Positions 1-64,000 are shown, numbered from the stretch's first letter. The stretch is 64,000 nt of DNA from Chthoniobacteraceae bacterium (GCA_037190965.1 JBBCKI010000063.1:1-64000); one strand, 5' to 3'. Translations and numbers: made by a program. Notes: a model not told the origin generated them from the letters alone.

Positions 1-20
1 GCGGACTACCCTCGTTTGCG

Positions 21-647
21 TTACTGCCGAACGTGAAGAATCGACTGCATGATGGCGTAGATCGCCAGCAGAAGAACTCCCAGATAGACCTCCCCCAGGG
101 CCGCATGCCAATGCGCGACCTTCTGCCGGGCTTCCGGCCAGGGCCGAAAGCGAGGAATGAGACGGGGGACGGCATCGCAATAAGCGCGGTACTCGTTTCC
201 GAAGGTGTCGCGCAAAAACCGCTCTTCAGCCGGGATGATCAGGAGATAGAGAAACGCAAAGACGAGCAAGCAAAGCGGGAATAACCAGGGATCGCCGAGC
301 AACCCCACCATCCCCAGCCCGAGGATGATACTCCCGAGATAAATCGGGTTTCGCACGAAGGCATAAGGCCCGCCGGTGGAGAGGCACGGCGCTTCGATGG
401 CTCCCGTCCGGGTGTGATCGCCCGCATGAGCGGCCGCCCAGGCCCGCAATCCAAGGCCCGCGATCACCACGCTTGCGAAGACCATCGCCTCCAACACCGC
501 ATGCACACCAAGAAGACTCCCCGGCTGGATCAGCCACGCTCCGATTCCGACCCCGAGCAGTCCCAAAAGGAGCCTGAACGAAAACACCCAGCGACCTGCG
601 CGAATGCACAGGGGGAGTTTATTGTCGGACGAGTTCTTTATCTCCAC
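21..647 (-). CDS. Isoprenylcysteine carboxylmethyltransferase / PEMT-family membrane methyltransferase
   Basis: Hydrophobic ORF with the family motifs GPYAFVRNPIYLG and EERFL..FG.EY..Y...VPR; start codon uncertain. Confidence 0.85.
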   Translation of the reverse strand: MEIKNSSDNKLPLCIRAGRWVFSFRLLLGLLGVGIGAWLIQPGSLLGVHAVLEAMVFASVVIAGLGLRAWAAAHAGDHTRTGAIEAPCLSTGGPYAFVRNPIYLGSIILGLGMVGLLGDPWLFPLCLLVFAFLYLLIIPAEERFLRDTFGNEYRAYCDAVPRLIPRFRPWPEARQKVAHWHAALGEVYLGVLLLAIYAIMQSILHVRQ

Positions 648-788
648 AGCCGCCTCCTTTCATCCTGGCTCCCGCGCGTCGCTTTTGAACAGAAGCCGAT
701 GGCAAAGAATCGGCTTCCAAGGGCTTTTTAGGTTGAATTATCCGCTTCCGGGCCAATACGTTCGTTCGTTTCCAACCTGCTCCACCCT

Positions 789-1913
789 TTGTCTTCTTCC
801 AGTTCCTTCGATGCCCCGGATCCAGAGAGTGGAACTACGCAACAAGGCTCTCCTCCGCCCCGTTCCCGACGGTTCCGAAAGGTTACACAGCTTGGGGGAA
901 TTATTTACGTCGCCGGGATCTTTCTGCTTTTCGCGCTGTTTCGTGGATACGGCGAACGGCTGTGGCTTTTAAGCCCCCTCCTGTTCATGCCCGTGCAACT
1001 TTGGCTGACGCCATTGGCGTTGCTAATTCCCGCGGCATGGGAGTTCGAACGGCGGTTGCTTCCTTTGTTTGGGGCTGTCCTGCTGATCATGATTTTTGGA
1101 ATCGCCGGGTTCCGTTTTGGCACAGGCGCTCGTCCTGCCGCCCCGGGCGCTCGTGTCCTTTCGGTGTTAACCTATAATACCGGCGAGGATAACGACACCA
1201 GCGTCACACCCTTCCTCAGGGAACAAGCGCCGGATCTCGTCCTGCTTCAGGCCGCAAAAATCCGGAAGGATTTTTACCACTTGCGATACCCGGGATGCCA
1301 TGTCAACGAAACGGGCGAGTTCATCCTGATCAGCCGCTTCCCCATCGTGAGCGGGGAACTGATCAACATCGGAAAGTCGCCATGGCGCAGCCCCCTTGCG
1401 GCGAAGTATGTCATCGACTGGCAGGGGCAGCCGATCACGGTCTATTCCGTTCACGTTCCCACCTTGCGGCGGGACTTCAACCAACTGCGCGGGCTCAAAC
1501 CGGCCCTCCCGTCGCGGCGCGCGCGCGTGGAACGGTTCCGGGAAGAAATGGGAACGCGTGTCGCGCTCAATGAAGATTTCGCCCGCCTGGTCGGTTCCGA
1601 GCCGGGAGCCGTGATCGTGGCGGGCGATTTCAACATGCCCTCCTGGGGATATCTCCACTCGCTGTTTTCCTCGCGGTTGACCGATGCCTTCGACGCCACC
1701 GGGCGCGGCTTCGGTTTCACTTTTCCGGGGTTCGACCCATACCTGCCCACGTTTCTTGGCACATGGCTCCGGCTGGATTATCTTTTCTGCAATGCCGCAT
1801 GGGAACCGCTCTCCTGCACGGTTGAAGAAAAGCGAGCCTCACAACACCGGGCCGTGGCGGCAAAATTCGAACTCCGGGAGAGCCGAAGAGCGCCCTCGGA
1901 AGAACAGCGATGA
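789..1913 (+). CDS. Membrane-anchored endonuclease/exonuclease/phosphatase (EEP) family protein
   Basis: N-terminal TM segments, then VLTYN, AGDFN, RLDYLF and SQHR motifs; start uncertain. Confidence 0.8.
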   Translation: MSSSSSFDAPDPESGTTQQGSPPPRSRRFRKVTQLGGIIYVAGIFLLFALFRGYGERLWLLSPLLFMPVQLWLTPLALLIPAAWEFERRLLPLFGAVLLIMIFGIAGFRFGTGARPAAPGARVLSVLTYNTGEDNDTSVTPFLREQAPDLVLLQAAKIRKDFYHLRYPGCHVNETGEFILISRFPIVSGELINIGKSPWRSPLAAKYVIDWQGQPITVYSVHVPTLRRDFNQLRGLKPALPSRRARVERFREEMGTRVALNEDFARLVGSEPGAVIVAGDFNMPSWGYLHSLFSSRLTDAFDATGRGFGFTFPGFDPYLPTFLGTWLRLDYLFCNAAWEPLSCTVEEKRASQHRAVAAKFELRESRRAPSEEQR

Positions 1914-3115
1914 TCAACCAACCCTCTCCGAAAGCCCGCTTCCAAGCTCGACTGACCGAAAGCCTCGAAAGCGGCGCTTTTGTAAAGCTGACGCTCGGCC
2001 ATCCATCGGATCCCGCCAGCCCGCTCCGTAAACTCCTCGTGCGCCCGGTGCTGATCCGTGGAGAAAAACGGTGCAGCGTCGTAAGCCGTTTCGTCACGCG
2101 CGACGAAACCAAAAACCACCCCTTTGCCGACACCCTCGCGCTGGTGGAGTCCCGGCTGGGGAACGAATTCCTGAGCGCCGCGCTCTTTACCGAAACGGAG
2201 GAACTCCATCTTGAGCTGGGGAAAAAAGCGCGGCTGCGCATCGTCCCTGCGGAGCATCGCCCGGCGACGCTGGGGCACGACCGCCTCAAAGCGCGGAAGA
2301 CCGACGCGCGCGCCCCGTATCTCCACGCGCTCGGCGTGACCGATGCCCTCGGCAAAGTGCGCGAGCGAATGGGCGACAAGTTCCGCCAGATCGAACGCTT
2401 CGTGGATCTTCTCGATTCCGCCTTTCGCGATAGCGAACTGGCGGCCAGGCCACGGGGGGATGCCCCGATCACTCTCTGCGACATGGGCGCGGGCAAGGGG
2501 TATCTCACCTTTGCCGCCTGCGACTATCTCCAGCGCATCGCGAAAGTCCCGGCATCGGTGACGGGGGTGGAATTGCGCGACGATCTTGTCGCCCTCTGCA
2601 ACCGGGCGGCGGCGGAATGCGGCTTCGACGGGCTCCGCTTCGTCAAGAGCGCCATCGGCGAGTTTCCCCTCCCCTCCATCAACATTCTTGTGGCGCTGCA
2701 CGCCTGCAATACCGCCACCGATGACGCGCTGGTAGCAGGGGTGCACGCGGGCGCGGAGATCATCCTCGCCGCCCCGTGCTGCCACAAGGAAGCCCGGCCC
2801 CAGATCGACGCCTCCGCTTCGCCCGGCAACACGCCGTTGCATGATGTGCTCCGGCACGGTATTTTTGCCGAACGTCACGCCGAGATGGCCACCGACGCGC
2901 TACGTGCCCTGCTCCTGGAAAAAGCAGGCTACCGGGTGCGTGTCAGCGAGTTCGTCGCGGCGGAGCACACCGCCAAGAACGTGATGTTGATCGCCACGCG
3001 CAAGCACGCCCCGCTTTCAGCCGATGCGTCGCGCGCTCTCTCCGAACGCATCGCAGCCTTAAAAACATTTTATGGAATCCGGCATCACCGCCTTGAAGAG
3101 CTTCTCGTGGATTGA
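1910..3115 (+). CDS. SAM-dependent methyltransferase (Methyltransf_32-like)
   Basis: KFRQIERF, DMGAGKGYLTF, ALHACNTATD, APCCH and EHTAKN motifs; ATGA overlap with the upstream gene. Confidence 0.85.
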   Translation: MINQPSPKARFQARLTESLESGAFVKLTLGHPSDPASPLRKLLVRPVLIRGEKRCSVVSRFVTRDETKNHPFADTLALVESRLGNEFLSAALFTETEELHLELGKKARLRIVPAEHRPATLGHDRLKARKTDARAPYLHALGVTDALGKVRERMGDKFRQIERFVDLLDSAFRDSELAARPRGDAPITLCDMGAGKGYLTFAACDYLQRIAKVPASVTGVELRDDLVALCNRAAAECGFDGLRFVKSAIGEFPLPSINILVALHACNTATDDALVAGVHAGAEIILAAPCCHKEARPQIDASASPGNTPLHDVLRHGIFAERHAEMATDALRALLLEKAGYRVRVSEFVAAEHTAKNVMLIATRKHAPLSADASRALSERIAALKTFYGIRHHRLEELLVD

Positions 3116-4079
3116 CGTTGACTGGAACGCGCTCCGGCGGTTGCGGGAGCGTTTCCTCCAGTTCGACGAAAACCCCGGCGGCGCGGACTACTGGAAGAGC
3201 GACCGCGAACTGGCCAGCTACGACTTCACCTTTGCCGAGCGGATCGGGTGGAAATGGGACGCCGTGCTCGACGAATTGCGCACGCGAGGTTGGACCCCGC
3301 CGGAAGGCACCATGCTCGACTGGGGCTGCGGCACCGGCGTCGCGGGTCGGCGGGTCGTCGCCGAGTGGCGGGAACAATGCAAGAAGCTGAGCGTTCAGGA
3401 TCGATCGCGGGCGGCGGAGCAATTTGCGCTGCGGAAGGCCCGGGAAACATTTCCGGGCCTCACCGTTGAGCGCGCCGATTCCTCCGCCCCGCCCCCTGCC
3501 CTGCTCGTCATCAGCCATGTGCTCAATGAGCTGCCGCCCGGCTCCGAAGCGCTGGAACGACTGCTCACGCTCGCCTCGCAGGCGCAAGCGATCCTTTGGG
3601 TGGAGCCGGGAACTGCCGTCGTCAGCCGTCGGTTGATTGCCGCGCGCGCCCGGCTATTGCCGCATCTGCGCCCCGTCGCGCCGTGCCCGCACATGCTGGA
3701 ATGCGGACTCCTTACGGAAGGCAATGAACGCCACTGGTGCCATCACTTTGCCAAAGCACCCCGCGAAGTTTTCCAGGACGCCGGCTGGGGCCGTTTTGCA
3801 AAACTGCTGGAGATCGATCTCGGGACCGTCCCGTTCAGCTATTTGGTGCTCGACCGGCGTCCCCTCGCCGTCAGCACCGCCACGCGAATCCTCGGCGAGC
3901 CGCGCCATTACAAAGGTTATGCCAAGATCCTCGCCTGCCGGGAGGAAGGCGTGCGGGAGTTGACGCTTCAAAAGCGGGATGGTCCCGAAGCGCTAAAGGC
4001 GATGAAGAAAGACCCGGGCTCGCTTTACGAATGGGAAGTTGAAGGCGACAAGATTCGGAGCGGGGAGCGGATTTATTAG
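3072..4079 (+). CDS. Rsm22-family SAM-dependent methyltransferase
   Basis: LDWGCGTG, SHVLNEL, VEPGT and APCPH...C......WCHH motifs; true start is probably near 3110. Confidence 0.75.
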   Translation: MESGITALKSFSWIDVDWNALRRLRERFLQFDENPGGADYWKSDRELASYDFTFAERIGWKWDAVLDELRTRGWTPPEGTMLDWGCGTGVAGRRVVAEWREQCKKLSVQDRSRAAEQFALRKARETFPGLTVERADSSAPPPALLVISHVLNELPPGSEALERLLTLASQAQAILWVEPGTAVVSRRLIAARARLLPHLRPVAPCPHMLECGLLTEGNERHWCHHFAKAPREVFQDAGWGRFAKLLEIDLGTVPFSYLVLDRRPLAVSTATRILGEPRHYKGYAKILACREEGVRELTLQKRDGPEALKAMKKDPGSLYEWEVEGDKIRSGERIY

Positions 4080-4268
4080 TCTGGGTATTGGTGCTCTTCC
4101 TCAGTTAATTCGAGACGAAGAGGCAGAAGATCCCACCCCCGTGACCGGGGATGGGATCGGGCCGCGTCAGCGGGCTCCCCGGGGCCTCAACGGAACAGAC
4201 GAGCCGCCTTTTCTTCCAGGCGACCGTTCCAGCAATCTACCGACGAAACCGTTCATAAAAATAAACGA

Positions 4269-4491
4269 TTGAAATTATTTTCCTCTCGTCTGCGCGCGCT
4301 GCGCGGGCTTGAGCTATGCCAAATTTGCCGCGAGTCTCGGCATCTCGAAGTCGCTCGCCCATAAGCTGGAAAACTCCGGCGAGGGTGCCACGTTGAATAC
4401 GATCTATCGGATCGCCTGTGCGCTGAACCTTTCCGTGGAGGATCTTCTTGGAGCCGATGAGACCCGCCGCAAGCGAAGCCGTCGCCGCTAA
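4269..4491 (+). pseudogene. XRE-family HTH regulator, apparently frameshifted near the N-terminus
   Basis: LKLFSSRLRALRG (from 4269) is in a different frame from LSYAKFAASLGISKSLAHKLEN...TLNTIYRIACALNLSVEDLL (4309-4491). Confidence 0.55.
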
Positions 4492-4632
4492 TCTCCTCCA
4501 CCCCTCCGGGTTGGGAACGCCGCGTTCCAAATTAAGATACAGAAGGAGCGATTTCCAAGAGCGTCTCCGAAGCACTTTTTGCTATTGGAACCCGGAAACG
4601 GCCTTGCGCTGCGAGCCTTTGATTTGTCGCGA

Positions 4633-6213
4633 TCAACGGCGTAGCAACGCAATAACGGCCTCCCTGTCCAGTGAATCCGGCCTCATCAACGCATCATCGA
4701 GGGGCGTTTTTCCTTTGTCGTCAGCGGCATCGCTCCGGGCACCCCGTGAGAGAAGAAACTCGGCAACCTCCACCGGCCCGCGCCATGCCGCGAAATGCAG
4801 AGCGGTGGAGCCGCGCTCACATCGCTGGTGAAGATCGGCCCCTGCGTCAAGAAGCAGCTTCATCACCGCGATCCGGCCATCGGATTGGGCAGGGCTTTGC
4901 GCGGCGAACCAAAGCGGTGTGTTCCCCTTTTCGTTGACTTGGTTCGGATCGGCTCCGTGCTGCAAAAGCACTACCGCCGCCTCCGGTCGTCCGCTCCGCG
5001 CCGCCGCATGAAGAGCGTCACGGTGCAATGGCGTACCTTCTCGCAACAACGCATCCAAATACGCCGCGTCTCCCAACCGCACGGCAACAAGGAGATCCAT
5101 CTCCGCCCCCGCCGCGAGAAGCAGCTCCTTGATTCGGTGCACGTCCGGATCACCGACCAGGCGCGACTCGTAGGCATCGAGAAGATCGAGCGGCGTCTCG
5201 CCCAGCGGATTACGGAATACCGCGTCCGCACCGGCTTGCAGGAGGCATTCGACGATTTCCGGTAATACTTGGTACACGGCAAGATGAAGCGGAAGCCGTG
5301 GAGCGGAACAACGGTTGGGATCGAGTCCACGATCCAATAACAAGCGAGTCATGGGCAGGCTCTTCGCTTGATAAATTGCAATCGGCCACAGATCGACATC
5401 GAGCAGCGAAGGTTCAGCGTCAAGCAACCGGCTTGCGACCGCCAAATCTTCTCCCCGAATGGCATTCTTAAGCTGGCTTTTGAAATCGGCCGTGCGCAGC
5501 AACTCCAACTCATGTTTCTTTTCCACGCTGAGTCCGCGCAGAGCATATTCGAGCGGTGTCACCTCTCCGATCCTCTCTCCCAATCGTCGGAATGAGACGC
5601 GAGTGCTCATGTCGATCCATGGTGCGGTTCGCTCCAACAAAAATCCAAGCAAGCCATGCTCGCTGGCCTTCGGATTGGCGATGGCATGGAAAATCGGTGT
5701 CTGGCCGCCGATTCCGTCAATAACCCGAGCCCGCGCGTTAATGTCGGCGCCCCGGTTGAGCAACAGTTCAACGCATGCTCTTTCCCCGAACTCCACCGCG
5801 ATATGCAGAAGCGTTGCCCCGCGCAGATCGATAGCAGCACCGGCCTCTTGAAGATCGTTCGTCGCGTCGAACGCCTCGCAAAGCCATGCCGGATTTTCAT
5901 CCAAAATGGAGGCAAGCCCTTGAACATCGCTGTGAAGGATTGCCGAGAGAGCCTCATCTCTCCCTACCCCGGAGAGCGGGTCTGTTGCACGGCACGACAT
6001 CGCTTTGACCCTCCTGGCCAACTCCGCCCAATTTTTACAGCCATAGTCCTGCGCAAGCTGATGTTGCGCCTCCGCAAGTTTCAGCGAAGGAGTTTGCCTG
6101 AGCCGACGCCTGGCTTGCTTGCGCAGATATTCGAGGCTTGGGTTGATCGGCAGTTTCAACCGTGGCGTTGACTTGTCGGAACCCTTGCTCCGGCCTTCTT
6201 CGGAATTGTTCAT
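4633..6213 (-). CDS. Ankyrin-repeat protein with an N-terminal LP.NPSLEYLRKQA...AQ..LA..YG...W helical domain
   Basis: Multiple ankyrin repeats (GATLLHIA, GQTPIFHA, GNTPLWFA, GSTALHFA, GKTPLDDA). Confidence 0.9.
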   Translation of the reverse strand: MNNSEEGRSKGSDKSTPRLKLPINPSLEYLRKQARRRLRQTPSLKLAEAQHQLAQDYGCKNWAELARRVKAMSCRATDPLSGVGRDEALSAILHSDVQGLASILDENPAWLCEAFDATNDLQEAGAAIDLRGATLLHIAVEFGERACVELLLNRGADINARARVIDGIGGQTPIFHAIANPKASEHGLLGFLLERTAPWIDMSTRVSFRRLGERIGEVTPLEYALRGLSVEKKHELELLRTADFKSQLKNAIRGEDLAVASRLLDAEPSLLDVDLWPIAIYQAKSLPMTRLLLDRGLDPNRCSAPRLPLHLAVYQVLPEIVECLLQAGADAVFRNPLGETPLDLLDAYESRLVGDPDVHRIKELLLAAGAEMDLLVAVRLGDAAYLDALLREGTPLHRDALHAAARSGRPEAAVVLLQHGADPNQVNEKGNTPLWFAAQSPAQSDGRIAVMKLLLDAGADLHQRCERGSTALHFAAWRGPVEVAEFLLSRGARSDAADDKGKTPLDDALMRPDSLDREAVIALLRR

Positions 6214-6214
6214 G

Positions 6215-6315
6215 GAGAACCCTTTCTTTTGCGCCCGCGGTCCGCAGTGACGGGCAAGAAACGGTTCGATATGAATTCGTCGACCAAGTGGGTTAAACCC
6301 TTTCCGCGGACCCGG
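6215..6315 (-). ncRNA. Putative pseudoknotted cis-regulatory leader RNA of the ankyrin gene
   Basis: Stem 6223-6237/6251-6261; loop 6239-6247 pairs with 6304-6312; small hairpin 6290-6300; the 3' arm overlaps the SD-like region. Confidence 0.5.
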
Positions 6316-6422
6316 ATGCTCCTTGAAAGCGAGGCGATTTCTCCATTGTTACGCCCTTCGAGTCAAGCCTAATCACCGGCTTATCGCGCGCGATAACGTA
6401 GTACGGACCTCCAAACATCGCG

Positions 6423-7514
6423 CTACGCGTTCACCGGTTCCGGCTCAGCCCTGTCCGCCATTCCCAAGTCCTTGGCCGCGTCCCCTTTTCTTCGACGTTT
6501 CTCCTTGTACATCCTCTGGTCTGCCGCTTCCAGGAGCTCCTCGATGTCGGAGCCATCCTCCGGAAATACAGCGAACCCCAGGGAGGCATTCAAGGTCAGA
6601 GAACGCGGCCCGAACTGAAACGGAGCGGTAATATTCCGGGCAAAACTGCTCGCGAGAATATTCGCGGAATCCCGGCTCTCGGTGTGAGAGCGGATGATGC
6701 TGAATTCGTCTCCCCCCATGCGCGCGACCGTGTCGGTCTGGGTTGAAGAGGCGAGCAAGCGCGATGCGAATTCCTTGATGGCGGCATCGCCCGCGCGATG
6801 CCCAAAGCAATCATTGATCTGCTTCAGGCCATCCATGTCAAAACTGAGCACGGCAAACGACTCTTGACCGCGCCGCGCCTGTTCGAGCCGCTGCCGGAAC
6901 CGATCGTAAAAGTATGCCCTATTGGAGAGCCCCGTGAGGCCATCGTGAGTGGCGCGGTGGAATAGCTCGGTCGACTCATACTTTGCCGCGAAGAACATCG
7001 CCGCGGCGATCGGCGCCGCCAGGAGTTCGAGAGTTTTCATATCCATCTCGTTGAAGGCGTTGGGATTCGGCGCGAGCACCTTGAGAACCCCGACGGGAGT
7101 ATCGTTGTGCTTCAGCGGTTCGACGATCATCGACCGCAGGCCGACACGCCGGCAGGCCTGGCGGTCCACCCGGGGGTCCACTTCAGAGTCATCGCAGCGG
7201 AGGGGCCGCCCTTCCTCAATGCAACGCCCCGAAAGACTTCCCTGGCGCTTGAGACGCAGGCCAAGCAAAGACGCCGCAACCCCGGCTGTCGCGCGATACA
7301 CCATTTCATCCCCATCCACCAACTCGACGACCGCACCGCTGGCACGGGTCAGTTGCTGTGCGTGCTGGGCAACAAGCGCCATCACACCCCCAAGATCAAG
7401 CCCCTGCTTGGCGATATCGGTTTGAATTCTGATCACTTCCAACAGGCGAACGGGATCAAAAACCGGCGGAGGATCGTAATGTTCTTTCATGAGGTGGCCT
7501 ATGGATAGCGACAT
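6423..7514 (-). CDS. GAF-GGDEF diguanylate cyclase
   Basis: GAF domain, then HDGLTGLSNR, DMDGLKQIND.FGH..GD and ARMGGDEF. Confidence 0.92.
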   Translation of the reverse strand: MSLSIGHLMKEHYDPPPVFDPVRLLEVIRIQTDIAKQGLDLGGVMALVAQHAQQLTRASGAVVELVDGDEMVYRATAGVAASLLGLRLKRQGSLSGRCIEEGRPLRCDDSEVDPRVDRQACRRVGLRSMIVEPLKHNDTPVGVLKVLAPNPNAFNEMDMKTLELLAAPIAAAMFFAAKYESTELFHRATHDGLTGLSNRAYFYDRFRQRLEQARRGQESFAVLSFDMDGLKQINDCFGHRAGDAAIKEFASRLLASSTQTDTVARMGGDEFSIIRSHTESRDSANILASSFARNITAPFQFGPRSLTLNASLGFAVFPEDGSDIEELLEAADQRMYKEKRRRKGDAAKDLGMADRAEPEPVNA

Positions 7515-7592
7515 TCGTGGCGGTTCTGAATGAAAAAGATGAAGCCCCCGAAAATGAGGAACGACTTCGCCACCAAGAAGAAAACAATCCAG

Positions 7593-8720
7593 CTATCGCT
7601 CCAACGCAGCCCAGATCGCCTCCGCCGCCCGTTCGCTCGCGCCGCCCTGCCCAAGACCTGCGATGACGTTGCGCAGATCGGCAACCTGCGTTGCGCGCTT
7701 CTCCGGCTCGCTCAGAAGACTCAGAACTTCTTTCGCAACCGATACCGGCTCCGCCGCGCTTTGAAGAAACTCGGGAACGATGGCGCGCCCGGCAAGGATG
7801 TTGACCATCCCCAGGAATGGCACGCGGACGAGCCGTTTGCCGACTTCCCAGGTTAGAGGCGCGACACGATAGAGAATCGCGAACGGCATTTCGAAATAGG
7901 CTGACTCCACGGTCGCGGTGCCGGAAGCAACCATTCCGACGATGGCACGCTGCATCAGTTCGTGCGAACCGCCGACACGCACCACGATCTCCACGCCAGC
8001 CTCGGCGGCGACCGTACGCATGATCTCCGCCAGTGGCTCGGAGGCGGCTGCGGCTTCGAATCGGAGCGTGGGCTGGGACTCCTTCATGACTCGCGCCGCA
8101 GCGGCCATGACGGGGAAAATCTTCGTCACCTCGCGGGAGCGGCTTCCCGGAAAGAGGCCGACGGTTCCCTCTTCCCGAGGGAATGCGGCGGGATTCTTCT
8201 TTGCCGCCAGCGTGTCGAGCATCGGATGACCGACAAACACGGTGGGCAGGCCTGATTTTTCGTAGAGCGCTTTCTCGAACGGAAAGATGCAGAGCATCAG
8301 GTCGAGCGTGCGCGCCATCTGCGGAATGCGCCGCCGGTTCCAGGCCCAGACCTGCGGGCTGATGTAGTAAATGAGCCGGGGCGTCTTTCCCCGCTTGCGG
8401 AGCGCCTTGGCCATGCGGAGGTTGAAACCCGGGTAGTCGATAAAGATGACTGCATCGGGCTTGCGCTCCGCGATTTCACGAAGCATGGAATCAAACTGCC
8501 GCTTGAAGTAGCCGTACTTTTTGAGCACGTCCCAAAGACCGACCACGGCCTCACCGCTCCAATCCTGAATGACAGGAGCAAGCGCCTGCATTTGCGGGCC
8601 GCCTGCACCGTAAAACTCCACGGTTCGCCCGCACGACGCCGCCTGCGCGAGAAGGCTTTTCATTACCTCCGCGCCACGCGCGTCACCGCTGGCTTCCCCG
8701 GCTATCAGGTAGAGCTTCAC
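7593..8720 (-). CDS. lpxB: Lipid-A-disaccharide synthase
   Basis: IAGEASGD, IDYPGFN, SPQVWAW, FVGHP, LFPGSR and SGTAT motifs. Confidence 0.96.
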   Translation of the reverse strand: MKLYLIAGEASGDARGAEVMKSLLAQAASCGRTVEFYGAGGPQMQALAPVIQDWSGEAVVGLWDVLKKYGYFKRQFDSMLREIAERKPDAVIFIDYPGFNLRMAKALRKRGKTPRLIYYISPQVWAWNRRRIPQMARTLDLMLCIFPFEKALYEKSGLPTVFVGHPMLDTLAAKKNPAAFPREEGTVGLFPGSRSREVTKIFPVMAAAARVMKESQPTLRFEAAAASEPLAEIMRTVAAEAGVEIVVRVGGSHELMQRAIVGMVASGTATVESAYFEMPFAILYRVAPLTWEVGKRLVRVPFLGMVNILAGRAIVPEFLQSAAEPVSVAKEVLSLLSEPEKRATQVADLRNVIAGLGQGGASERAAEAIWAALER

Positions 8721-9661
8721 GCGGGAGGCAAAACCGCCCCGGGGGCGCTGTTTTCAATCTGCCGGGTGATCTCGATCGCCAATTCCAGCGCGGCGGCGGC
8801 GGCATATCCCGAGACTTTCGGCGCGGTTCCTTCCCGGGCGCACTGCACAAAAGCGGCAAGTTCGCGCTTCAACGGTTCGTCCTTTTCGATCTCCACGGTT
8901 TCCCGCGCGATCTGCCCGCCCGAAAGCCGGTAGATCTCCCCGGTCTGGCTCTGGTAATCGAGCGAGAGGTAGGCGTCGTTCTGGAAGACGCGGATTTTAC
9001 GCATCTTCTCCGGGCTGATCCGGCTGGCGGTGAGGTTCGCCACGCAGCCGTTTTCAAACCGGATGCGCGCATTGGCGATATCCTCTCCCTTGCTCAGCAC
9101 CGGCACGCCGACGGCGTCGACATATTTTACGGGCGAACGCACGAGATGCAGGACGATTTCGAGATCATGAATCATCAGATCGAGAACGACACCAATCTCG
9201 ATGCTCCGGCCCGGGTAGGGCGAGAGCCGGTGCGCCTCGATGAACTGCGGCCGGGTGAGTCGCTGCTCCAGCGCGCCAAGCACCGGGTTGAAGCGCTCGA
9301 TGTGGCCCACTTGCAAGACGAGTCCGGCGCGTTGCGCGAGGTCGGCAAGCTCCTTGGCATCGCGGGTGTTTTCGGTGATCGGTTTTTCCACCAGGCAGTG
9401 CTTCCCCTGCCCCAGCAAAAATTGGGCAACGGGGAAATGCGTCGGCGTGGGCGTGGCGATGGTGGCCGCGTCGACCAGCGAAGCAAAGTCCTCCAGCGAA
9501 CTAACGGCACGCACGCCAAACCGCGAGGCAATCTCCTCCGCCGTTGCCTGGTTGGTGTCGTAAATGGCTGCGAACTCAACTCCCGGCAATTCGGAGATCA
9601 CGCGTGCGTGGTTTTTTCCGATGGACCCGGTTCCGACGACTCCGACTCTGATGTTCTGCAT
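8717..9661 (-). CDS. Gfo/Idh/MocA oxidoreductase, GnnA-like (UDP-GlcNAc 3-dehydrogenase candidate)
   Basis: GTGSIG, VEKPI, GHIERFNP and LDLMIHD motifs; lies between lpxI and lpxB and overlaps lpxB. Confidence 0.85.
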   Translation of the reverse strand: MQNIRVGVVGTGSIGKNHARVISELPGVEFAAIYDTNQATAEEIASRFGVRAVSSLEDFASLVDAATIATPTPTHFPVAQFLLGQGKHCLVEKPITENTRDAKELADLAQRAGLVLQVGHIERFNPVLGALEQRLTRPQFIEAHRLSPYPGRSIEIGVVLDLMIHDLEIVLHLVRSPVKYVDAVGVPVLSKGEDIANARIRFENGCVANLTASRISPEKMRKIRVFQNDAYLSLDYQSQTGEIYRLSGGQIARETVEIEKDEPLKRELAAFVQCAREGTAPKVSGYAAAAALELAIEITRQIENSAPGAVLPPA

Positions 9662-9690
9662 ATAAAAGATAAAATGGGATCAAGCGACTC

Positions 9691-10557
9691 TTACGGCTTC
9701 ACGCCCACCAGCGAGATCTTCTGCCGCGCGGCCTGTTCGGCGACCCGTTCGCGATCCAGCACCAGCGTGAGCCCTGCCTCCACGGCGATCACGCGGATCT
9801 TCGCCTCCGCCGCGATATCGAGCGTCTTGGGACCGATGACCGGCACATCGAACCGCAAATCCTGGTTCGGTTTGGAGACCTTCACCATCACCGACTCCTT
9901 GCGGCCAAGCTGACCGCCGCGCGCGATGGTGGCGTTCGTCCCGTCAAACCCCTCCACGGCGAGCACCGTGCCGCCCTTGACCACGACCGTCTGGCCGATG
10001 TCCAGGCGGCTTATCTCCTTGGCGATCCCGAACCCGAACTGGACGTCCTCCTCCTCGCGGCGGGAAAGCCGCGGCCCGGCGAAGACTCCATCCCCGGCAA
10101 GATGCTCGTCCATAAAGGTGGTGGCAGGAAGCAGGGTCACGCCCGCCTTGGCGAGTTCATCGCCGATGGCGCCGAAGATCGACTCGGCGTTTCGCTGCCG
10201 CAGCTTGGCGAGAACAAGGAGCGCCTTTACGTCCGGGCGGAGATTGAAAAGATTACTCGGGGCGATCTGCCCGGCCATCATCGCCTGCGTCACCCCGCGC
10301 GATTCGAAGAACTTGATGAGTTTCCCGAGTTGGCCCACGCGCATCCATTCAATTTCCTCTACCTCCCGAGCCAGAGCCGGATCCGTTTCCCCATCGAAGG
10401 CGGCAACGGCAAAGCGGGGAATTCCCGCCGCCCGTGCCGCGCGAACAAGAGCGAAAGGGTAAATACCGCTCCCCGCGACGATTCCGAGGGTGGCGTTCTT
10501 TACCGTGGCCATGGGGGCTGACTGGGTCAATTGAGTTGCTAACTGCGGCAATTTCAT
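9691..10557 (-). CDS. lpxI: UDP-2,3-diacylglucosamine diphosphatase LpxI
   Basis: GIVAGSG.YP, DIGQTVVV, AVEGFDGT and QDLRFDVPVIG motifs; start may be 10512. Confidence 0.9.
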   Translation of the reverse strand: MKLPQLATQLTQSAPMATVKNATLGIVAGSGIYPFALVRAARAAGIPRFAVAAFDGETDPALAREVEEIEWMRVGQLGKLIKFFESRGVTQAMMAGQIAPSNLFNLRPDVKALLVLAKLRQRNAESIFGAIGDELAKAGVTLLPATTFMDEHLAGDGVFAGPRLSRREEEDVQFGFGIAKEISRLDIGQTVVVKGGTVLAVEGFDGTNATIARGGQLGRKESVMVKVSKPNQDLRFDVPVIGPKTLDIAAEAKIRVIAVEAGLTLVLDRERVAEQAARQKISLVGVKP

Positions 10558-10616
10558 CCGAATAAGAGGTCCACCTTATCGGCTCCGCACGAACTTTCCA
10601 AATCGCATTTTCGCCC

Positions 10617-12062
10617 ATGATCATTCACTGGTTTCGCCGCGACCTCCGTCTTACCGACAACACCGCCCTCAATGCCGCCTCGCGCGACTCAGGCGGTCAT
10701 GTGGTTCCTGTGTACATCCAGAGTGACTGGAAAGGATCGCACCGGTGGACGGGCGCGCCGCGCCAGGAATTTCTCTGCGGCTCCCTGCAGGCGCTCGCTA
10801 GCGGGCTGGAAAAGGCAGGGAGCCGTCTCATCGTCCGCAAAGGGAGCGCCATCGAGGAACTGGAGCGCCTGATTGCCGAAACCGGGGCGGAAGCCGTCTA
10901 TTTCAACCGCGACCCCGATCCTTTTGGCCGCGAAGCCGAAAAGCGCCTGGCCGCGCTCGCGAAACGTCTTGGCCTTCGCACGGAAGGCTTCACTGATGTC
11001 ACCGCGCTCCCCCCGGATGCGGTACTCACCGGATCGGGAACACCCTACCGCGTTTTCACCGCCTACTCCAAAGCCTGGCTCCGGGTTCCGACTCCCACTC
11101 CCGATTCCGCGAAGCTGAAGCTCCATGCGCCGCTCTCCGCGCTAAAATCCCACTCCCTGCCAGATCTTTCCGACTGGGAGCTTTCCTCAACGGCAAAAAT
11201 CGTGAAACCGGGCGAACCGGCCGCTCGCCGCCGAATGGAAGCGTTCTTCGCAAGCCCGGTCTATCGTTACCAGTCAATGCGGGACATCCCCTCCGCCGAA
11301 GCGACTTCACGCCTCTCCGCAGATCTCCGCTACGGAACGCTCTCCATCCGGGAGGTGATCCATCGCTGCCGCGTCGCCGCCGGCGAGGCCTCGACGGCTA
11401 AGGAACGTAATAGCGCGCAGATATTTCTAAACGAACTGATCTGGCGCGAGTTCTACATGGCGGTACTCTGGCATTGGCCCGAAGTGCTGGAAGAGGAGTT
11501 CCAATCGCAGTTTCGCGGGCTTCCATGGCTTTATCCCCAACAAAAACCAACCGCCCTTCCGCTCCGGCACTCGGCGGTGCAGCCCGAAGAAGCCTTCCAG
11601 CGGTGGTGCGGAGGGACGACCGGCTTCCCCATCGTCGACGCAGGGATGCGCCAACTTGCCGCCACCGGGTTCATGCACAACCGCGTCAGGATGATCGTCG
11701 CGATGTTCCTCACCAAAGACCTTCACCTCGACTGGCGGCTCGGCGAGCAATATTTCATGCAGATGCTGACCGACGGCGAAATCGCCTCCAACAATGGCGG
11801 CTGGCAATGGAGCGCGGGCACCGGAGCGGACGCCGCCCCGTACTTCCGAATCCAGAACCCGTGGACGCAAACCGCAAAGTTCGACCCCGAAGGCGACTAC
11901 ATCAAAATCTGGATCCCCGAGCTTCGAGACCTGCCCGGAGCCATCTTCAGCAAGCCGCCAAGGCCGGGAATGCGGTTCGCCAGGGGGTATCCTCTCCCCA
12001 TCGTTGATCACGCCCAGGAACGCGCCATCACACTGGAAGTATTCAAAGCTCACGGGGCGTGA
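10617..12062 (+). CDS. phrB: Deoxyribodipyrimidine (CPD) photolyase
   Basis: WFRRDLRL.DN.AL, TSRLS, ELIWREF, TGFPIVDAGMRQL..TGFMHNRVRM and DAAPYFRI. Confidence 0.93.
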   Translation: MIIHWFRRDLRLTDNTALNAASRDSGGHVVPVYIQSDWKGSHRWTGAPRQEFLCGSLQALASGLEKAGSRLIVRKGSAIEELERLIAETGAEAVYFNRDPDPFGREAEKRLAALAKRLGLRTEGFTDVTALPPDAVLTGSGTPYRVFTAYSKAWLRVPTPTPDSAKLKLHAPLSALKSHSLPDLSDWELSSTAKIVKPGEPAARRRMEAFFASPVYRYQSMRDIPSAEATSRLSADLRYGTLSIREVIHRCRVAAGEASTAKERNSAQIFLNELIWREFYMAVLWHWPEVLEEEFQSQFRGLPWLYPQQKPTALPLRHSAVQPEEAFQRWCGGTTGFPIVDAGMRQLAATGFMHNRVRMIVAMFLTKDLHLDWRLGEQYFMQMLTDGEIASNNGGWQWSAGTGADAAPYFRIQNPWTQTAKFDPEGDYIKIWIPELRDLPGAIFSKPPRPGMRFARGYPLPIVDHAQERAITLEVFKAHGA

Positions 12063-12091
12063 TGGAAAGTAACCGGCTCGGAGAACGGCAA

Positions 12092-12236
12092 GGCAGACCG
12101 CTCTCACCGAGAGCGCGGGATTGATTTCCGAATCGCGTTCAACGCCCATCCCCGCAGGACGGGATGCTGGTATGGGATGTGATCTTCGTGAAGTCGAGAA
12201 GTCGATACCCGCGCTCGTCGGCGCGAGCGGGCTACC
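12092..12236. repeat. REPIN-like element: two inverted GTAG-type REP hairpins (copy 1)
   Basis: Ends in CCCGCGCTCGTCGGCGCGAGCGGGCTACC; spacer is similar to the copies at 21431, 26482 and 59438/61490. Confidence 0.8.
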
Positions 12237-12289
12237 GTGCTGCCGCACGTGTTGACACGCTTGGATTCCACGGAAAAATAGCAAGAACT

Positions 12290-12730
12290 TTAACCAGCCT
12301 TGGCAAAACTCGCCCGGTCGTCCGCTTCCAGCCAATCGAAGAGCGTCGTCTCCTTCGGGTCCAGCCCCAGCTTTTTGCATTCCGCGATGAAAAAGTCGCG
12401 TTTCTCCGGATCATCGAACATGGAATACGCCTCGACGGTATCGCTCCAGGCGCGAATTTCCTCGGGCGTTTTGGGAACCCCCTGTTCGTCCACCCACAGG
12501 GCAAGTTGCTCTTCAGTCAGGCCACGTTCCACGGCGTGCTTGAAATCGTCACCCGTGATCCCCTTAAAGGTAAAGAGGATGTTATCGAGCGGACAATCGT
12601 AATGATACTCCCCAGCGGTTCCCGCAAGTTCGGCACGGCATTTATCGATGGTGCGGCGAAGGATGACGTAATCGCGAACGCGGGCCCTCGGGGTGCGGGG
12701 CGGTTCTTTGGAAAGATCTTTGGCTTTCAT
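12290..12730 (-). CDS. DUF5069-like protein
   Basis: DLSKEPPRTPR....YVIL.R.IDK.RA...G..GEY.YDCPLD pattern. Confidence 0.8.
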   Translation of the reverse strand: MKAKDLSKEPPRTPRARVRDYVILRRTIDKCRAELAGTAGEYHYDCPLDNILFTFKGITGDDFKHAVERGLTEEQLALWVDEQGVPKTPEEIRAWSDTVEAYSMFDDPEKRDFFIAECKKLGLDPKETTLFDWLEADDRASFAKAG

Positions 12731-14382
12731 TCAACCCGGTTTCGGGAAGAGCCCGGAGACTGGCCCTGCTCCAGCCCCGCAGGGCGCAGAAACACACGGA
12801 AGACCGGGTTGACCGCAAAAAGCTCAAGCCCCGGAGGCGGCGAGTGCGGTCGTCTATAGAGAAGCGCGCCAAGGGCGTCCTCCGGCGGCGGGCCGGGGAT
12901 CCCGAGGAGCGTGGCGGAGTTCTCCAGCACGCGCTCGGGCGTGTAGACCACCACGCAGCCGACTCTGCGCCGGGCCAGGATCGCGGCGGCTTCCTCCCGA
13001 TCGGTACTCAGATAGAAGCGCGCCGAATCGACGGTACCGGGGAGGCTCTGGTGCGAACTCCCTGCCACGCAGGGCTGCCGCGACCAATACGCGAGAGCGG
13101 GCGATTGCCACCACGGCGCCAGGATGGGAATCCGCTCTCCCTTCGCGGCGGCGAACTCTTTAATGCGCTGGGCCACCTCGAAAAGCGCCAGGTTCTCCCG
13201 GCGCTGCTCCACCCGTTGCGCGAGTTGCACGCGGCCAACCTCGCTCCATCCGAGCCGATCCTCCCACTCTCCCGCCACGGGCCAGAGCCCCAGCACGAAA
13301 AGACCCAGCGCCATCCACCGCTTCGGGAAAGCCGCCAGTTGCAAAGGCAGCGACATGACGAAGATCAGCGCCAGAAAATAACCCCAGCGTACCTGCCAAC
13401 AGGTCAGCGCAAAAACCGCCCCCAGCAGCCCCAGCCAGAACCAGACACACCGCACCTTGTTCCCGGCCCGTCCCTTCAGGGCGGTCAAAGCAAGCAACAA
13501 AGGGGTCAACGGCAGGAAACCGAGGGTCCACCGCAGGAAAACCGGCGACCATGGCGAAAGTCTTTCCAATTCGCCGATGGTGCGCGCCCAATTGGGGAAA
13601 TACTGAATCACCACCGGGTCGGGAATTGGCGAACGCCACCCGTCCACCACCCCCGCCAAAAGCAGGATCGCCGCGAAAACCGCCCACCCGGCCCATCGCT
13701 CGGGGGAGGTCAATGCGCGGGGATTGAGCAACAACACCAGAATCATGGTCACCCCGAGCAGGATCGCCGGTTCATAGAGCGAGACCCAGAGCCCGAGGCC
13801 CCACCCCGCCCCGGCTGCGATCCCCCAACGGCGGGAAGCGCCGCCGCGCGCCAAAAGCATACACTCCGCCCCGAGCGCCACGGCCATGCAGAGGAGAAGG
13901 AGCGATTGATGATCAGGCCGGCCGAGCGCCGTTCCGTGGACCAGAATCGGACTCGTGGCAAAGAGAACCATTGCAGGGATACGGTACGGAAGCTCGAGCC
14001 GGCCCATCCATATCCAGAGAAAAGCAGCCGTCGCCACTCCCAGAAGGACGGAAATCCACGCTCCGGCAAGGTTGACCGGATCCGCAGAGAACGGGCGCAA
14101 CACCAGGGAAAGCAGCGCCGTCAGGTCATCGAAGGGAGCCGTCGTGTGCGGCTGGGTTCCCTCCGGCCAATTCTCAAACTCATGACGGTGGATCACCGTT
14201 CCCGGTTTTTCCAAGATCCTCTCGACGCGCGTCATCCGTGAATAACAGTCCGGATCGACAAAAAATGTCCGGCCCGCCACGAACACATCGGCCATGTTCC
14301 AACAGCGGAGCAACCCCGTGAGCAGCAGCAAAGCGCCCAGCCACAGGAGGTTCTTCGAATTGACTCTCACACCCGCGACCAT
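12727..14382 (-). CDS. STT3/AglB-like GT-C membrane glycosyltransferase (oligosaccharyltransferase-like)
   Basis: Many TM helices; FVDPDCYSRM, GRPDHQ and ILAPWWQSPALAYW motifs; start likely 14370-14382 rather than 14676. Confidence 0.65.
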   Translation of the reverse strand: MVAGVRVNSKNLLWLGALLLLTGLLRCWNMADVFVAGRTFFVDPDCYSRMTRVERILEKPGTVIHRHEFENWPEGTQPHTTAPFDDLTALLSLVLRPFSADPVNLAGAWISVLLGVATAAFLWIWMGRLELPYRIPAMVLFATSPILVHGTALGRPDHQSLLLLCMAVALGAECMLLARGGASRRWGIAAGAGWGLGLWVSLYEPAILLGVTMILVLLLNPRALTSPERWAGWAVFAAILLLAGVVDGWRSPIPDPVVIQYFPNWARTIGELERLSPWSPVFLRWTLGFLPLTPLLLALTALKGRAGNKVRCVWFWLGLLGAVFALTCWQVRWGYFLALIFVMSLPLQLAAFPKRWMALGLFVLGLWPVAGEWEDRLGWSEVGRVQLAQRVEQRRENLALFEVAQRIKEFAAAKGERIPILAPWWQSPALAYWSRQPCVAGSSHQSLPGTVDSARFYLSTDREEAAAILARRRVGCVVVYTPERVLENSATLLGIPGPPPEDALGALLYRRPHSPPPGLELFAVNPVFRVFLRPAGLEQGQSPGSSRNRVE

Positions 14383-14574
14383 TCCAGAATCCGGCCTTGC
14401 TGTCCATTTTCGCGAAATGGTCCGGTAACTTAACGAGGAGGAGCAGCCTGCCATCGAGGCCCCCCCGACCAGCCATAGCAGGGCCTGAAATCCGACAACC
14501 AGGGTTTCGTATTGAAAGCGCAGCCGGCGACCAGCCTTAGCTTTTCCAAGAGTCGTCCTTTCCCCCACCCCGCA

Positions 14575-14622
14575 CCTCAATATCTTGTAGCGGCGACCTC
14601 CCCCGTCCTCAACTCCTTGGGG
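14575..14622. promoter_or_regulatory. Tandem NrdR-box-like sites upstream of gyrB
   Basis: CCTCAATATCTTGTAG (14575-14590) and the weaker CCTCAACTCCTTGGGG (14607-14622), 32 bp apart. Confidence 0.5.
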
Positions 14623-14664
14623 GGGCCGGAAAAAAGGGTTGTGAGCGCCCCCTGAAAGGAGTAG

Positions 14665-17316
<2,652 letters not shown>

Positions 17317-17369
17317 TGCATTCGATCCGGACCTCTTCCCTTCCTGTTAATCCTGTCGCTCCTTAGCCG

Positions 17370-19970
17370 ATGTACACCCAAAACGAAAAAGTAGAGCCGA
17401 TCAACGTAGCCGAGGAGATGTCGAAGTCGTTCCTCGACTATTCGATGTCCGTCATCATTTCCCGCGCTTTGCCTGACGCGCGCGACGGGCTCAAGCCTTC
17501 CCAGCGGCGCATTCTTTACGCCATGAGGGAGCTTTCGCTCTACCCCAACCGGCAGCATCGTAAATGCGCCAAGATTTGCGGCGATACCTCCGGTAACTGG
17601 CACCCGCACGGTGAGGCGGTCATCTACCCCACCCTCGTTCACATGGCCCAGCCGTGGGCGATGCGAGAGCGGCTGGTTGACGGCCAGGGCAACTTCGGCT
17701 CGGTCGAAGGCGATCCTCCCGCCGCCATGCGTTACACCGAGGCCCGCATGACGCACCTCGGCTCCTTCCTGATGGAGGACATGGACAAGGACACCGTCGA
17801 TTTCGTCGCCAACTACGACGAAACCGCCGAGGAACCGACCGTCCTCCCCGCCGCATGGCCGAACCTTCTCGTCAACGGCGGCACCGGCATCGCCGTCGGC
17901 ATGGCGACAAACATGCCTCCGCATAACCTCGGCGAAGTCGTCGACGGCATCTGCGCCCAGATCGACGATCCGGAGATCACCAACGAACAGCTTCGTCAGT
18001 TCGTCAAAGGGCCGGACTTTCCGACCGGCTGTTCGATCTGCGGAACCGCAGGCATCAAGAATTACACCGAAACCGGCCGGGGCAGCATCAAAGTGCGCGG
18101 CAAGGCGGGGGTCGAGGAAATCAAGAACGGCAAGGAACAGATCGTCATCACGGAGATCCCGTACAACGTGAACCGCGCCACGCTGGTTTCGCGCATCGCG
18201 GAGCTGGTGAACGAAAAAATCCTGACCGACATCACCGCGATCCGCGATGAGTCCGACGAGAACACCCGCGTGGTCATCGAGCTCAAGCGCGATGCCAACC
18301 CGCGCGTGGTCATCAACAATCTTTACAAGTACACCGCGCTGGAGTCGTCCTTCTCCGTCACGATGCTCGCCATCGACCACGGCCGGCCGAAGCTCCTCTC
18401 CCTCAAGGAAGCGAACCATGCCTACATCGAGCACCGCCGCGAGGTTGTTCTGCGCCGCACCCGGTTCGAACTGAAAAAGGCCGAAGACCGCGCCGAAACG
18501 CTGGAAGGTTACCTAATCGCGCTGGCGAACATGGATGATTTCATCAGGATCATCCGCGACTCCGCCAACCGCGAAGAAGCCAAAACCCGCCTGATGGCTT
18601 ACGAGTTCGGCCGCCGCACGGTGGAAGGGCTCGGCATCCTGATCCGTAGCGAAGCCCGCCTGAACGAGAGCGGCCTTTATCTCTTCAGCGAACAGCAGAT
18701 CAACGCCATTCTCGAATTGCGCCTCTACCAGCTTACCGGGCTGGAACACGACAAGATCAACACCGAATACCAGGAACTGATCGAGCGGATCAAAGATCTC
18801 CTCGATATTATCGCGCGAGAAGCCCGCGTGTTGCAGATCATTAAGGACGAACTGCGCGCCATCCAGGCCAAGCATGCCACGCCGCGTCTCACGCAGATTG
18901 TCCCCGACGAAGGCGAGATCTCGCTGGAAGACCTGATCACCAACGAAGGGACGATCATCACGATCACCCACAACGGTTTCATCAAACGCACCGCCGTGAG
19001 CGCCTACCGCGCCCAGCGCCGGGGCGGCAAGGGGGTTAAGGGAATGGTCACGCGCGAAGGCGCGACGGAGGCCGACGAGGATGATTTCGTCGAGCATCTC
19101 TTCACTGCCACGACGCATGACTACTTGATGTTCTTCACCCAGACCGGGCGTTGCTACATTGAGCGCGTCTACGAGATCCCGGAAATGGGCCGCGCCTCCA
19201 AGGGCCGCTCCATCGCCAATATTCTGGAACTCCGCAGCGACGAGAAGATCGCCGCCACGATCCGCATTCAGGCCAAGAGCGTCGGCAGCGGCCCGCTCGC
19301 CATCGACAATACGTGGGACGAAGCGCTGCACATCGTGTTCGCCACGCAGTCGGGCATCGTCAAGAAATCGAACCTGGCGGACTTCAAGAACATCCGCAAG
19401 GGTGGGCTCATCGCCATCAAGATTGAGGAGGGAGACCGCCTCATTGACGCCAACCTGACCTCCGGCCAGGACGAGATCGTGCTCATCACCAAACACGGCA
19501 TCAGCCTCCGGTTCAGCGAAGAAGAACTTCGCGATCAGGGACGCGACACCGTGGGCGTCTGGGGCATCCGTCCCGAGAAGGGCGACGTGGTGATCGGCAT
19601 GGCGCTGGTGAACCCAACCTCCCAGCTCCTTGTCGCGGGTGAGAACGGGATCGGCAAGCGGACCCCGTTTGACGATTACCGCACCCAGTCGCGCGGCGGC
19701 AAAGGGATCATCACCATGAAGATGGGCGACAAGACCGGCAAAGTCGTGGGCGCGCTGACCGTCACCGACAATGACGAGATCATGCTCATCACCAATAAGG
19801 GCCAGACGGTCCGCACCCGCGTCAAAGAGATCCGCGAAACCAGCCGCAACACCATGGGCGTCAAGCTGATGGATCTGCGCGAGGGCGAAAAACTGGGCGG
19901 AATCGCCCCGGTCGTCAGCCAGGACGAGGAAGAGGAGACAACGGCTGCCGAGGAAACCGAACAGCAATAG
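17370..19970 (+). CDS. gyrA: DNA gyrase subunit A
   Basis: [18 protein letters not shown] active-site tyrosine, GyrA box QRRGGKG and C-terminal pinwheel repeats. Confidence 0.98.
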
Positions 19971-19988
19971 CCGGCGAAACAATCTACT

Positions 19989-20026
19989 AAAAACCCTGCC
20001 ATCCTTACCGGATGGCAGGGTTTTTT
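19989..20026. terminator. Intrinsic terminator after gyrA (A- and T-tracts on both sides)
   Basis: AAAAACCCTGCCATCC-TTACC-GGATGGCAGGGTTTTTT. Confidence 0.9.
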
Positions 20027-20129
20027 CTTACACGGACGCAAGGAAAAATACGCAATTTTGCGAAAATGACAGAATGTCAAATAAAATTATTGCTTCTAGA
20101 AAACGTTTCGCTATCTCTTCGCCCTCATT

Positions 20130-20957
20130 ATGAACAACCGATACACATCCCTGCTCGGGAATTTCTTAACCGTGATTTCAGTTGCAGGCCTCTTGCAGAG
20201 CACCGGCCTGGCCGCATCGCTCGAGGTCTACATTTCCGCACCCACCGAACAAGAGACCTACGTTCAGGGCGCACAGACGGAGACCTTTAATTCGCTGACG
20301 TCGGGCACCACGTCGGGAACCTACCAGTCATCGATCGGAACTTACACCTTCACCAACGCGGTAGTCGCGCCGGCCAACCAATACGGTGGAGCCAATAGTT
20401 CGCAGTACATCAATATCGGGGCCCCCACCGATTCGGCGGTTCCCTTCACGCTGAATCTCAATCAGGAAGCCAACTACTTCGGGTTCTGGTGGTCGGCGGG
20501 TGATGACAAAAACGAAATCACCTTTTTCTACGATGACACCGAGCTCGCCAGCTTCAGCACGAAGGACATTCTGACGCTCCTCGGCAATCGCGAGACCGGC
20601 TCGGTAACAGCCGTCAATCAGACGACCTATGAATCCCTGGACTATTTCGGAAATCCCAATCCGCATCCGCTCGACGAAAAGATGGAGCCGTTTGCATACG
20701 TTCACATCTTCAGCATTGGATTGAAGTTCAATAAAATCGTCTTCTCCAACTCAGGCTCGACCGGGACGGGTTTCGAATCCGACAACCACAGCGTCCACAA
20801 CTTCGCCGAAGTGCCGGAACCGGAAGGCAGCACCGTTTTCGTCAAGGAAGTGCCCACCACAGCCGTTCCTGAGCCAAGCACGACCGTGCTGCTCGTCGCG
20901 GCCGGCGGAGCCATGCTCCATCAGCTCGTTCGCCGCCGCAAACAGGCCAAGGCCTGA
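20130..20957 (+). CDS. PEP-CTERM exosortase-dependent surface protein (Npun_F0296-like)
   Basis: Signal peptide; YFGFWWSAGD and GFESDNH; C-terminal VPEPS, TM segment and RRRK. Confidence 0.88.
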   Translation: MNNRYTSLLGNFLTVISVAGLLQSTGLAASLEVYISAPTEQETYVQGAQTETFNSLTSGTTSGTYQSSIGTYTFTNAVVAPANQYGGANSSQYINIGAPTDSAVPFTLNLNQEANYFGFWWSAGDDKNEITFFYDDTELASFSTKDILTLLGNRETGSVTAVNQTTYESLDYFGNPNPHPLDEKMEPFAYVHIFSIGLKFNKIVFSNSGSTGTGFESDNHSVHNFAEVPEPEGSTVFVKEVPTTAVPEPSTTVLLVAAGGAMLHQLVRRRKQAKA

Positions 20958-20979
20958 TTTGAAAGGTAGCTAACTTTAT

Positions 20980-21325
20980 CAGATGACTGCCGCCTGCCTC
21001 TCGACTTCCTCGAGAAAGCAGGCGGCAAGATCTGACAGTCCCCGTTCCAGAGCGCCCCAACCGTGACTCTCGGAAAATCGATGAGAGGCAGATGCTTCAC
21101 CTCCGGGTGAGGCAAGACGCCAAGGATCGTGGCCGTCACGCCAATTCCAAAACCGTTGGCCACGTAACATTCAATCAGGCGCGTCGAATTAACCTCGATG
21201 CCGGGGCGCCATTCGACGCCGAGCTATTCCAAGCCTCGCTGGAAACAAAAGCAGACCGTTTCCCCGGGCGCGAAGGTGATCAATGTCTCTTCGATCGCCT
21301 CGTTCTTCCAAAGATCAGCTCACCG
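20980..21325 (-). pseudogene. Remnant of a LysR-type regulator substrate-binding domain
   Basis: Minus strand reads *ADLWKNEAIEETLITFAPGETVCFCFQRGLE*LGVEWRPGIEVNSTRLIECYVANGFGIGV...FPRVTVGALW, with in-frame stops and no HTH. Confidence 0.6.
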
Positions 21326-21430
21326 GATCGCGGCGTTCATCGTCGTCCCGATCATCGCGATGCTCGCCTCGTTCCTCTACCAACGTTTTCTGGGATCCCA
21401 ATCGGGTGCATGACATGGTGCGGCAGCACC

Positions 21431-21575
21431 GGTAGCCCGCTCGCGCCGTCGAGCGCGGGGCTCGGCTCCCTTAGCTCATGAAGGCCGCATCCCAATACCG
21501 ACAGCCCGTCCTGCAGGGATGGACGCCGAACGCGGCTCCTCACCGATCCCGCGCTCTCGGCGAGAGCGGGTTACC
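21431..21575. repeat. REPIN-like element (copy 2)
   Basis: GGTAGCCCGCTCGCGCCGTCGAGCGCGGG ... CCCGCGCTCTCGGCGAGAGCGGGTTACC. Confidence 0.85.
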
Positions 21576-21653
21576 TTGCCGACCCTTCGAATCTGCGAGG
21601 CAGGATTAGCCGTTGCGGGCGAAAGGTTTTGTCGTAATCTAGGCACTCACATC

Positions 21654-23117
21654 ATGCGACATCCCGTTTCGCTCCTCCTTCTTTTGTTAACGCTCCAGGT
21701 TCGGTCGTTTGGCATCACCATCCCGGAGATCCGAAAAAGCCTGGTGCGGATTACCACAACCTCGCAGGAGGCGAACTACCGCGTCCCGTGGCAACTGGGC
21801 AGCGTGAGCGGCGGGACGGGGGCCGGCTTCGTCATTAAGGGGAACCGCATCCTGACCAATGCCCACGTCGTCAGCAACGCCCGCTTCCTTTCGCTGGAGC
21901 GGGAGAACGACCCGAAGCGTTACATCGCGCGCGTGGAACACATTGCCCACGACTGTGACCTCGCCGTCCTGACGGTGACCGACCCGAAATTCTTCGAGGG
22001 CACCGCGCCACTCCCCTTCACCAAGAAAATCCCGCAGATTGAGTCATCGGTCTCCGTCTACGGCTACCCGATTGGGGGGAACCGCCTCTCCGTGACCACA
22101 GGGGTGGTTTCACGCATCGACTTCCAGACATACTCCCATTCCGCGGTCGATTCCCACCTCGCTATCCAGACGAATGCCGCGATCAACCCCGGCAACAGCG
22201 GCGGCCCGGTCTTGCAGGAGGGCAAAGTCGTCGGCGTCGCTTTTCAGGGTTACAGCGGCGATGTCGCCCAGAACGTCGGGTACATGATCCCGGTGCCCGT
22301 GGTGCAGCGCTTCCTCAAAGACGTCGAAGACGGGAAGTACGATCACTACATGGATCTCTCCATCGCCACCTTTCCGCTGCTCAACCCCGCGCAACGACGC
22401 GCGCTCGGCCTGCCGAATGACGACAAGGGCATCCTTGTCGGCTCGGTCATTTCCGGAGGCGCATGCGACGGGATACTTCAATCCGGGGATGTGATCCTCA
22501 GCATCGACGGGCATGACGTGGAGGCCGACGGATTCGTGGAGCTCGAGGGCGAACGGGTGGAGATGCCGGAGATTGTGGAGCGCAAATTCAAGGGCGACTC
22601 CGTAAAGTTCCGCATTCTCCGCGACAAAAAGGAACTGACCCTCTCCACCACCTTCGACGAGGCATGGCCTCACCAGCTTCAGGCCAACAAGTACGACATC
22701 CGGCCGCGCTATGTGCTCTTTGGCGGGCTTCTCTTCCAACCCCTCTCCCGCAATTTTCTGGAGACCTACCAGACCGACGATCTGCGGGTCCGCTTCTTCT
22801 ACAACTACTTCCTGGCCGATGAAATCTACAAGGAACGCCCGGACGTCATCGTGCTGAGCGCCATTCTGCCCGACCCGATCAACACCTATCTTGGCGATCT
22901 GAGAAACGGCATCGTCGACGAGGTCAACGGGACCAAAATCAAGACGCTGCAGGAGCTTTCCGACGCCTTCGCCAAACAGTCCGACGATTACGTCATCAAA
23001 CTCGTGGGAGAAGGCCGCCCCATCGTCCTCGAACGTGCCGCCGTGGAAGGCGCGCGGGAGAGAATCAACGCCCGTTACAACGTTCGCGCCGAACAGAACC
23101 TGAGCGAGACGCCATGA
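21654..23117 (+). CDS. Deg/HtrA-family serine protease with PDZ domains (plant Deg2/Deg9-like)
   Basis: Catalytic triad motifs TNAH, CDLA and AAINPGNSGGP; signal peptide from ATG 21654. Confidence 0.9.
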   Translation: MRHPVSLLLLLLTLQVRSFGITIPEIRKSLVRITTTSQEANYRVPWQLGSVSGGTGAGFVIKGNRILTNAHVVSNARFLSLERENDPKRYIARVEHIAHDCDLAVLTVTDPKFFEGTAPLPFTKKIPQIESSVSVYGYPIGGNRLSVTTGVVSRIDFQTYSHSAVDSHLAIQTNAAINPGNSGGPVLQEGKVVGVAFQGYSGDVAQNVGYMIPVPVVQRFLKDVEDGKYDHYMDLSIATFPLLNPAQRRALGLPNDDKGILVGSVISGGACDGILQSGDVILSIDGHDVEADGFVELEGERVEMPEIVERKFKGDSVKFRILRDKKELTLSTTFDEAWPHQLQANKYDIRPRYVLFGGLLFQPLSRNFLETYQTDDLRVRFFYNYFLADEIYKERPDVIVLSAILPDPINTYLGDLRNGIVDEVNGTKIKTLQELSDAFAKQSDDYVIKLVGEGRPIVLERAAVEGARERINARYNVRAEQNLSETP

Positions 23118-24781
23118 AGAGCCCCACAGATCCCAAGCTCTTTTTCTCCTTTCCCAAGCCGCCCTTGCTTATGACTTCCCGCATTGTTTGTCTGATCTGC
23201 CTTTTCCCGCTCTCCGGAGCGTTATCCCCGTCGGCGTTCGGAAAGAAGGCCGCAGAGCCCGTCACCGCCAACACGGTCGCCGTCGTGCTCGACCAGAAGG
23301 CCGAGGTCACCACGGAAAAGCCGCTCTCCGTGATCCGGGTGAACGTGACCAACCAGCCGTACGATTTCTTCCGCCCTTGGACCAAACGCGCCCCGTACCA
23401 GCGTCGCGCCGTCGGTCCCGTGCTGGATGGCCCGGGGGGTAAGCAGGTCCTTGTCACCGGGGAACTCGTGGCCAACGCCACCTATGTGGAACTCGAAAAG
23501 CCCGATAGCGGCGAAAAGACTCCCGCGATGGTGGTGGCGCTCGACTACGCCTGCAACCTTGCCCTCGTCAAACCGGTCTCCGAACGCTTTCTCGACAGCT
23601 TCAAGGCGCTTGCCCTTGGCGAATCGCGCATCGGCGACGATCTTTTCGTCTGGCAGCTCGAAGGCAACGGGACGCTGCTGAGCACCCGCGCCCTGCTGAC
23701 TTCGGCGGAGGTCTCGCGCTACCCGATCGACGACACCTCGCTGCTCCTCTACCGGCTTACCTCCGCCTTGCAGCCGCGCGAAGGGAGCTTCACGACGCCG
23801 GTGGTCCGGGGCGATTTCCTGACCGGAATGGTCGTCCGGTTCGACTCCCGCACTCAGAATGCCGACGCCATTCCCGCCCCGGTCATCCGGCATTTTATCA
23901 AATCTGCCGCCGAGAAATCGGGTGGATTCCCACAGGCCGGGTTCAGCTTCTCCGCCCTGCGCGATCCGCAACTGCGCCGCTACAGCGGCCTGACCAATGG
24001 CAATGACGGCGTTTACATCACCGAAGTCCAACGCGGCAGCGCGGCCGAAAAAGCGGGGCTTCAGGTGGGCGACGTGCTTCAGAGCATCGGCGACCGGCCC
24101 GTGGACCGCGACGGGAACTACCTTGACCCCGTTTACGGCAAGGTCTCCATCGTTCACCTTCTTTCCACGCTTCATTTCTCGGGCGAAACCGTCCCGTTCA
24201 AAATTGCGCGACAGGGAGACTCGGTCACGCTCAACGTCACCCTCACCCATGCCGATCCCACCAAATCGGTCATCGAGCCTTACGTGATCGATCGCGCGCC
24301 GCGCTATCACATCGTCGGCGGGCTGGTCTTTCAGGAGCTTTCCCGGCAGTACCTCAAGGAGTGGGGGCTCGACTGGGTCAAAAAGGCGCCGGACCGCTTC
24401 GTTTACCTCGACCGCTACCAGTCTGAGCTTTTCAAGGACGATCCCCGGGAACGCGTTGTCATCCTGAGCCAGGTTCTCCCCTCCCCCTGCACGATCGGGT
24501 ATGAAGAATTGAGCGGGCTGATCGTCAACGAGATCAACGGTGTAAAACTCAAAAGCATCGCTGACATCGAAAGCGCGCTGACCAACTCCATCGATGGATT
24601 CCATCGCATTCGCTTCCCGGATGGCCCCCGCGAAATCGTCCTGGATGCCAAAGAGGTTGCCGAGATTGAGCCTGATCTGATGAAAAACTACGGACTGCCC
24701 GCCCTCAAATCGGTCGAGCCCGAAGGCGCGGCGACTGCGACGGCCTCCGCAAAGACGGAATCGGGCGCGGCGGGAAAATAA
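23114..24781 (+). CDS. Deg-like PDZ protein with a degenerate protease domain
   Basis: Same architecture as the upstream gene (GGLVFQELSRQYL, IVNEING), but TGEL, CNLA and EGSFT replace the triad motifs; ATGA overlap. Confidence 0.8.
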   Translation: MKSPTDPKLFFSFPKPPLLMTSRIVCLICLFPLSGALSPSAFGKKAAEPVTANTVAVVLDQKAEVTTEKPLSVIRVNVTNQPYDFFRPWTKRAPYQRRAVGPVLDGPGGKQVLVTGELVANATYVELEKPDSGEKTPAMVVALDYACNLALVKPVSERFLDSFKALALGESRIGDDLFVWQLEGNGTLLSTRALLTSAEVSRYPIDDTSLLLYRLTSALQPREGSFTTPVVRGDFLTGMVVRFDSRTQNADAIPAPVIRHFIKSAAEKSGGFPQAGFSFSALRDPQLRRYSGLTNGNDGVYITEVQRGSAAEKAGLQVGDVLQSIGDRPVDRDGNYLDPVYGKVSIVHLLSTLHFSGETVPFKIARQGDSVTLNVTLTHADPTKSVIEPYVIDRAPRYHIVGGLVFQELSRQYLKEWGLDWVKKAPDRFVYLDRYQSELFKDDPRERVVILSQVLPSPCTIGYEELSGLIVNEINGVKLKSIADIESALTNSIDGFHRIRFPDGPREIVLDAKEVAEIEPDLMKNYGLPALKSVEPEGAATATASAKTESGAAGK

Positions 24782-24833
24782 GGCAATTGTCGTTTGCAAT
24801 CGCGCGGCGGCATTTGCAATATGACCCGCTTCT

Positions 24834-26420
24834 ATGTCCGAGCCCGCCAACGTGTCCAAAATCGTCATTCTCGACTTCGGGTCGCAGTACACCCAGGTCA
24901 TCGCCCGGCGCATTCGCGAGTGTGCCGTTTATTCGCAGATCGTGAAGTACGACACGGCTCCGGAGGAGATCGCGAAACTCGGCGCGCGCGGCATCATTCT
25001 CTCGGGCGGCCCGGCCAGCGTTTATTCGAAGGACGCCCCGCAGGTCGATCCCCGGATTTTTGATCTCGGCATTCCGGTGCTCGGCATCTGTTACGGGATG
25101 CAGCTCATGGGCTTCCACTTGGGCGGCAAGGTGGAACACTCCGACCGGCGCGAGTACGGCGCGGGCTCCCTCTTCCTGAAAAACGAGGCGGGCGAACGCA
25201 CCGGCCAGTGCGGGCTTTTTGACGGCCTGCCGGACTCCCTCGACGTCTGGAACAGCCACGGTGACAAACTCACCAAGCTCCCCTCCGGCTTTCACGCCGT
25301 GGGGCATACCGACAACTCCCCCTTTGCCGCCATCGAGAACGCGCAGAAGCGTTTCTTCGGCCTCCAGTTCCACCCCGAGGTGGCACACACCCCGCGCGGC
25401 AAGGAGATCATCCAGAATTTTGTTTACAAGATCTGCGAGTGCAAGATGGACTGGACGATGGGGTCGTTCATCGAGCAGACCTGCGAGGAGATCCGCCGCA
25501 CCGTCGGCAAAGATCATGTCGTGCTCGGCTTGAGCGGCGGCGTCGATTCCTCCGTCGCGGCGGCCCTGCTCCACAAGGCCATCGGCGACCAGCTCACCTG
25601 CGTGTTCGTCAACAACGGCCTGCTCCGCGCCAACGAGGCGGAATCGGTGCAGAAACTCTACGGCGACAACTTCCAGATCAAGCTCAAGTATGTCGACGCC
25701 TCCGCCCAATTCCTGGGCAAGCTCGCGGGCGTCACCGACCCCGAGACGAAGCGTAAAATCATCGGCACCGAGTTCATCCGCGTTTTTGAAGATGCCGTGC
25801 GCGATCTCACCACCGGGAGCGAAAACTTCCGCTTCCTCGCGCAAGGCACGCTGTATCCCGACGTGATCGAGAGCGTCTCCATCTCCGGGAATCCCGCCGC
25901 GCTCATCAAGAGCCACCACAACGTCGGCGGGCTGCCCGAAGACATGAAATTCGAACTGGTCGAACCGCTTCGGCAGCTTTTCAAAGACGAAGTGCGCCAG
26001 GTCGGCACCCAGCTCGGGCTGCCGAAGGAAGTGGTGCACCGCCAGCCGTTCCCCGGCCCCGGCCTTGCTGTTCGCATCCTTGGCGAGATCACCGAGGAAC
26101 GCCTCCGCATCCTTCGCGACGCCGACGCGATCGTCGTCAGCGAGATGAAAGCGAGCGAATGGTACTACCGAGTCTGGCAGTCGTTCGCCGTGCTTCTCCC
26201 CGTCCGCTCCGTGGGCGTCATGGGCGATGAGCGGACCTACGAGAACACGGTCGCGCTCCGCATCGTCGAGAGCCAGGACGGCATGACCGCCGACTGGGTG
26301 CGCCTCCCCTACGAGTTGCTCGCCAAGATCTCTTCGCGCATCTGCAACGAAGTCAAAGGGGTCAACCGAGTCTGCTACGACATCTCCAGCAAGCCACCGA
26401 GCACGATTGAGTGGGAGTAA
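24834..26420 (+). CDS. guaA: GMP synthase (glutamine-hydrolysing)
   Basis: [35 protein letters not shown] and KPPSTIEWE. Confidence 0.98.
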
Positions 26421-26481
26421 ATCCCACCTGGAGAGCACTAAGGAAGACGCACTCAGCCCCTTCTGCTTTCAGTGGAAAAGA

Positions 26482-26637
26482 GGTAGCCCGCTCGCGCCGT
26501 CGAGCGCGGGATCGGTGAAGAGTCGCGTTTGGCGCGCATCCCCCCGCGGGACGGGCTCGACGGGCCGCCGGGATTGGAATGTAGCCGTCATGAAATCACG
26601 AAGTCGATACCCGCGCTCGCGGCGCGAGCGAGCTACC
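26482..26637. repeat. REPIN-like element (copy 3)
   Basis: GGTAGCCCGCTCGCGCCGTCGAGCGCGGG ... CCCGCGCTCGCGGCGCGAGCGAGCTACC between convergent genes. Confidence 0.85.
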
Positions 26638-26696
26638 GGTGATGCCACACCGGGCTACACCAAGCCACGTCTTCTTCATCAAACATTTGCTGCCCC

Positions 26697-27497
26697 TTAC
26701 TCGTGGTAATTCCAAAGCAAACCGCCATCCACAAACACCGTCGTCCCGGTCATATACGCCGCGTCGTCTGAGGCTAGGAACGCCGCCACGCCCGCAACGT
26801 CATCCGTCTCACCCAGGCGACCAAGAGGGATCTGGGAGACCAGCGCGGCCACCTTCTTCTCGTCCTTCAGAAGAGTGACATTGATGGGGGTGCGGATCGC
26901 CCCCGGTGCGATGCTGTTGATGGTAATCCCCAGGGGAGCCAGTTCGACCGCCAGATTGCGCGTGAGCATCCTGACGCCGCCCTTGCTTGCGCAGTAGGCG
27001 GCAAAGCCCGGCAACGGCAGTTCCTCGTGCACCGAACTGATGTTGATGACCCGGCCCGGCTGCCGTGCCGCCTTGAGCGCGCAGACGAAGGCCCGCGTGG
27101 TGAAGAAAACTCCCCTCAGGTTAACGTCGAGCACACGGTCATAATCTTCCTCGGAGACCTCCCAGAACGGCGCTTTGCGTTCGAGCCCGGCATTGTTGAC
27201 GAGGATGTCCACTTTGCCGAAGCGCTCCAGGGTTTTCTCAAAAATGGCCGGAATCTGGCGGGTGTCCCCAAGATCAGCCTGCACGGCCAGTCCCTTCCTG
27301 CCTTCCTCCTCGATCTTCCCGACCGTCTCGGCCGCGCCTTCGGGGTGGCTCCGATAGACCACCGCCACATCGGCCCCGTCCCGCGCCAACCGAATGGCGA
27401 TCCCCTGCCCTATTCCCTGGCTGCCGCCGGTCACGAGGGCGACTTTCCCGGCAAGCCTCTGTCCTGATCCTTGTTTTTCGTTCATGGCGATTGCCAT
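26697..27497 (-). CDS. SDR oxidoreductase, glucose 1-dehydrogenase-like
   Basis: TGGSQGIG, NNAG, SSVHE, YCASK and PGAI.TPIN. Confidence 0.9.
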   Translation of the reverse strand: MAIAMNEKQGSGQRLAGKVALVTGGSQGIGQGIAIRLARDGADVAVVYRSHPEGAAETVGKIEEEGRKGLAVQADLGDTRQIPAIFEKTLERFGKVDILVNNAGLERKAPFWEVSEEDYDRVLDVNLRGVFFTTRAFVCALKAARQPGRVINISSVHEELPLPGFAAYCASKGGVRMLTRNLAVELAPLGITINSIAPGAIRTPINVTLLKDEKKVAALVSQIPLGRLGETDDVAGVAAFLASDDAAYMTGTTVFVDGGLLWNYHE

Positions 27498-27553
27498 TAA
27501 ATCGCGAGCCGCGCCCCTTCAGGTTGGCGTCAGGATTTGGACGCGGTGCTTTG

Positions 27554-27952
27554 CTAAAAGGACGCCCGCACAGGCACGGTCACTTCCAGCACCAGTTCCT
27601 GATCAAAGCGCTGTTGGTACGTGTTTCGAATCTTCTGGATTCGAATACTATCTTCCCGGCTCGGTTGATGAACGAGGAGCAGAAGCCATGTTTTTTCCCG
27701 GATCAATTTACCCTGTTTGGTGCGCCACTGCCCCTTGCTATCGATAATCGTCAGGCCGTCGGGAAATCGGGGCGTGATCTCGGTATCGAGAAACGACTGC
27801 CATTCCTTTTCCGAAACGGTCCCCCCATTGCCCTTCGTAGCACCGAAGTACAGTTCGGTCTTCACCATGGAACGGGAAGCAGAAGGAAGTGTCGAGCAGC
27901 CGCTGAAGGCGAGAAGCCCGATGGTGAGAAGGCAGAAAAGAGAGGCTTTCAT
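27554..27952 (-). CDS. DUF3574-like lipoprotein
   Basis: Lipobox FSGC; TELYFG, W..FLD.EITPRFPDGLT and GQW. Confidence 0.8.
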   Translation of the reverse strand: MKASLFCLLTIGLLAFSGCSTLPSASRSMVKTELYFGATKGNGGTVSEKEWQSFLDTEITPRFPDGLTIIDSKGQWRTKQGKLIREKTWLLLLVHQPSREDSIRIQKIRNTYQQRFDQELVLEVTVPVRASF

Positions 27953-28069
27953 CAGAGTTTGTCAGAGCAATGAGACATTGGGAGATTTCCTCCTCTTGTA
28001 TCGACTCAGGCAAGCCCCGTCCATCTGAACAGCTTGTTGCACGAAGCGCCAAAGATTAGACTCCCGGGC

Positions 28070-29032
28070 ATGCAATACGCGCAACTGGGCACAACGGATC
28101 TCAATGTTTCCCGAATCTGCTTCGGCACCTGGCAGCTCTCGCCTCGCTTTTGGGGCGAAATCCCGCTGGCCGAATGGCGGGAAGCACTTCATACAGCGTT
28201 GGAGCATGGTATCAACTTCATCGATACCGCCGACGCCTATGGCGATGGTTTTTCCGAAAGCACGCTGGGCGATGAACTTCGCGCCTCCGGCACACGGGAT
28301 CGCTTCGTCGTAGCCACCAAGTTTTACTGGAACATCACGTCGCAATCCCAACATCCCGACACCCGCCGCGACTACATCCTGCGCGCCTGCGAAACCTCTC
28401 TAAAGCGACTGAAGACCGATCGCATCGATCTCTACCAGATCCACGCCTGGGACCCTTTAATGCAGCCCGAAGGCGTCGGCGAGGCGTTCGCGCAGTTGCA
28501 TCGCGAAGGCAAGGTCCGTTGGTTCGGCGTCAGCAACTGGAACCCCACGCAAATCTCGCTGGGCCGCCGCCATTTCCAGATCTCCAGCCTCCAGCCCAAA
28601 TACAGCCTGCTCTCGCGGGAGATCGAAAAGCAGGAACTCCCCTGTTGTATGGAGCATCGAATCGGCACGCTCGTCTATTCACCCCTCGCCCGAGGGTTGC
28701 TCGGCGGGAAATATAAATCCGGCCAGACATTCAACGACCAACGAGCTTCGGAAATGCTTTTCCAGGGCCCGGCCTTCGAAGCGATCCTCGAAGGGGTGAA
28801 CGAGCTTCGCTTGCTGGCCGAGGCAAGCGGGTTGAGCGTCGCCCAATTCGCCATCCGGTGGGTCTTGACCCATCCGGGAGTCACCTCCGCCATCGTCGGC
28901 ATCAAGAGCCGCCCTCACCTCGACATTGCATCCGCCGCGGACGGCGTGCTCTCGCAGGAAATCTGGCATCGCGCCGCGGAAATCATGGAGAACGCCAAAG
29001 CCAAGGCCTTGAAAAATCAGGCGAACGGCTGA
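28070..29032 (+). CDS. Aldo/keto reductase
   Basis: FGTW, IDTADAYG, ATKF, IDLYQIH, GVSN and YSPLARGLL. Confidence 0.92.
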   Translation: MQYAQLGTTDLNVSRICFGTWQLSPRFWGEIPLAEWREALHTALEHGINFIDTADAYGDGFSESTLGDELRASGTRDRFVVATKFYWNITSQSQHPDTRRDYILRACETSLKRLKTDRIDLYQIHAWDPLMQPEGVGEAFAQLHREGKVRWFGVSNWNPTQISLGRRHFQISSLQPKYSLLSREIEKQELPCCMEHRIGTLVYSPLARGLLGGKYKSGQTFNDQRASEMLFQGPAFEAILEGVNELRLLAEASGLSVAQFAIRWVLTHPGVTSAIVGIKSRPHLDIASAADGVLSQEIWHRAAEIMENAKAKALKNQANG

Positions 29033-29124
29033 AACGTGGCCAAAAAACGGCGATCGGGAAAAAATTTTCGGAAACCCGTTTGACAAAACGCCGGTTTCCC
29101 GCCATTTTCCACCCCCTCGAAAGG

Positions 29125-29200
29125 GCATCCTTAGCTCAATTGGTAGAGCACGTGACTCTTAATCACTAGGTTCTGGGTTCGAGTCCCAGAGGATGCACCA
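29125..29200 (+). tRNA. tRNA-Lys (anticodon CTT)
   Basis: Acceptor stem GCATCCT/AGGATGC, D-arm TAGCTCAATTGGTAGAGC, anticodon loop CT-CTT-AA, TTCGAGT T-loop and encoded CCA. Confidence 0.96.
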
Positions 29201-29303
29201 TTAAACTCCTGAAAATCAGGAGCTTACGAGAGCGGCGGCGATTCGCCCGTCGCCCGGTAACTACATTGAACGGGGACTCGCTCTCCCTAGAGAACCTCCG
29301 CGA

Positions 29304-30776
29304 CTATCGCAAAACCACTTCCGAATCATGTTCGGAGAACGAAACTTCATCTCTGAGACGCCCAAATAGACTCAGAAGTGGACCGGTAAGAGCAGTGGTT
29401 ACGAGAGCCATGATCACCAGCATGGTGAAAATACGGGGCGAAAGAATGCCAAGATCGTAGCCGATGTTGAGGGCGATCAATTCCATCAATCCTCGCGTAT
29501 TCATCAAGGCCCCCAGTTGGAGAGAGTCTTTCCAACTCATACCGGTAAAGCGGGCGGCAACGGCTGATCCCCCCAGTTTTCCCAAGGTGGCCACGGCGAT
29601 AATCAAGAGACAAATCATCCAGTCCTGAAAACCTTCGAGAAGTCCTATCTGGGTTCTTAACCCGGTAAAGGCGAAGAACAAGGGGAGCAAAAGAACAGAA
29701 GCGAAGTTCTCAATGCGAATCCCCAGTTTATGCCGGAAGTTCGAGGTTTCAGGCATGATGGCTCCGGCAAGAAAGGCTCCAAACAAGGCGTGAATCCCCA
29801 TGACTTCCGTGCAAAGGGCTGCACCAAGTACCGTGCAAACAACGATGGCGAGCGCGCGCTTGGAAGGATTGGCGGATTCCAGTTCGGCTGCTCCAAGGAG
29901 TTTTGGCAGTGCACCCCGAACACCCCAAACCATTGCCCCGATAAACAAGAGAACCAGTGCAAGGTTGAAGGCAGAGGCGGTCATGCTCGTAGCCCGTGCA
30001 ATCGCGACGACAAACGCCAAGGCGCTCCACGCAGTGACATCATCCACCGCCGCGCAAGTCACCGCTGTGTTGCCGAGGTATGTCTTGGATAGATTCCTCT
30101 CTTGAAGGATGCGCGCCAGCACTGGAAAAGCCGTGATGCTCATTGAGATCCCCATAAACAAGGCGAAAGCGGTGAAGTTGGTTCCCGGTTGAGCCAGGCT
30201 GCTATAGAGGAAGTAGGCTAGGACAACCCCCAGAAAATAAGGGGCAACGATACTAGCGTGGCTAACGACAACCGCCGTGTGTGCCTTGTTCCTGACCTGC
30301 TTGACGTCAAGCTCCATCCCGACGGCGAACATAAAAAGGCAGACCCCAATCTGGCTCAATAGCTTGAGCGTGCCGAAGGAACTTTCAGGAAAGATAAAAT
30401 GGAGCGCCCCTGGAGCCATTAAGCCCAAAAGGGAAGGTCCAAGCAGGATTCCCGCTGTCATCTCGCCAATCACGGCGGGCTGTCCACACTTGGTAAACAA
30501 CCCTCCCAAAAGGCGGGATGCCGCAATAATCACCAGCAGCTGAATAAAAAGGTGGCTGAGAGGATGATCGAAGTTGGCTCGCAACCCCTCCAGCATCAAT
30601 TGCCCGACAGAATTCGAACCTCCGCCCTCTATCGTTGCAGCTTGTGCCACGGCGGCGACTCCATCGACCCCTGGCAGTGGCGGAGCGGGTAAATGCGCGC
30701 CCAGCCTGATCACGGCCGCGATGGCAAGCCCAACAAACGTAACAAGAACGACATAGAAGACAGTCGTGTTCCTCAT
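29304..30776 (-). CDS. Cation:proton antiporter (CPA2/Kef-type)
   Basis: QPAVIGE..AGILLGPS, SITAFPVLARIL, AAVDD and LMNTRGLMEL; start at 30776 overlaps the upstream stop (ATGA). Confidence 0.92.
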   Translation of the reverse strand: MRNTTVFYVVLVTFVGLAIAAVIRLGAHLPAPPLPGVDGVAAVAQAATIEGGGSNSVGQLMLEGLRANFDHPLSHLFIQLLVIIAASRLLGGLFTKCGQPAVIGEMTAGILLGPSLLGLMAPGALHFIFPESSFGTLKLLSQIGVCLFMFAVGMELDVKQVRNKAHTAVVVSHASIVAPYFLGVVLAYFLYSSLAQPGTNFTAFALFMGISMSITAFPVLARILQERNLSKTYLGNTAVTCAAVDDVTAWSALAFVVAIARATSMTASAFNLALVLLFIGAMVWGVRGALPKLLGAAELESANPSKRALAIVVCTVLGAALCTEVMGIHALFGAFLAGAIMPETSNFRHKLGIRIENFASVLLLPLFFAFTGLRTQIGLLEGFQDWMICLLIIAVATLGKLGGSAVAARFTGMSWKDSLQLGALMNTRGLMELIALNIGYDLGILSPRIFTMLVIMALVTTALTGPLLSLFGRLRDEVSFSEHDSEVVLR

Positions 30777-32365
30777 ACCTTCATTGTTTCTTTTGAAGAC
30801 ACCGGTGTGCATGCGACTTCTGGGCACTTGAGGTCCGGAGCAACAGGAGCTTCCGACTCACCCCAGCTCCGCCACCCCTCCCTGATCTCCAGAATCGCCC
30901 ATTCTCCCAACATCGTGAATAGGCGCACCGTATCTCTACGATTCAACGTAAAGCCGGGAATCAGGCAGCGGTTCCCCTTGTTCGTTCGCCCCAGCAGCCC
31001 CAAGCGCCGCCGACGCCGGGCAATAGCGGCAAAGCGCCGGTTATAAAGGCTCATCAAGGAAGCGACGATTCCCCCGCCAGGGCGTGTGAAGGGAGGTTCA
31101 TAAAGCGCAGTGGCCCCATCACGAAATGGCGGGACCACGACGCCCCAATAATAGAGACTCAAATCAAGCCGAAAGGCGAGACTCATCAAATCCCACTCCC
31201 CCATGTAATGGTATTTGTCTTTGTAGAGGCTCGTAAACCAACGCCGATGACAAGCGCTGAAATCATTGTTGTACTTGGAAAGCAACGGCGCCATCTCCAT
31301 GCCTTTGCGCTGCTGGGTAATCAGATTCGCCGCGCTACTGGTCGTAAACGAAATCCAGTCCATACCCGGGCTGTAGAAAGGGTCCATGAACGCAGCCGCA
31401 TCGCCGACGAGGACGAAGCCATCACCGGCAAAGGTGGTACTGTAGTAAGCGAGATTTCGCCTCCAGTGGACGTCCTCCTCATCATACTCAGCATCCTGGA
31501 GAATCTCCCGGGCTACGGGATGTTTCATCAGAAATGCCTTGAGGCGCTCTCCAATCTTGCCTTCCGTCTCCCACTGGACAATCCGTTGGTCAAACACAAT
31601 CCCCACACTGGTATCGCCACCCTTCAGAGGAATCCACCAACTCCACCAGCCATCTCCAATAATATGGTTCGTCGCCGTACCGCGAATCCCATAAATCGCC
31701 TGTGCCCAAGCCGGATATTTAGTGGCCAGTTCCAGCCCATCCCAATCCTTCAAGCCTTTCCATCGGGACCACGCCGCCGCCGTCGGATGCTCATCGTTCC
31801 GTCTCCACCATCCGTTCTTCCGTGCCAACAAAGCAGCAACGCCTGAAGCATCAACGACCCAACGGGCTTTGAACGTACGGGTTTCCTCCCCATATTTAAC
31901 CTCGACACGCTGCTGCCCTCCGGCAACCAGCTCCACGTTTCTAATGGTCGCAGGCCGAAGAATCTCAGCTCCGGCAACTCCCGCCCGACGCAGGACCTCT
32001 TCATCAAACGTCGCCCGATCAAGCTGGTACGAGGGGAGTCGCACGAGGTACTTTGCCCCCAGCTCACTTGCCTCAGCAATGGTTTCTACTGCGTCATTCT
32101 TGAACCAAAACCGCAATCCTTGCTTCGCGATATGATTTTCATTCAGGTAGCGGGTAAGCCCCAGGACCCGCCCCATAAAGAATGCGCTGACCTCGACTGT
32201 CGCCTCCCCGACGCGGCGGGATAGCTTCTCAGACCGCTCGATAATGAGCACCCGAAGACCAGGATTATGCCGCAAGAGCAAAGTTGCCGTTGCGGCTCCG
32301 GAGAGCGCTCCCCCCAGAACAATGACATCATAGTCACCTGCAGGATGCGGGGAGGATGGATTCAT
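30773..32365 (-). CDS. Flavin-dependent halogenase-like oxidoreductase
   Basis: GGALSG FAD motif, HIAKQG, WSWWIP (WxWxIP) and GDAAAFMDPFYSPG. Confidence 0.8.
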   Translation of the reverse strand: MNPSSPHPAGDYDVIVLGGALSGAATATLLLRHNPGLRVLIIERSEKLSRRVGEATVEVSAFFMGRVLGLTRYLNENHIAKQGLRFWFKNDAVETIAEASELGAKYLVRLPSYQLDRATFDEEVLRRAGVAGAEILRPATIRNVELVAGGQQRVEVKYGEETRTFKARWVVDASGVAALLARKNGWWRRNDEHPTAAAWSRWKGLKDWDGLELATKYPAWAQAIYGIRGTATNHIIGDGWWSWWIPLKGGDTSVGIVFDQRIVQWETEGKIGERLKAFLMKHPVAREILQDAEYDEEDVHWRRNLAYYSTTFAGDGFVLVGDAAAFMDPFYSPGMDWISFTTSSAANLITQQRKGMEMAPLLSKYNNDFSACHRRWFTSLYKDKYHYMGEWDLMSLAFRLDLSLYYWGVVVPPFRDGATALYEPPFTRPGGGIVASLMSLYNRRFAAIARRRRRLGLLGRTNKGNRCLIPGFTLNRRDTVRLFTMLGEWAILEIREGWRSWGESEAPVAPDLKCPEVACTPVSSKETMKV

Positions 32366-32405
32366 TGCTGAGGAAGTGCCGGTTAAAGCGACATCAAGCG
32401 TTGCG

Positions 32406-33677
32406 TTAAGGTTTTGGTTCCTTCTTGGGCTCCTTCAGATTCAGCCGGGGTGTGATTGAAATATAACGCTGAAGCCAGCAGACAAAATAGAACTGCCAAA
32501 CCTGAATCCGCAGCCACCAGTTAAGGTCAGTATTCCCCGCGACCAGATTATGAACTCCCCGCTCCATTCCCTTGGGAGGTTTGGGCGTCATGAAGACCTC
32601 AAAGGAATGGTTGTCGTAGAACATCCGGATCATTCGCAGGAAGACCTTGCACATTTTGCCGACCTGCTTGGTGTAAGCACTCTGCTCGCCGAGACTGAGC
32701 CCTCGCCCCTTCTTATCCGCTGCCACGATCTTTTGCGCTGCCAGGTAGCCTGATTTAATCGAAAGCATCACCCCCGAGGAAAAAATGGGATCAATAAATC
32801 CGGCGGCGTCTCCCACCAGAATCCAGCGTTCACCCGCATTGCGGAGGTGACGATAGGTGTAATCTCCCGCGAAGCTGTAGTCGCTTACTCTTTCCGCACC
32901 GCCCATCCGATCCTGCAATTCGGTCGTCGTTGCCACGACATGCTCATAACACTCCGCGGGCGACATCTTGGTCTGCTTGAAATGTTCAAGGGTTTGGACC
33001 AAACCGACAGAAGTTTTTTCCTGATCAAGGGGAATCATCCAGAACCAGCCAAAATCGAGGCGCACAATGGTGATATGCCCATCGTGTGGCGCAGGATTGC
33101 GCTTCACATTCTTGAAATGCGCAAAGGTGGCGAACTTCTTGGGCATCCCCAGATCCGTCTTTTCGAGCCCGAACTGCTTCCCCAGGAAAGCATCACGCCC
33201 CGTGGCATCCACGATCCAGCGCGCAGTCAGTTCCTTCGTTTCGCCAAGGTACTCGCACGTTACGGCGAAATGGTCCTTTCCCTCCTGAACGCAAGTCACC
33301 TTGCATTCCTCCCAGATTTCGCATCCCAGGGAGGCGGAGTGATTGAGAAGCAGGTGATCGAACTTCGACCGTTCCACCTGAAACGTCTGACCATGCTGCG
33401 GCTTCAGATACCGGGCAAAGAGGATCTGGATCTTCGCCATTGCGTTGCCGAGGACAAACTCCGCCCCCAGCTTTGGCATAAAGCCCGCGTTCACCATCTT
33501 GTCCCACACTCCGATCTTCCGAAAAACGTCGTTTCCAAACGGAATCAACGATTCTCCCACATGGAATCGGGGAAACTTCTCCCGCTCCAGAATAAGCACT
33601 TTTTTCCCAGCCTGGGCCAAAGCGCTTCCGGTGGTACTGCCGCCCGGTCCTCCGCCTATGATGATCACGTCGTACAT
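32406..33677 (-). CDS. Flavin-dependent halogenase-like oxidoreductase
   Basis: GGGPGG, FPRFHVGES, FMPKLG, WFWMIP and GDAAGFIDPIFSSG. Confidence 0.85.
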   Translation of the reverse strand: MYDVIIIGGGPGGSTTGSALAQAGKKVLILEREKFPRFHVGESLIPFGNDVFRKIGVWDKMVNAGFMPKLGAEFVLGNAMAKIQILFARYLKPQHGQTFQVERSKFDHLLLNHSASLGCEIWEECKVTCVQEGKDHFAVTCEYLGETKELTARWIVDATGRDAFLGKQFGLEKTDLGMPKKFATFAHFKNVKRNPAPHDGHITIVRLDFGWFWMIPLDQEKTSVGLVQTLEHFKQTKMSPAECYEHVVATTTELQDRMGGAERVSDYSFAGDYTYRHLRNAGERWILVGDAAGFIDPIFSSGVMLSIKSGYLAAQKIVAADKKGRGLSLGEQSAYTKQVGKMCKVFLRMIRMFYDNHSFEVFMTPKPPKGMERGVHNLVAGNTDLNWWLRIQVWQFYFVCWLQRYISITPRLNLKEPKKEPKP

Positions 33678-33852
33678 CGTCGCTCAAATAATCGCTGGAG
33701 GGCCACGATGAGGTTTTCCCTCATTCATGAGGGTCACCGGGAGCAGCCACTCCACAAGGCGAGGGAATCTACCGAAAAGCCACCTGGATCTGTCAATGCG
33801 CATTTCAGCTTTGGGCTGGCCTCCACATCGAATAAATATTGACGTTAACGTA

Positions 33853-33872
33853 TTTTCAGTAAATACTGAAAA
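33853..33872. promoter_or_regulatory. Palindromic operator overlapping the promoter of the GbsR-like gene
   Basis: TTTTCAGTA-AA-TACTGAAAA; TTGACG-N17-AATACT lies 7 nt before the ATG. Confidence 0.7.
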
Positions 33873-33874
33873 CG

Positions 33875-34420
33875 ATGAATCAAAAGCCCACCGACGCCAA
33901 TCAAGCTGATCGCGCTGCGCTTGTGCAGGCTCGCGATGAGTTTGTGACGCAGTGGGGGGCTATCGGGAACGCATGGGGGATCAACCGGACGATGGCTCAG
34001 ATTCATGCCCTGCTCATCACCACTCCCGTCCCGTTAACCACGGACGAGATTATGGAGGATCTCAAAATCAGCCGGGGTAACGCGCATGGTAATCTCCGCG
34101 ATCTCGTCAGTTGGGGGCTTGTCCGGAGCGTGGTGCGAAAAGGCGAACGCAAGGAATACTTCGAGGCCGAAAAGGATGTCTGGAAGATGTTCTGCATCAT
34201 CAGCCGTGAACGCCGCCGCCGGGAATTGAGGCCCGCGATGGGCGTGTTGCAGGAATGTGCGGAGCGGACCAAGAATCTCAAAGGACCTGAGGCCGCCGCC
34301 TTCAACGATCAGATCCGGGCCCTGAGCGATTTTCTCAAAATGGCGGACGATGTCGTTTCAAAAATTTCAGCCTCGCAACAGAGCAGCATCATCCCATGGG
34401 CGATGAAATTTTTGAAATGA
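33875..34420 (+). CDS. GbsR/MarR-family transcriptional regulator
   Basis: FV.QWG..G..WGINRTMAQIHALL, ISRGN, WGLV and GERKEYF. Confidence 0.9.
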   Translation: MNQKPTDANQADRAALVQARDEFVTQWGAIGNAWGINRTMAQIHALLITTPVPLTTDEIMEDLKISRGNAHGNLRDLVSWGLVRSVVRKGERKEYFEAEKDVWKMFCIISRERRRRELRPAMGVLQECAERTKNLKGPEAAAFNDQIRALSDFLKMADDVVSKISASQQSSIIPWAMKFLK

Positions 34421-34451
34421 CCCCGGGTTGGCCCCTTTTTTTGAGCTTAAT

Positions 34452-34469
34452 TTTCAGAAAATACTGAAA
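34452..34469. promoter_or_regulatory. Second copy of the GbsR-like operator
   Basis: TTTCAGAAAATACTGAAA upstream of 34495. Confidence 0.65.
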
Positions 34470-34494
34470 CTACAAAACATACAGAATAAACCAT

Positions 34495-34896
34495 ATGACA
34501 CCCATCGTCTGGACCTATATCACCTACCTGGCCATCAGCATCGGGCTCACTGTCTGGGTTGCAAAAACGCTGCACAAGAATGGCCGGATTTTTCTGGTCG
34601 ACACCTTTCGAGGGAATGAGCCGATGGCCGATTCCATCAATCATCTGTTGGTCGTGGGCTTTTACCTCATCAACATCGGCTACGTCAGCCTGGCCTTGAA
34701 GCACGGTGAAAATGTGAAGGATCTCCAGGGGATCCTGGAAGCCCTCAGCACCAAGGTCGGCGTGGTGCTCCTCGTCCTGGGCGGGATGCACTTCTTCAAC
34801 CTGTTTGTCTTCTCCAAGATGCGCCGTCGGGCCATGATCAATACCGCTCCGCCTCCCATCGCCCCGCAAGGGCGGGTCCAGGTTAATGTCCCATGA
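34495..34896 (+). CDS. Conserved 3-TM membrane protein of unknown function
   Basis: L..NGRIFL..TF....MADSINHLLVVGFYL.N.GY and HFFN; operonic with the next gene. Confidence 0.8.
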   Translation: MTPIVWTYITYLAISIGLTVWVAKTLHKNGRIFLVDTFRGNEPMADSINHLLVVGFYLINIGYVSLALKHGENVKDLQGILEALSTKVGVVLLVLGGMHFFNLFVFSKMRRRAMINTAPPPIAPQGRVQVNVP

Positions 34897-35396
34897 ACCG
34901 GCTCTACGTGCTCTTTGACGCCACCTGCGGGCTTTGCGTGAATTGCAGGAATTGGTTGAGGGAACAACCCGCGTTTGTGGAGTTGACCTTCATCCCCCTG
35001 CAATCACCCGAACTTGAGCACCTCTTTCCCGGGATCGAGGTGTTCAACCCCAAAGATCAATTGCTGGTCATCAGCGATGAAGGCGCGGTCTATCAAGGGC
35101 CTCATGCATGGATCATCTGTCTCTACGCCTTGAAGAACTACCGGGAATGGTCGCAGCGCCTCGCCCAGCCCGCGCTGCTTCCATTCGCCCGGCGGGCGTT
35201 CGAGATGCTTTCGCAAAATCGGCTGTTCCTCTCCCGTTGGTTCGCGCATGAAAGCCCGGAAGCGCTGAGGGATCACCTCGCCGCCCAGCCTGGGCAGGTT
35301 TGCGCTTCCGATGGGGCATGCAGCAGGCCAAATCCGGAACACCGGGCCATTGCCAAAGTAAATATTATGCCGCGACAACTCAACACAAGGCCATGA
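34893..35396 (+). CDS. DCC1-like (DUF393) thiol-disulfide oxidoreductase
   Basis: VLFDATCGLC (DxxCxxC) motif; ATGA overlaps on both sides. Confidence 0.85.
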   Translation: MNRLYVLFDATCGLCVNCRNWLREQPAFVELTFIPLQSPELEHLFPGIEVFNPKDQLLVISDEGAVYQGPHAWIICLYALKNYREWSQRLAQPALLPFARRAFEMLSQNRLFLSRWFAHESPEALRDHLAAQPGQVCASDGACSRPNPEHRAIAKVNIMPRQLNTRP

Positions 35397-36382
35397 AACT
35401 AGTCATCCCGGGCGGTTCGGGCCAGGTAGGGACGCTCCTTGCACGGGCGTTCCACAAAGATGGCCACGAGGTCGTCGTCCTTAGCCGGCAACCAAACGGA
35501 AATGCCCCATGGCGCATCGTTCCATGGGATGCGCGGACGCTCGGAGCCTGGACGACGGAAATCGAAGGAGCCGATGCCGTCATCAACCTCGCTGGCCGTA
35601 GCGTCAACTGTCGCTATACTCCCGCGAACCGCCGGATCATCAAAGAATCCCGCGTGAATGCGACCAGGGTGATCGGGAATGCGATTGCGCGTTCCAACCA
35701 GCCACCGCATGTCTGGCTTCAGGCGAGCACGGCGACTCTCTATGCGCACCGCTATGACAAGGCGAACGACGAAGCCAGAGGCATTCTCGGCGGGGATGAA
35801 CCGGGCGCGCCGGACACCTGGCGCTTCAGCATCGATGTCGCCAAATCGTGGGAAAAAGCGGCGAGCGAGGCCGGTCCCCTACCCCACACACGCACGGTGC
35901 TGATGCGCTCCGCGATTACCATGAGCCCGGACGCTGGAGGGGCGTTCGATCTTTTGCTAAGGCTGGTTAGGTACGGCCTGGGCGGGCGCTCGGGCGATGG
36001 CCGCCAGTACGTTTCCTGGATTCATGAGGAAGACTTCATCCGCGCTGTCTACTGGCTTATCGAAAACGAAGGAGTGGCCGGGCCGGTGAATCTTGCCGCC
36101 CCCGGGCCGCTGCCGAACGCCGACTTCATGCGCGGGCTTCGCGAAGCCTGGGGCATTCGGCTGGGACTGCCCTCGACCGAGTGGATGCTGGAAATCGGCG
36201 CGCGGCTGCTGCAAACGGAAACCGAGTTGATCCTGAAAAGTCGCCGCGTGGTTCCCGGCTTGCTGATGCAACATGGGTTTGACTTCCAATTCCCCACATG
36301 GCCCGTTGCAGCCCGCGATCTCTGCCGCCGCTGGCGCGAGTTGCGCGCGCGATCATTCGCTGCACAAGGTCACGACCGATAG
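35393..36382 (+). CDS. TIGR01777-family NAD-dependent epimerase-like oxidoreductase
   Basis: PGGSGQVG, INLAGRSVNCRY, GDGRQYVSWIH and LILKSRRVVP. Confidence 0.88.
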   Translation: MKLVIPGGSGQVGTLLARAFHKDGHEVVVLSRQPNGNAPWRIVPWDARTLGAWTTEIEGADAVINLAGRSVNCRYTPANRRIIKESRVNATRVIGNAIARSNQPPHVWLQASTATLYAHRYDKANDEARGILGGDEPGAPDTWRFSIDVAKSWEKAASEAGPLPHTRTVLMRSAITMSPDAGGAFDLLLRLVRYGLGGRSGDGRQYVSWIHEEDFIRAVYWLIENEGVAGPVNLAAPGPLPNADFMRGLREAWGIRLGLPSTEWMLEIGARLLQTETELILKSRRVVPGLLMQHGFDFQFPTWPVAARDLCRRWRELRARSFAAQGHDR

Positions 36383-36987
36383 CGAACCAACAGGAAACCA
36401 GAGGCGGGGCTGGAGCCGACATTGGTGATCCTGTGCGGCAGATCGGCGGCGTAGTGGATGGAATCCCCCTTGCGCAGTTGGGTCTCGTGTTCCCCGGAAC
36501 GAACCACGATCGTGCCGCTCACGACGGTCAGGATTTCCTCCGTTCCGCGATAGTGAGGCTCGGAGACCAACTCGCCCTTCGGCTTGAAGGTCAACTCGTA
36601 GAACTCGATCTGCTTTTCGAGATCGAGCGGCGATAGTGTCCGAACGGTGCAACCCGGGTTGGCGGGGAAAAGCGACCGCTCATCGTTCGCGCGGATCGTT
36701 CGCCAGACCCGTGGCGTGGAGGGTTGGCATGGCAGCAGGGTCGTCGGCTCCACCCGCAAGCCGCTCGCGATGCGGAGAAGCACGGCCACGGTCGGGTTCG
36801 TCTTCGATTGCTCAATCTGCGAGAGCATCCCTTTGCTCACCCCGCTGAGCCGGGCGAGGTCGTCGAGCGTGATCCCCTGCCGCATCCGCTCCCCGCGGAT
36901 GATCTGGCCCAGCGGAGAGCCGGGGGCTGGGTTTCCCCCCCCATTTCCCCCATCGGAATTCAATATATTAAATTTTTTATTTGCCAT
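36370..36987 (-). CDS. XRE HTH + cupin transcriptional regulator (PuuR/SutR-like)
   Basis: TLDDLARLSGVSKGMLSQIE...NPT and a C-terminal cupin (EPHY..TEE, GDSIHY.AD.PH). Confidence 0.9.
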   Translation of the reverse strand: MANKKFNILNSDGGNGGGNPAPGSPLGQIIRGERMRQGITLDDLARLSGVSKGMLSQIEQSKTNPTVAVLLRIASGLRVEPTTLLPCQPSTPRVWRTIRANDERSLFPANPGCTVRTLSPLDLEKQIEFYELTFKPKGELVSEPHYRGTEEILTVVSGTIVVRSGEHETQLRKGDSIHYAADLPHRITNVGSSPASGFLLVRYRS

Positions 36988-37016
36988 GACAGGTTCAGTA
37001 TATTAAACAGCAGAGT

Positions 37017-38075
37017 ATGAGCAATTCGCAAATGCGAGCGATCATCAAGGAGACGGCGGCACCGGGGCTCACCCTCACCGAACGCCCGATTCCCACCCCC
37101 GGGCCGGGTCAGGTCCGGATCAAAGTCAAAGTAGTCGGCATCTGCGGGACCGACCTTCATATCTGGCTTTGGGACAAATGGGCGGCGAGCCGCGTCAAGC
37201 CGGGCACCATCGTCGGACATGAATTCATGGGCGTCGTGGACGCGCTGGGCGACGGCGTCACCGGCATTTCCGTCGGCGACCGCGTTTCGGGCGAAGGCCA
37301 TATCGGCTGTGGCCGCTGTTACACCTGTCGCACGGGGAACTCCCATATCTGCGAGCATGTGGACATCATCGGCATCGATGTCAACGGCTGCTTTGCCGAT
37401 TACCTGCTGCTCCCCGCCACCAATGTCTGGCCGCTTTCCGACGACATTCCCGACCACCTCGGGGCGATTCACGACCCGTTTGGCAACGCGATGCATACGG
37501 TGATGAGCGTCCCCGTTTCCGGGAAAACCGTGTTGATCATGGGCTCAGGCATGATCGGGGCAATGGCCGTGGGAATCTGTCGCGCGATCGGCGCTTTCCA
37601 GATCATTGCGGTCGATCCGAACCCGGAGAAACTCAATCTCGCGCGGCAAATGGGAGCGCACCACACGCTTGATCCCCGTTTGCATGACGTTAAAAAAATC
37701 ATCCGTGAATTAACCAAGGGCGAAGGCGTCGACACGCTGCTGGAGATGTCCGGCAACGGAGGGGCGATCCGCTCCGGGCTGGATCTGACGCGCAACGGCG
37801 GTCATGTCGCCCTGTTGGGAATTCCCGCCGAAGAGGTCTCGCTCGATCTCGCCCGCGACATCATCTTCAAAGGGCTGACCGTGCATGGCATCAACGGGCG
37901 GCGCATGTATGAAACCTGGTTCCAGTGTACCGGCTTCCTGCGCAACCGCCTGCTCGACCTCTCGCCGATCATCACGCATCATCTCCCCTTCGAGTCGTTC
38001 GAAAAAGGGTTGGAGTTGATGAAATGTGGCAAGGCGGGGAAAATCGTTCTTTATCTCGACAAAACGGAAGCATGA
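37017..38075 (+). CDS. tdh: L-threonine 3-dehydrogenase
   Basis: GICGTDLHI..WD.WA, GHEF, VSGEGH, Zn-binding cysteines, LEMSG and GINGRRMYETW; coupled to kbl. Confidence 0.93.
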   Translation: MSNSQMRAIIKETAAPGLTLTERPIPTPGPGQVRIKVKVVGICGTDLHIWLWDKWAASRVKPGTIVGHEFMGVVDALGDGVTGISVGDRVSGEGHIGCGRCYTCRTGNSHICEHVDIIGIDVNGCFADYLLLPATNVWPLSDDIPDHLGAIHDPFGNAMHTVMSVPVSGKTVLIMGSGMIGAMAVGICRAIGAFQIIAVDPNPEKLNLARQMGAHHTLDPRLHDVKKIIRELTKGEGVDTLLEMSGNGGAIRSGLDLTRNGGHVALLGIPAEEVSLDLARDIIFKGLTVHGINGRRMYETWFQCTGFLRNRLLDLSPIITHHLPFESFEKGLELMKCGKAGKIVLYLDKTEA

Positions 38076-39253
38076 ACCAGACCTTTCAGGACGACTTGAC
38101 TAGTGAACTCGCGCGCCTACGGCAGGCGGGTACTTACAAGCACTTTCACACCATCGACTCTCCGCAGGGGCCGCTCGTGCAGATGGACGGAAAGGAAGAC
38201 GTCGTCGTCCTCTCTTCCAACAACTACCTCGGCCTGGCAAACAACCCCGAGGTTGTGCAGGCGGGCATTCGCGCGCTGGAGAAGTATGGAGCGGGAACGG
38301 CTTCCGTTCGCTTTATCTGCGGGAAGTTCGGCATCCATCAGGAGCTTGAAGACGAAGTAGCCGCGTTTGTCGGCACGGAGGCTTCCCTCTCCTTCGTCTC
38401 CTGCTGGACTGCGACGGAGGGGCTCTTCCCCACGATTGCGGATGAAAACACCGCCATCTTCTCCGACGAACTCAATCACGCCTGCATCATCGATGCCTGC
38501 CGCCTAGCCAGCAAAGCGAAGCGCACGGTCTACAAACACGCCAATGTCGACGATCTCCGCGCAAAGCTTGAGCTGCATCGGGACACCCATCGCAAGATCG
38601 TCGTGACCGATGGCGTCTTCAGCATGGAAGGCGACCTCGCCCCATTGCCCGACCTCGTCGAGATCTGCCGCGAATACAATGCCATCCTCGTGGTGGACGA
38701 TTCCCACGGCACCGGCGTCGTCGGCAAGACAGGGCGCGGCGTGGCTGAACACTTCGGGTTGCTCAACGAGATCGACATCATCACGGGAACACTAGGCAAA
38801 GCGCTCGGCGGCGCGGCAGGTGGCTTCGTTGCAGGCCCTCGCCCGTTGATTCAATATCTGGAACAGAAAGCGCGCACCCAACTCTTCAGCAACGCGCTCC
38901 CCGCCACCGTCGCGGGAAGCGCCCTCGAAGCATTAAGGCAATTGAAGGTGCATCCCGAATGGGTCGAACGCCTGCATGAGAACACCGCGTGGTTCCGCAA
39001 GGCGCTGCGCGATGCCGGATTTGATCCGCTTGAAGGCGACTCGGCCATCGTGCCCGTCATCATCGGTGAAACGGCAGAGGCCATCCGCGTCAGCGAAGAA
39101 CTTCTCCGCCACGGAATCTTTGTCACCGGCTTCGGCTACCCGGTCGTGCCCGAAGGCAAAGCCCGAATTCGTTTCCAGGTTTCAGCCGCCCACACCCGCG
39201 AGCATCTGGAGAAAGCGCTTGCGGCGCTTAAGGCCGTACGGCCGCAGAAATGA
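38072..39253 (+). CDS. kbl: Glycine C-acetyltransferase (2-amino-3-ketobutyrate CoA ligase)
   Basis: SNNYLGLA, ASVRFICG, DGVFSMEG, DDSH, TLGKALGG and PVVPEGKARIR. Confidence 0.93.
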   Translation: MNQTFQDDLTSELARLRQAGTYKHFHTIDSPQGPLVQMDGKEDVVVLSSNNYLGLANNPEVVQAGIRALEKYGAGTASVRFICGKFGIHQELEDEVAAFVGTEASLSFVSCWTATEGLFPTIADENTAIFSDELNHACIIDACRLASKAKRTVYKHANVDDLRAKLELHRDTHRKIVVTDGVFSMEGDLAPLPDLVEICREYNAILVVDDSHGTGVVGKTGRGVAEHFGLLNEIDIITGTLGKALGGAAGGFVAGPRPLIQYLEQKARTQLFSNALPATVAGSALEALRQLKVHPEWVERLHENTAWFRKALRDAGFDPLEGDSAIVPVIIGETAEAIRVSEELLRHGIFVTGFGYPVVPEGKARIRFQVSAAHTREHLEKALAALKAVRPQK

Positions 39254-39324
39254 CGCCACACGTCCTGCTCCGATTCTCGTTCACTTCTCCAGAGCAGTTC
39301 CAAGTGTCCTGAATCGGAAAAAAC

Positions 39325-39476
39325 CCTCGTTCCCAAACTCCGTTTGGGAACGCCGGTGTCTTCGAAACTCCAGTTTCGCAGCCCTGTCCGTTCGGGCACC
39401 CTGCACGAGACAAGAAGGCTTTCGAATCAGAGATTCGGGGACAATGGCATTACCAATCTGGAGATTGGTAACGAGG
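39325..39476. repeat. Second REP-type palindromic element (CTCGTTCCCAAAC family)
   Basis: CCTCGTTCCCAAACTCCGTTTGGGAACG ... CATTACCAATCTGGAGATTGGTAACGAGG, inverted terminal hairpins. Confidence 0.7.
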
Positions 39477-39535
39477 AAAATGCTCTAGGGTCGTACGACG
39501 CCAAACGCCCTACTCCCATTCTCGTTGACTTCTTC

Positions 39536-41029
39536 ATGGCGCTTCCTAGGTTCCTTGCCGTGAATTCGGCTCATCCCTCCTTCGCGCATTGCGGAATGCA
39601 CCTCGACCTCCGCGTGCAAGCTCTTACCCGCAAGGCACTCTCCACCCTGGCCCGTGAGGTCGCCGCGCTGGGCCTCAACACACTGATGATCGAATGGGAA
39701 GGGACTTACCCGTTTGAAAAGCACCCGCTGATCTCCAACGAGTATGCCTACACACGGGAGGAACTGACTAGCTTCATCAAGGAATGTTCCGAGTGGGGCA
39801 TCGAAGTGATCCCGCTTCAGCAATGTTTCGGGCACGTGGAATACATCCTGGAGCATGCTCCCTACGCTTCCCTGCGCGAAAGCCGGTCGGACATTTGCCA
39901 GATTTGCCCCTGCAAGGGGAAGGAGGCATTGGCTCTTTTTGAAGAGATCTTCCGTGACATTGCGTCCACCCACCCATCGCCGTACATCCACATCGGCGGC
40001 GACGAAACTTATCTCCTCGGTCACTGCCCGGAATGCCGCGCCAAAGCTGAGAAAGAAGGCAAGTCAAAGCTTTACGTCGACTACTTTAAGGAGATCGCCC
40101 GACTCATCGTCAAACTTGGCAAACGCCCTCTTCTCTGGGCCGATATGCTGCTCAAAAACCCCGGAGCCGCCAAGGGAATGCCGAAAGAGTGCGTCTTCGT
40201 CGATTGGAACTATGGCTGGAAGCCGAATCACTTTGGCGATCTCGATGAGCTAAAAGATAAATTTGAATTCTGGGGTGCCCCCGCGCTTCGTTCCCACCCG
40301 GACAACCACTCACTGGCCACCTGGGAAACGCATTTCAATAACCTCCGCGACTTCGTTCCCTTTGCCCGCTCAGCCGGGTATAAAGGATTGATCCTGACCT
40401 CGTGGTCGACCTCGGGCATCTATGGTTACCATTGGGAGATGCCGGGCGACCTGCTGGAACTTCTCCCCATGCGCCGGGTCTATCCTCTCGCGGGCTTTCG
40501 CATTCTGAAAGTCGCGTTTGCCGAGGCAGTCCACCAGCCGGGCTCGTTTGAGCCGGAGGCGTTCGTCACTCGCTATGCACAGGAGACTTTCGGACTCACT
40601 GCAGCAGAAGGCAGCAAACTCTGGAAAGCGCTGACTGCCAATGCCACCGTCGCCACCATCAATGCCGACCTGGACGTCATCGGCAAAGAAACGGCGCAGG
40701 CCAGCCGCACCCTGGCCTCGCTTCAACCACGCCGCAACAAGAGAGAGTTCGAACATCTTCGATTGATCAGCGATTTACGAGACTTTCACGTTCGCTTCCG
40801 CAAAATCGAAGTCCAAGTGCCGGTCGGACGATCGGCTCCCGCCCTTCTCAAGAAGCTTGTCGCGAAGCTGGAAGCCTTGTTGGAAGAAAACAAGGAACTC
40901 AGCCGCCGATATCTCCGTCTCAATAAAGGTGATCTTTATCCGGCTGAACTTCGAGAAGAGCTCCGTTACCGGACACTAAAGCTGACAAAGCTTCACCGTC
41001 GCCTGACACGGGCGGGCCGGGTGGATTGA
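39536..41029 (+). CDS. GH20-family hexosaminidase-like glycoside hydrolase
   Basis: HLDLR, IEWEGTYP, IPLQQCFGHVEY and the catalytic HIGGDE; the longer ORF start runs through a repeat. Confidence 0.85.
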   Translation: MALPRFLAVNSAHPSFAHCGMHLDLRVQALTRKALSTLAREVAALGLNTLMIEWEGTYPFEKHPLISNEYAYTREELTSFIKECSEWGIEVIPLQQCFGHVEYILEHAPYASLRESRSDICQICPCKGKEALALFEEIFRDIASTHPSPYIHIGGDETYLLGHCPECRAKAEKEGKSKLYVDYFKEIARLIVKLGKRPLLWADMLLKNPGAAKGMPKECVFVDWNYGWKPNHFGDLDELKDKFEFWGAPALRSHPDNHSLATWETHFNNLRDFVPFARSAGYKGLILTSWSTSGIYGYHWEMPGDLLELLPMRRVYPLAGFRILKVAFAEAVHQPGSFEPEAFVTRYAQETFGLTAAEGSKLWKALTANATVATINADLDVIGKETAQASRTLASLQPRRNKREFEHLRLISDLRDFHVRFRKIEVQVPVGRSAPALLKKLVAKLEALLEENKELSRRYLRLNKGDLYPAELREELRYRTLKLTKLHRRLTRAGRVD

Positions 41030-42113
41030 GGAGATGGGCATCGAACAGGGGGGCTCCGTCGCCGTCGCTCCATTCACAACCCGAACGTTGGCGGCACGAA
41101 TCGCCAACAGAAGGTAAAGGCTCAACAGTCTCGATGATGTCGCTCCTGGACGCCGTCACGTTGGGCCTTGGCTGGAGCCATTGAGCATCAGGCACACTCC
41201 CCTCCAGCCAGGCAATCAACGCGGAAGGAAAGTTGGCTCCCGCCCTGTGAGAAAATGGGTAGCCTCCGCCAATGCGCGGATTGAGATCGATCACCCAAAG
41301 CTCTCCCCGGGCCAAAAAAACATCGCAATCAAGAATTCCGATGTGACGCAATCCTTCGCCCAATTTCCTGCCAAGCTCTTCAAAACGGCTATCTTCAAGC
41401 GTCGTCGCCCTGTCAGTCATTCCCGCACGCATCCGGTGTTTGCATCTGACGAAGGTGGTAACATAGCGCCCTTCCAGATCATTGACGACGTCGAGGCCAT
41501 ACTCCTGTCCCTCAAGACAATTCTGGATGAGGATGCACTGGTTCCGGTCACCGGGACAGTCTCTTGCCAAGCGCTTCTCGAGTAACCGATAGGCCAAAAC
41601 GAGCTCCGTCACATCATGCACAATCTCACACCCCTGGGAACTGACACCGAAGCGGGGCTTCAGCATGACCGGAAATGTCAAACTCCCGCAAGCAAGGGCT
41701 TCGCGCGCGCTGGGTAGCGTTGAATAGCTCACCGGCGCCAGGATGCCGCGTTGGTTCAAAAATTCTGCGGCGGCAAATTTATCGTAACATGTCTGTACGA
41801 TAGATGGGGACGAAACGAGAATCGTTGTCCCGATCGCACGAAACAATGTTTGCCGCTGACTCAGGATCAGCAACTCCGGCTCAAAGGCAGGAACGAGAAC
41901 TCTTACCTCTTCTTCAATGCAGATCTCTCTTAAGACCTCGGCATAGGAAGGATGGTCACATGGAGGAACCAGACAGGCAATGTCCGCATGTTTCAAAGAG
42001 GGCGAATCCACGCTTGAGTCGCAAACGATCACTTTCCCTTTTCCCTTTAGGGCGGCTTTGAAAAATTCGATAAGATATCCCCGCCGCCCGATACAAGTGA
42101 GCAAAACGTTCAT
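40920..42113 (-). CDS. ATP-grasp protein (short carbamoyl-phosphate-synthase-like family)
   Basis: MNVLLTCIGRR, C.DK, KPRFG..S, EYGLD and IDLNPRIGGGYP; its C-terminal tail overlaps the GH20 gene. Confidence 0.8.
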   Translation of the reverse strand: MNVLLTCIGRRGYLIEFFKAALKGKGKVIVCDSSVDSPSLKHADIACLVPPCDHPSYAEVLREICIEEEVRVLVPAFEPELLILSQRQTLFRAIGTTILVSSPSIVQTCYDKFAAAEFLNQRGILAPVSYSTLPSAREALACGSLTFPVMLKPRFGVSSQGCEIVHDVTELVLAYRLLEKRLARDCPGDRNQCILIQNCLEGQEYGLDVVNDLEGRYVTTFVRCKHRMRAGMTDRATTLEDSRFEELGRKLGEGLRHIGILDCDVFLARGELWVIDLNPRIGGGYPFSHRAGANFPSALIAWLEGSVPDAQWLQPRPNVTASRSDIIETVEPLPSVGDSCRQRSGCEWSDGDGAPLFDAHLLNPPGPPVSGDGEALSALVSGNGALLEVQPDKDHLY

Positions 42114-42343
42114 TGATCTTTTCTTTCCGGGTGATTTTCGCAGTTTTTGCCCGAGCACTCATTGGTTTCCTTCATGCATCAGGTTTTCGGGAAAGTGCCT
42201 GAATTTTTTGCCGCAGCTCCCCGGCGGATAATGGCTTTTCGGGGATAAAACATGGATTTTTGGGGTAAAACGACGCAATTAAGGCCCGGCGAATCGAGAT
42301 TCACCGGGCTGAGGAGCGACGTTTTGAGCCAAAGAGACGCTTT

Positions 42344-42510
42344 TAGCCCGATCTCCAATGCTGGAGCGAGCGGAACTGCGCAAGAGCCTGGAGCAGAAAC
42401 GGTTGAGGAGAAGCGCGGTCGTATCCTTTGATACGACGCGTTTCGACGAAGTCGTTTATGCCCAGGAAATTGCGCAAGGCCGCCGTGATCAACTTCGGAG
42501 TTCGGGTTTA
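42344..42510. mobile_element. MITE-like element, family C (~165 bp)
   Basis: Imperfect TIRs TAGCCCGATCTCC / GGAGTTCGGGTTTA; central hairpin GTCGTATCCTTTGATACGAC; related copy at 50634-50816. Confidence 0.55.
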
Positions 42511-42994
42511 GCACAGGGGTGGCAGGGCGATGGAATTCACGGGAAGTACCAATCCGACCGCGAGCATCGAAATTTCAACACAGCTATCGCTACAGACATG
42601 GCGTTCGGCCTCAAGTTTTCGCGGAATAAGCTCCCCTTTCGGCGATTTTCAATCATACAAAATAAGAAACCCTTATCAAGATCACCCTCAGTCCTCTAAT
42701 GTCCTGATTCCAGAAGCGCAGTTCTCCTCATTTCGGGCGGAAAAGGTCACGGGGGGTATTCACCCCTCTTACGTTGAGACCAAAGCGCCTCCGATAATAC
42801 GAAATCGCTCCCTCCTGAAGAAGAATCTGACGATGTGCCGCGCCAGTGCCTCCGGCTTCAGAAATCAAAGAGGATGGGTTACGGCTTGCAGATTTTGAGG
42901 AATCCGAGCAAAGATGAATCAAACTTTTATAAAACCTTAAAAGCGAGCGCCTCCAAACCGCTCGGAGACAAATATTTAATCCAAATTTGATCCA

Positions 42995-44122
42995 ATGAGG
43001 GACTTATCCAGTATGCGTTCGGAGCCGACCTCGCAGTTAAAATTGCTGCTGGTTGAGGACGACGCCTCCGTGCTCGCGGCGCTACGGATGTTTTTGAAGT
43101 CCGACTATGAAATTCATTCGGCGTCCACGGTGAGCGCCGGGATAAATCTCTTCAAAACCCTGCAGCCTGCGCTCGTACTGCTGGACTTGCGCCTTCCGGA
43201 TGGAGATGGACTGAATGCCTTGCGCGAGATACGGCTAATTAGTGCAACGGCCCCCGTGATTATCCTAACCGGTTACGCCTCAATGGGATCCATTGAAGAG
43301 TCCCTGCGCCTCGGAGCTTCCGATTTTCTGCATAAACCGTTCAAGGGATTCGAGCTGAAGTCGCGAATCGATCAATTGACCGGCCGAAATGCACCGCCCC
43401 CTCCCCCTAAAACTCCGGAAGAAAACGAAGAGCAGAAAAAAAAAGAACTGACTGAACTGGAATATCGGGCAAATGCCTCCGCGATGTTTCTGCACGATGC
43501 CGCCGGGCCGGTAACGACCGCGATGACGGCTGCCCAATTTCTAAACGAAGCGATCACCGCATCCCCTGATCACTTCGACCAAAGCTTGCATAAAATGAGC
43601 AAGCTCTTGTGCGATGCGATGAACCTTATCTCGGGGCTGTTTGAACAGAGCCGTTCCATCGAGCAATTATGCGACATGGTGGCCACGGAAGTCCCCGTCT
43701 TGAAGATTCTCGGCCCGACCATCGACCTGCTGCGCCCGAAAATCAGGAGTCGCGACATTACGATGAATGTTGAGGGAAAGCTTGAACATACTAGGTTGAG
43801 AGTTAATCATCTTGCATTGATTCGAGTCCTTTCCAATCTCCTGCACAACGCCATCGATGCCGTGGAAGACAATACTGGCAGGGTCAACCTGACCATGAAT
43901 CTAGAAAAAAAATGGGTTGAGTTTACCATTCAGGACAATGGTTCCGGCATCCCCCCTCAATACATGGAAAAAATTTTCGAAGCCCATTTTACAACCAAAC
44001 CGGAAGGAACCGGCATGGGCCTCTATATCTGCAAACACCTGATAGACAGCATGGAAGGCATGCTTACTGTACGAAATGAACCCGGCCACGGGTGCTGCTT
44101 CTCGGTTAAAATCCCTCGCTAA
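42995..44122 (+). CDS. Receiver-histidine kinase hybrid
   Basis: REC (VEDD, LDLRLP, KPF), atypical H-box FLHDAAGP, HATPase (NAIDA, DNGSGI, GTGMGL). Confidence 0.88.
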   Translation: MRDLSSMRSEPTSQLKLLLVEDDASVLAALRMFLKSDYEIHSASTVSAGINLFKTLQPALVLLDLRLPDGDGLNALREIRLISATAPVIILTGYASMGSIEESLRLGASDFLHKPFKGFELKSRIDQLTGRNAPPPPPKTPEENEEQKKKELTELEYRANASAMFLHDAAGPVTTAMTAAQFLNEAITASPDHFDQSLHKMSKLLCDAMNLISGLFEQSRSIEQLCDMVATEVPVLKILGPTIDLLRPKIRSRDITMNVEGKLEHTRLRVNHLALIRVLSNLLHNAIDAVEDNTGRVNLTMNLEKKWVEFTIQDNGSGIPPQYMEKIFEAHFTTKPEGTGMGLYICKHLIDSMEGMLTVRNEPGHGCCFSVKIPR

Positions 44123-44124
44123 TT

Positions 44125-45552
44125 ATGACTGCCCCGAACTCTGAAACCGATAATGACAGCATTATCGTTTGCGAAAACAGCCAAGGCGTTACCGTTCGTG
44201 CCATCCTACTCAGGATGACTCGCTATACGGTGAGCTTCGAAGTCTACAATCCTTACAGCATCCTTCAGCTTTCCGAAGTTCTGGGAAGCTTTCGGATCAT
44301 CATCGGCGGAAAAATCCTTTACTCAGGGCGAGGGATTGTCTGCAACATGGTCAATACGGGCATCGTGCTCGTTTGCGAAGCCTCGCTCGATGAGGAAAGC
44401 TGGCTTGAGCTTGATCTCCTCGCCCCGTGGGCGCAGGTGGAGCGGCTCGCAAGTGACTTTGAACGCATCGTCTCCGAATGGGGAAAGATGGAGCAGGTGT
44501 CACCCGAGCTCAAGGTGATCGTCTCCGACATGCAGACACTTCTTTCCGACATGCGGCGTTGGCTCGAACAGGTCGAGCTTGCCATTCGTTCGGGCTCTCC
44601 CCCCGAAAGAAGGAAGCTGGAGCTGACGATCATCGAACGGCTCAACACCTTGATTCTTCCGGTCACTCAAAAGCTTTTCGAGCGGTTCGAGGAGATTGCC
44701 GGAGGCACCAAGGACGAAGTTGTGGCGGTGCATCGCGCCTACGCGCGTCGCCAGCTTCACCCTCTCGTGCTTTGCTCCCCCTTCCTGCACCGGACTTTTC
44801 AGAAGCCGCTTGGCTACGCCGGCGACTACGAGATGGTCAACATGATCTTGCGGGATCCCGTCGAAGGCGCCTCTCTCTTCGCCAAGATGCTCAACAGTCA
44901 CTTTGTTGGCGTCGCGCCTGCGGAAGCACATCGCAATCGGGTCACCTACCTGACTGAAATGCTCAGCAGGGAGACGCGCCGCCGGGCCAAGCTTGGTTTG
45001 AACACCAGGTTCTTCAATCTCGGCTGCGGACCCGCCAAGGAAGTGCAGAACTTCCTTAACGATGATGACTTGTGTGATCGCGCCGAGCTGGCATTGCTCG
45101 ACTTCAACGACGAAACGCTCGCACAAACAGGAACGCTTCTGACCGACATCAAGATGAAGCTTCGCCGGTCAACACGGCTGCACATGATCAAGCGCTCCGT
45201 GCACCAGATCCTCAAGGAGGGGGCGCGCATCGGGGAAGTCGATACGGGAGCAAAGTACGACGTGGTTTATTGCGCCGGGCTCTTCGACTATCTTTCCGAC
45301 CGTATCTGCCATCGTCTGCTCGAGATTTTCTACGAAATGCTCGCCCCGGGCGGCCTTCTTGTGGCGACGAATGTCGAAGCGTCAAACCCGGCACGGGGGA
45401 TGATGGAGTATTTAATGGACTGGCACCTGATCTACCGGACCGGAGATCAACTCAAAGCGCTCGCGCCCAAGGGTGCGCTCCCCGAGAACATCGCCATTAC
45501 CGCCGATGTTACGGGCGTTAACATCTTCCTTGAAGTCACCAAGCCGCAATGA
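44125..45552 (+). CDS. phcB: PhcB-like SAM-dependent methyltransferase (3-hydroxy fatty acid methyl ester signal synthase candidate)
   Basis: NSQG...FEVYNPYSILQLSEVL, KPLGYAGDYEMVN, AHRNR, NLGCGPA and YCAGLFDYL, as recalled for Ralstonia PhcB; followed by sensor and receiver genes. Confidence 0.75.
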   Translation: MTAPNSETDNDSIIVCENSQGVTVRAILLRMTRYTVSFEVYNPYSILQLSEVLGSFRIIIGGKILYSGRGIVCNMVNTGIVLVCEASLDEESWLELDLLAPWAQVERLASDFERIVSEWGKMEQVSPELKVIVSDMQTLLSDMRRWLEQVELAIRSGSPPERRKLELTIIERLNTLILPVTQKLFERFEEIAGGTKDEVVAVHRAYARRQLHPLVLCSPFLHRTFQKPLGYAGDYEMVNMILRDPVEGASLFAKMLNSHFVGVAPAEAHRNRVTYLTEMLSRETRRRAKLGLNTRFFNLGCGPAKEVQNFLNDDDLCDRAELALLDFNDETLAQTGTLLTDIKMKLRRSTRLHMIKRSVHQILKEGARIGEVDTGAKYDVVYCAGLFDYLSDRICHRLLEIFYEMLAPGGLLVATNVEASNPARGMMEYLMDWHLIYRTGDQLKALAPKGALPENIAITADVTGVNIFLEVTKPQ

Positions 45553-48212
45553 ATTTGGTGAAACCGGGAGTCGGGCCGCCTGATTTCTCTTTGGAAGAGA
45601 GCGCGGCCCCCTCAAACGATCTTAAACAGGCTTTCTTTGAGTATAATCGCGACGTCCGCATCGCGAACTCAAAGATCGCCTGCATGCTGGTGATCGTCTT
45701 GATGCCCGTCGGTGTGACGCTCGATTATTTCGTCTATCCGGAACAAACCGGGTTCTTCCTGGTGCTGCGACTGATTTGTTCGGCGCTCGCAGGAGGATTG
45801 TGGGCGCTGCTGGGAACGCCCTTCGGCTATCGTCATTTCCGCGTTCTGGGGATGGGGTGGTTCGTGCTTCCGTCCTTTTTCATCAGCCTGATGATCTTCT
45901 TCTCCGAAGGGGCCAGCTCTCCGTACTACGCGGGGCTAAATCTGGTGTTGATCGCCGTTTCGTGGGTTGCCCAGATCGATTTTGTCGAGAGCTTGATCGC
46001 TGTGGGCTTGACGCTGCTGATGTATACGCTCGCGTGCCTGGGGCATGGAGGAGGCTCCGGCTCAGAGTATTTCAATAGCTTTTACTTCATCATCCTGACG
46101 GGCATCATCGTCGTCACCGGCAGCTACTTCCTAAACAGCCTGCGTTTTCGGGAATACGCCCTCCGTTCCGAGCTCGACCGCAACCGGCACGAGCTTCAGG
46201 AAAGCAACGCCAAGCTGGTGGAGCTTGATCGCGCAAAATCGGCTTTTTTTGCCAACGTCAGCCACGAACTTCGCACGCCGTTGACGCTTCTCATCGCGCC
46301 GCTCGACCGTTTACGCCATCGCGACGCGGGCTTCCCTGCTCATGAAGAGGGGGAAATGCTCGACATCATGTACAACAACGCGATGCGGCTCCTGCGCCTC
46401 ATCAATGACCTGCTCGATCTCGTGCGGCTCGATTCCGGCGCCATCCAGATCAAGCGGGAGAAGGTGGAACTGCTCCCATTTTTGGAAGGAATCGCAAAAT
46501 CGGTTTCCGTCGTCGCCGAGCAGAGAAAGCTCAAGTTCGAAAGCCGCTTCTCACCTCAAACGCAGACATCGGCCTCGATCGACCGCGACAAGCTCGAGAA
46601 AGTCATCCTGAATCTCCTCTTCAACTCGTTCAAGTTCACCCCCGAGCGCGGCCACGTCACCTTTACGGGCACCGTGGAAGAGGGACAACTGATCGTGAGC
46701 GTAAGGGACACCGGCGCGGGGATTGCCGCCTCCGATCTGCCGAGGATTTTTGACCGCTTCTGGCAGGCGGAAACCGCAGCAACACGCCGCTATCAGGGAG
46801 TCGGTATCGGATTGGCGCTCGTCAAAGAATTAACCGAAGCTCACGGTGGCCATGTCACTGTTGAAAGCGAACCAGGCAAAGGAACATGCATCCAAATCAC
46901 GGCTGATATTATGGGAACTCTCCACGAAGAACCAGAACCGGTGCCACAGGAAGTGGTCAATGCCCCAGTTGAATCGGAATGGCTGGTACAGTTATACCGG
47001 CGAGCCGAATTTTTCCCCGCCCACGTATTGGCAGGCAGCCAGACAAACGCTTCTCCGGAGGAATCCAGCCAGGATAAACCGTTGGTGCTCATCGCCGACG
47101 ACGAGCCGGAGATGCGGCGATTCCTCACTTCTCAGCTCAGAGGCCGCTACGCGATTCGCGAGGCGCGCAACGGCACCGAGGCGCTGGAACTCGCCCAGAG
47201 CCACGATTTCATTCTGATTCTGCTCGATCTGATGATGCCGGGCATTGACGGGATCACTCTCACGCGGCAACTCCGCGAGGAAGCCCGCACGGCTGCCGTC
47301 CCCATAGTCATTCTCACCGCACGCGCCGACGAAGATTCCAAGATGCAAGCCCTCGAAGCCGGGGCGACCGATTTCCTGACGAAGCCTTTCGCCAGCAGTG
47401 AACTGACGGTACGTTGCCGCAACCTCGTCCTGCAGCAGCAATTGCAACTGACCCTCGCCGGAAAAACCCGGGAGTTGGAAGCTGCCCTGGATCAGATCAA
47501 GGAGACCGAAGCCCAGCTTGTTCACCAGGCTAAAATAGCCTCGTTGGGACAGTTAAGTGCCGGGCTCATCCATGAGATCAACAATCCTCTCAATTTTGCC
47601 AATACTGCGGCCCATTTGATCCAGAAACGCTTTTCCAAACTCGCCCCGGAAGAGCGCGAATCCCTGCAACTTCCCATCAAGGATCTTCAGGATGGAATCC
47701 GCCGGGTTTCCGATATTATCAGCAGCCTGCGGTCGTTTACACACCCCGACGTCAGCAACTTCGCCTCCACTCCCCTGCACGAAGTTGCGGAAACATCGGC
47801 ACGGTTTGTGCAACTTGACCCCTCGGAAATCACACTCGAGATCAACATTCCGCCCGAGATCGAGGTTTGGGGAAACCGCAACCAACTCATTCACCTTTTC
47901 ATCAACCTTATTCAGAACGCCAGCGACAGCCTCCGCCAAAAGGCCGCACCGGAGAAAAAAATCAAGTTGGAAGCGTCATTGCAAAGTGGCCGCATTCTGG
48001 TGATATGTGAGGACAATGGCGCAGGGATCGAGACCAACGTTATCAACAAGGTATTTGATGCATTTTTCACCACGAAACCCGTCGGATCTGGCGTCGGCCT
48101 GGGCCTAAGCATCAGCCATCGCATCGTTCAGAACCACCAAGGCGAAATTCGTGTGGAAAGTGAAGCAAACCAATACTGCCGTTTCATTATAACCCTCAAT
48201 CCTCGGAGTTAA
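45549..48212 (+). CDS. PhcS-like membrane sensor: TM bundle-HisKA-HATPase-REC-HisKA-HATPase
   Basis: About 6 TM helices (LDYFVYP, SPYYAGLNL), SHELRTPL, REC (ADDE, DLMMP, KPF), HEINNPLN and two ATPase domains. Confidence 0.88.
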   Translation: MNLVKPGVGPPDFSLEESAAPSNDLKQAFFEYNRDVRIANSKIACMLVIVLMPVGVTLDYFVYPEQTGFFLVLRLICSALAGGLWALLGTPFGYRHFRVLGMGWFVLPSFFISLMIFFSEGASSPYYAGLNLVLIAVSWVAQIDFVESLIAVGLTLLMYTLACLGHGGGSGSEYFNSFYFIILTGIIVVTGSYFLNSLRFREYALRSELDRNRHELQESNAKLVELDRAKSAFFANVSHELRTPLTLLIAPLDRLRHRDAGFPAHEEGEMLDIMYNNAMRLLRLINDLLDLVRLDSGAIQIKREKVELLPFLEGIAKSVSVVAEQRKLKFESRFSPQTQTSASIDRDKLEKVILNLLFNSFKFTPERGHVTFTGTVEEGQLIVSVRDTGAGIAASDLPRIFDRFWQAETAATRRYQGVGIGLALVKELTEAHGGHVTVESEPGKGTCIQITADIMGTLHEEPEPVPQEVVNAPVESEWLVQLYRRAEFFPAHVLAGSQTNASPEESSQDKPLVLIADDEPEMRRFLTSQLRGRYAIREARNGTEALELAQSHDFILILLDLMMPGIDGITLTRQLREEARTAAVPIVILTARADEDSKMQALEAGATDFLTKPFASSELTVRCRNLVLQQQLQLTLAGKTRELEAALDQIKETEAQLVHQAKIASLGQLSAGLIHEINNPLNFANTAAHLIQKRFSKLAPEERESLQLPIKDLQDGIRRVSDIISSLRSFTHPDVSNFASTPLHEVAETSARFVQLDPSEITLEINIPPEIEVWGNRNQLIHLFINLIQNASDSLRQKAAPEKKIKLEASLQSGRILVICEDNGAGIETNVINKVFDAFFTTKPVGSGVGLGLSISHRIVQNHQGEIRVESEANQYCRFIITLNPRS

Positions 48213-48221
48213 CCTACCATC

Positions 48222-49478
48222 ATGATGAACAACCTGTACGACTACAAAAAGTTTGGACTCCTCTACGTGGATGATGAGGCCCAAACCGCATCGAACTTTA
48301 AGGCCTACTTTTCCGACACCTTTGACGTGGAAGTTGCCACAAGCGGAGAAGAGGCATGGGAGATTTTCTCCGCCAATAAAAACCGCTTCGCCATCGTCAT
48401 GAGCGATCAGCGGATGCCCGGCAGCAGCGGTGTCGAACTCCTGGAAAAAGTGCGTGCCGCCAGCCCCCGTGTCCTGCGTATTCTCGCCACGGCATACTCG
48501 GACATCGAGGCCGCCATCGCCGCCGTCAACAACGGCGCCATCTATCGCTATGTCAACAAGCCGTGGGACCCGCCCACGCTGGAAATGGAACTCAAGCGCG
48601 GCATGGAGTTCTTCCTGGTTCAGCGCGAACGGGATTCCCTGATGAAGGAAAAACTGTCGGCGCTTCAGCGCATGATGGTGACCGATCGCCTCTTGAGCCT
48701 TGGAGTTTTTGCCGCGGGGCTCAACCATCATTTGCGGAACTCCCTCACCGCAGTGAAAACATTCCTCGATCTCGCTCCCTTCCAGTTGCAGAGCGAGAAC
48801 ATCGACATCAACAACCTTCGTAACCCCAACTACTGGCGGGATTTTTACTCCACCGTCCAGGGGCAGATCTGCAAGGTGGTCGGATTGCTTCAGGATATCA
48901 ACGAAATCCCCCAACCCGCCGGAACGCCTTTGGCGGATTCCGTCTCGTTGAACACGCTCGTTCAGAGTGCTTACGACACCCATCGTGGAGCCTTTGACGA
49001 CAAGAAGATCGACGTCCGGCTTGAACTCGACCAGATTCCCGAAATCAAGGGCAATCGGCCTCTTTTGGAAAAGGCGCTCAAGCTCCTGTTGGCGGACGAG
49101 TCTTCAAATGTCCCCGCCGCGGGGAAAGTAACGATCAAAACAGCGGCCGACGTCGATAGTGCCGGACGGCAAGGAATCAAAATCGAGCTTCTCGACAATG
49201 GCCCGGGCCTTTCAGCCGCAAAGCTCGACTGCATCTTCGATCCGTTTTTCGTGCGGCAGGACAATCCCAGCGAGTACGGACTCAATCTCCTGACCTGCTT
49301 CTTTGTCGTTCACCACCATAGCGGAAGCATGCTTGTTGATCGCAGTGATGAAGGTGGGGCTCATTTCAAGATATTCTTGCCGCTGCAAGCCAGGGATAGC
49401 GACCTCCGCCAGGAAGAAACCTATTTGGAGCGCGTCTTCGAAATGGAAAAGACCTGGGAAAAGATGTTGATCAACTAA
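48222..49478 (+). CDS. PhcR-like receiver plus degenerate kinase domain
   Basis: REC (YVDDE, SDQRMP, KPW), NHHLRNSL, DNGPG and FDPFF, with degenerate N and G2 boxes (ADESSN, YGLNL). Confidence 0.82.
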   Translation: MMNNLYDYKKFGLLYVDDEAQTASNFKAYFSDTFDVEVATSGEEAWEIFSANKNRFAIVMSDQRMPGSSGVELLEKVRAASPRVLRILATAYSDIEAAIAAVNNGAIYRYVNKPWDPPTLEMELKRGMEFFLVQRERDSLMKEKLSALQRMMVTDRLLSLGVFAAGLNHHLRNSLTAVKTFLDLAPFQLQSENIDINNLRNPNYWRDFYSTVQGQICKVVGLLQDINEIPQPAGTPLADSVSLNTLVQSAYDTHRGAFDDKKIDVRLELDQIPEIKGNRPLLEKALKLLLADESSNVPAAGKVTIKTAADVDSAGRQGIKIELLDNGPGLSAAKLDCIFDPFFVRQDNPSEYGLNLLTCFFVVHHHSGSMLVDRSDEGGAHFKIFLPLQARDSDLRQEETYLERVFEMEKTWEKMLIN

Positions 49479-49525
49479 TAGGCGAGGCCCATCACCTCTC
49501 TTGGAAGAAGTAACATTTCGTGCGT

Positions 49526-49554
49526 GGCCCGGTTTTCCAATGGAAACCGGGCCA
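49526..49554. terminator. Hairpin between convergent genes
   Basis: TGGCCCGGTTTTCCAATGGAAACCGGGCCA. Confidence 0.55.
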
Positions 49555-49632
49555 TTTGAATTTGATTAGCGCAATCCCCTCCTCCACCGGCCATGGCTAC
49601 CTGCATGAGCAAGGCCTCCAATCATCAACGCC

Positions 49633-50307
49633 TCAACTGAGTAGACGATAAGCCGACTCAGAGAACGCAAGAATATCGCTCCAACCCAATTCGAACGCAG
49701 GCTCCATTTCCTTAATGAAACGCCGAGTCGAATCGGCAATTTTCTCTTCAGCAGTTGCCAAACGTCGGCCAACGCTGCTCTCGTGACACGCCCACAATAC
49801 GGCGACCTCCCTCCGGGTTAACCCATGACCATGGACAAGTTGAAGGATGACGAGATCCTCCGGATCGCATTCCCGGAAAGCATTGCGAAGGGCTTGTCCG
49901 ACGATTTCGACGGCTACCGGATCGACCAGCCCGTCCGACGCTCCTTCGCTTAAGCTCTCGCTTTCCTGCAACGCCCGCAATTCCTCAATAACTTCGTGGC
50001 GAACCTTCTCGTGCCGCTTTCTTGAAATCCAACGATTAATGGCGATGGCCGCCAGCCATGGCTGAAGGATTGATCTCCCGTCAAATCGGTGAAAAAGAGG
50101 AACACGGCCGGTATCGCCTGCGAGACAGTCTGCCCAGATCGCCGCAAGAATTTCGTCCGCTTCGCTTTCAGACGCACCGCGCCTCGTCAGGACCGCTCGC
50201 AGGTAAGGACCGTTAATCCTCTGGAGCTCCAAAATGGACTCTGTGTCACCCTCCAGACAACGCTGCACGAGGTTGATGTCACGAATTTCGTCTAACTGTT
50301 CACCCAT
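49633..50307 (-). CDS. ECF-type sigma-70 factor
   Basis: D..LVQRC..GD, region-2 FDGRS.L..WL..IA.N and region-4 GLTRREVA.L....ESSV.RRL. Confidence 0.8.
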   Translation of the reverse strand: MGEQLDEIRDINLVQRCLEGDTESILELQRINGPYLRAVLTRRGASESEADEILAAIWADCLAGDTGRVPLFHRFDGRSILQPWLAAIAINRWISRKRHEKVRHEVIEELRALQESESLSEGASDGLVDPVAVEIVGQALRNAFRECDPEDLVILQLVHGHGLTRREVAVLWACHESSVGRRLATAEEKIADSTRRFIKEMEPAFELGWSDILAFSESAYRLLS

Positions 50308-50414
50308 CCGGTCTCGATCTTAGGAATTCAAGGTGGGCATACAACGCAAAAGAGGGTGCGAAGCGAGGCAAAAGCTTTTGCAAGCCTGAGCCGGTATGGC
50401 GTAGCCTACAAAAA

Positions 50415-50642
50415 GTGATGACGAATTTTGGCAGCCTATTTCGCCTTCTTGAAACCCTCGACAAGGAGGTTTCGGGCCGACAAGCCGTCACGCCGCCGAT
50501 GGAAATTCAAGGATTGCTCCGCGATTTGATGCAAGGAAACCTTTCTGCGAAACAGCGGAAGGTCATTTGTGAAAAGCTCCTGGAGGAACCGGGGTGGATC
50601 GCATGGTTCGCGGAGGAGATTAAGGCCAATCGCACCCGATGA
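50415..50642 (+). CDS. Small protein resembling a Cys-less anti-sigma N-terminal domain
   Basis: 75-aa ORF with L..L..G.LS..QR..I.E.L; TTGCAA-N18-TAGCCT lies 7 nt before the GTG. Confidence 0.55.
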   Translation: MMTNFGSLFRLLETLDKEVSGRQAVTPPMEIQGLLRDLMQGNLSAKQRKVICEKLLEEPGWIAWFAEEIKANRTR

Positions 50643-50816
50643 CGATTGGGAATCGACGAGCGGACGCCGCGTAAGCATACAGGCCTTGCGGTTGAGTGAC
50701 GGAAGAATAGCAAGGGTTGCCGCACTATTGCTGACACCCTCGGATTCCACGGAAAACAACGAAGAACCGCGTAAAATTGCGCAAGGCCGCTACGAGTGCG
50801 TCGGAGTTCGGGTTTG
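50634..50816. mobile_element. Degenerate second copy of MITE family C
   Basis: AAATTGCGCAAGGCCGC (50774-50790) and TCGGAGTTCGGGTTT (50801-50815) are identical to 42467-42483 and 42495-42509. Confidence 0.55.
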
Positions 50817-50832
50817 ATTCCGCTTTAAGAAG

Positions 50833-51186
50833 TGGAGGCGAGGGGAGTTGAACCCCTGTCCTATAAACCATCTAGACCCGCTTCTACATGCATATTTGGC
50901 CTACTATTTAGGATGACGGTTGCGGACCAACGCGCTGCCGGCATCCGAGCGTCCACGAAATTATTTCGCCTTCAGATGCGGTCGCCCCACCTTCCGGCTA
51001 GCCTACTGTCATCGCTCCCGGCTGTAGTAGGCGTCCGGCCGGGAACGTCACGGTCAATTAAGCCGCGAGAGCGAGGTCGTTAGACTCTGCATTTATTTGT
51101 TTTGATCCGGTTATTAACGAGGCCAACGAATCATCCTCGGCATGCGGCGTGAATTTCAGATTTGTAGTCGAAACCAGTACGCCCCC
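50833..51186 (-). ncRNA. ssrA: tmRNA; tag peptide (A)AESNDLALAA*
   Basis: 5' GGGGGCGTACTGGTTTCGAC; 3' GGGTTCAACTCCCCTCGCCTCCA with the G3-U wobble; tag ORF 51090-51058; CCA not encoded. Confidence 0.96.
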
Positions 51187-51280
51187 TTAACGGAGTCAAT
51201 TTTACGCAATTATGGGGCTTGTGCAAGCGCTCAAGCAAAAATCGCTCGACTCTTCTCCCGCAAGGCATGATTTTCCGGGC

Positions 51281-51718
51281 GTGCGAATTTCCCGCAAGTC
51301 CGAATACGCCATCCGCTCCCTCGTGGCGATGGCCCGCCAGCAGCGCTCCTGGAGCATCCAGGAGCTCTCCGGGCAGGAGGCGATTCCCGTGAAGTTTCTG
51401 GAGCAAATTCTCCTGACATTGCGCCACGCGGGTTATCTTTCCGCGAAGCGTGGTGTGGGCGGCGGCTACACCCTTCGGGCCGCTCCCTCCACCATCAAGG
51501 TCGGCGACGTGATCCGCACGATGGATGGGCCGATCGCCCCGGTTCCCTGCGCGGCGGCGCAGCCTTCCGAAAATTGCACCTGCCCCGATCCCAAGACCTG
51601 CCCGCTACGGCTCCTGATGACGGAAGTACGGGTGGAGATCGCAGGAATGCTCGACTCGCGGACGATCGACGACCTCGTCCAAATGCACCCGGGCAATGCG
51701 CTGGCGTTTGAGATTTAA
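51281..51718 (+). CDS. Rrf2-family transcriptional regulator (4 Cys)
   Basis: RISRKSEYA, IP.KFLEQIL, RG.GGGY and DGPIAPVPC...C.C.....C. Confidence 0.9.
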   Translation: MRISRKSEYAIRSLVAMARQQRSWSIQELSGQEAIPVKFLEQILLTLRHAGYLSAKRGVGGGYTLRAAPSTIKVGDVIRTMDGPIAPVPCAAAQPSENCTCPDPKTCPLRLLMTEVRVEIAGMLDSRTIDDLVQMHPGNALAFEI

Positions 51719-51739
51719 GGGTAAACTCCCCTCTCCCGC

Positions 51740-52504
51740 CTACACCTTCCCCGTTCCCCAGCGGCGATGCAACAACCGCTCCCAGGGTGAGAAGAGGATC
51801 TTGTCGGCCAGCAGGCCGATCACCACGATGATCAGCATGACCCCAATGACCTGATCCATCGCATGGAGGTTACGCCCATAGTCGAGAAGCTGGCCTAGGC
51901 CAAAGCCGGTGAGAATAGTAACAAAAATTTCCGCCGCCATCAGCGATCGCCAGGCGAAGGCCCATCCCTGTTTCATCCCGCTGACGATGAATGGAGCCGA
52001 GGCGGGCAATGTCACGTGGGTCAGGGTGTAAAACGGACCCGCACCCATGGTACGGGCGGCCCGGGCATAAATTGGCGGAACGTTGCGCACGCCGTTGTCA
52101 GTCGCGATGATCACCGACCAAACCGTTCCCATTACGACCACAAAAAGCATGGCGGCCTCCGTCTGCCCGAAGCCGATCAGGGCCAGAGGCACCCAGCAAA
52201 CGCTCGGCAGCGTTTGAAGCCCGAGCGCAAGCACACCGACCGTATCTTCCATGAGCTTGAAACGCGCGACAAGCATCCCCAGCGGAAGCCCCACCGCGAT
52301 CCCCATGAAATAACCGGTCAGGAGCCGCCTGAGCGTCACCCAGGTCGCCTGTGGCAACGTGCCGTCCAGCGTGGATTCCTTGATATAATCCCACACGGCC
52401 AGCGGATCGGGCACCATCACGGGGTTCACCTTGGCTGCTGCCACAAAGTGCCAGGCCACCACGAGCGCGATAAAAAAGAGGACGGAAGAAAAAAAACGTT
52501 TCAT
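51740..52504 (-). CDS. SsuC/TauC-type ABC permease
   Basis: LQTLPSV.W, AARTMGA, LPAS.P and WRSLMAAE. Confidence 0.9.
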   Translation of the reverse strand: MKRFFSSVLFFIALVVAWHFVAAAKVNPVMVPDPLAVWDYIKESTLDGTLPQATWVTLRRLLTGYFMGIAVGLPLGMLVARFKLMEDTVGVLALGLQTLPSVCWVPLALIGFGQTEAAMLFVVVMGTVWSVIIATDNGVRNVPPIYARAARTMGAGPFYTLTHVTLPASAPFIVSGMKQGWAFAWRSLMAAEIFVTILTGFGLGQLLDYGRNLHAMDQVIGVMLIIVVIGLLADKILFSPWERLLHRRWGTGKV

Positions 52505-52524
52505 TTGCTGCGATGACTCTGCCG

Positions 52525-53328
52525 CTATTCTGCCTCCTGAGCGTGAACGTACCCCTTAAGCGCGCGGGTGATCCGCGTGGCATATCCCGCAAGTTCCACG
52601 CTGTTGATGTCGCGCGGACGCGGCAGATCGATCTCAAACTCCTCCCGGATACGCCCCGGATGCGGTGAAAATAGAACCACGCGATTCCCGAGACAGACCG
52701 CCTCGCGCACGTTGTGTGTGACGAAAACGATGGTCTTCTTTCGCTCCGCCCAGATCTTCTGGATATCGCCGTAGAGCTGTTCGCGCGTCAACGCGTCGAG
52801 CGCGGCAAAAGGCTCGTCCATCAGGAGCACGCGCGGGTTTGGGGCCAAGGCGCGCGCCAGGGCAACCCGCTGCTTCATGCCACCGGAAAGCTCGTGGACA
52901 TTCGCGCGAGTGAATTTTTCCAATCCCACCAGTTTGAGATAAAACCGGGCGACTTCCTTGCGCTCGTTGCTGTTGAGATTGGGCTTCAGCTTCAACCCGA
53001 ATAGAACGTTGCCCAGCACATCGAGCCATGGAAAAAGCGCTGACTCCTGGAACATGACCATGCGGTCTCTGCCCGGCTCGGCGATCTCCTTCCCGTCCAT
53101 GAGCGTCTGTCCGCTGTCGGGCTGTTCCAACCCGGCGATGATGTTGAGAAGGGTCGATTTTCCGCAACCGCTTGGCCCCACGAGGCAGACGAAGTCCCCC
53201 TCCCCGATCTGGAGAGAAACTTTATCCAGGGCATGCACGGTCCCGCGGTTGGTGCGGAACACCTTGGATACATCCTCAATCGCCAATTTGGCCGGTGTCG
53301 CGGCCTGAAGTTCGTCCGAAAGTGTCAT
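52525..53328 (-). CDS. SsuB/TauB-type ABC ATPase
   Basis: GPSGCGKS, LFPW, LSGGMKQR and MDEPFAALD. Confidence 0.92.
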   Translation of the reverse strand: MTLSDELQAATPAKLAIEDVSKVFRTNRGTVHALDKVSLQIGEGDFVCLVGPSGCGKSTLLNIIAGLEQPDSGQTLMDGKEIAEPGRDRMVMFQESALFPWLDVLGNVLFGLKLKPNLNSNERKEVARFYLKLVGLEKFTRANVHELSGGMKQRVALARALAPNPRVLLMDEPFAALDALTREQLYGDIQKIWAERKKTIVFVTHNVREAVCLGNRVVLFSPHPGRIREEFEIDLPRPRDINSVELAGYATRITRALKGYVHAQEAE

Positions 53329-53351
53329 TGAAAAGTCAAAGCGTCGATGCG

Positions 53352-53520
53352 TTGGAGCGTTTTTGAGTTAAATGTTTACAATTATTTGCGAGCGCCGTGG
53401 GTTGGTGCGCGGTTTTTCAAGCAAAGTGGCTGTATTTCCAATACTGCCCGAGCTTGAAAGGCCCCGCAACGACCGGCGCCGCCGCAAAAAATGTAAACAG
53501 GAAATTCAAAACCGTTCTAA
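53352..53520. mobile_element. MITE family A, diverged copy inside the ABC operon
   Basis: Aligns by eye to 59540-59708; ends TGGAGCG... and ...CCGTTCTA. Confidence 0.8.
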
Positions 53521-53523
53521 AAT

Positions 53524-54489
53524 TCAGGGCTTGGTCACGGGATTCACGACCAGACGCTGGAGATCCGGCACCTTTCGCAAGAACCCCGCTTCCTTCGCAT
53601 TCTTCACGTAAGTCTCCAGACTCTTCATGTCGACCTCATTGGTCAAGATAATGCGAGGCCAGGCCGCCGCAATCAGCTCCGGGGAGATCTTCGACTTCGT
53701 CTCCTCGGAGAGTTCCGCCACCACGCGCCGCTGGGCTTCCTCCGGATTGGCCTTGACCCAGTCCGTCAGCTCCCGATGGGCTTTGACGAGTTTCTCCAGA
53801 AGCTTCGGTTGCTCTTTCTGAAACTTGACGCTGGAGACGAGCACTGTCGTCACGGCATCCCGATCTTCCACAAAAACGACTCCGCCCGCATCGCGAACGA
53901 GCCGGGAGACCCACGGCTCGACGGTCCACGCGGCGTCGATCTTTCCGGCGCTGAAGAGCGCAAACTGGTCAGGATTTGCCGTCGGGATCACCTGGGCGTC
54001 CCCGCCGAGCTGCGTGATCTTGAGCCCCTGCTCTTTCAACCACGCCCGGGCAGCCACGTCCTGAGTATTACCAAGCTGCGGCGTCGCAATTCGCTTCCCT
54101 TTGAAATCCGCGCCGGTTTTGATCCCGGCATCCGGTCGAACCACCAGGGCCTCGCCGCCATTCACAGAGCCGGCAACGATACGAACCTCTTCGCCCTGCG
54201 ATTTGGCAAACGCGTTGATGGCGGGACTGGGGCCGACGTAGGTTACATCAATGCTTTGCGCGAACACCCCCTCCATCGCGCTCGGGCCCGCGTTATAAAT
54301 GTACCAGTCGATCTTGACGTCCGGTCCAAGCCGTTCTTCAAACCAGCCTTTGCCTTCGCGAGAGAAATTATGGGCAATGAGGGCCTGCACATGCGTGACA
54401 TTCGGGAAGTGCCCGACGCGAATCCGCGTCTCCGCCTGTGCTCCCGCCAAGGTAAGGGCCCAAAGTGCGGCTGCGATGAGTGGTTTCAT
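53524..54489 (-). CDS. SsuA-type (aliphatic sulfonate/nitrate) ABC substrate-binding protein
   Basis: Signal peptide; GHFPNVTH, NAGPSA, YVGPSPAIN, ATPQLGNTQD and EPW. Confidence 0.9.
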   Translation of the reverse strand: MKPLIAAALWALTLAGAQAETRIRVGHFPNVTHVQALIAHNFSREGKGWFEERLGPDVKIDWYIYNAGPSAMEGVFAQSIDVTYVGPSPAINAFAKSQGEEVRIVAGSVNGGEALVVRPDAGIKTGADFKGKRIATPQLGNTQDVAARAWLKEQGLKITQLGGDAQVIPTANPDQFALFSAGKIDAAWTVEPWVSRLVRDAGGVVFVEDRDAVTTVLVSSVKFQKEQPKLLEKLVKAHRELTDWVKANPEEAQRRVVAELSEETKSKISPELIAAAWPRIILTNEVDMKSLETYVKNAKEAGFLRKVPDLQRLVVNPVTKP

Positions 54490-54525
54490 AAGAGGAATGA
54501 TCGGTTCTTCGAACTACCGCGTTTT

Positions 54526-55170
54526 CTATCGTGTCTTTGAGGCCCGGCTTTTACTCTTGGGCGCGTCGGCCTTGGCGCGGAGCTTCAAGGAGGCTTGTTT
54601 GCCAACTTCCTTCTCCTTGAGCTTCGCCTTTGGTCTCACCTTCGAACCCAATCGGGCACCCCCGGTCACCGCCGGGCTTTCCGAGATCGGCCTGCTCAAC
54701 AGCCCCTCGATAAAAGGAATCTCCGGCTTGTTGCGGCGGATTTTCTTGAGCGTCATCGACACCGTGTCTTCCAGGGTGAAACGGTCGAGAATATTGGCGA
54801 TGGCGTTGCGTACGTCGTTCATCAACATCCGCAGGCCGCAATGCTCCTCGTCGGGACAACTGCACCGCTCGTAGGCCGTATGACTCACGCAGGCAATCGG
54901 GGCCAGCGGACCATCGATGAGACGAATCACCTGGCCAAACTTGATCTTGGGGGCGGGCATCAAGAGGAAATAACCGCCCAGCTTCCCGCGTTTGCTATCA
55001 ATATAGCAGGCCTCCTTGAGCTGGGTCAGGATCTGCTCCAGAAACTTGATGGGGAGATTCTCTTTTTCGGCGAGTTCTCCGATCTGGACAAGAGGCCGCC
55101 CCAGTTCATGCGCGATCCCGATATTGATCAACGCGCGGAGTGCATATTCGCCTCGTTTGGAAACTTTCAT
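54526..55170 (-). CDS. Rrf2-family regulator (4 Cys) with a Lys-rich tail
   Basis: MKVSKRGEYA, KFLEQIL, RGKLGGY and CVS.....RCSC.....C. Confidence 0.9.
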   Translation of the reverse strand: MKVSKRGEYALRALINIGIAHELGRPLVQIGELAEKENLPIKFLEQILTQLKEACYIDSKRGKLGGYFLLMPAPKIKFGQVIRLIDGPLAPIACVSHTAYERCSCPDEEHCGLRMLMNDVRNAIANILDRFTLEDTVSMTLKKIRRNKPEIPFIEGLLSRPISESPAVTGGARLGSKVRPKAKLKEKEVGKQASLKLRAKADAPKSKSRASKTR

Positions 55171-55278
55171 GGGAAGAGAGGCAAACCTATGGACGCGGCC
55201 CTCTCGAAGCAACCCCTTTTCGCTCCAAAACGGTTCCCTCGCCCAGAGGCGGCCTAGAGAGTTGGAATCAGGGACAAG

Positions 55279-55325
55279 ATACAACATCTTGTGGTTTCCG
55301 CCCTGGCGCGGCGGCTAGATTGTGC
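55279..55325. promoter_or_regulatory. Tandem NrdR-box-like sites upstream of smc
   Basis: ATACAACATCTTGTGG (55279-55294) and a half-match GGCGGCTAGATTGTGC (55310-55325), 31 bp apart. Confidence 0.5.
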
Positions 55326-55431
55326 TTGCGAGCAGTTCCCCCCTCCTCTACCGTGCCGATTCAGCGCTCCCTGAGGCGATTTGCCCCGACGGTTGCGCCG
55401 CCGTTCGTTTTAACCCACCTTTTCCCAGCCT

Positions 55432-58400
55432 ATGTACCTCCAGTCGCTCGAAATCTTCGGCTTCAAGTCGTTCGCTGCAAAGACGGTTCTCCAGTTTCAC
55501 CGGGGAGTCACCGTCATTGTCGGGCCCAACGGTTGCGGGAAGTCGAACGTGCTCGACGCGATCCGGTGGGTTCTGGGGGAACAATCCGCCAAGGCGCTCC
55601 GGGGCGGCGAAATGGCGGACGTCATTTTCTCCGGCACTGATTCCCGCTCCGCCCTCGGCATGGCGGAAGTCTCCATGACGTTCGCGGACTGCGAGAAAGA
55701 CCTCGGCGTGGCATGGAACGAGGTGACCATCACCCGCCGTGTTTTCCGCGACGGCCAGGGCGAGTACCTGCTCAACAAGACCCCCTGCCGGTTGCGCGAC
55801 ATCAACCAGCTCTTCATGGACACCGGCGTGGGCCGGAGCGCCTACTCGATCATGGAGCAGGGCAAGATTGACCAGATTCTTTCCTCCCGCCCGGAGGATC
55901 GCCGCGCGATCTTCGAGGAAGCCGCAGGAATCACAAAATTCAAGGCGCAGCGCAAGGAGGCTCTTCGCAAGCTGGAAGCCACCGAAGCCAATCTGCTCCG
56001 GTTGACGGACGTCATCCGCGAGGTGAAACGCCAAATCGGGTCCCTCCAGCGGCAGGCCGCCAAGGCACGCCGTTACAAGGGCCTTCTCCATGACGTCCGT
56101 GTGCTGGAGACACACAACGCCAAGCGCCTTTACGACGAACTCGACGCCCAGCGCAACACCGCCGCCGACGCGATGGCGCGGCTCTCCAGCGACCAGGGGC
56201 TGCGCGAACGCGATCTGCAAGAACAGGAGCGTACCGTGGGCGAGCAGCGGATGGAGTTGGAGATCATGGAGGAGAAGCTCACCGAGGCGCGCCAGGCGGT
56301 GAACGAACTCAAAAACCGGATCACCCAGGGCGAGAGCCGCATCGGCTTCAACGGAGAACGGGTGGCGGAATTTGCCGGGCTGGTGGAGCGGTACGAGCGC
56401 GACATCGCCGGGGCCGAGGAGAAACTGGAGTTCCAGCAGACGCAGATCGAAAACGCAGATGTCGAGTTGGAGACCATCCAGCAGAGCCTCGCCAGCGAAG
56501 AAGCGTTGCTTGGCGAACGGCAGGCTTCCGCAGGAAACCTCGTCGCCGAGCGCGCCGAGACGGAACGGCGTTACCAGGGCATTTTTTCCCAGATCACCGG
56601 GATCGAGGGGCGTCTCTCCTCGCTCCGCAGCGAGATTGCCGCCAGCGTCAACACCCGCGACGGCGCGCATGCGAGAATGGCCATCCTCGCCGAGGAAATC
56701 GAAAAATTCAACGGGGCCGCCGACGCGCTGGAGGCGAAAAACCTCGAACTGACCGCGCAGGTGGAACAAACCACCGGGCAACTCGAAGCGCGCAAGTGCG
56801 AGGTCGGCGAAGCCGAAGTCCTCGCGCGCAACACCCAGGCGGAACTCTCCGAGATCGACAAAACCGTTCACACCGAGGGCCGCCGTTTACAGGAACGCGA
56901 GTCAAAGCTCGACGTGCTTCGCCAACTGAACGCGGACGGCGAAGGCTTTTCGCAGGGAACACAGGCCGTCCTGAAGGGACTCGACGATCCGTCGTTCTAC
57001 AAACCGGCGGTGATGGGTGCGCTGGCGCAGTTCATCGAGGTCGGCTCGGCTTTCATTACGCCCATCGAAGCCGCGCTGGGGCAGAACCTTCAGGCGATCG
57101 TCATGAAGGACACAATGATCGCCGAGGCGGTGGTCAAAAATCTCGTGCAGAAGAAGCTCGGGCGTGCCTCCCTCGCCTTACGGCAGCTCTGGCCGGAGAA
57201 CGCCTCCCCTGCCCCCGTTACCGCGCTCGACCTCCCGGTCGGCGCGCTCGGATGGGCGGCAGACAAGGTGAAAGCCCAACCCGAAGTCGAACCGCTCGTG
57301 AAGCGGCTCTTGGCCGGAACGGTGATTGTCGAAAATCTTGAAACGGCGGTGCGTCTCGCGGCATCCGGCGCATCCTGGCAATTCGTCACGCTGGCGGGCG
57401 AACTCCTCACCCGCGAAGGCATTGTTCAAGGCGGACAAAACAAAGACGGCGGCACCTCCGTGCTCCAGCGCAAGTCCCAGATCACGGAGTTGGAGACGGA
57501 ATCCCAAAGCATCCGCGCCGCCCTGGCCGAACTCACCGAACGCCGCGGCGATACCGCGTCCCGGCTTGAGTCCGCACAGGCCCGGCTTCAGGAGGCCCGC
57601 GACGATTCCCAGACGCTCAACCTGACGCTCACGCATCTGCGCGGGCAACTGACCACCGTCGAACGCGAAATCAAAGAGACCGGCAGGAAAGCCCTCGCGC
57701 TCACCGCCGAGCGGGAGGCCATCGAACGCCGTCACGACGAAGCCGCCGCCAAACTTGGGCAACTCGACGAAGAGGCGGAGGCCGCCGCAGCCCAAATTTC
57801 CGAACTCCAGGCGCAGCAAGGCGAACTTAACGATTCGCTTGCGGCCCTGCGGGAGAGCGAATCGATGCTGACCGGCGAGCTCAACGAAATGCGCGTGCGG
57901 GTCGCCACGGAGAAGCAGCGTTTTTCCTCGCTCCAGAATCAACGCCAACCGATGCATGCGCGGCTCTCCGAGTTGCGCGAGATGATCGAGCAGCGCCGCC
58001 GCGACATTGAAGGATACAATCTCAAGAGCACGCAACTGGCGGAAGACTCCGAGAACGTCCGCGCGGGTGTCACGCAGGCGCAGGGGCGACTGGGCGAAGC
58101 CGAGGAACGCGTGCAAACCCTGCTGACCGAACGTTCACAATTGGCGGCGCAGGTGGAAACGCAGGAGAACCTCCTGCGACAAACCCGGCACGATCTTGGC
58201 AAGACCCACGAGCAGCGCACGCAACTGGAAGTGCGCGGTTCGAAGCTGCAACTGCGGCTGGAGAATCTCTGCGAGCATGTGCAGCGCCGCTATCAGTTCG
58301 ACATCAAAGAGTTCGAGCCCGACACCTACGCGCTGCTGACCACCATCCGGGAGCAGAAGAAACGGCTCAAGGGCGGCCCCGTGGAAGAGAACGATGCGCC

Positions 58401-59382
58401 CCCGCGCGTCTTCTCCTCGGAGACGGATGCGAACGCGGCACCCGAGGCCAAAGCCGATCCCGAAACCGATGCCGTCGAACCGGTCGCCAAGGAAGTTGTG
58501 GAAGCCGTCGATGAAGCACCCGTTCCCATCGACGAACCGGTGGACTGGGAGTTCGTCGAGCGGATCGTCAAGGAACTCGACCAGAAGCTCGAATCGATGG
58601 GTCCCGTCAACATCGACGCCATTCAGGAGTACGACGAACTCGAAGAACGCTACAAATTCCTGGAACAGCAGAACACCGACCTCAACAACTCCAAGGCAGA
58701 GTTGCTGGAGGTGATCGCGAAGATCAACACCACGACGAAGACTCTCTTCGCCGAGACGTTCGAAAAAGTCCGCGTCAACTTCCAGGAGATGTTCACGGAA
58801 CTCTTCGGCGGCGGAAAGGCCAACCTCGTGCTCCTCGACGAGAGCGATCCTCTGGAGAGCGGCATCGAAATCATCGCCAAGCCTCCCGGCAAACAGTTGA
58901 CCTCGATCACGCTGCTTTCCGGCGGTGAAAAGACGATGACGGCGGTGGCCCTCCTTTTCTCGATCTACATGGTCAAGCCCTCGCCCTTCTGCGTGCTGGA
59001 CGAGATGGACGCTCCGCTGGACGAATCGAACATCAACCGCTTCATCAAGATCCTCGACCGGTTTTCCTCGCAGAGCCAGTTCGTCGTCATCTCCCACAAC
59101 AAGCGCACCATCGCAAAGGCCGACATCATCTACGGTGTGACAATGGAAGAGCACGGCGTCTCGAAACTGGTCGGCGTGAAGTTCACCAAACGCGAGGATT
59201 CCCAGCAAGGATCCGACGTGATCGGCGCGGGCAATCCCGCCCCGATCCCCAGCGTCGCCGAGAGCTTCGGCAAGCATGGCGATCTCCACAGCGAGCGGCA
59301 GCAGGCGCAGGCCGCCCCCGCCCAAGAGAAAGAGTCACCGGCCTCCGAAACCGCCTCCGAAGAAACGGAAGAGACCGCGTGA
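55432..59382 (+). CDS. smc: Chromosome segregation protein SMC
   Basis: GFKSF, GPNGCGKSN, coiled coils with a hinge, LSGGEK and LDEMDAPLD. Confidence 0.98.
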   Translation: MYLQSLEIFGFKSFAAKTVLQFHRGVTVIVGPNGCGKSNVLDAIRWVLGEQSAKALRGGEMADVIFSGTDSRSALGMAEVSMTFADCEKDLGVAWNEVTITRRVFRDGQGEYLLNKTPCRLRDINQLFMDTGVGRSAYSIMEQGKIDQILSSRPEDRRAIFEEAAGITKFKAQRKEALRKLEATEANLLRLTDVIREVKRQIGSLQRQAAKARRYKGLLHDVRVLETHNAKRLYDELDAQRNTAADAMARLSSDQGLRERDLQEQERTVGEQRMELEIMEEKLTEARQAVNELKNRITQGESRIGFNGERVAEFAGLVERYERDIAGAEEKLEFQQTQIENADVELETIQQSLASEEALLGERQASAGNLVAERAETERRYQGIFSQITGIEGRLSSLRSEIAASVNTRDGAHARMAILAEEIEKFNGAADALEAKNLELTAQVEQTTGQLEARKCEVGEAEVLARNTQAELSEIDKTVHTEGRRLQERESKLDVLRQLNADGEGFSQGTQAVLKGLDDPSFYKPAVMGALAQFIEVGSAFITPIEAALGQNLQAIVMKDTMIAEAVVKNLVQKKLGRASLALRQLWPENASPAPVTALDLPVGALGWAADKVKAQPEVEPLVKRLLAGTVIVENLETAVRLAASGASWQFVTLAGELLTREGIVQGGQNKDGGTSVLQRKSQITELETESQSIRAALAELTERRGDTASRLESAQARLQEARDDSQTLNLTLTHLRGQLTTVEREIKETGRKALALTAEREAIERRHDEAAAKLGQLDEEAEAAAAQISELQAQQGELNDSLAALRESESMLTGELNEMRVRVATEKQRFSSLQNQRQPMHARLSELREMIEQRRRDIEGYNLKSTQLAEDSENVRAGVTQAQGRLGEAEERVQTLLTERSQLAAQVETQENLLRQTRHDLGKTHEQRTQLEVRGSKLQLRLENLCEHVQRRYQFDIKEFEPDTYALLTTIREQKKRLKGGPVEENDAPPRVFSSETDANAAPEAKADPETDAVEPVAKEVVEAVDEAPVPIDEPVDWEFVERIVKELDQKLESMGPVNIDAIQEYDELEERYKFLEQQNTDLNNSKAELLEVIAKINTTTKTLFAETFEKVRVNFQEMFTELFGGGKANLVLLDESDPLESGIEIIAKPPGKQLTSITLLSGGEKTMTAVALLFSIYMVKPSPFCVLDEMDAPLDESNINRFIKILDRFSSQSQFVVISHNKRTIAKADIIYGVTMEEHGVSKLVGVKFTKREDSQQGSDVIGAGNPAPIPSVAESFGKHGDLHSERQQAQAAPAQEKESPASETASEETEETA

Positions 59383-59437
59383 CGTCGACGGAGGATTGCG
59401 ACCTTTTCAGTGGAATCCAAGGCGGTGCGGCAACACC

Positions 59438-59528
59438 GGTAGCACGCTCGCGCCGTCGAGCGCGGGGTTCGGTTCCCGTGGCTTCATGAGGGCCGCATCC
59501 CAATCCCAGCAGCGCATCCTGCGGGGAT
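59438..59528. repeat. REPIN-like element, left part (truncated)
   Basis: GGTAGCACGCTCGCGCCGTCGAGCGCGGG plus a spacer like the 21431 copy; stops just before the MITE. Confidence 0.75.
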
Positions 59529-59539
59529 CCCCGTACAGA

Positions 59540-59708
59540 TAGAGCGTTTTAAGTAAAGATGTAGCCGTTGATTTTGCGAGCGCCGTGGGCTGGTGCGCGG
59601 TTTTTCAAGCGAAGTGGCTGTATTTTCAATACTGCCCGAGCTTGAAGGGCCGCGCAACGGCCCGCGCCGCCGCAAAGCAATGGCTACAGAATTAATTAAA
59701 CCGCTCTA
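59540..59708 (+). mobile_element. MITE family A (169 bp)
   Basis: 27-bp imperfect TIRs TAGAGCGTTTTAAGTAAAGATGTAGCC / GGCTACAGAATTAATTAAACCGCTCTA. Confidence 0.85.
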
Positions 59709-59940
59709 AGCGGTATCAAAACAGTTGCCACCCCGTTCAAAAAAAGAAGTCGAAGAGATCGAAAGCGCAGGACTCGGAAATATCGCCTCCTATCAAACGC
59801 CGTCCCCAATACCAGTCGCGAAACCGGCTTGGCAAGATGGGGAACGGTTTGATGACTGGCCGGTTTCAAGGATCCGGTAGGGACATGCTGTAGGCGATAC
59901 GGGAACCCAGCCTACATTTTCAATCACTCTCAAGTAAGGA

Positions 59941-60864
59941 TCAACCCGGGCGTTTCCCAGTGGAAATTTCGGAATGGATCTTTAAAAAGCGCTCACGGAT
60001 TTCCGCTACGGTTCCTATGGTGAAATAGGCATCGTAAGAATACCGCAACCCGGGAGTGAGCGCAAATGTGCGAATCGGGGCTACATAAGAACAGTTCACA
60101 TCGCCCCCATTCTTGTCGCGAAATCGATAGCAGGTGGCCTCAATAACAGAGGGCACATAGGCACCAACACCGTGCCCCCTTTCATTAACATAAGCCACCC
60201 AATTCTCGGTCATTTTGATATACTCATTCGTCAGGCCGGGAGCGATATTTGTAACAGGGTTATTCATCCATGGAGTTTCCCCATCATAGGTCACCAGTGT
60301 ATCCAGCGAAGCATCAAGAAAAATCGCCGGCAACTCCTGATGCCGGGGCTCATGAGTTTTAGTGCCGTTATACGTAAATACATACCGCACATGCATCACG
60401 TTTTCCTCAAACGAGATCCATTGCTCCATCAGGCACTCCGAAAGCTCCTCTCCGCTGGCCCAATGGAGCGGAATGGACCTTGCGTATAGCGAATCACCTT
60501 CCTTCGTGATTTCCGGTATGGGAGGGGATTTTCCTTAATAGTCACCTCCTTGCACGGGAGTATAGCGCCACTCCTTAGTCACCCATCTGCTCCCGTCAAC
60601 GTCTCCATAGTACGACTGTTGAACCAGACGTCCACGATCATAGTGATTTAAGAGATTCTTGGTGGAGCCTGCCTTGGAAAAGTAGCCTATGCCTGCGCCC
60701 GAGTTCTTAAGGATCCCAACCTTAAGGTCAGAATTTCTTAAATAGATCCAATCGCTTGCGGCTCCTGAAACGCTATCGGCCACCCCTTTGCTCAAAGGAA
60801 ATGCGATCGCGAGAGACGTCAAAAGAAATCTGACGTTAGAGAAAAATATCAAACAGATCCTCAT
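59941..60864 (-). pseudogene. Low-GC secreted hypothetical protein split by one in-frame TAA
   Basis: ORFs 60535-60864 and 59941-60429 share a frame; reads PVQGGDY*GKSPPIPEI...WASGEELSECLMEQW. Confidence 0.75.
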
Positions 60865-60931
60865 GAATAAATGAGCTATTTTACAGAATTTCGTTATCGA
60901 TTTTCAACGGCTTTTCGCCGCCCAAGTGATT

Positions 60932-61100
60932 TAGAGCGGTTTAATTAATTCTGTAGCCATTGCTTTGCGGCGACGCGGGCCGTTGCGCGGCCCTTCAAGC
61001 TCGGGCAGTATTGAAAATACAGCCACTTCGCTTGAAAAACCGCGCACCAGCCCACGGCGCTCGCAAAATCAACGGCTACATCTTTACTCAAAACGCTCTA
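60932..61100 (-). mobile_element. MITE family A, inverted near-identical copy
   Basis: Reverse complement of 59540-59708 with about 2 differences seen by eye. Confidence 0.88.
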
Positions 61101-61260
61101 ATGTCCTGTCAGATTAATACTTTAAATAAGTCCGAGGTGATTTTTCGAATCTCCAAGGCGCGAGTAAGGGCGGTATCTGAAGATACCGACCGCACGAGCA
61201 ACGCCGGAGATTCGGAAAAGCGCCCGGAATTATGACAAGGATTTGGCTGACAGGACACTA
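61099..61260. mobile_element. MITE family B (~162 bp), sharing a TA with MITE A
   Basis: TIRs TAATGTCCTGTCAG / CTGACAGGACACTA; central hairpin CGGTATCTGAAGATACCG. Confidence 0.75.
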
Positions 61261-61261
61261 A

Positions 61262-61489
61262 GGACACGCTGATTTAATCGGAGCTAGGCAAAGGAGACCG
61301 AACGAGTCAGAATGAAGGAATGAACCGTCAGATGAGTTTTTCGGAGAGCGAATTTGCGAGCAGAAACGGGTGACAAAGAAGGAAGCGTTTCTGGCGGTGA
61401 TGGAGGAAGTGGTTTCTTGGGAAGCGATTATAGGGCGGATTGAGCCATATTACCCCAAGGGAGAGCGAGGGCGTCCGCCGAAAGGACTG
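61262..61489 (+). mobile_element. IS5-family left end with a frameshifted, truncated transposase
   Basis: GGACACGCTGATTTA end after CTAA; MNRQMSFSESEF / KRVTKKEAFL..MEEVVSW......IEPYYPKGERGRPP. Confidence 0.85.
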
Positions 61490-61580
61490 CGTATCCCAAT
61501 CCCAGCAGCCTGTCCTGCGGGGATGAGCGCCAAACGCGACTCTTCATCGATCCCGCGCTCGACGGCGCGAGCAGGCCACC
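61490..61580. repeat. REPIN-like element, right part
   Basis: ATCCCAATCCCAGCAGC...GATCCCGCGCTCGACGGCGCGAGCAGGCCACC. Confidence 0.75.
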
Positions 61581-61660
61581 TGGCGCGCGCCTCCCCTTGA
61601 GAAATGGCTTTGCCGTGCCTCATCTCCTCTCTAAGATTCCGCCGCGCGCTTACAATTTTT

Positions 61661-62251
61661 ATGAGTCTCCAGATCCCCGAAGGTGAATTCGACGGTTATG
61701 TTTTCGATTGCGACGGCACCCTTGCCGACACGATGCCGCTGCATTACCAGGCGTGGTGCGCCGCGTTGGCGGAGCACGAGTGCGATTTCCCCGAGGCATT
61801 TTTCTATGAGCTCGGCGGCGTTCCGACGGAAAAGATCGTCGAGATCCTGAATGAACGCCACGGTTATCAGATGCCCGTGGAGGAAACCGCGCAATACAAA
61901 GAGAGCCTTTTCCTCCAGAAAATCCCGGAGATTCTCCCCATCGAACCGGTCGTGGCCCTCGTCCACGAACTCTACGGAAAAAAGCCGCTCGCCGTGGCGT
62001 CGGGCGGACACCGCGCCATCGTCATCAAGACGCTCACCGCGCTCGGCATTGCGGACAAATTCGAGACCATCGTTGGCGCGGAAGATTACAAAAACGGCAA
62101 ACCGGCTCCCGATCCCTTTCTCGAAGCCGCGCGGAGGCTAGGCATCCCGCCGGAGAGATGTCTTGCCTTCGAAGACACGCAGGCGGGCGTCACTTCGGCG
62201 CAGGCTGCCGGAATGCAAACCGTTCTCGTCCCGCCTCCTCACCGGAAATAG
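61661..62251 (+). CDS. HAD-family phosphatase (YqaB/beta-PGM-like)
   Basis: FDCDGTLADTM, VASGG, KPAPD and FED. Confidence 0.92.
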   Translation: MSLQIPEGEFDGYVFDCDGTLADTMPLHYQAWCAALAEHECDFPEAFFYELGGVPTEKIVEILNERHGYQMPVEETAQYKESLFLQKIPEILPIEPVVALVHELYGKKPLAVASGGHRAIVIKTLTALGIADKFETIVGAEDYKNGKPAPDPFLEAARRLGIPPERCLAFEDTQAGVTSAQAAGMQTVLVPPPHRK

Positions 62252-62287
62252 CGCTCATCAGCCAGGTCCGTCCCCGGGTACGACACG

Positions 62288-62989
62288 ATGATTTGCCTCC
62301 GATGGTTCAAGCACGGTGCCAATAACCGTCCCGGGCAAGGGCTCTTGGGATCCCCGCTATTGACAGGCGCGGCTTTCCTTTTGTGGCTGGCCGCAGTCAC
62401 AGCCGGTATCGGAGCGTTGTGGCGTTATAGCGGCACGCCGGGAGAAAGCCGGTACGCCCTGACACAATGGCCGGATGGGAGCAGGCTCGAACTTTCCACG
62501 CAAAAGCCGACTTTAATTATGTTCCTGCATCCCCACTGCCCTTGTTCACGGGCCACCATCGGGGAGCTTGCTGTTTTGCTCGGCCGAAACGGGGGCGACT
62601 TCGCAACGCAAATCGTCTTCCTTCAACCGGAAGACAAACCCGCGACATGGAGTAACACGCCGCTTTGGCGTGCGGCCTCTTCCTTGCCGCGGGTGGCGAC
62701 CATTGAAGACGAGGGCGGCAGGGAGGGCCGCCTCTTCCAGGCGGAGACCTCGGGGGAGACATTCTTGTTTGAACCGGGAGGGAAGTTGGTTTTCCACGGC
62801 GGCATGACCGTGGCTCGCGGACATTCCGGCGACAACGACGGCCTTCGCGCGCTGGTCGCGATCCGGGAGCACAAAGCGCTCACAGCGTCACCGACTTCTT
62901 CGACTCCGGTTACATCCACTCCGGTCTTTGGCTGTCCGTTAAACGGACAATGCTCGCTGTCAGAACCCAATCCATCGTCCCCCCCATGA
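62288..62989 (+). CDS. RedB-like membrane-anchored thioredoxin-fold protein
   Basis: TM segment, HPHCPCSRAT, TSG, GG.T.ARGH.GDN.G and PVFGC; start uncertain. Confidence 0.75.
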   Translation: MICLRWFKHGANNRPGQGLLGSPLLTGAAFLLWLAAVTAGIGALWRYSGTPGESRYALTQWPDGSRLELSTQKPTLIMFLHPHCPCSRATIGELAVLLGRNGGDFATQIVFLQPEDKPATWSNTPLWRAASSLPRVATIEDEGGREGRLFQAETSGETFLFEPGGKLVFHGGMTVARGHSGDNDGLRALVAIREHKALTASPTSSTPVTSTPVFGCPLNGQCSLSEPNPSSPP

Positions 62990-64000
62990 GTACCACGGTG
63001 CAGCATAGTATTGACGCCAAGAGGGAGGTTTATTTCAGGGAACAACAGGAAACGGTTTATCGCAATACCGATAAACTCTTTGTTCCATGCCTGATCATCC
63101 AATGGCTCTTCGGCGTCCTCATCGCCGTTTGGGTGACCCCGCGCACCTGGGTGGGCGAGCAAAGCGAGACGCATCCCCACGTTTGGGCGGCATTATTTCT
63201 GGGCGCTTTGATCGCCGCATTCCCGATCGTCCTGGCGTGGCGAATGCCCGGACAGGCGGCGACACGTCATTCCATCGCCATCGCTCAGATGCTGGCGGGG
63301 TCTCTCCTTATTCATCTGACGGGAGGGAGAATCGAAACGCATTTCCACGTCTTTGGTTCACTCGCCTTTTTGTCCTTCTACCGGGATTGGCGTGTACTTG
63401 CCACAGCGTCGTTCGTGGTGGTCGCAGATCACTTTTTACGAGGAATTCTGTGGCCGGAATCCATCTACGGCGTGATCAATGCGTCCGTCTGGCGGACGAT
63501 GGAGCATGCGGGCTGGGTGGTGGTCGAAGATATCTTTCTCTTCTTCGCCATCCGGCAGGCGCATCAGGAAATGCGGAGGATGGCAGGAAAAAAGGCGGCG
63601 CTTGAAGCGCTCAATGACGAGGTGGAATCCCGCGTGATTATGCGCACCCGCGAGTTGGCCGCCAGCGAAGAGCGGTTCCGAATGCTCAGTTCCACGGCTC
63701 CCGTCGGCATCTTCCAGACGGATGCTGACGGGAACTGTTTTTACACCAACCAACGCTGGACGGAAATCTCCGGCCTCTCCGAGCAGGAAAGCCTGGGAAT
63801 GAATTGGTCCAAGGCCATTCTTCTCGAGGATAGGGAACGGGTGCTCAAAGAGTGGCAAAACGCGACCCAGGGAGGCCGCGAATACCTGTGCGAATACCGG
63901 ATGCTCTGGCCCAATAACGAACAGCGGTGGGTCCTGGCTCGCGCCAAGGCGATGTTCTCCGCGCAGGGGGACTTCATCGGCCATGTGGGCACCGCCGAAG
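62986..64000 (+). CDS. RedC-like membrane sensor with a PAS domain (truncated by the window end)
   Basis: Not in the ORF track (no stop in the window). ATG 62986 overlaps the upstream stop; reads MSTTVQH...LLIHLTGGRIETHFHVFGSLAFL.FYRDW...EHAGWV, then SEERFR and a PAS domain. Confidence 0.8.
   Translation, partial: MSTTVQHSIDAKREVYFREQQETVYRNTDKLFVPCLIIQWLFGVLIAVWVTPRTWVGEQSETHPHVWAALFLGALIAAFPIVLAWRMPGQAATRHSIAIAQMLAGSLLIHLTGGRIETHFHVFGSLAFLSFYRDWRVLATASFVVVADHFLRGILWPESIYGVINASVWRTMEHAGWVVVEDIFLFFAIRQAHQEMRRMAGKKAALEALNDEVESRVIMRTRELAASEERFRMLSSTAPVGIFQTDADGNCFYTNQRWTEISGLSEQESLGMNWSKAILLEDRERVLKEWQNATQGGREYLCEYRMLWPNNEQRWVLARAKAMFSAQGDFIGHVGTAE

Follow-up and report, generated by a model that had tools for sequence, protein, structure and literature searches.

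A probable Phc-family cassette for making and sensing a signal, with a long-form sensor, in a Chthoniobacteraceae bacterium

Results and discussion

A cassette of four genes in a Chthoniobacteraceae bacterium is probably a self-contained signalling unit of the Phc family that both makes and senses its signal, in a form with an unusually long sensor. It lies at positions 42995-49478 of the window, by which we mean the whole stretch of 64,000 nucleotides that was analyzed (GCA_037190965.1 JBBCKI010000063.1:1-64000). Every part of the cassette has recognizable homologues, the order of its genes is conserved among relatives, and its catalytic and phospho-acceptor motifs are intact. Judged by sequence comparison, the four genes are true relatives of the Phc module (phcBSRQ), through which Ralstonia cells signal to one another, in a longer and more elaborately wired form. 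We found no papers on Phc-type cassettes outside the Burkholderiales; the long-form cassettes of Verrucomicrobiota and other environmental phyla are otherwise known from automated annotation.

Organization of the cassette

An ORF reading of the window resolves the cassette into four tightly packed genes on the + strand (Table 1). P0001 and P0002 are separated by a gap of 2 nt (TAA-tt-ATG), P0002 and P0003 share a 4-nt ATGA overlap (caATGAat), and the TAA of P0003 is followed after 9 nt by the ATG of P0004. These coordinates and junctions are exactly those from which an initial annotation of the DNA had described four tightly coupled genes. The hairpin that closes the operon starts 46 nt past the P0004 stop and is the strongest of 12 terminator-like sites in 42100-49800. 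Upstream of P0001, the ORFs called in the presumed promoter region have no Pfam match and the region contains no Rfam family; its DNA does not resemble what lies upstream in the closest relatives (loci L113, L115 and L097), and a consensus scan of its + strand gave no convincing sigma-70 site.

A hydropathy scan places six transmembrane (TM) segments at residues 36-195 of P0003 and zero in P0001, P0002 and P0004. P0001 and both kinase cores of P0003 retain every phospho-acceptor His and Asp, along with their N and G1 boxes. Pfam searches of the cassette and the immediately flanking ORFs found no encoded DNA-binding domain and no LysR gene, in agreement with the earlier remark that the four genes include no DNA-binding response regulator.

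Table 1. Coordinates of the cassette genes, their domains and the flanking elements in the window.
Feature	Position	Strand	Description
Upstream non-coding region	42159-42994	.	Presumed cassette promoter; 836 bp, GC 0.50
P0001	42995-44122	+	375 aa; receiver-controlled histidine kinase (REC-DHp-CA), LvrB-like architecture
P0002	44125-45552	+	475 aa; PhcB-family SAM-dependent methyltransferase, candidate signal synthase
P0002 N-terminal beta domain	44158-44388	+	Residues 12-88; six-stranded, predicted PilZ-like fold, AF2 domain model pLDDT 85
P0002 helical cap	44437-44994	+	Residues 105-290; AF2 model
P0002 Rossmann-type SAM-binding domain	45004-45540	+	Residues 294-472; AF2 model secondary structure
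P0003	45549-48212	+	887 aa; long-form Phc-type sensor (six-TM, HK1, REC, HK2)
P0003 PhcS-type six-TM sensor domain	45627-46199	+	Residues 27-217
P0003 HK1	46233-46904	+	Classical HisKA + HATPase_c core; H239, N359; Pfam HisKA 229-297, HATPase_c 345-452
P0003 internal receiver	47085-47414	+	D560; Pfam Response_reg, residues 513-622
P0003 HK2	47493-48197	+	PhcS-type kinase core; H675 in IHEINNPL, N790
P0004	48222-49478	+	418 aa; PhcR/PhcQ-type, REC + degenerate kinase-like domain
Terminator-like hairpin closing the operon	49524-49555	+	14-bp stem, 8 G-C pairs

The methyltransferase

P0002 resembles PhcB along its whole length. Against the protein of our reference, the phcBSRQ locus of Ralstonia syzygii (L053), residues 1-470 align with residues 1-460 at 36% identity (E 8e-108). 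The similarity takes in the beta domain at the N-terminus and the central helical region as well as the SAM domain, and so reaches beyond the generic SAM fold to which, the initial annotation had allowed, it might be limited. Four motifs listed there as matching the phc locus (NSQG at 18, EVYNPYS at 39, KPLGYAGDYEMVN at 227 and AHRNR at 268) are all present, and all are identical in R. syzygii PhcB. An alignment of 30 family members contains 50 invariant columns, which are spread over all three regions of P0002 and include GCGP (300-303), D326 and YCAGLFDY (382-389). At only 36% identity to the characterised PhcB, substrate specificity is not transferable. Profile searches return generic class I methyltransferases, every match being below the cut-off in Pfam and sub-threshold in NCBIfam as well.

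The family of P0002 homologues is large and is already labelled automatically as PhcB in IMG, where many members carry the name "EF 3-hydroxypalmitic acid methyl ester biosynthesis protein", the designation of the PhcB orthologue. Those with names belong mostly to Verrucomicrobiota, such as Pelagicoccus, Methylacidiphilales and Verrucomicrobiales MAGs, which points to this phylum for the window by an indirect route.

A sequence search found no solved relative of P0002, and its structure was modelled with AF2 (pLDDT 86). The best Foldseek matches of the SAM-binding domain are 3ocj from Bordetella (TMt 0.63) and the small-molecule methyltransferases SgvM, SibL and DnrK. For the beta domain, the top ten Foldseek rows are all PilZ-type c-di-GMP receptors (TMq 0.57-0.64, E about 7e-3 to 2e-2). 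The top ten VIA-align rows are also PilZ-type, with 73-93 residues aligned at an rmsd of mostly 2.6-3.5 A (6.0 A in one row) and Z scores of 8.0-9.7, little above the background of the tool, for which the best Z is typically 7-8. Pfam PilZ has no match in P0002. The c-di-GMP-binding motifs of PilZ domains are RxxxR and (D/N)xSxxG. The former is absent from P0002 because its first 24 residues hold no Arg, and most aligned family members likewise have none ahead of NSQG; the latter is not fitted by NSQG.

The sensor

P0003 combines two segments related to PhcS with a long insertion between them. The six-TM domain aligns with residues 7-199 of PhcS at 30% identity over 191 residues (E 5e-26), and hydropathy gives six TM segments in both proteins, which bears out the proposed kinship of the sensor TM domain with PhcS. 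HK2 aligns with PhcS residues 186-441 at 38% identity (E 2e-46). HK1 is weakly similar to the PhcS kinase; an alignment that runs across the TM domain and HK1 has 26% identity. Pfam reads the protein as HisKA, HATPase_c, REC and a second HATPase, the HisKA/HATPase pair (229-452) and the REC (513-622) being inserted between the TM domain and the PhcS-like core (631-887). The expanded phosphorelay of the initial annotation is thus real, and consists of an extra kinase core and receiver inside P0003, in an HK-REC-HK layout. The NCBIfam model for LvrA (NF047465) covers most of the same ground in one alignment (P0003 205-883 against 177-816 of 819 model positions), at 299.8 bits and a cut-off of 1200. 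TM-HK1 and REC-HK2 are separable modules, since one relative (locus L106) encodes them as two proteins of 485 and 395 aa.

The receiver proteins

P0001 and P0004 both begin with a receiver and continue into a kinase-like region. In P0001, Pfam places REC at 18-125 and HATPase_c at 273-374, and the predicted key residues are D64, H167 (in FLHDAAGP) and N285. Among solved structures it matches Leptospira LvrB best (8vc9), with residues 35-374 aligned to 27-375 at E 8e-18, and it scores 70.5 bits with the NCBIfam LvrB model (NF047466), for which the cut-off is 500. The identity between P0001 and the REC-HK2 part of P0003 is 27%.

P0004 has affinities to two Phc proteins. Its REC and linker are 36% identical to PhcQ (E 2e-38), and an alignment to PhcR spans both domains, with 25% identity in 388 residues (E 5e-27). 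Pfam finds REC (D62), a weak HisKA and HATPase_c. Its ATP lid has a degenerate G2 box (EYGLNLL), while the His (H169/H170), the G1 box (DNGPGL) and one Asn of the N box are kept; "degenerate kinase", the term first applied to the fourth gene, is therefore a fair one. With its ATP lid in this state, P0004 could act as a phosphatase, in phosphotransfer or as a scaffold.

Distribution and gene neighbours

The cassette is patchily distributed, occurring in 14 of 400 other genomes of the phylum. It was found in none of five genomes of congeneric species, and in full length in one of 24 genomes of the family, and is therefore dispensable for the lineage. Wherever it does occur the arrangement is strongly conserved: the TM-HK1-REC-HK2 sensor lies directly downstream of the methyltransferase in all 14 of the other phylum genomes that carry it, and a P0004-like gene follows the sensor at 12 of these 14 loci. 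A survey of the 80 best metagenome relatives, with testable loci alone as denominators, gave a similar picture, with a TM sensor downstream of the methyltransferase at 57/58 loci, the full long sensor at 37/38 and a P0004-like gene at 29/31. Long sensors are the norm in the Verrucomicrobiota-type branch.

The first gene has a much narrower range. A homologue of P0001 lies directly upstream of the methyltransferase at one of the 14 genome loci (G421, 53% identity) and at 4 of 51 testable loci among the best 80 metagenome relatives; the LvrB-like gene is found only in the nearest relatives of the cassette. Those relatives (L113, L115 and G421) have PhcB identities of 72-78%, and homology to them begins at the start of P0001 and stops at the stop of P0004, indicating that all four genes move together.

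The neighbours of the cassette vary between relatives. At five of the 14 genome loci the gene directly upstream of the methyltransferase encodes a reducing type I PKS (KS-AT-DH-ER-KR-ACP), a gene for a FadL/TodX outer-membrane channel occurs at 26 of the 80 best metagenome loci, and some relatives have a gene for a Trp-halogenase-like flavoenzyme near the methyltransferase. The PKS and FadL neighbours hint at a lipid-like substrate, which we regard as a candidate, and the variety of PKS, halogenase-like and FadL genes suggests that the acid esterified may differ from branch to branch. Neither a PKS nor a FadL gene stands beside the cassette in the source genome, and a search of that whole genome, which is 97% complete, detected no gene of the FadL family.

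Proposed mechanism and alternatives

By analogy with PhcB, P0002 would use SAM to convert a fatty-acid-like carboxylic acid, by default a 3-hydroxy fatty acid, to its methyl ester. Such a product would be hydrophobic and membrane-permeant; it would diffuse between cells, would presumably build up with cell density, and could be detected within the membrane by the six-TM domain of P0003. HK1 (H239) would then phosphorylate the protein's own receiver (D560), and this may switch on HK2 (H675), as happens in LvrB. From HK2, HK1 or both, phosphate could pass to the receivers of P0004 (D62) and P0001 (D64). P0004 probably works by contact with a regulator whose gene lies elsewhere, on the model of PhcQ, which is reported to bind and stabilise PhcA (PMC13320629), and P0001 would serve as a second receiver-controlled kinase, relaying to an unlinked response regulator.

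The same genes could be read as an autoinducer system with another signal, a different methylated carboxylate such as a polyketide-derived or otherwise modified acid, with no cross-talk with Ralstonia-type signals. We hold this to be possible though rather doubtful. The modest identities to PhcB (36%) and to the TM domain of its sensor (30%) are in its favour, as are relatives whose methyltransferase is paired with a reducing PKS of its own or with a halogenase-like flavoenzyme; in a quick tree with a midpoint root, moreover, the PhcB of the window and the Burkholderiales proteins fall on opposite sides. Against it, no dedicated acyl-chain synthase lies beside the cassette, which favours a substrate from general metabolism, for example 3-hydroxyacyl compounds formed on the way to fatty acids or lipid A. 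It is less likely still that the circuit is private, with the methyltransferase modifying a lipid intermediate of the cell and the six-TM sensor monitoring its pool, or the state of the membrane, to adjust envelope physiology. A sensor domain that is wholly embedded in the membrane, as six TM segments with short loops, would suit such feedback, and so would a genome without a FadL-type channel. However, the only characterised members of the family, those of Ralstonia and Cupriavidus, are described as making secreted methyl 3-hydroxy fatty acids that are sensed by PhcS (PMC8578825, PMC10653808), and both the strict linkage of synthase and sensor among the best 80 metagenome relatives and the portability of the unit in changing contexts are typical of autoinducer systems.

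That the genes are chance neighbours, a generic methyltransferase beside unrelated two-component genes under an artefactual PhcB label, has a negligible probability. The sub-threshold, generic profile matches of P0002 speak for this explanation, but specific, full-length homology ties the genes to PhcB, PhcS and PhcR/Q, and the same order recurs at dozens of loci. We consider a chance assembly or annotation artefact ruled out by the homology of P0002 to PhcB and of the P0003 TM domain to PhcS, together with the conserved linkage.

The make-and-sense reading can be extended, tentatively, to the history of the module. Phc-type signalling may have begun with the long-sensor cassette, which would also be its predominant form, and the Ralstonia PhcS may be a reduced derivative from which HK1 and REC have gone. 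The cassette of Verrucomicrobiota would then be a portable quorum-sensing unit in which synthesis of a lipid methyl ester is gated through the PilZ-like N-terminal domain of the synthase, and in which receiver-controlled kinases in an Lvr-type cascade carry the signal to regulators encoded elsewhere. If this were true, it would be the first self-contained quorum-sensing unit for Verrucomicrobiota.

Comparison with known systems

The cassette shares with the Phc module full-length PhcB homology (36%), a six-TM domain (30%) and a PhcS-type kinase core (38%). The order of methyltransferase, sensor and R/Q-type receiver (B-S-R/Q) is kept, as first annotated. P0004 unites a PhcQ-like receiver (36%) with the REC and kinase-like layout of PhcR, and as the product of the last gene it is a receiver protein that lacks a DNA-binding domain; PhcR and PhcQ are also described as having none (PMC8578825). 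The Phc signals themselves are methyl 3-hydroxymyristate or methyl 3-hydroxypalmitate, secreted and then sensed by the cognate sensor. Several differences are equally clear. P0003 has 887 aa, with an additional classical kinase and receiver, whereas PhcS has 442 aa; the short sensor, a TM domain joined to a single kinase core, is found at each of the 13 Burkholderiales loci that were examined, and P0003 departs from it. The cassette has one PhcR/Q-type gene where phcBSRQ has two, and adds the REC-kinase gene P0001 upstream of the methyltransferase. It has no phcX-like gene, P0001 being set apart from the LqsR-family PhcX by its architecture and the upstream ORFs having no Pfam match. There is no PhcA, the LysR-type regulator that serves as output of the Phc module, among the cassette or adjoining genes, and the two hosts are from different phyla.

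In its cytoplasmic part P0003 follows the HK-REC-HK layout of Leptospira LvrA, and P0001 follows the REC-DHp-CA layout of LvrB, its best solved relative. LvrA is described as a cytosolic protein with one PAS domain, an HK and a receiver-kinase module, which phosphorylates LvrB (PMC5863495); LvrB is reported to be activated when LvrA phosphorylates its receiver, and then to phosphorylate LvrC (PMC13269768). Both systems appear as branched relays without a DNA-binding regulator in the operon. They differ at the input, where P0003 has a six-TM PhcS-type sensor in place of the PAS domain of LvrA, and in the methyltransferase of the cassette, a word with 0 occurrences in PMC5863495. As the NCBIfam scores lie far under the cut-offs, the Lvr proteins are architectural analogues or distant relatives and not orthologues. 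A further comparison is with the other long-form cassettes of Verrucomicrobiota and other environmental phyla. The FadL, PKS and halogenase-like neighbours seen among them are absent here, and the common core is a methyltransferase, a TM-HK1-REC-HK2 sensor and a REC-pseudokinase, to which this cassette and its nearest relatives add an LvrB-like kinase.

Homology to the Ralstonia Phc genes

The cassette's methyltransferase (P0002), membrane sensor (P0003) and receiver protein (P0004) are homologous to products of the Ralstonia phc genes. The reference was reached from a full-length Paraburkholderia plasmid relative by way of Cupriavidus proteins and a scan of named genomes, which yielded 80 Burkholderiales loci, among them that of Ralstonia syzygii subsp. 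syzygii (L053), a member of the R. solanacearum species complex. The ORF order in L053 agrees with the order phcX, phcB, phcS, phcR, phcQ given in a published account (PMC10653808). The plasmid relative belongs to a phcBS + RR + RR cluster of Paraburkholderia graminis and is 39% identical to P0002; it is the one full-length relative in the plasmid collection, and the other 136 plasmid records match P0002 only partially, mostly in its C-terminal half.

The initial annotation had raised two possible objections to a Phc-type identity: that the likeness to PhcB might be confined to the generic SAM fold, and that the sensor's membrane domain might be unrelated to PhcS. The alignment of P0002 with PhcB spans nearly the whole protein, and the membrane regions of P0003 and PhcS are related, with six predicted TM segments in both (see table). 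Because both objections fail, the Phc-type identity of the cassette is supported at the level of homology. The motifs named in the initial annotation, NSQG, EVYNPYS, KPLGYAGDYEMVN and AHRNR, are all identical between P0002 and R. syzygii PhcB. P0004 resembles both PhcQ and PhcR, and the match between the receiver-kinase P0001 and PhcR is a generic receiver-level likeness only.

Features of the cassette, its surroundings and selected related loci; matches are to proteins of the R. syzygii reference locus, with percent identity and E-value
Feature	Location	Strand	Length and content	Match
P0001	42995-44122	+	375 aa; Pfam REC, HATPase_c	PhcR, receiver only: 25%, 2e-9
P0002	44125-45552	+	475 aa; Pfam class I methyltransferase matches, all sub-threshold	PhcB, residues 1-470: 36%, 8e-108
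P0002 N-terminal domain	44158-44388		residues 12-88	
P0003	45549-48212	+	887 aa; Pfam HisKA, HATPase_c, REC, second HATPase	PhcS TM region, 27-217 vs 7-199: 30%, 5e-26; PhcS kinase, last kinase core, 631-887 vs 186-441: 38%, 2e-46
P0004	48222-49478	+	418 aa; Pfam REC, weak HisKA, HATPase_c	PhcQ, receiver plus linker: 36%, 2e-38; PhcR, 388 residues, both domains: 25%, 5e-27
Halogenase-like gene	32580-33671	-		
Dehydrogenase-aminotransferase pair	37017-39253			
Downstream ORF	49633-50307	-	224 aa; no Pfam family	
Downstream ORF	50436-50759	-	107 aa; no Pfam family	
Rrf2-family regulator	51212-51718			
ABC transporter	51740-54489	-	NMT1/sulfonate-type binding protein	
Rrf2-family regulator	54526-55287			
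Halogenase-like flavoenzyme of a relative	L099:2495-3880	-		
Split sensor of a relative	L106:9589-12306		485 aa and 395 aa	
PKS of a relative	L110:1767-8039		directly upstream of PhcB homologue	

The four genes are tightly coupled. The 2-nt gap, ATGA overlap and 9-nt gap reported at their junctions were all confirmed in the sequence, and a terminator-like hairpin with a 14-bp stem lies 46 nt past the last stop. On the 5' side an 836-bp non-coding stretch separates the cassette from a divergently oriented ATP-grasp gene; a promoter scan upstream of P0001 gave no convincing site, and an Rfam scan of 42000-50500 yielded nothing beyond one chance hit, under the threshold, on a nematode snoRNA. By hydropathy, the N-terminus of P0003 has six TM segments; P0001, P0002 and P0004 have none. 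The GC content of the cassette, 0.55, is slightly under the window mean of 0.585. Of the flanking genes, which are poorly conserved in congeners, the ATP-grasp gene had a match in one of five genomes searched (45% identity) and the 224-aa ORF downstream of the cassette had none, and no empty insertion site could be defined.

The two downstream ORFs are convergent with the cassette, and farther downstream a pair of Rrf2-family regulator genes flanks an ABC transporter. Upstream, a gene for a zinc-dependent alcohol/threonine-type dehydrogenase overlaps the class I/II aminotransferase-fold gene that follows it, and the two resemble a common pair of the tdh-kbl type. The CqsA/LqsA autoinducer synthases share this broad aminotransferase-fold family; nothing ties the gene to the cassette.

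Structure of the methyltransferase

A search for solved structures related to P0002 by sequence found none. The AF2 model (pLDDT 86) has three parts: residues 12-88 form a six-stranded beta domain, residues 105-290 are helical, and residues 294-472 fold as a Rossmann domain. The Foldseek matches of the C-terminal two-thirds include 3ocj, an uncharacterised protein from Bordetella (TMt 0.63), and methyltransferases that act on small molecules and carry a helical cap. A separate model of the N-terminal domain (pLDDT 85) predicts a six-stranded beta-barrel, for which each of two independent aligners ranks PilZ-type c-di-GMP receptor proteins in all ten top places, at scores only modestly above background (Foldseek TMq 0.57-0.64 with weak E-values; VIA-align Z 8.0-9.7). 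The canonical RxxxR motif is missing from this domain, which we record as a predicted PilZ-like fold without assigning a ligand. The domain is conserved across the whole PhcB family, Ralstonia PhcB included. A full-text literature search of incomplete coverage found no paper tying PhcB to the PilZ fold; in passages of PMC10576176, PilZ denotes a pilus gene only.

Distribution and gene order

Relatives of P0002 are numerous. Clusters at 90% identity include more than 5,000, a count for which the best 8,000 candidates were scored, and an exhaustive search of 50% representatives gave 4,716 matches at E ≤ 1e-3, of which 644 reach E ≤ 1e-30. PhcB homologues at 59-67% identity occur in Pelagicoccus species. 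Many homologues bear the IMG name 'extracellular factor 3-hydroxypalmitic acid methyl ester biosynthesis protein', and PhcB orthology is already implied by these automated names. P0002 is single-copy in its own genome. In an evenly drawn sample of the phylum it has a match in 14 of 400 other genomes and in 9 of 185 genera, the window's own included. Closer kin rarely carry it: there was no match in five congeneric species or in 16 genomes from the rest of the order, and 24 genomes of the same family held one full-length match (G421, 78% identity) and one partial match (G407, 25%, residues 206-473 only). The scattering of these matches indicates that the cassette is patchy.

Where the methyltransferase occurs, the sensor follows it. 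The synteny survey proposed in the initial annotation showed one arrangement in each of the 14 phylum genomes: after the methyltransferase come, in this order, a TM domain, a first kinase core (HK1), a receiver (REC) and a PhcS-type kinase core (HK2), the layout that we call the long form. The sensor is a single ORF of 869-1015 aa at ten of these loci, split at one and not resolved at the ORF level at three; at L103, L105 and L109 antisense ORFs were picked in place of the sensor, and a single-ORF sensor is there supported by the order and spacing of domains seen with tblastn rather than by an ORF call. A P0004-like gene is present at 12 of the 14 and missing at L106 and L107.

Metagenome loci gave a similar picture. 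Among the 80 best relatives of P0002 (45-89% identity), a PhcS-type TM domain lies downstream in 57 of the 58 loci with enough downstream DNA, a complete long sensor in 37 of 38 testable loci, and a P0004-like gene in 29 of 31. The exception to the long form, metagenome contig L185, has a short PhcS-like sensor in which the TM domain runs straight into the PhcS-type kinase, and no P0004-like gene was detected downstream of it. A P0001-like gene is directly upstream in only 4 of 51 metagenome loci (L113, L114, L115 and L127). When the window is compared with its nearest relatives (L113, L115 and L097), similarity starts at the P0001 start codon and stops at the P0004 stop, so the four genes behave as a unit in differing surroundings. 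The extra LvrB-like kinase gene, P0001, and the absence from the congeners searched are particular to the window's instance.

Neighbouring genes in relatives

Genes beside the cassette in its relatives are consistent with a hydrophobic, acyl-chain-derived carboxylate as the substrate and with a product that resembles a lipid. At 5 of 14 genome loci (L108-L112) the methyltransferase is directly preceded by a reducing type I PKS, between about 2,090 and 2,540 aa in length; the one that was domain-scanned reads KS-AT-DH-ER-KR-ACP. A FadL/TodX outer-membrane channel gene occurs at 26 of 80 metagenome loci and at some genome loci. In three genomes of one genus (L099-L101, PhcB identity 55-57%) a divergent gene for a Trp-halogenase-like FAD flavoenzyme lies upstream of the PhcB homologue. 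Such differences suggest that different branches may use different acids. At L110 at least, a FadL-type channel gene precedes the PKS, and three REC-containing genes follow the sensor.

The window's cassette adjoins no PKS, halogenase-like or FadL gene, and no FadL-family gene was detectable in its genome (97% complete). A 28%-identical homologue of the halogenase-like gene lies about 10 kb upstream of the cassette and is probably unrelated to it.

Evolution of the sensor form

The short PhcS of Ralstonia may be derived from a longer sensor. A quick maximum-likelihood tree (IQ-TREE), rooted at its midpoint, was built from 65 PhcB sequences; a locus was kept if its HSP reached 430 aa and its downstream DNA 2.9 kb, a filter that removed L097 among others. 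The 13 Burkholderiales proteins with short sensors form one clade (SH-aLRT 99), which joins a PKS-linked verrucomicrobial clade with long sensors (98) and then L106/L107 (98). P0002 lies across the midpoint root from the Burkholderiales, grouped with L113, L115 and L114 (100), and L185 falls within a group of long-form relatives. On this tree the sensor form must have changed twice, in the Burkholderiales clade and in L185. The short PhcS would be derived, unless the true root sits on the Burkholderiales stem. If the Ralstonia sensor is a reduced form, the reading of PhcS, PhcR and PhcQ is affected.

Comparison with known systems

To our knowledge, work on Phc signalling, the master switch of bacterial-wilt virulence in Ralstonia, has so far been confined to Ralstonia and related Burkholderiales, and we know of no characterised quorum-sensing system in Verrucomicrobiota. 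Our literature search found no description of Phc-type systems outside Burkholderiales, and a 2026 review handles Phc as a Ralstonia system (PMC13220807). On balance we favour a make-and-sense cassette, in which P0002 would form an ester that diffuses from the cell and is sensed by P0003, with phosphate predicted to pass quickly to D64 of P0001 and D62 of P0004, and one unlinked response regulator expected downstream of P0001. The sequence establishes the homology, the gene order and its conservation, and the intactness of the motifs, whereas the product, its diffusion, the phosphotransfer directions and the output are inferences. If long-form cassettes do make and sense lipid methyl esters, a whole class of signals between cells would have been overlooked in soil, water and sediment. 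The PhcB family comprises 644 clusters (50% identity, E ≤ 1e-30).

The output of the cassette is likely to be indirect. PhcR and PhcQ are described as lacking DNA-binding domains (PMC8578825), and PhcQ is reported to work by binding and stabilising PhcA (PMC13320629). The partner to which LvrB of Leptospira signals is encoded by a separate gene (PMC13269768).

The initial annotation spoke of an expanded phosphorelay, and P0003 does carry an extra HisKA/HATPase core and receiver relative to PhcS: PhcS has 442 aa, and the PhcS-type membrane domain and HK2 (H675) of P0003 are set apart by HK1 (H239) and the receiver (D560). P0001, P0004 and PhcR each align with the REC-HK2 half of P0003 along almost all of it, at 25-27% identity, and L106, which comes from a genome of a different class in the phylum, has the sensor divided between two genes, TM-HK1 and REC-HK2. 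Judged from these alignments and this split, the long sensor is best seen as a fusion of a PhcS-type membrane kinase with a receiver-controlled kinase; the natural unfused state in L106 supports the two-module view.

A comparable relay is known from Leptospira. LvrA, which phosphorylates LvrB, is a cytosolic PAS-HK that carries an additional receiver-kinase module (PMC5863495). LvrB is the prototype receiver-controlled kinase: once its receiver is phosphorylated, its catalytic domain is released, and LvrB phosphorylates LvrC in turn (PMC13269768). Residues 205-883 of P0003 align in one piece to the NCBIfam model of LvrA, at 300 bits and so far under its cut-off of 1200. The best solved relative of P0001 is LvrB (8vc9, E 8e-18, near full length), and P0001 scores 70 bits against the LvrB model, the cut-off of which is 500. 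These likenesses reflect common architectures and not orthology. The cassette joins two so far unconnected lines of research, the PhcS-type lipid-sensing membrane domain and the LvrA/LvrB-type receiver-controlled kinase cascade, and the activation mechanism of the latter, structurally solved in 2026, leads to testable predictions on the phosphate-carrying His and Asp residues.
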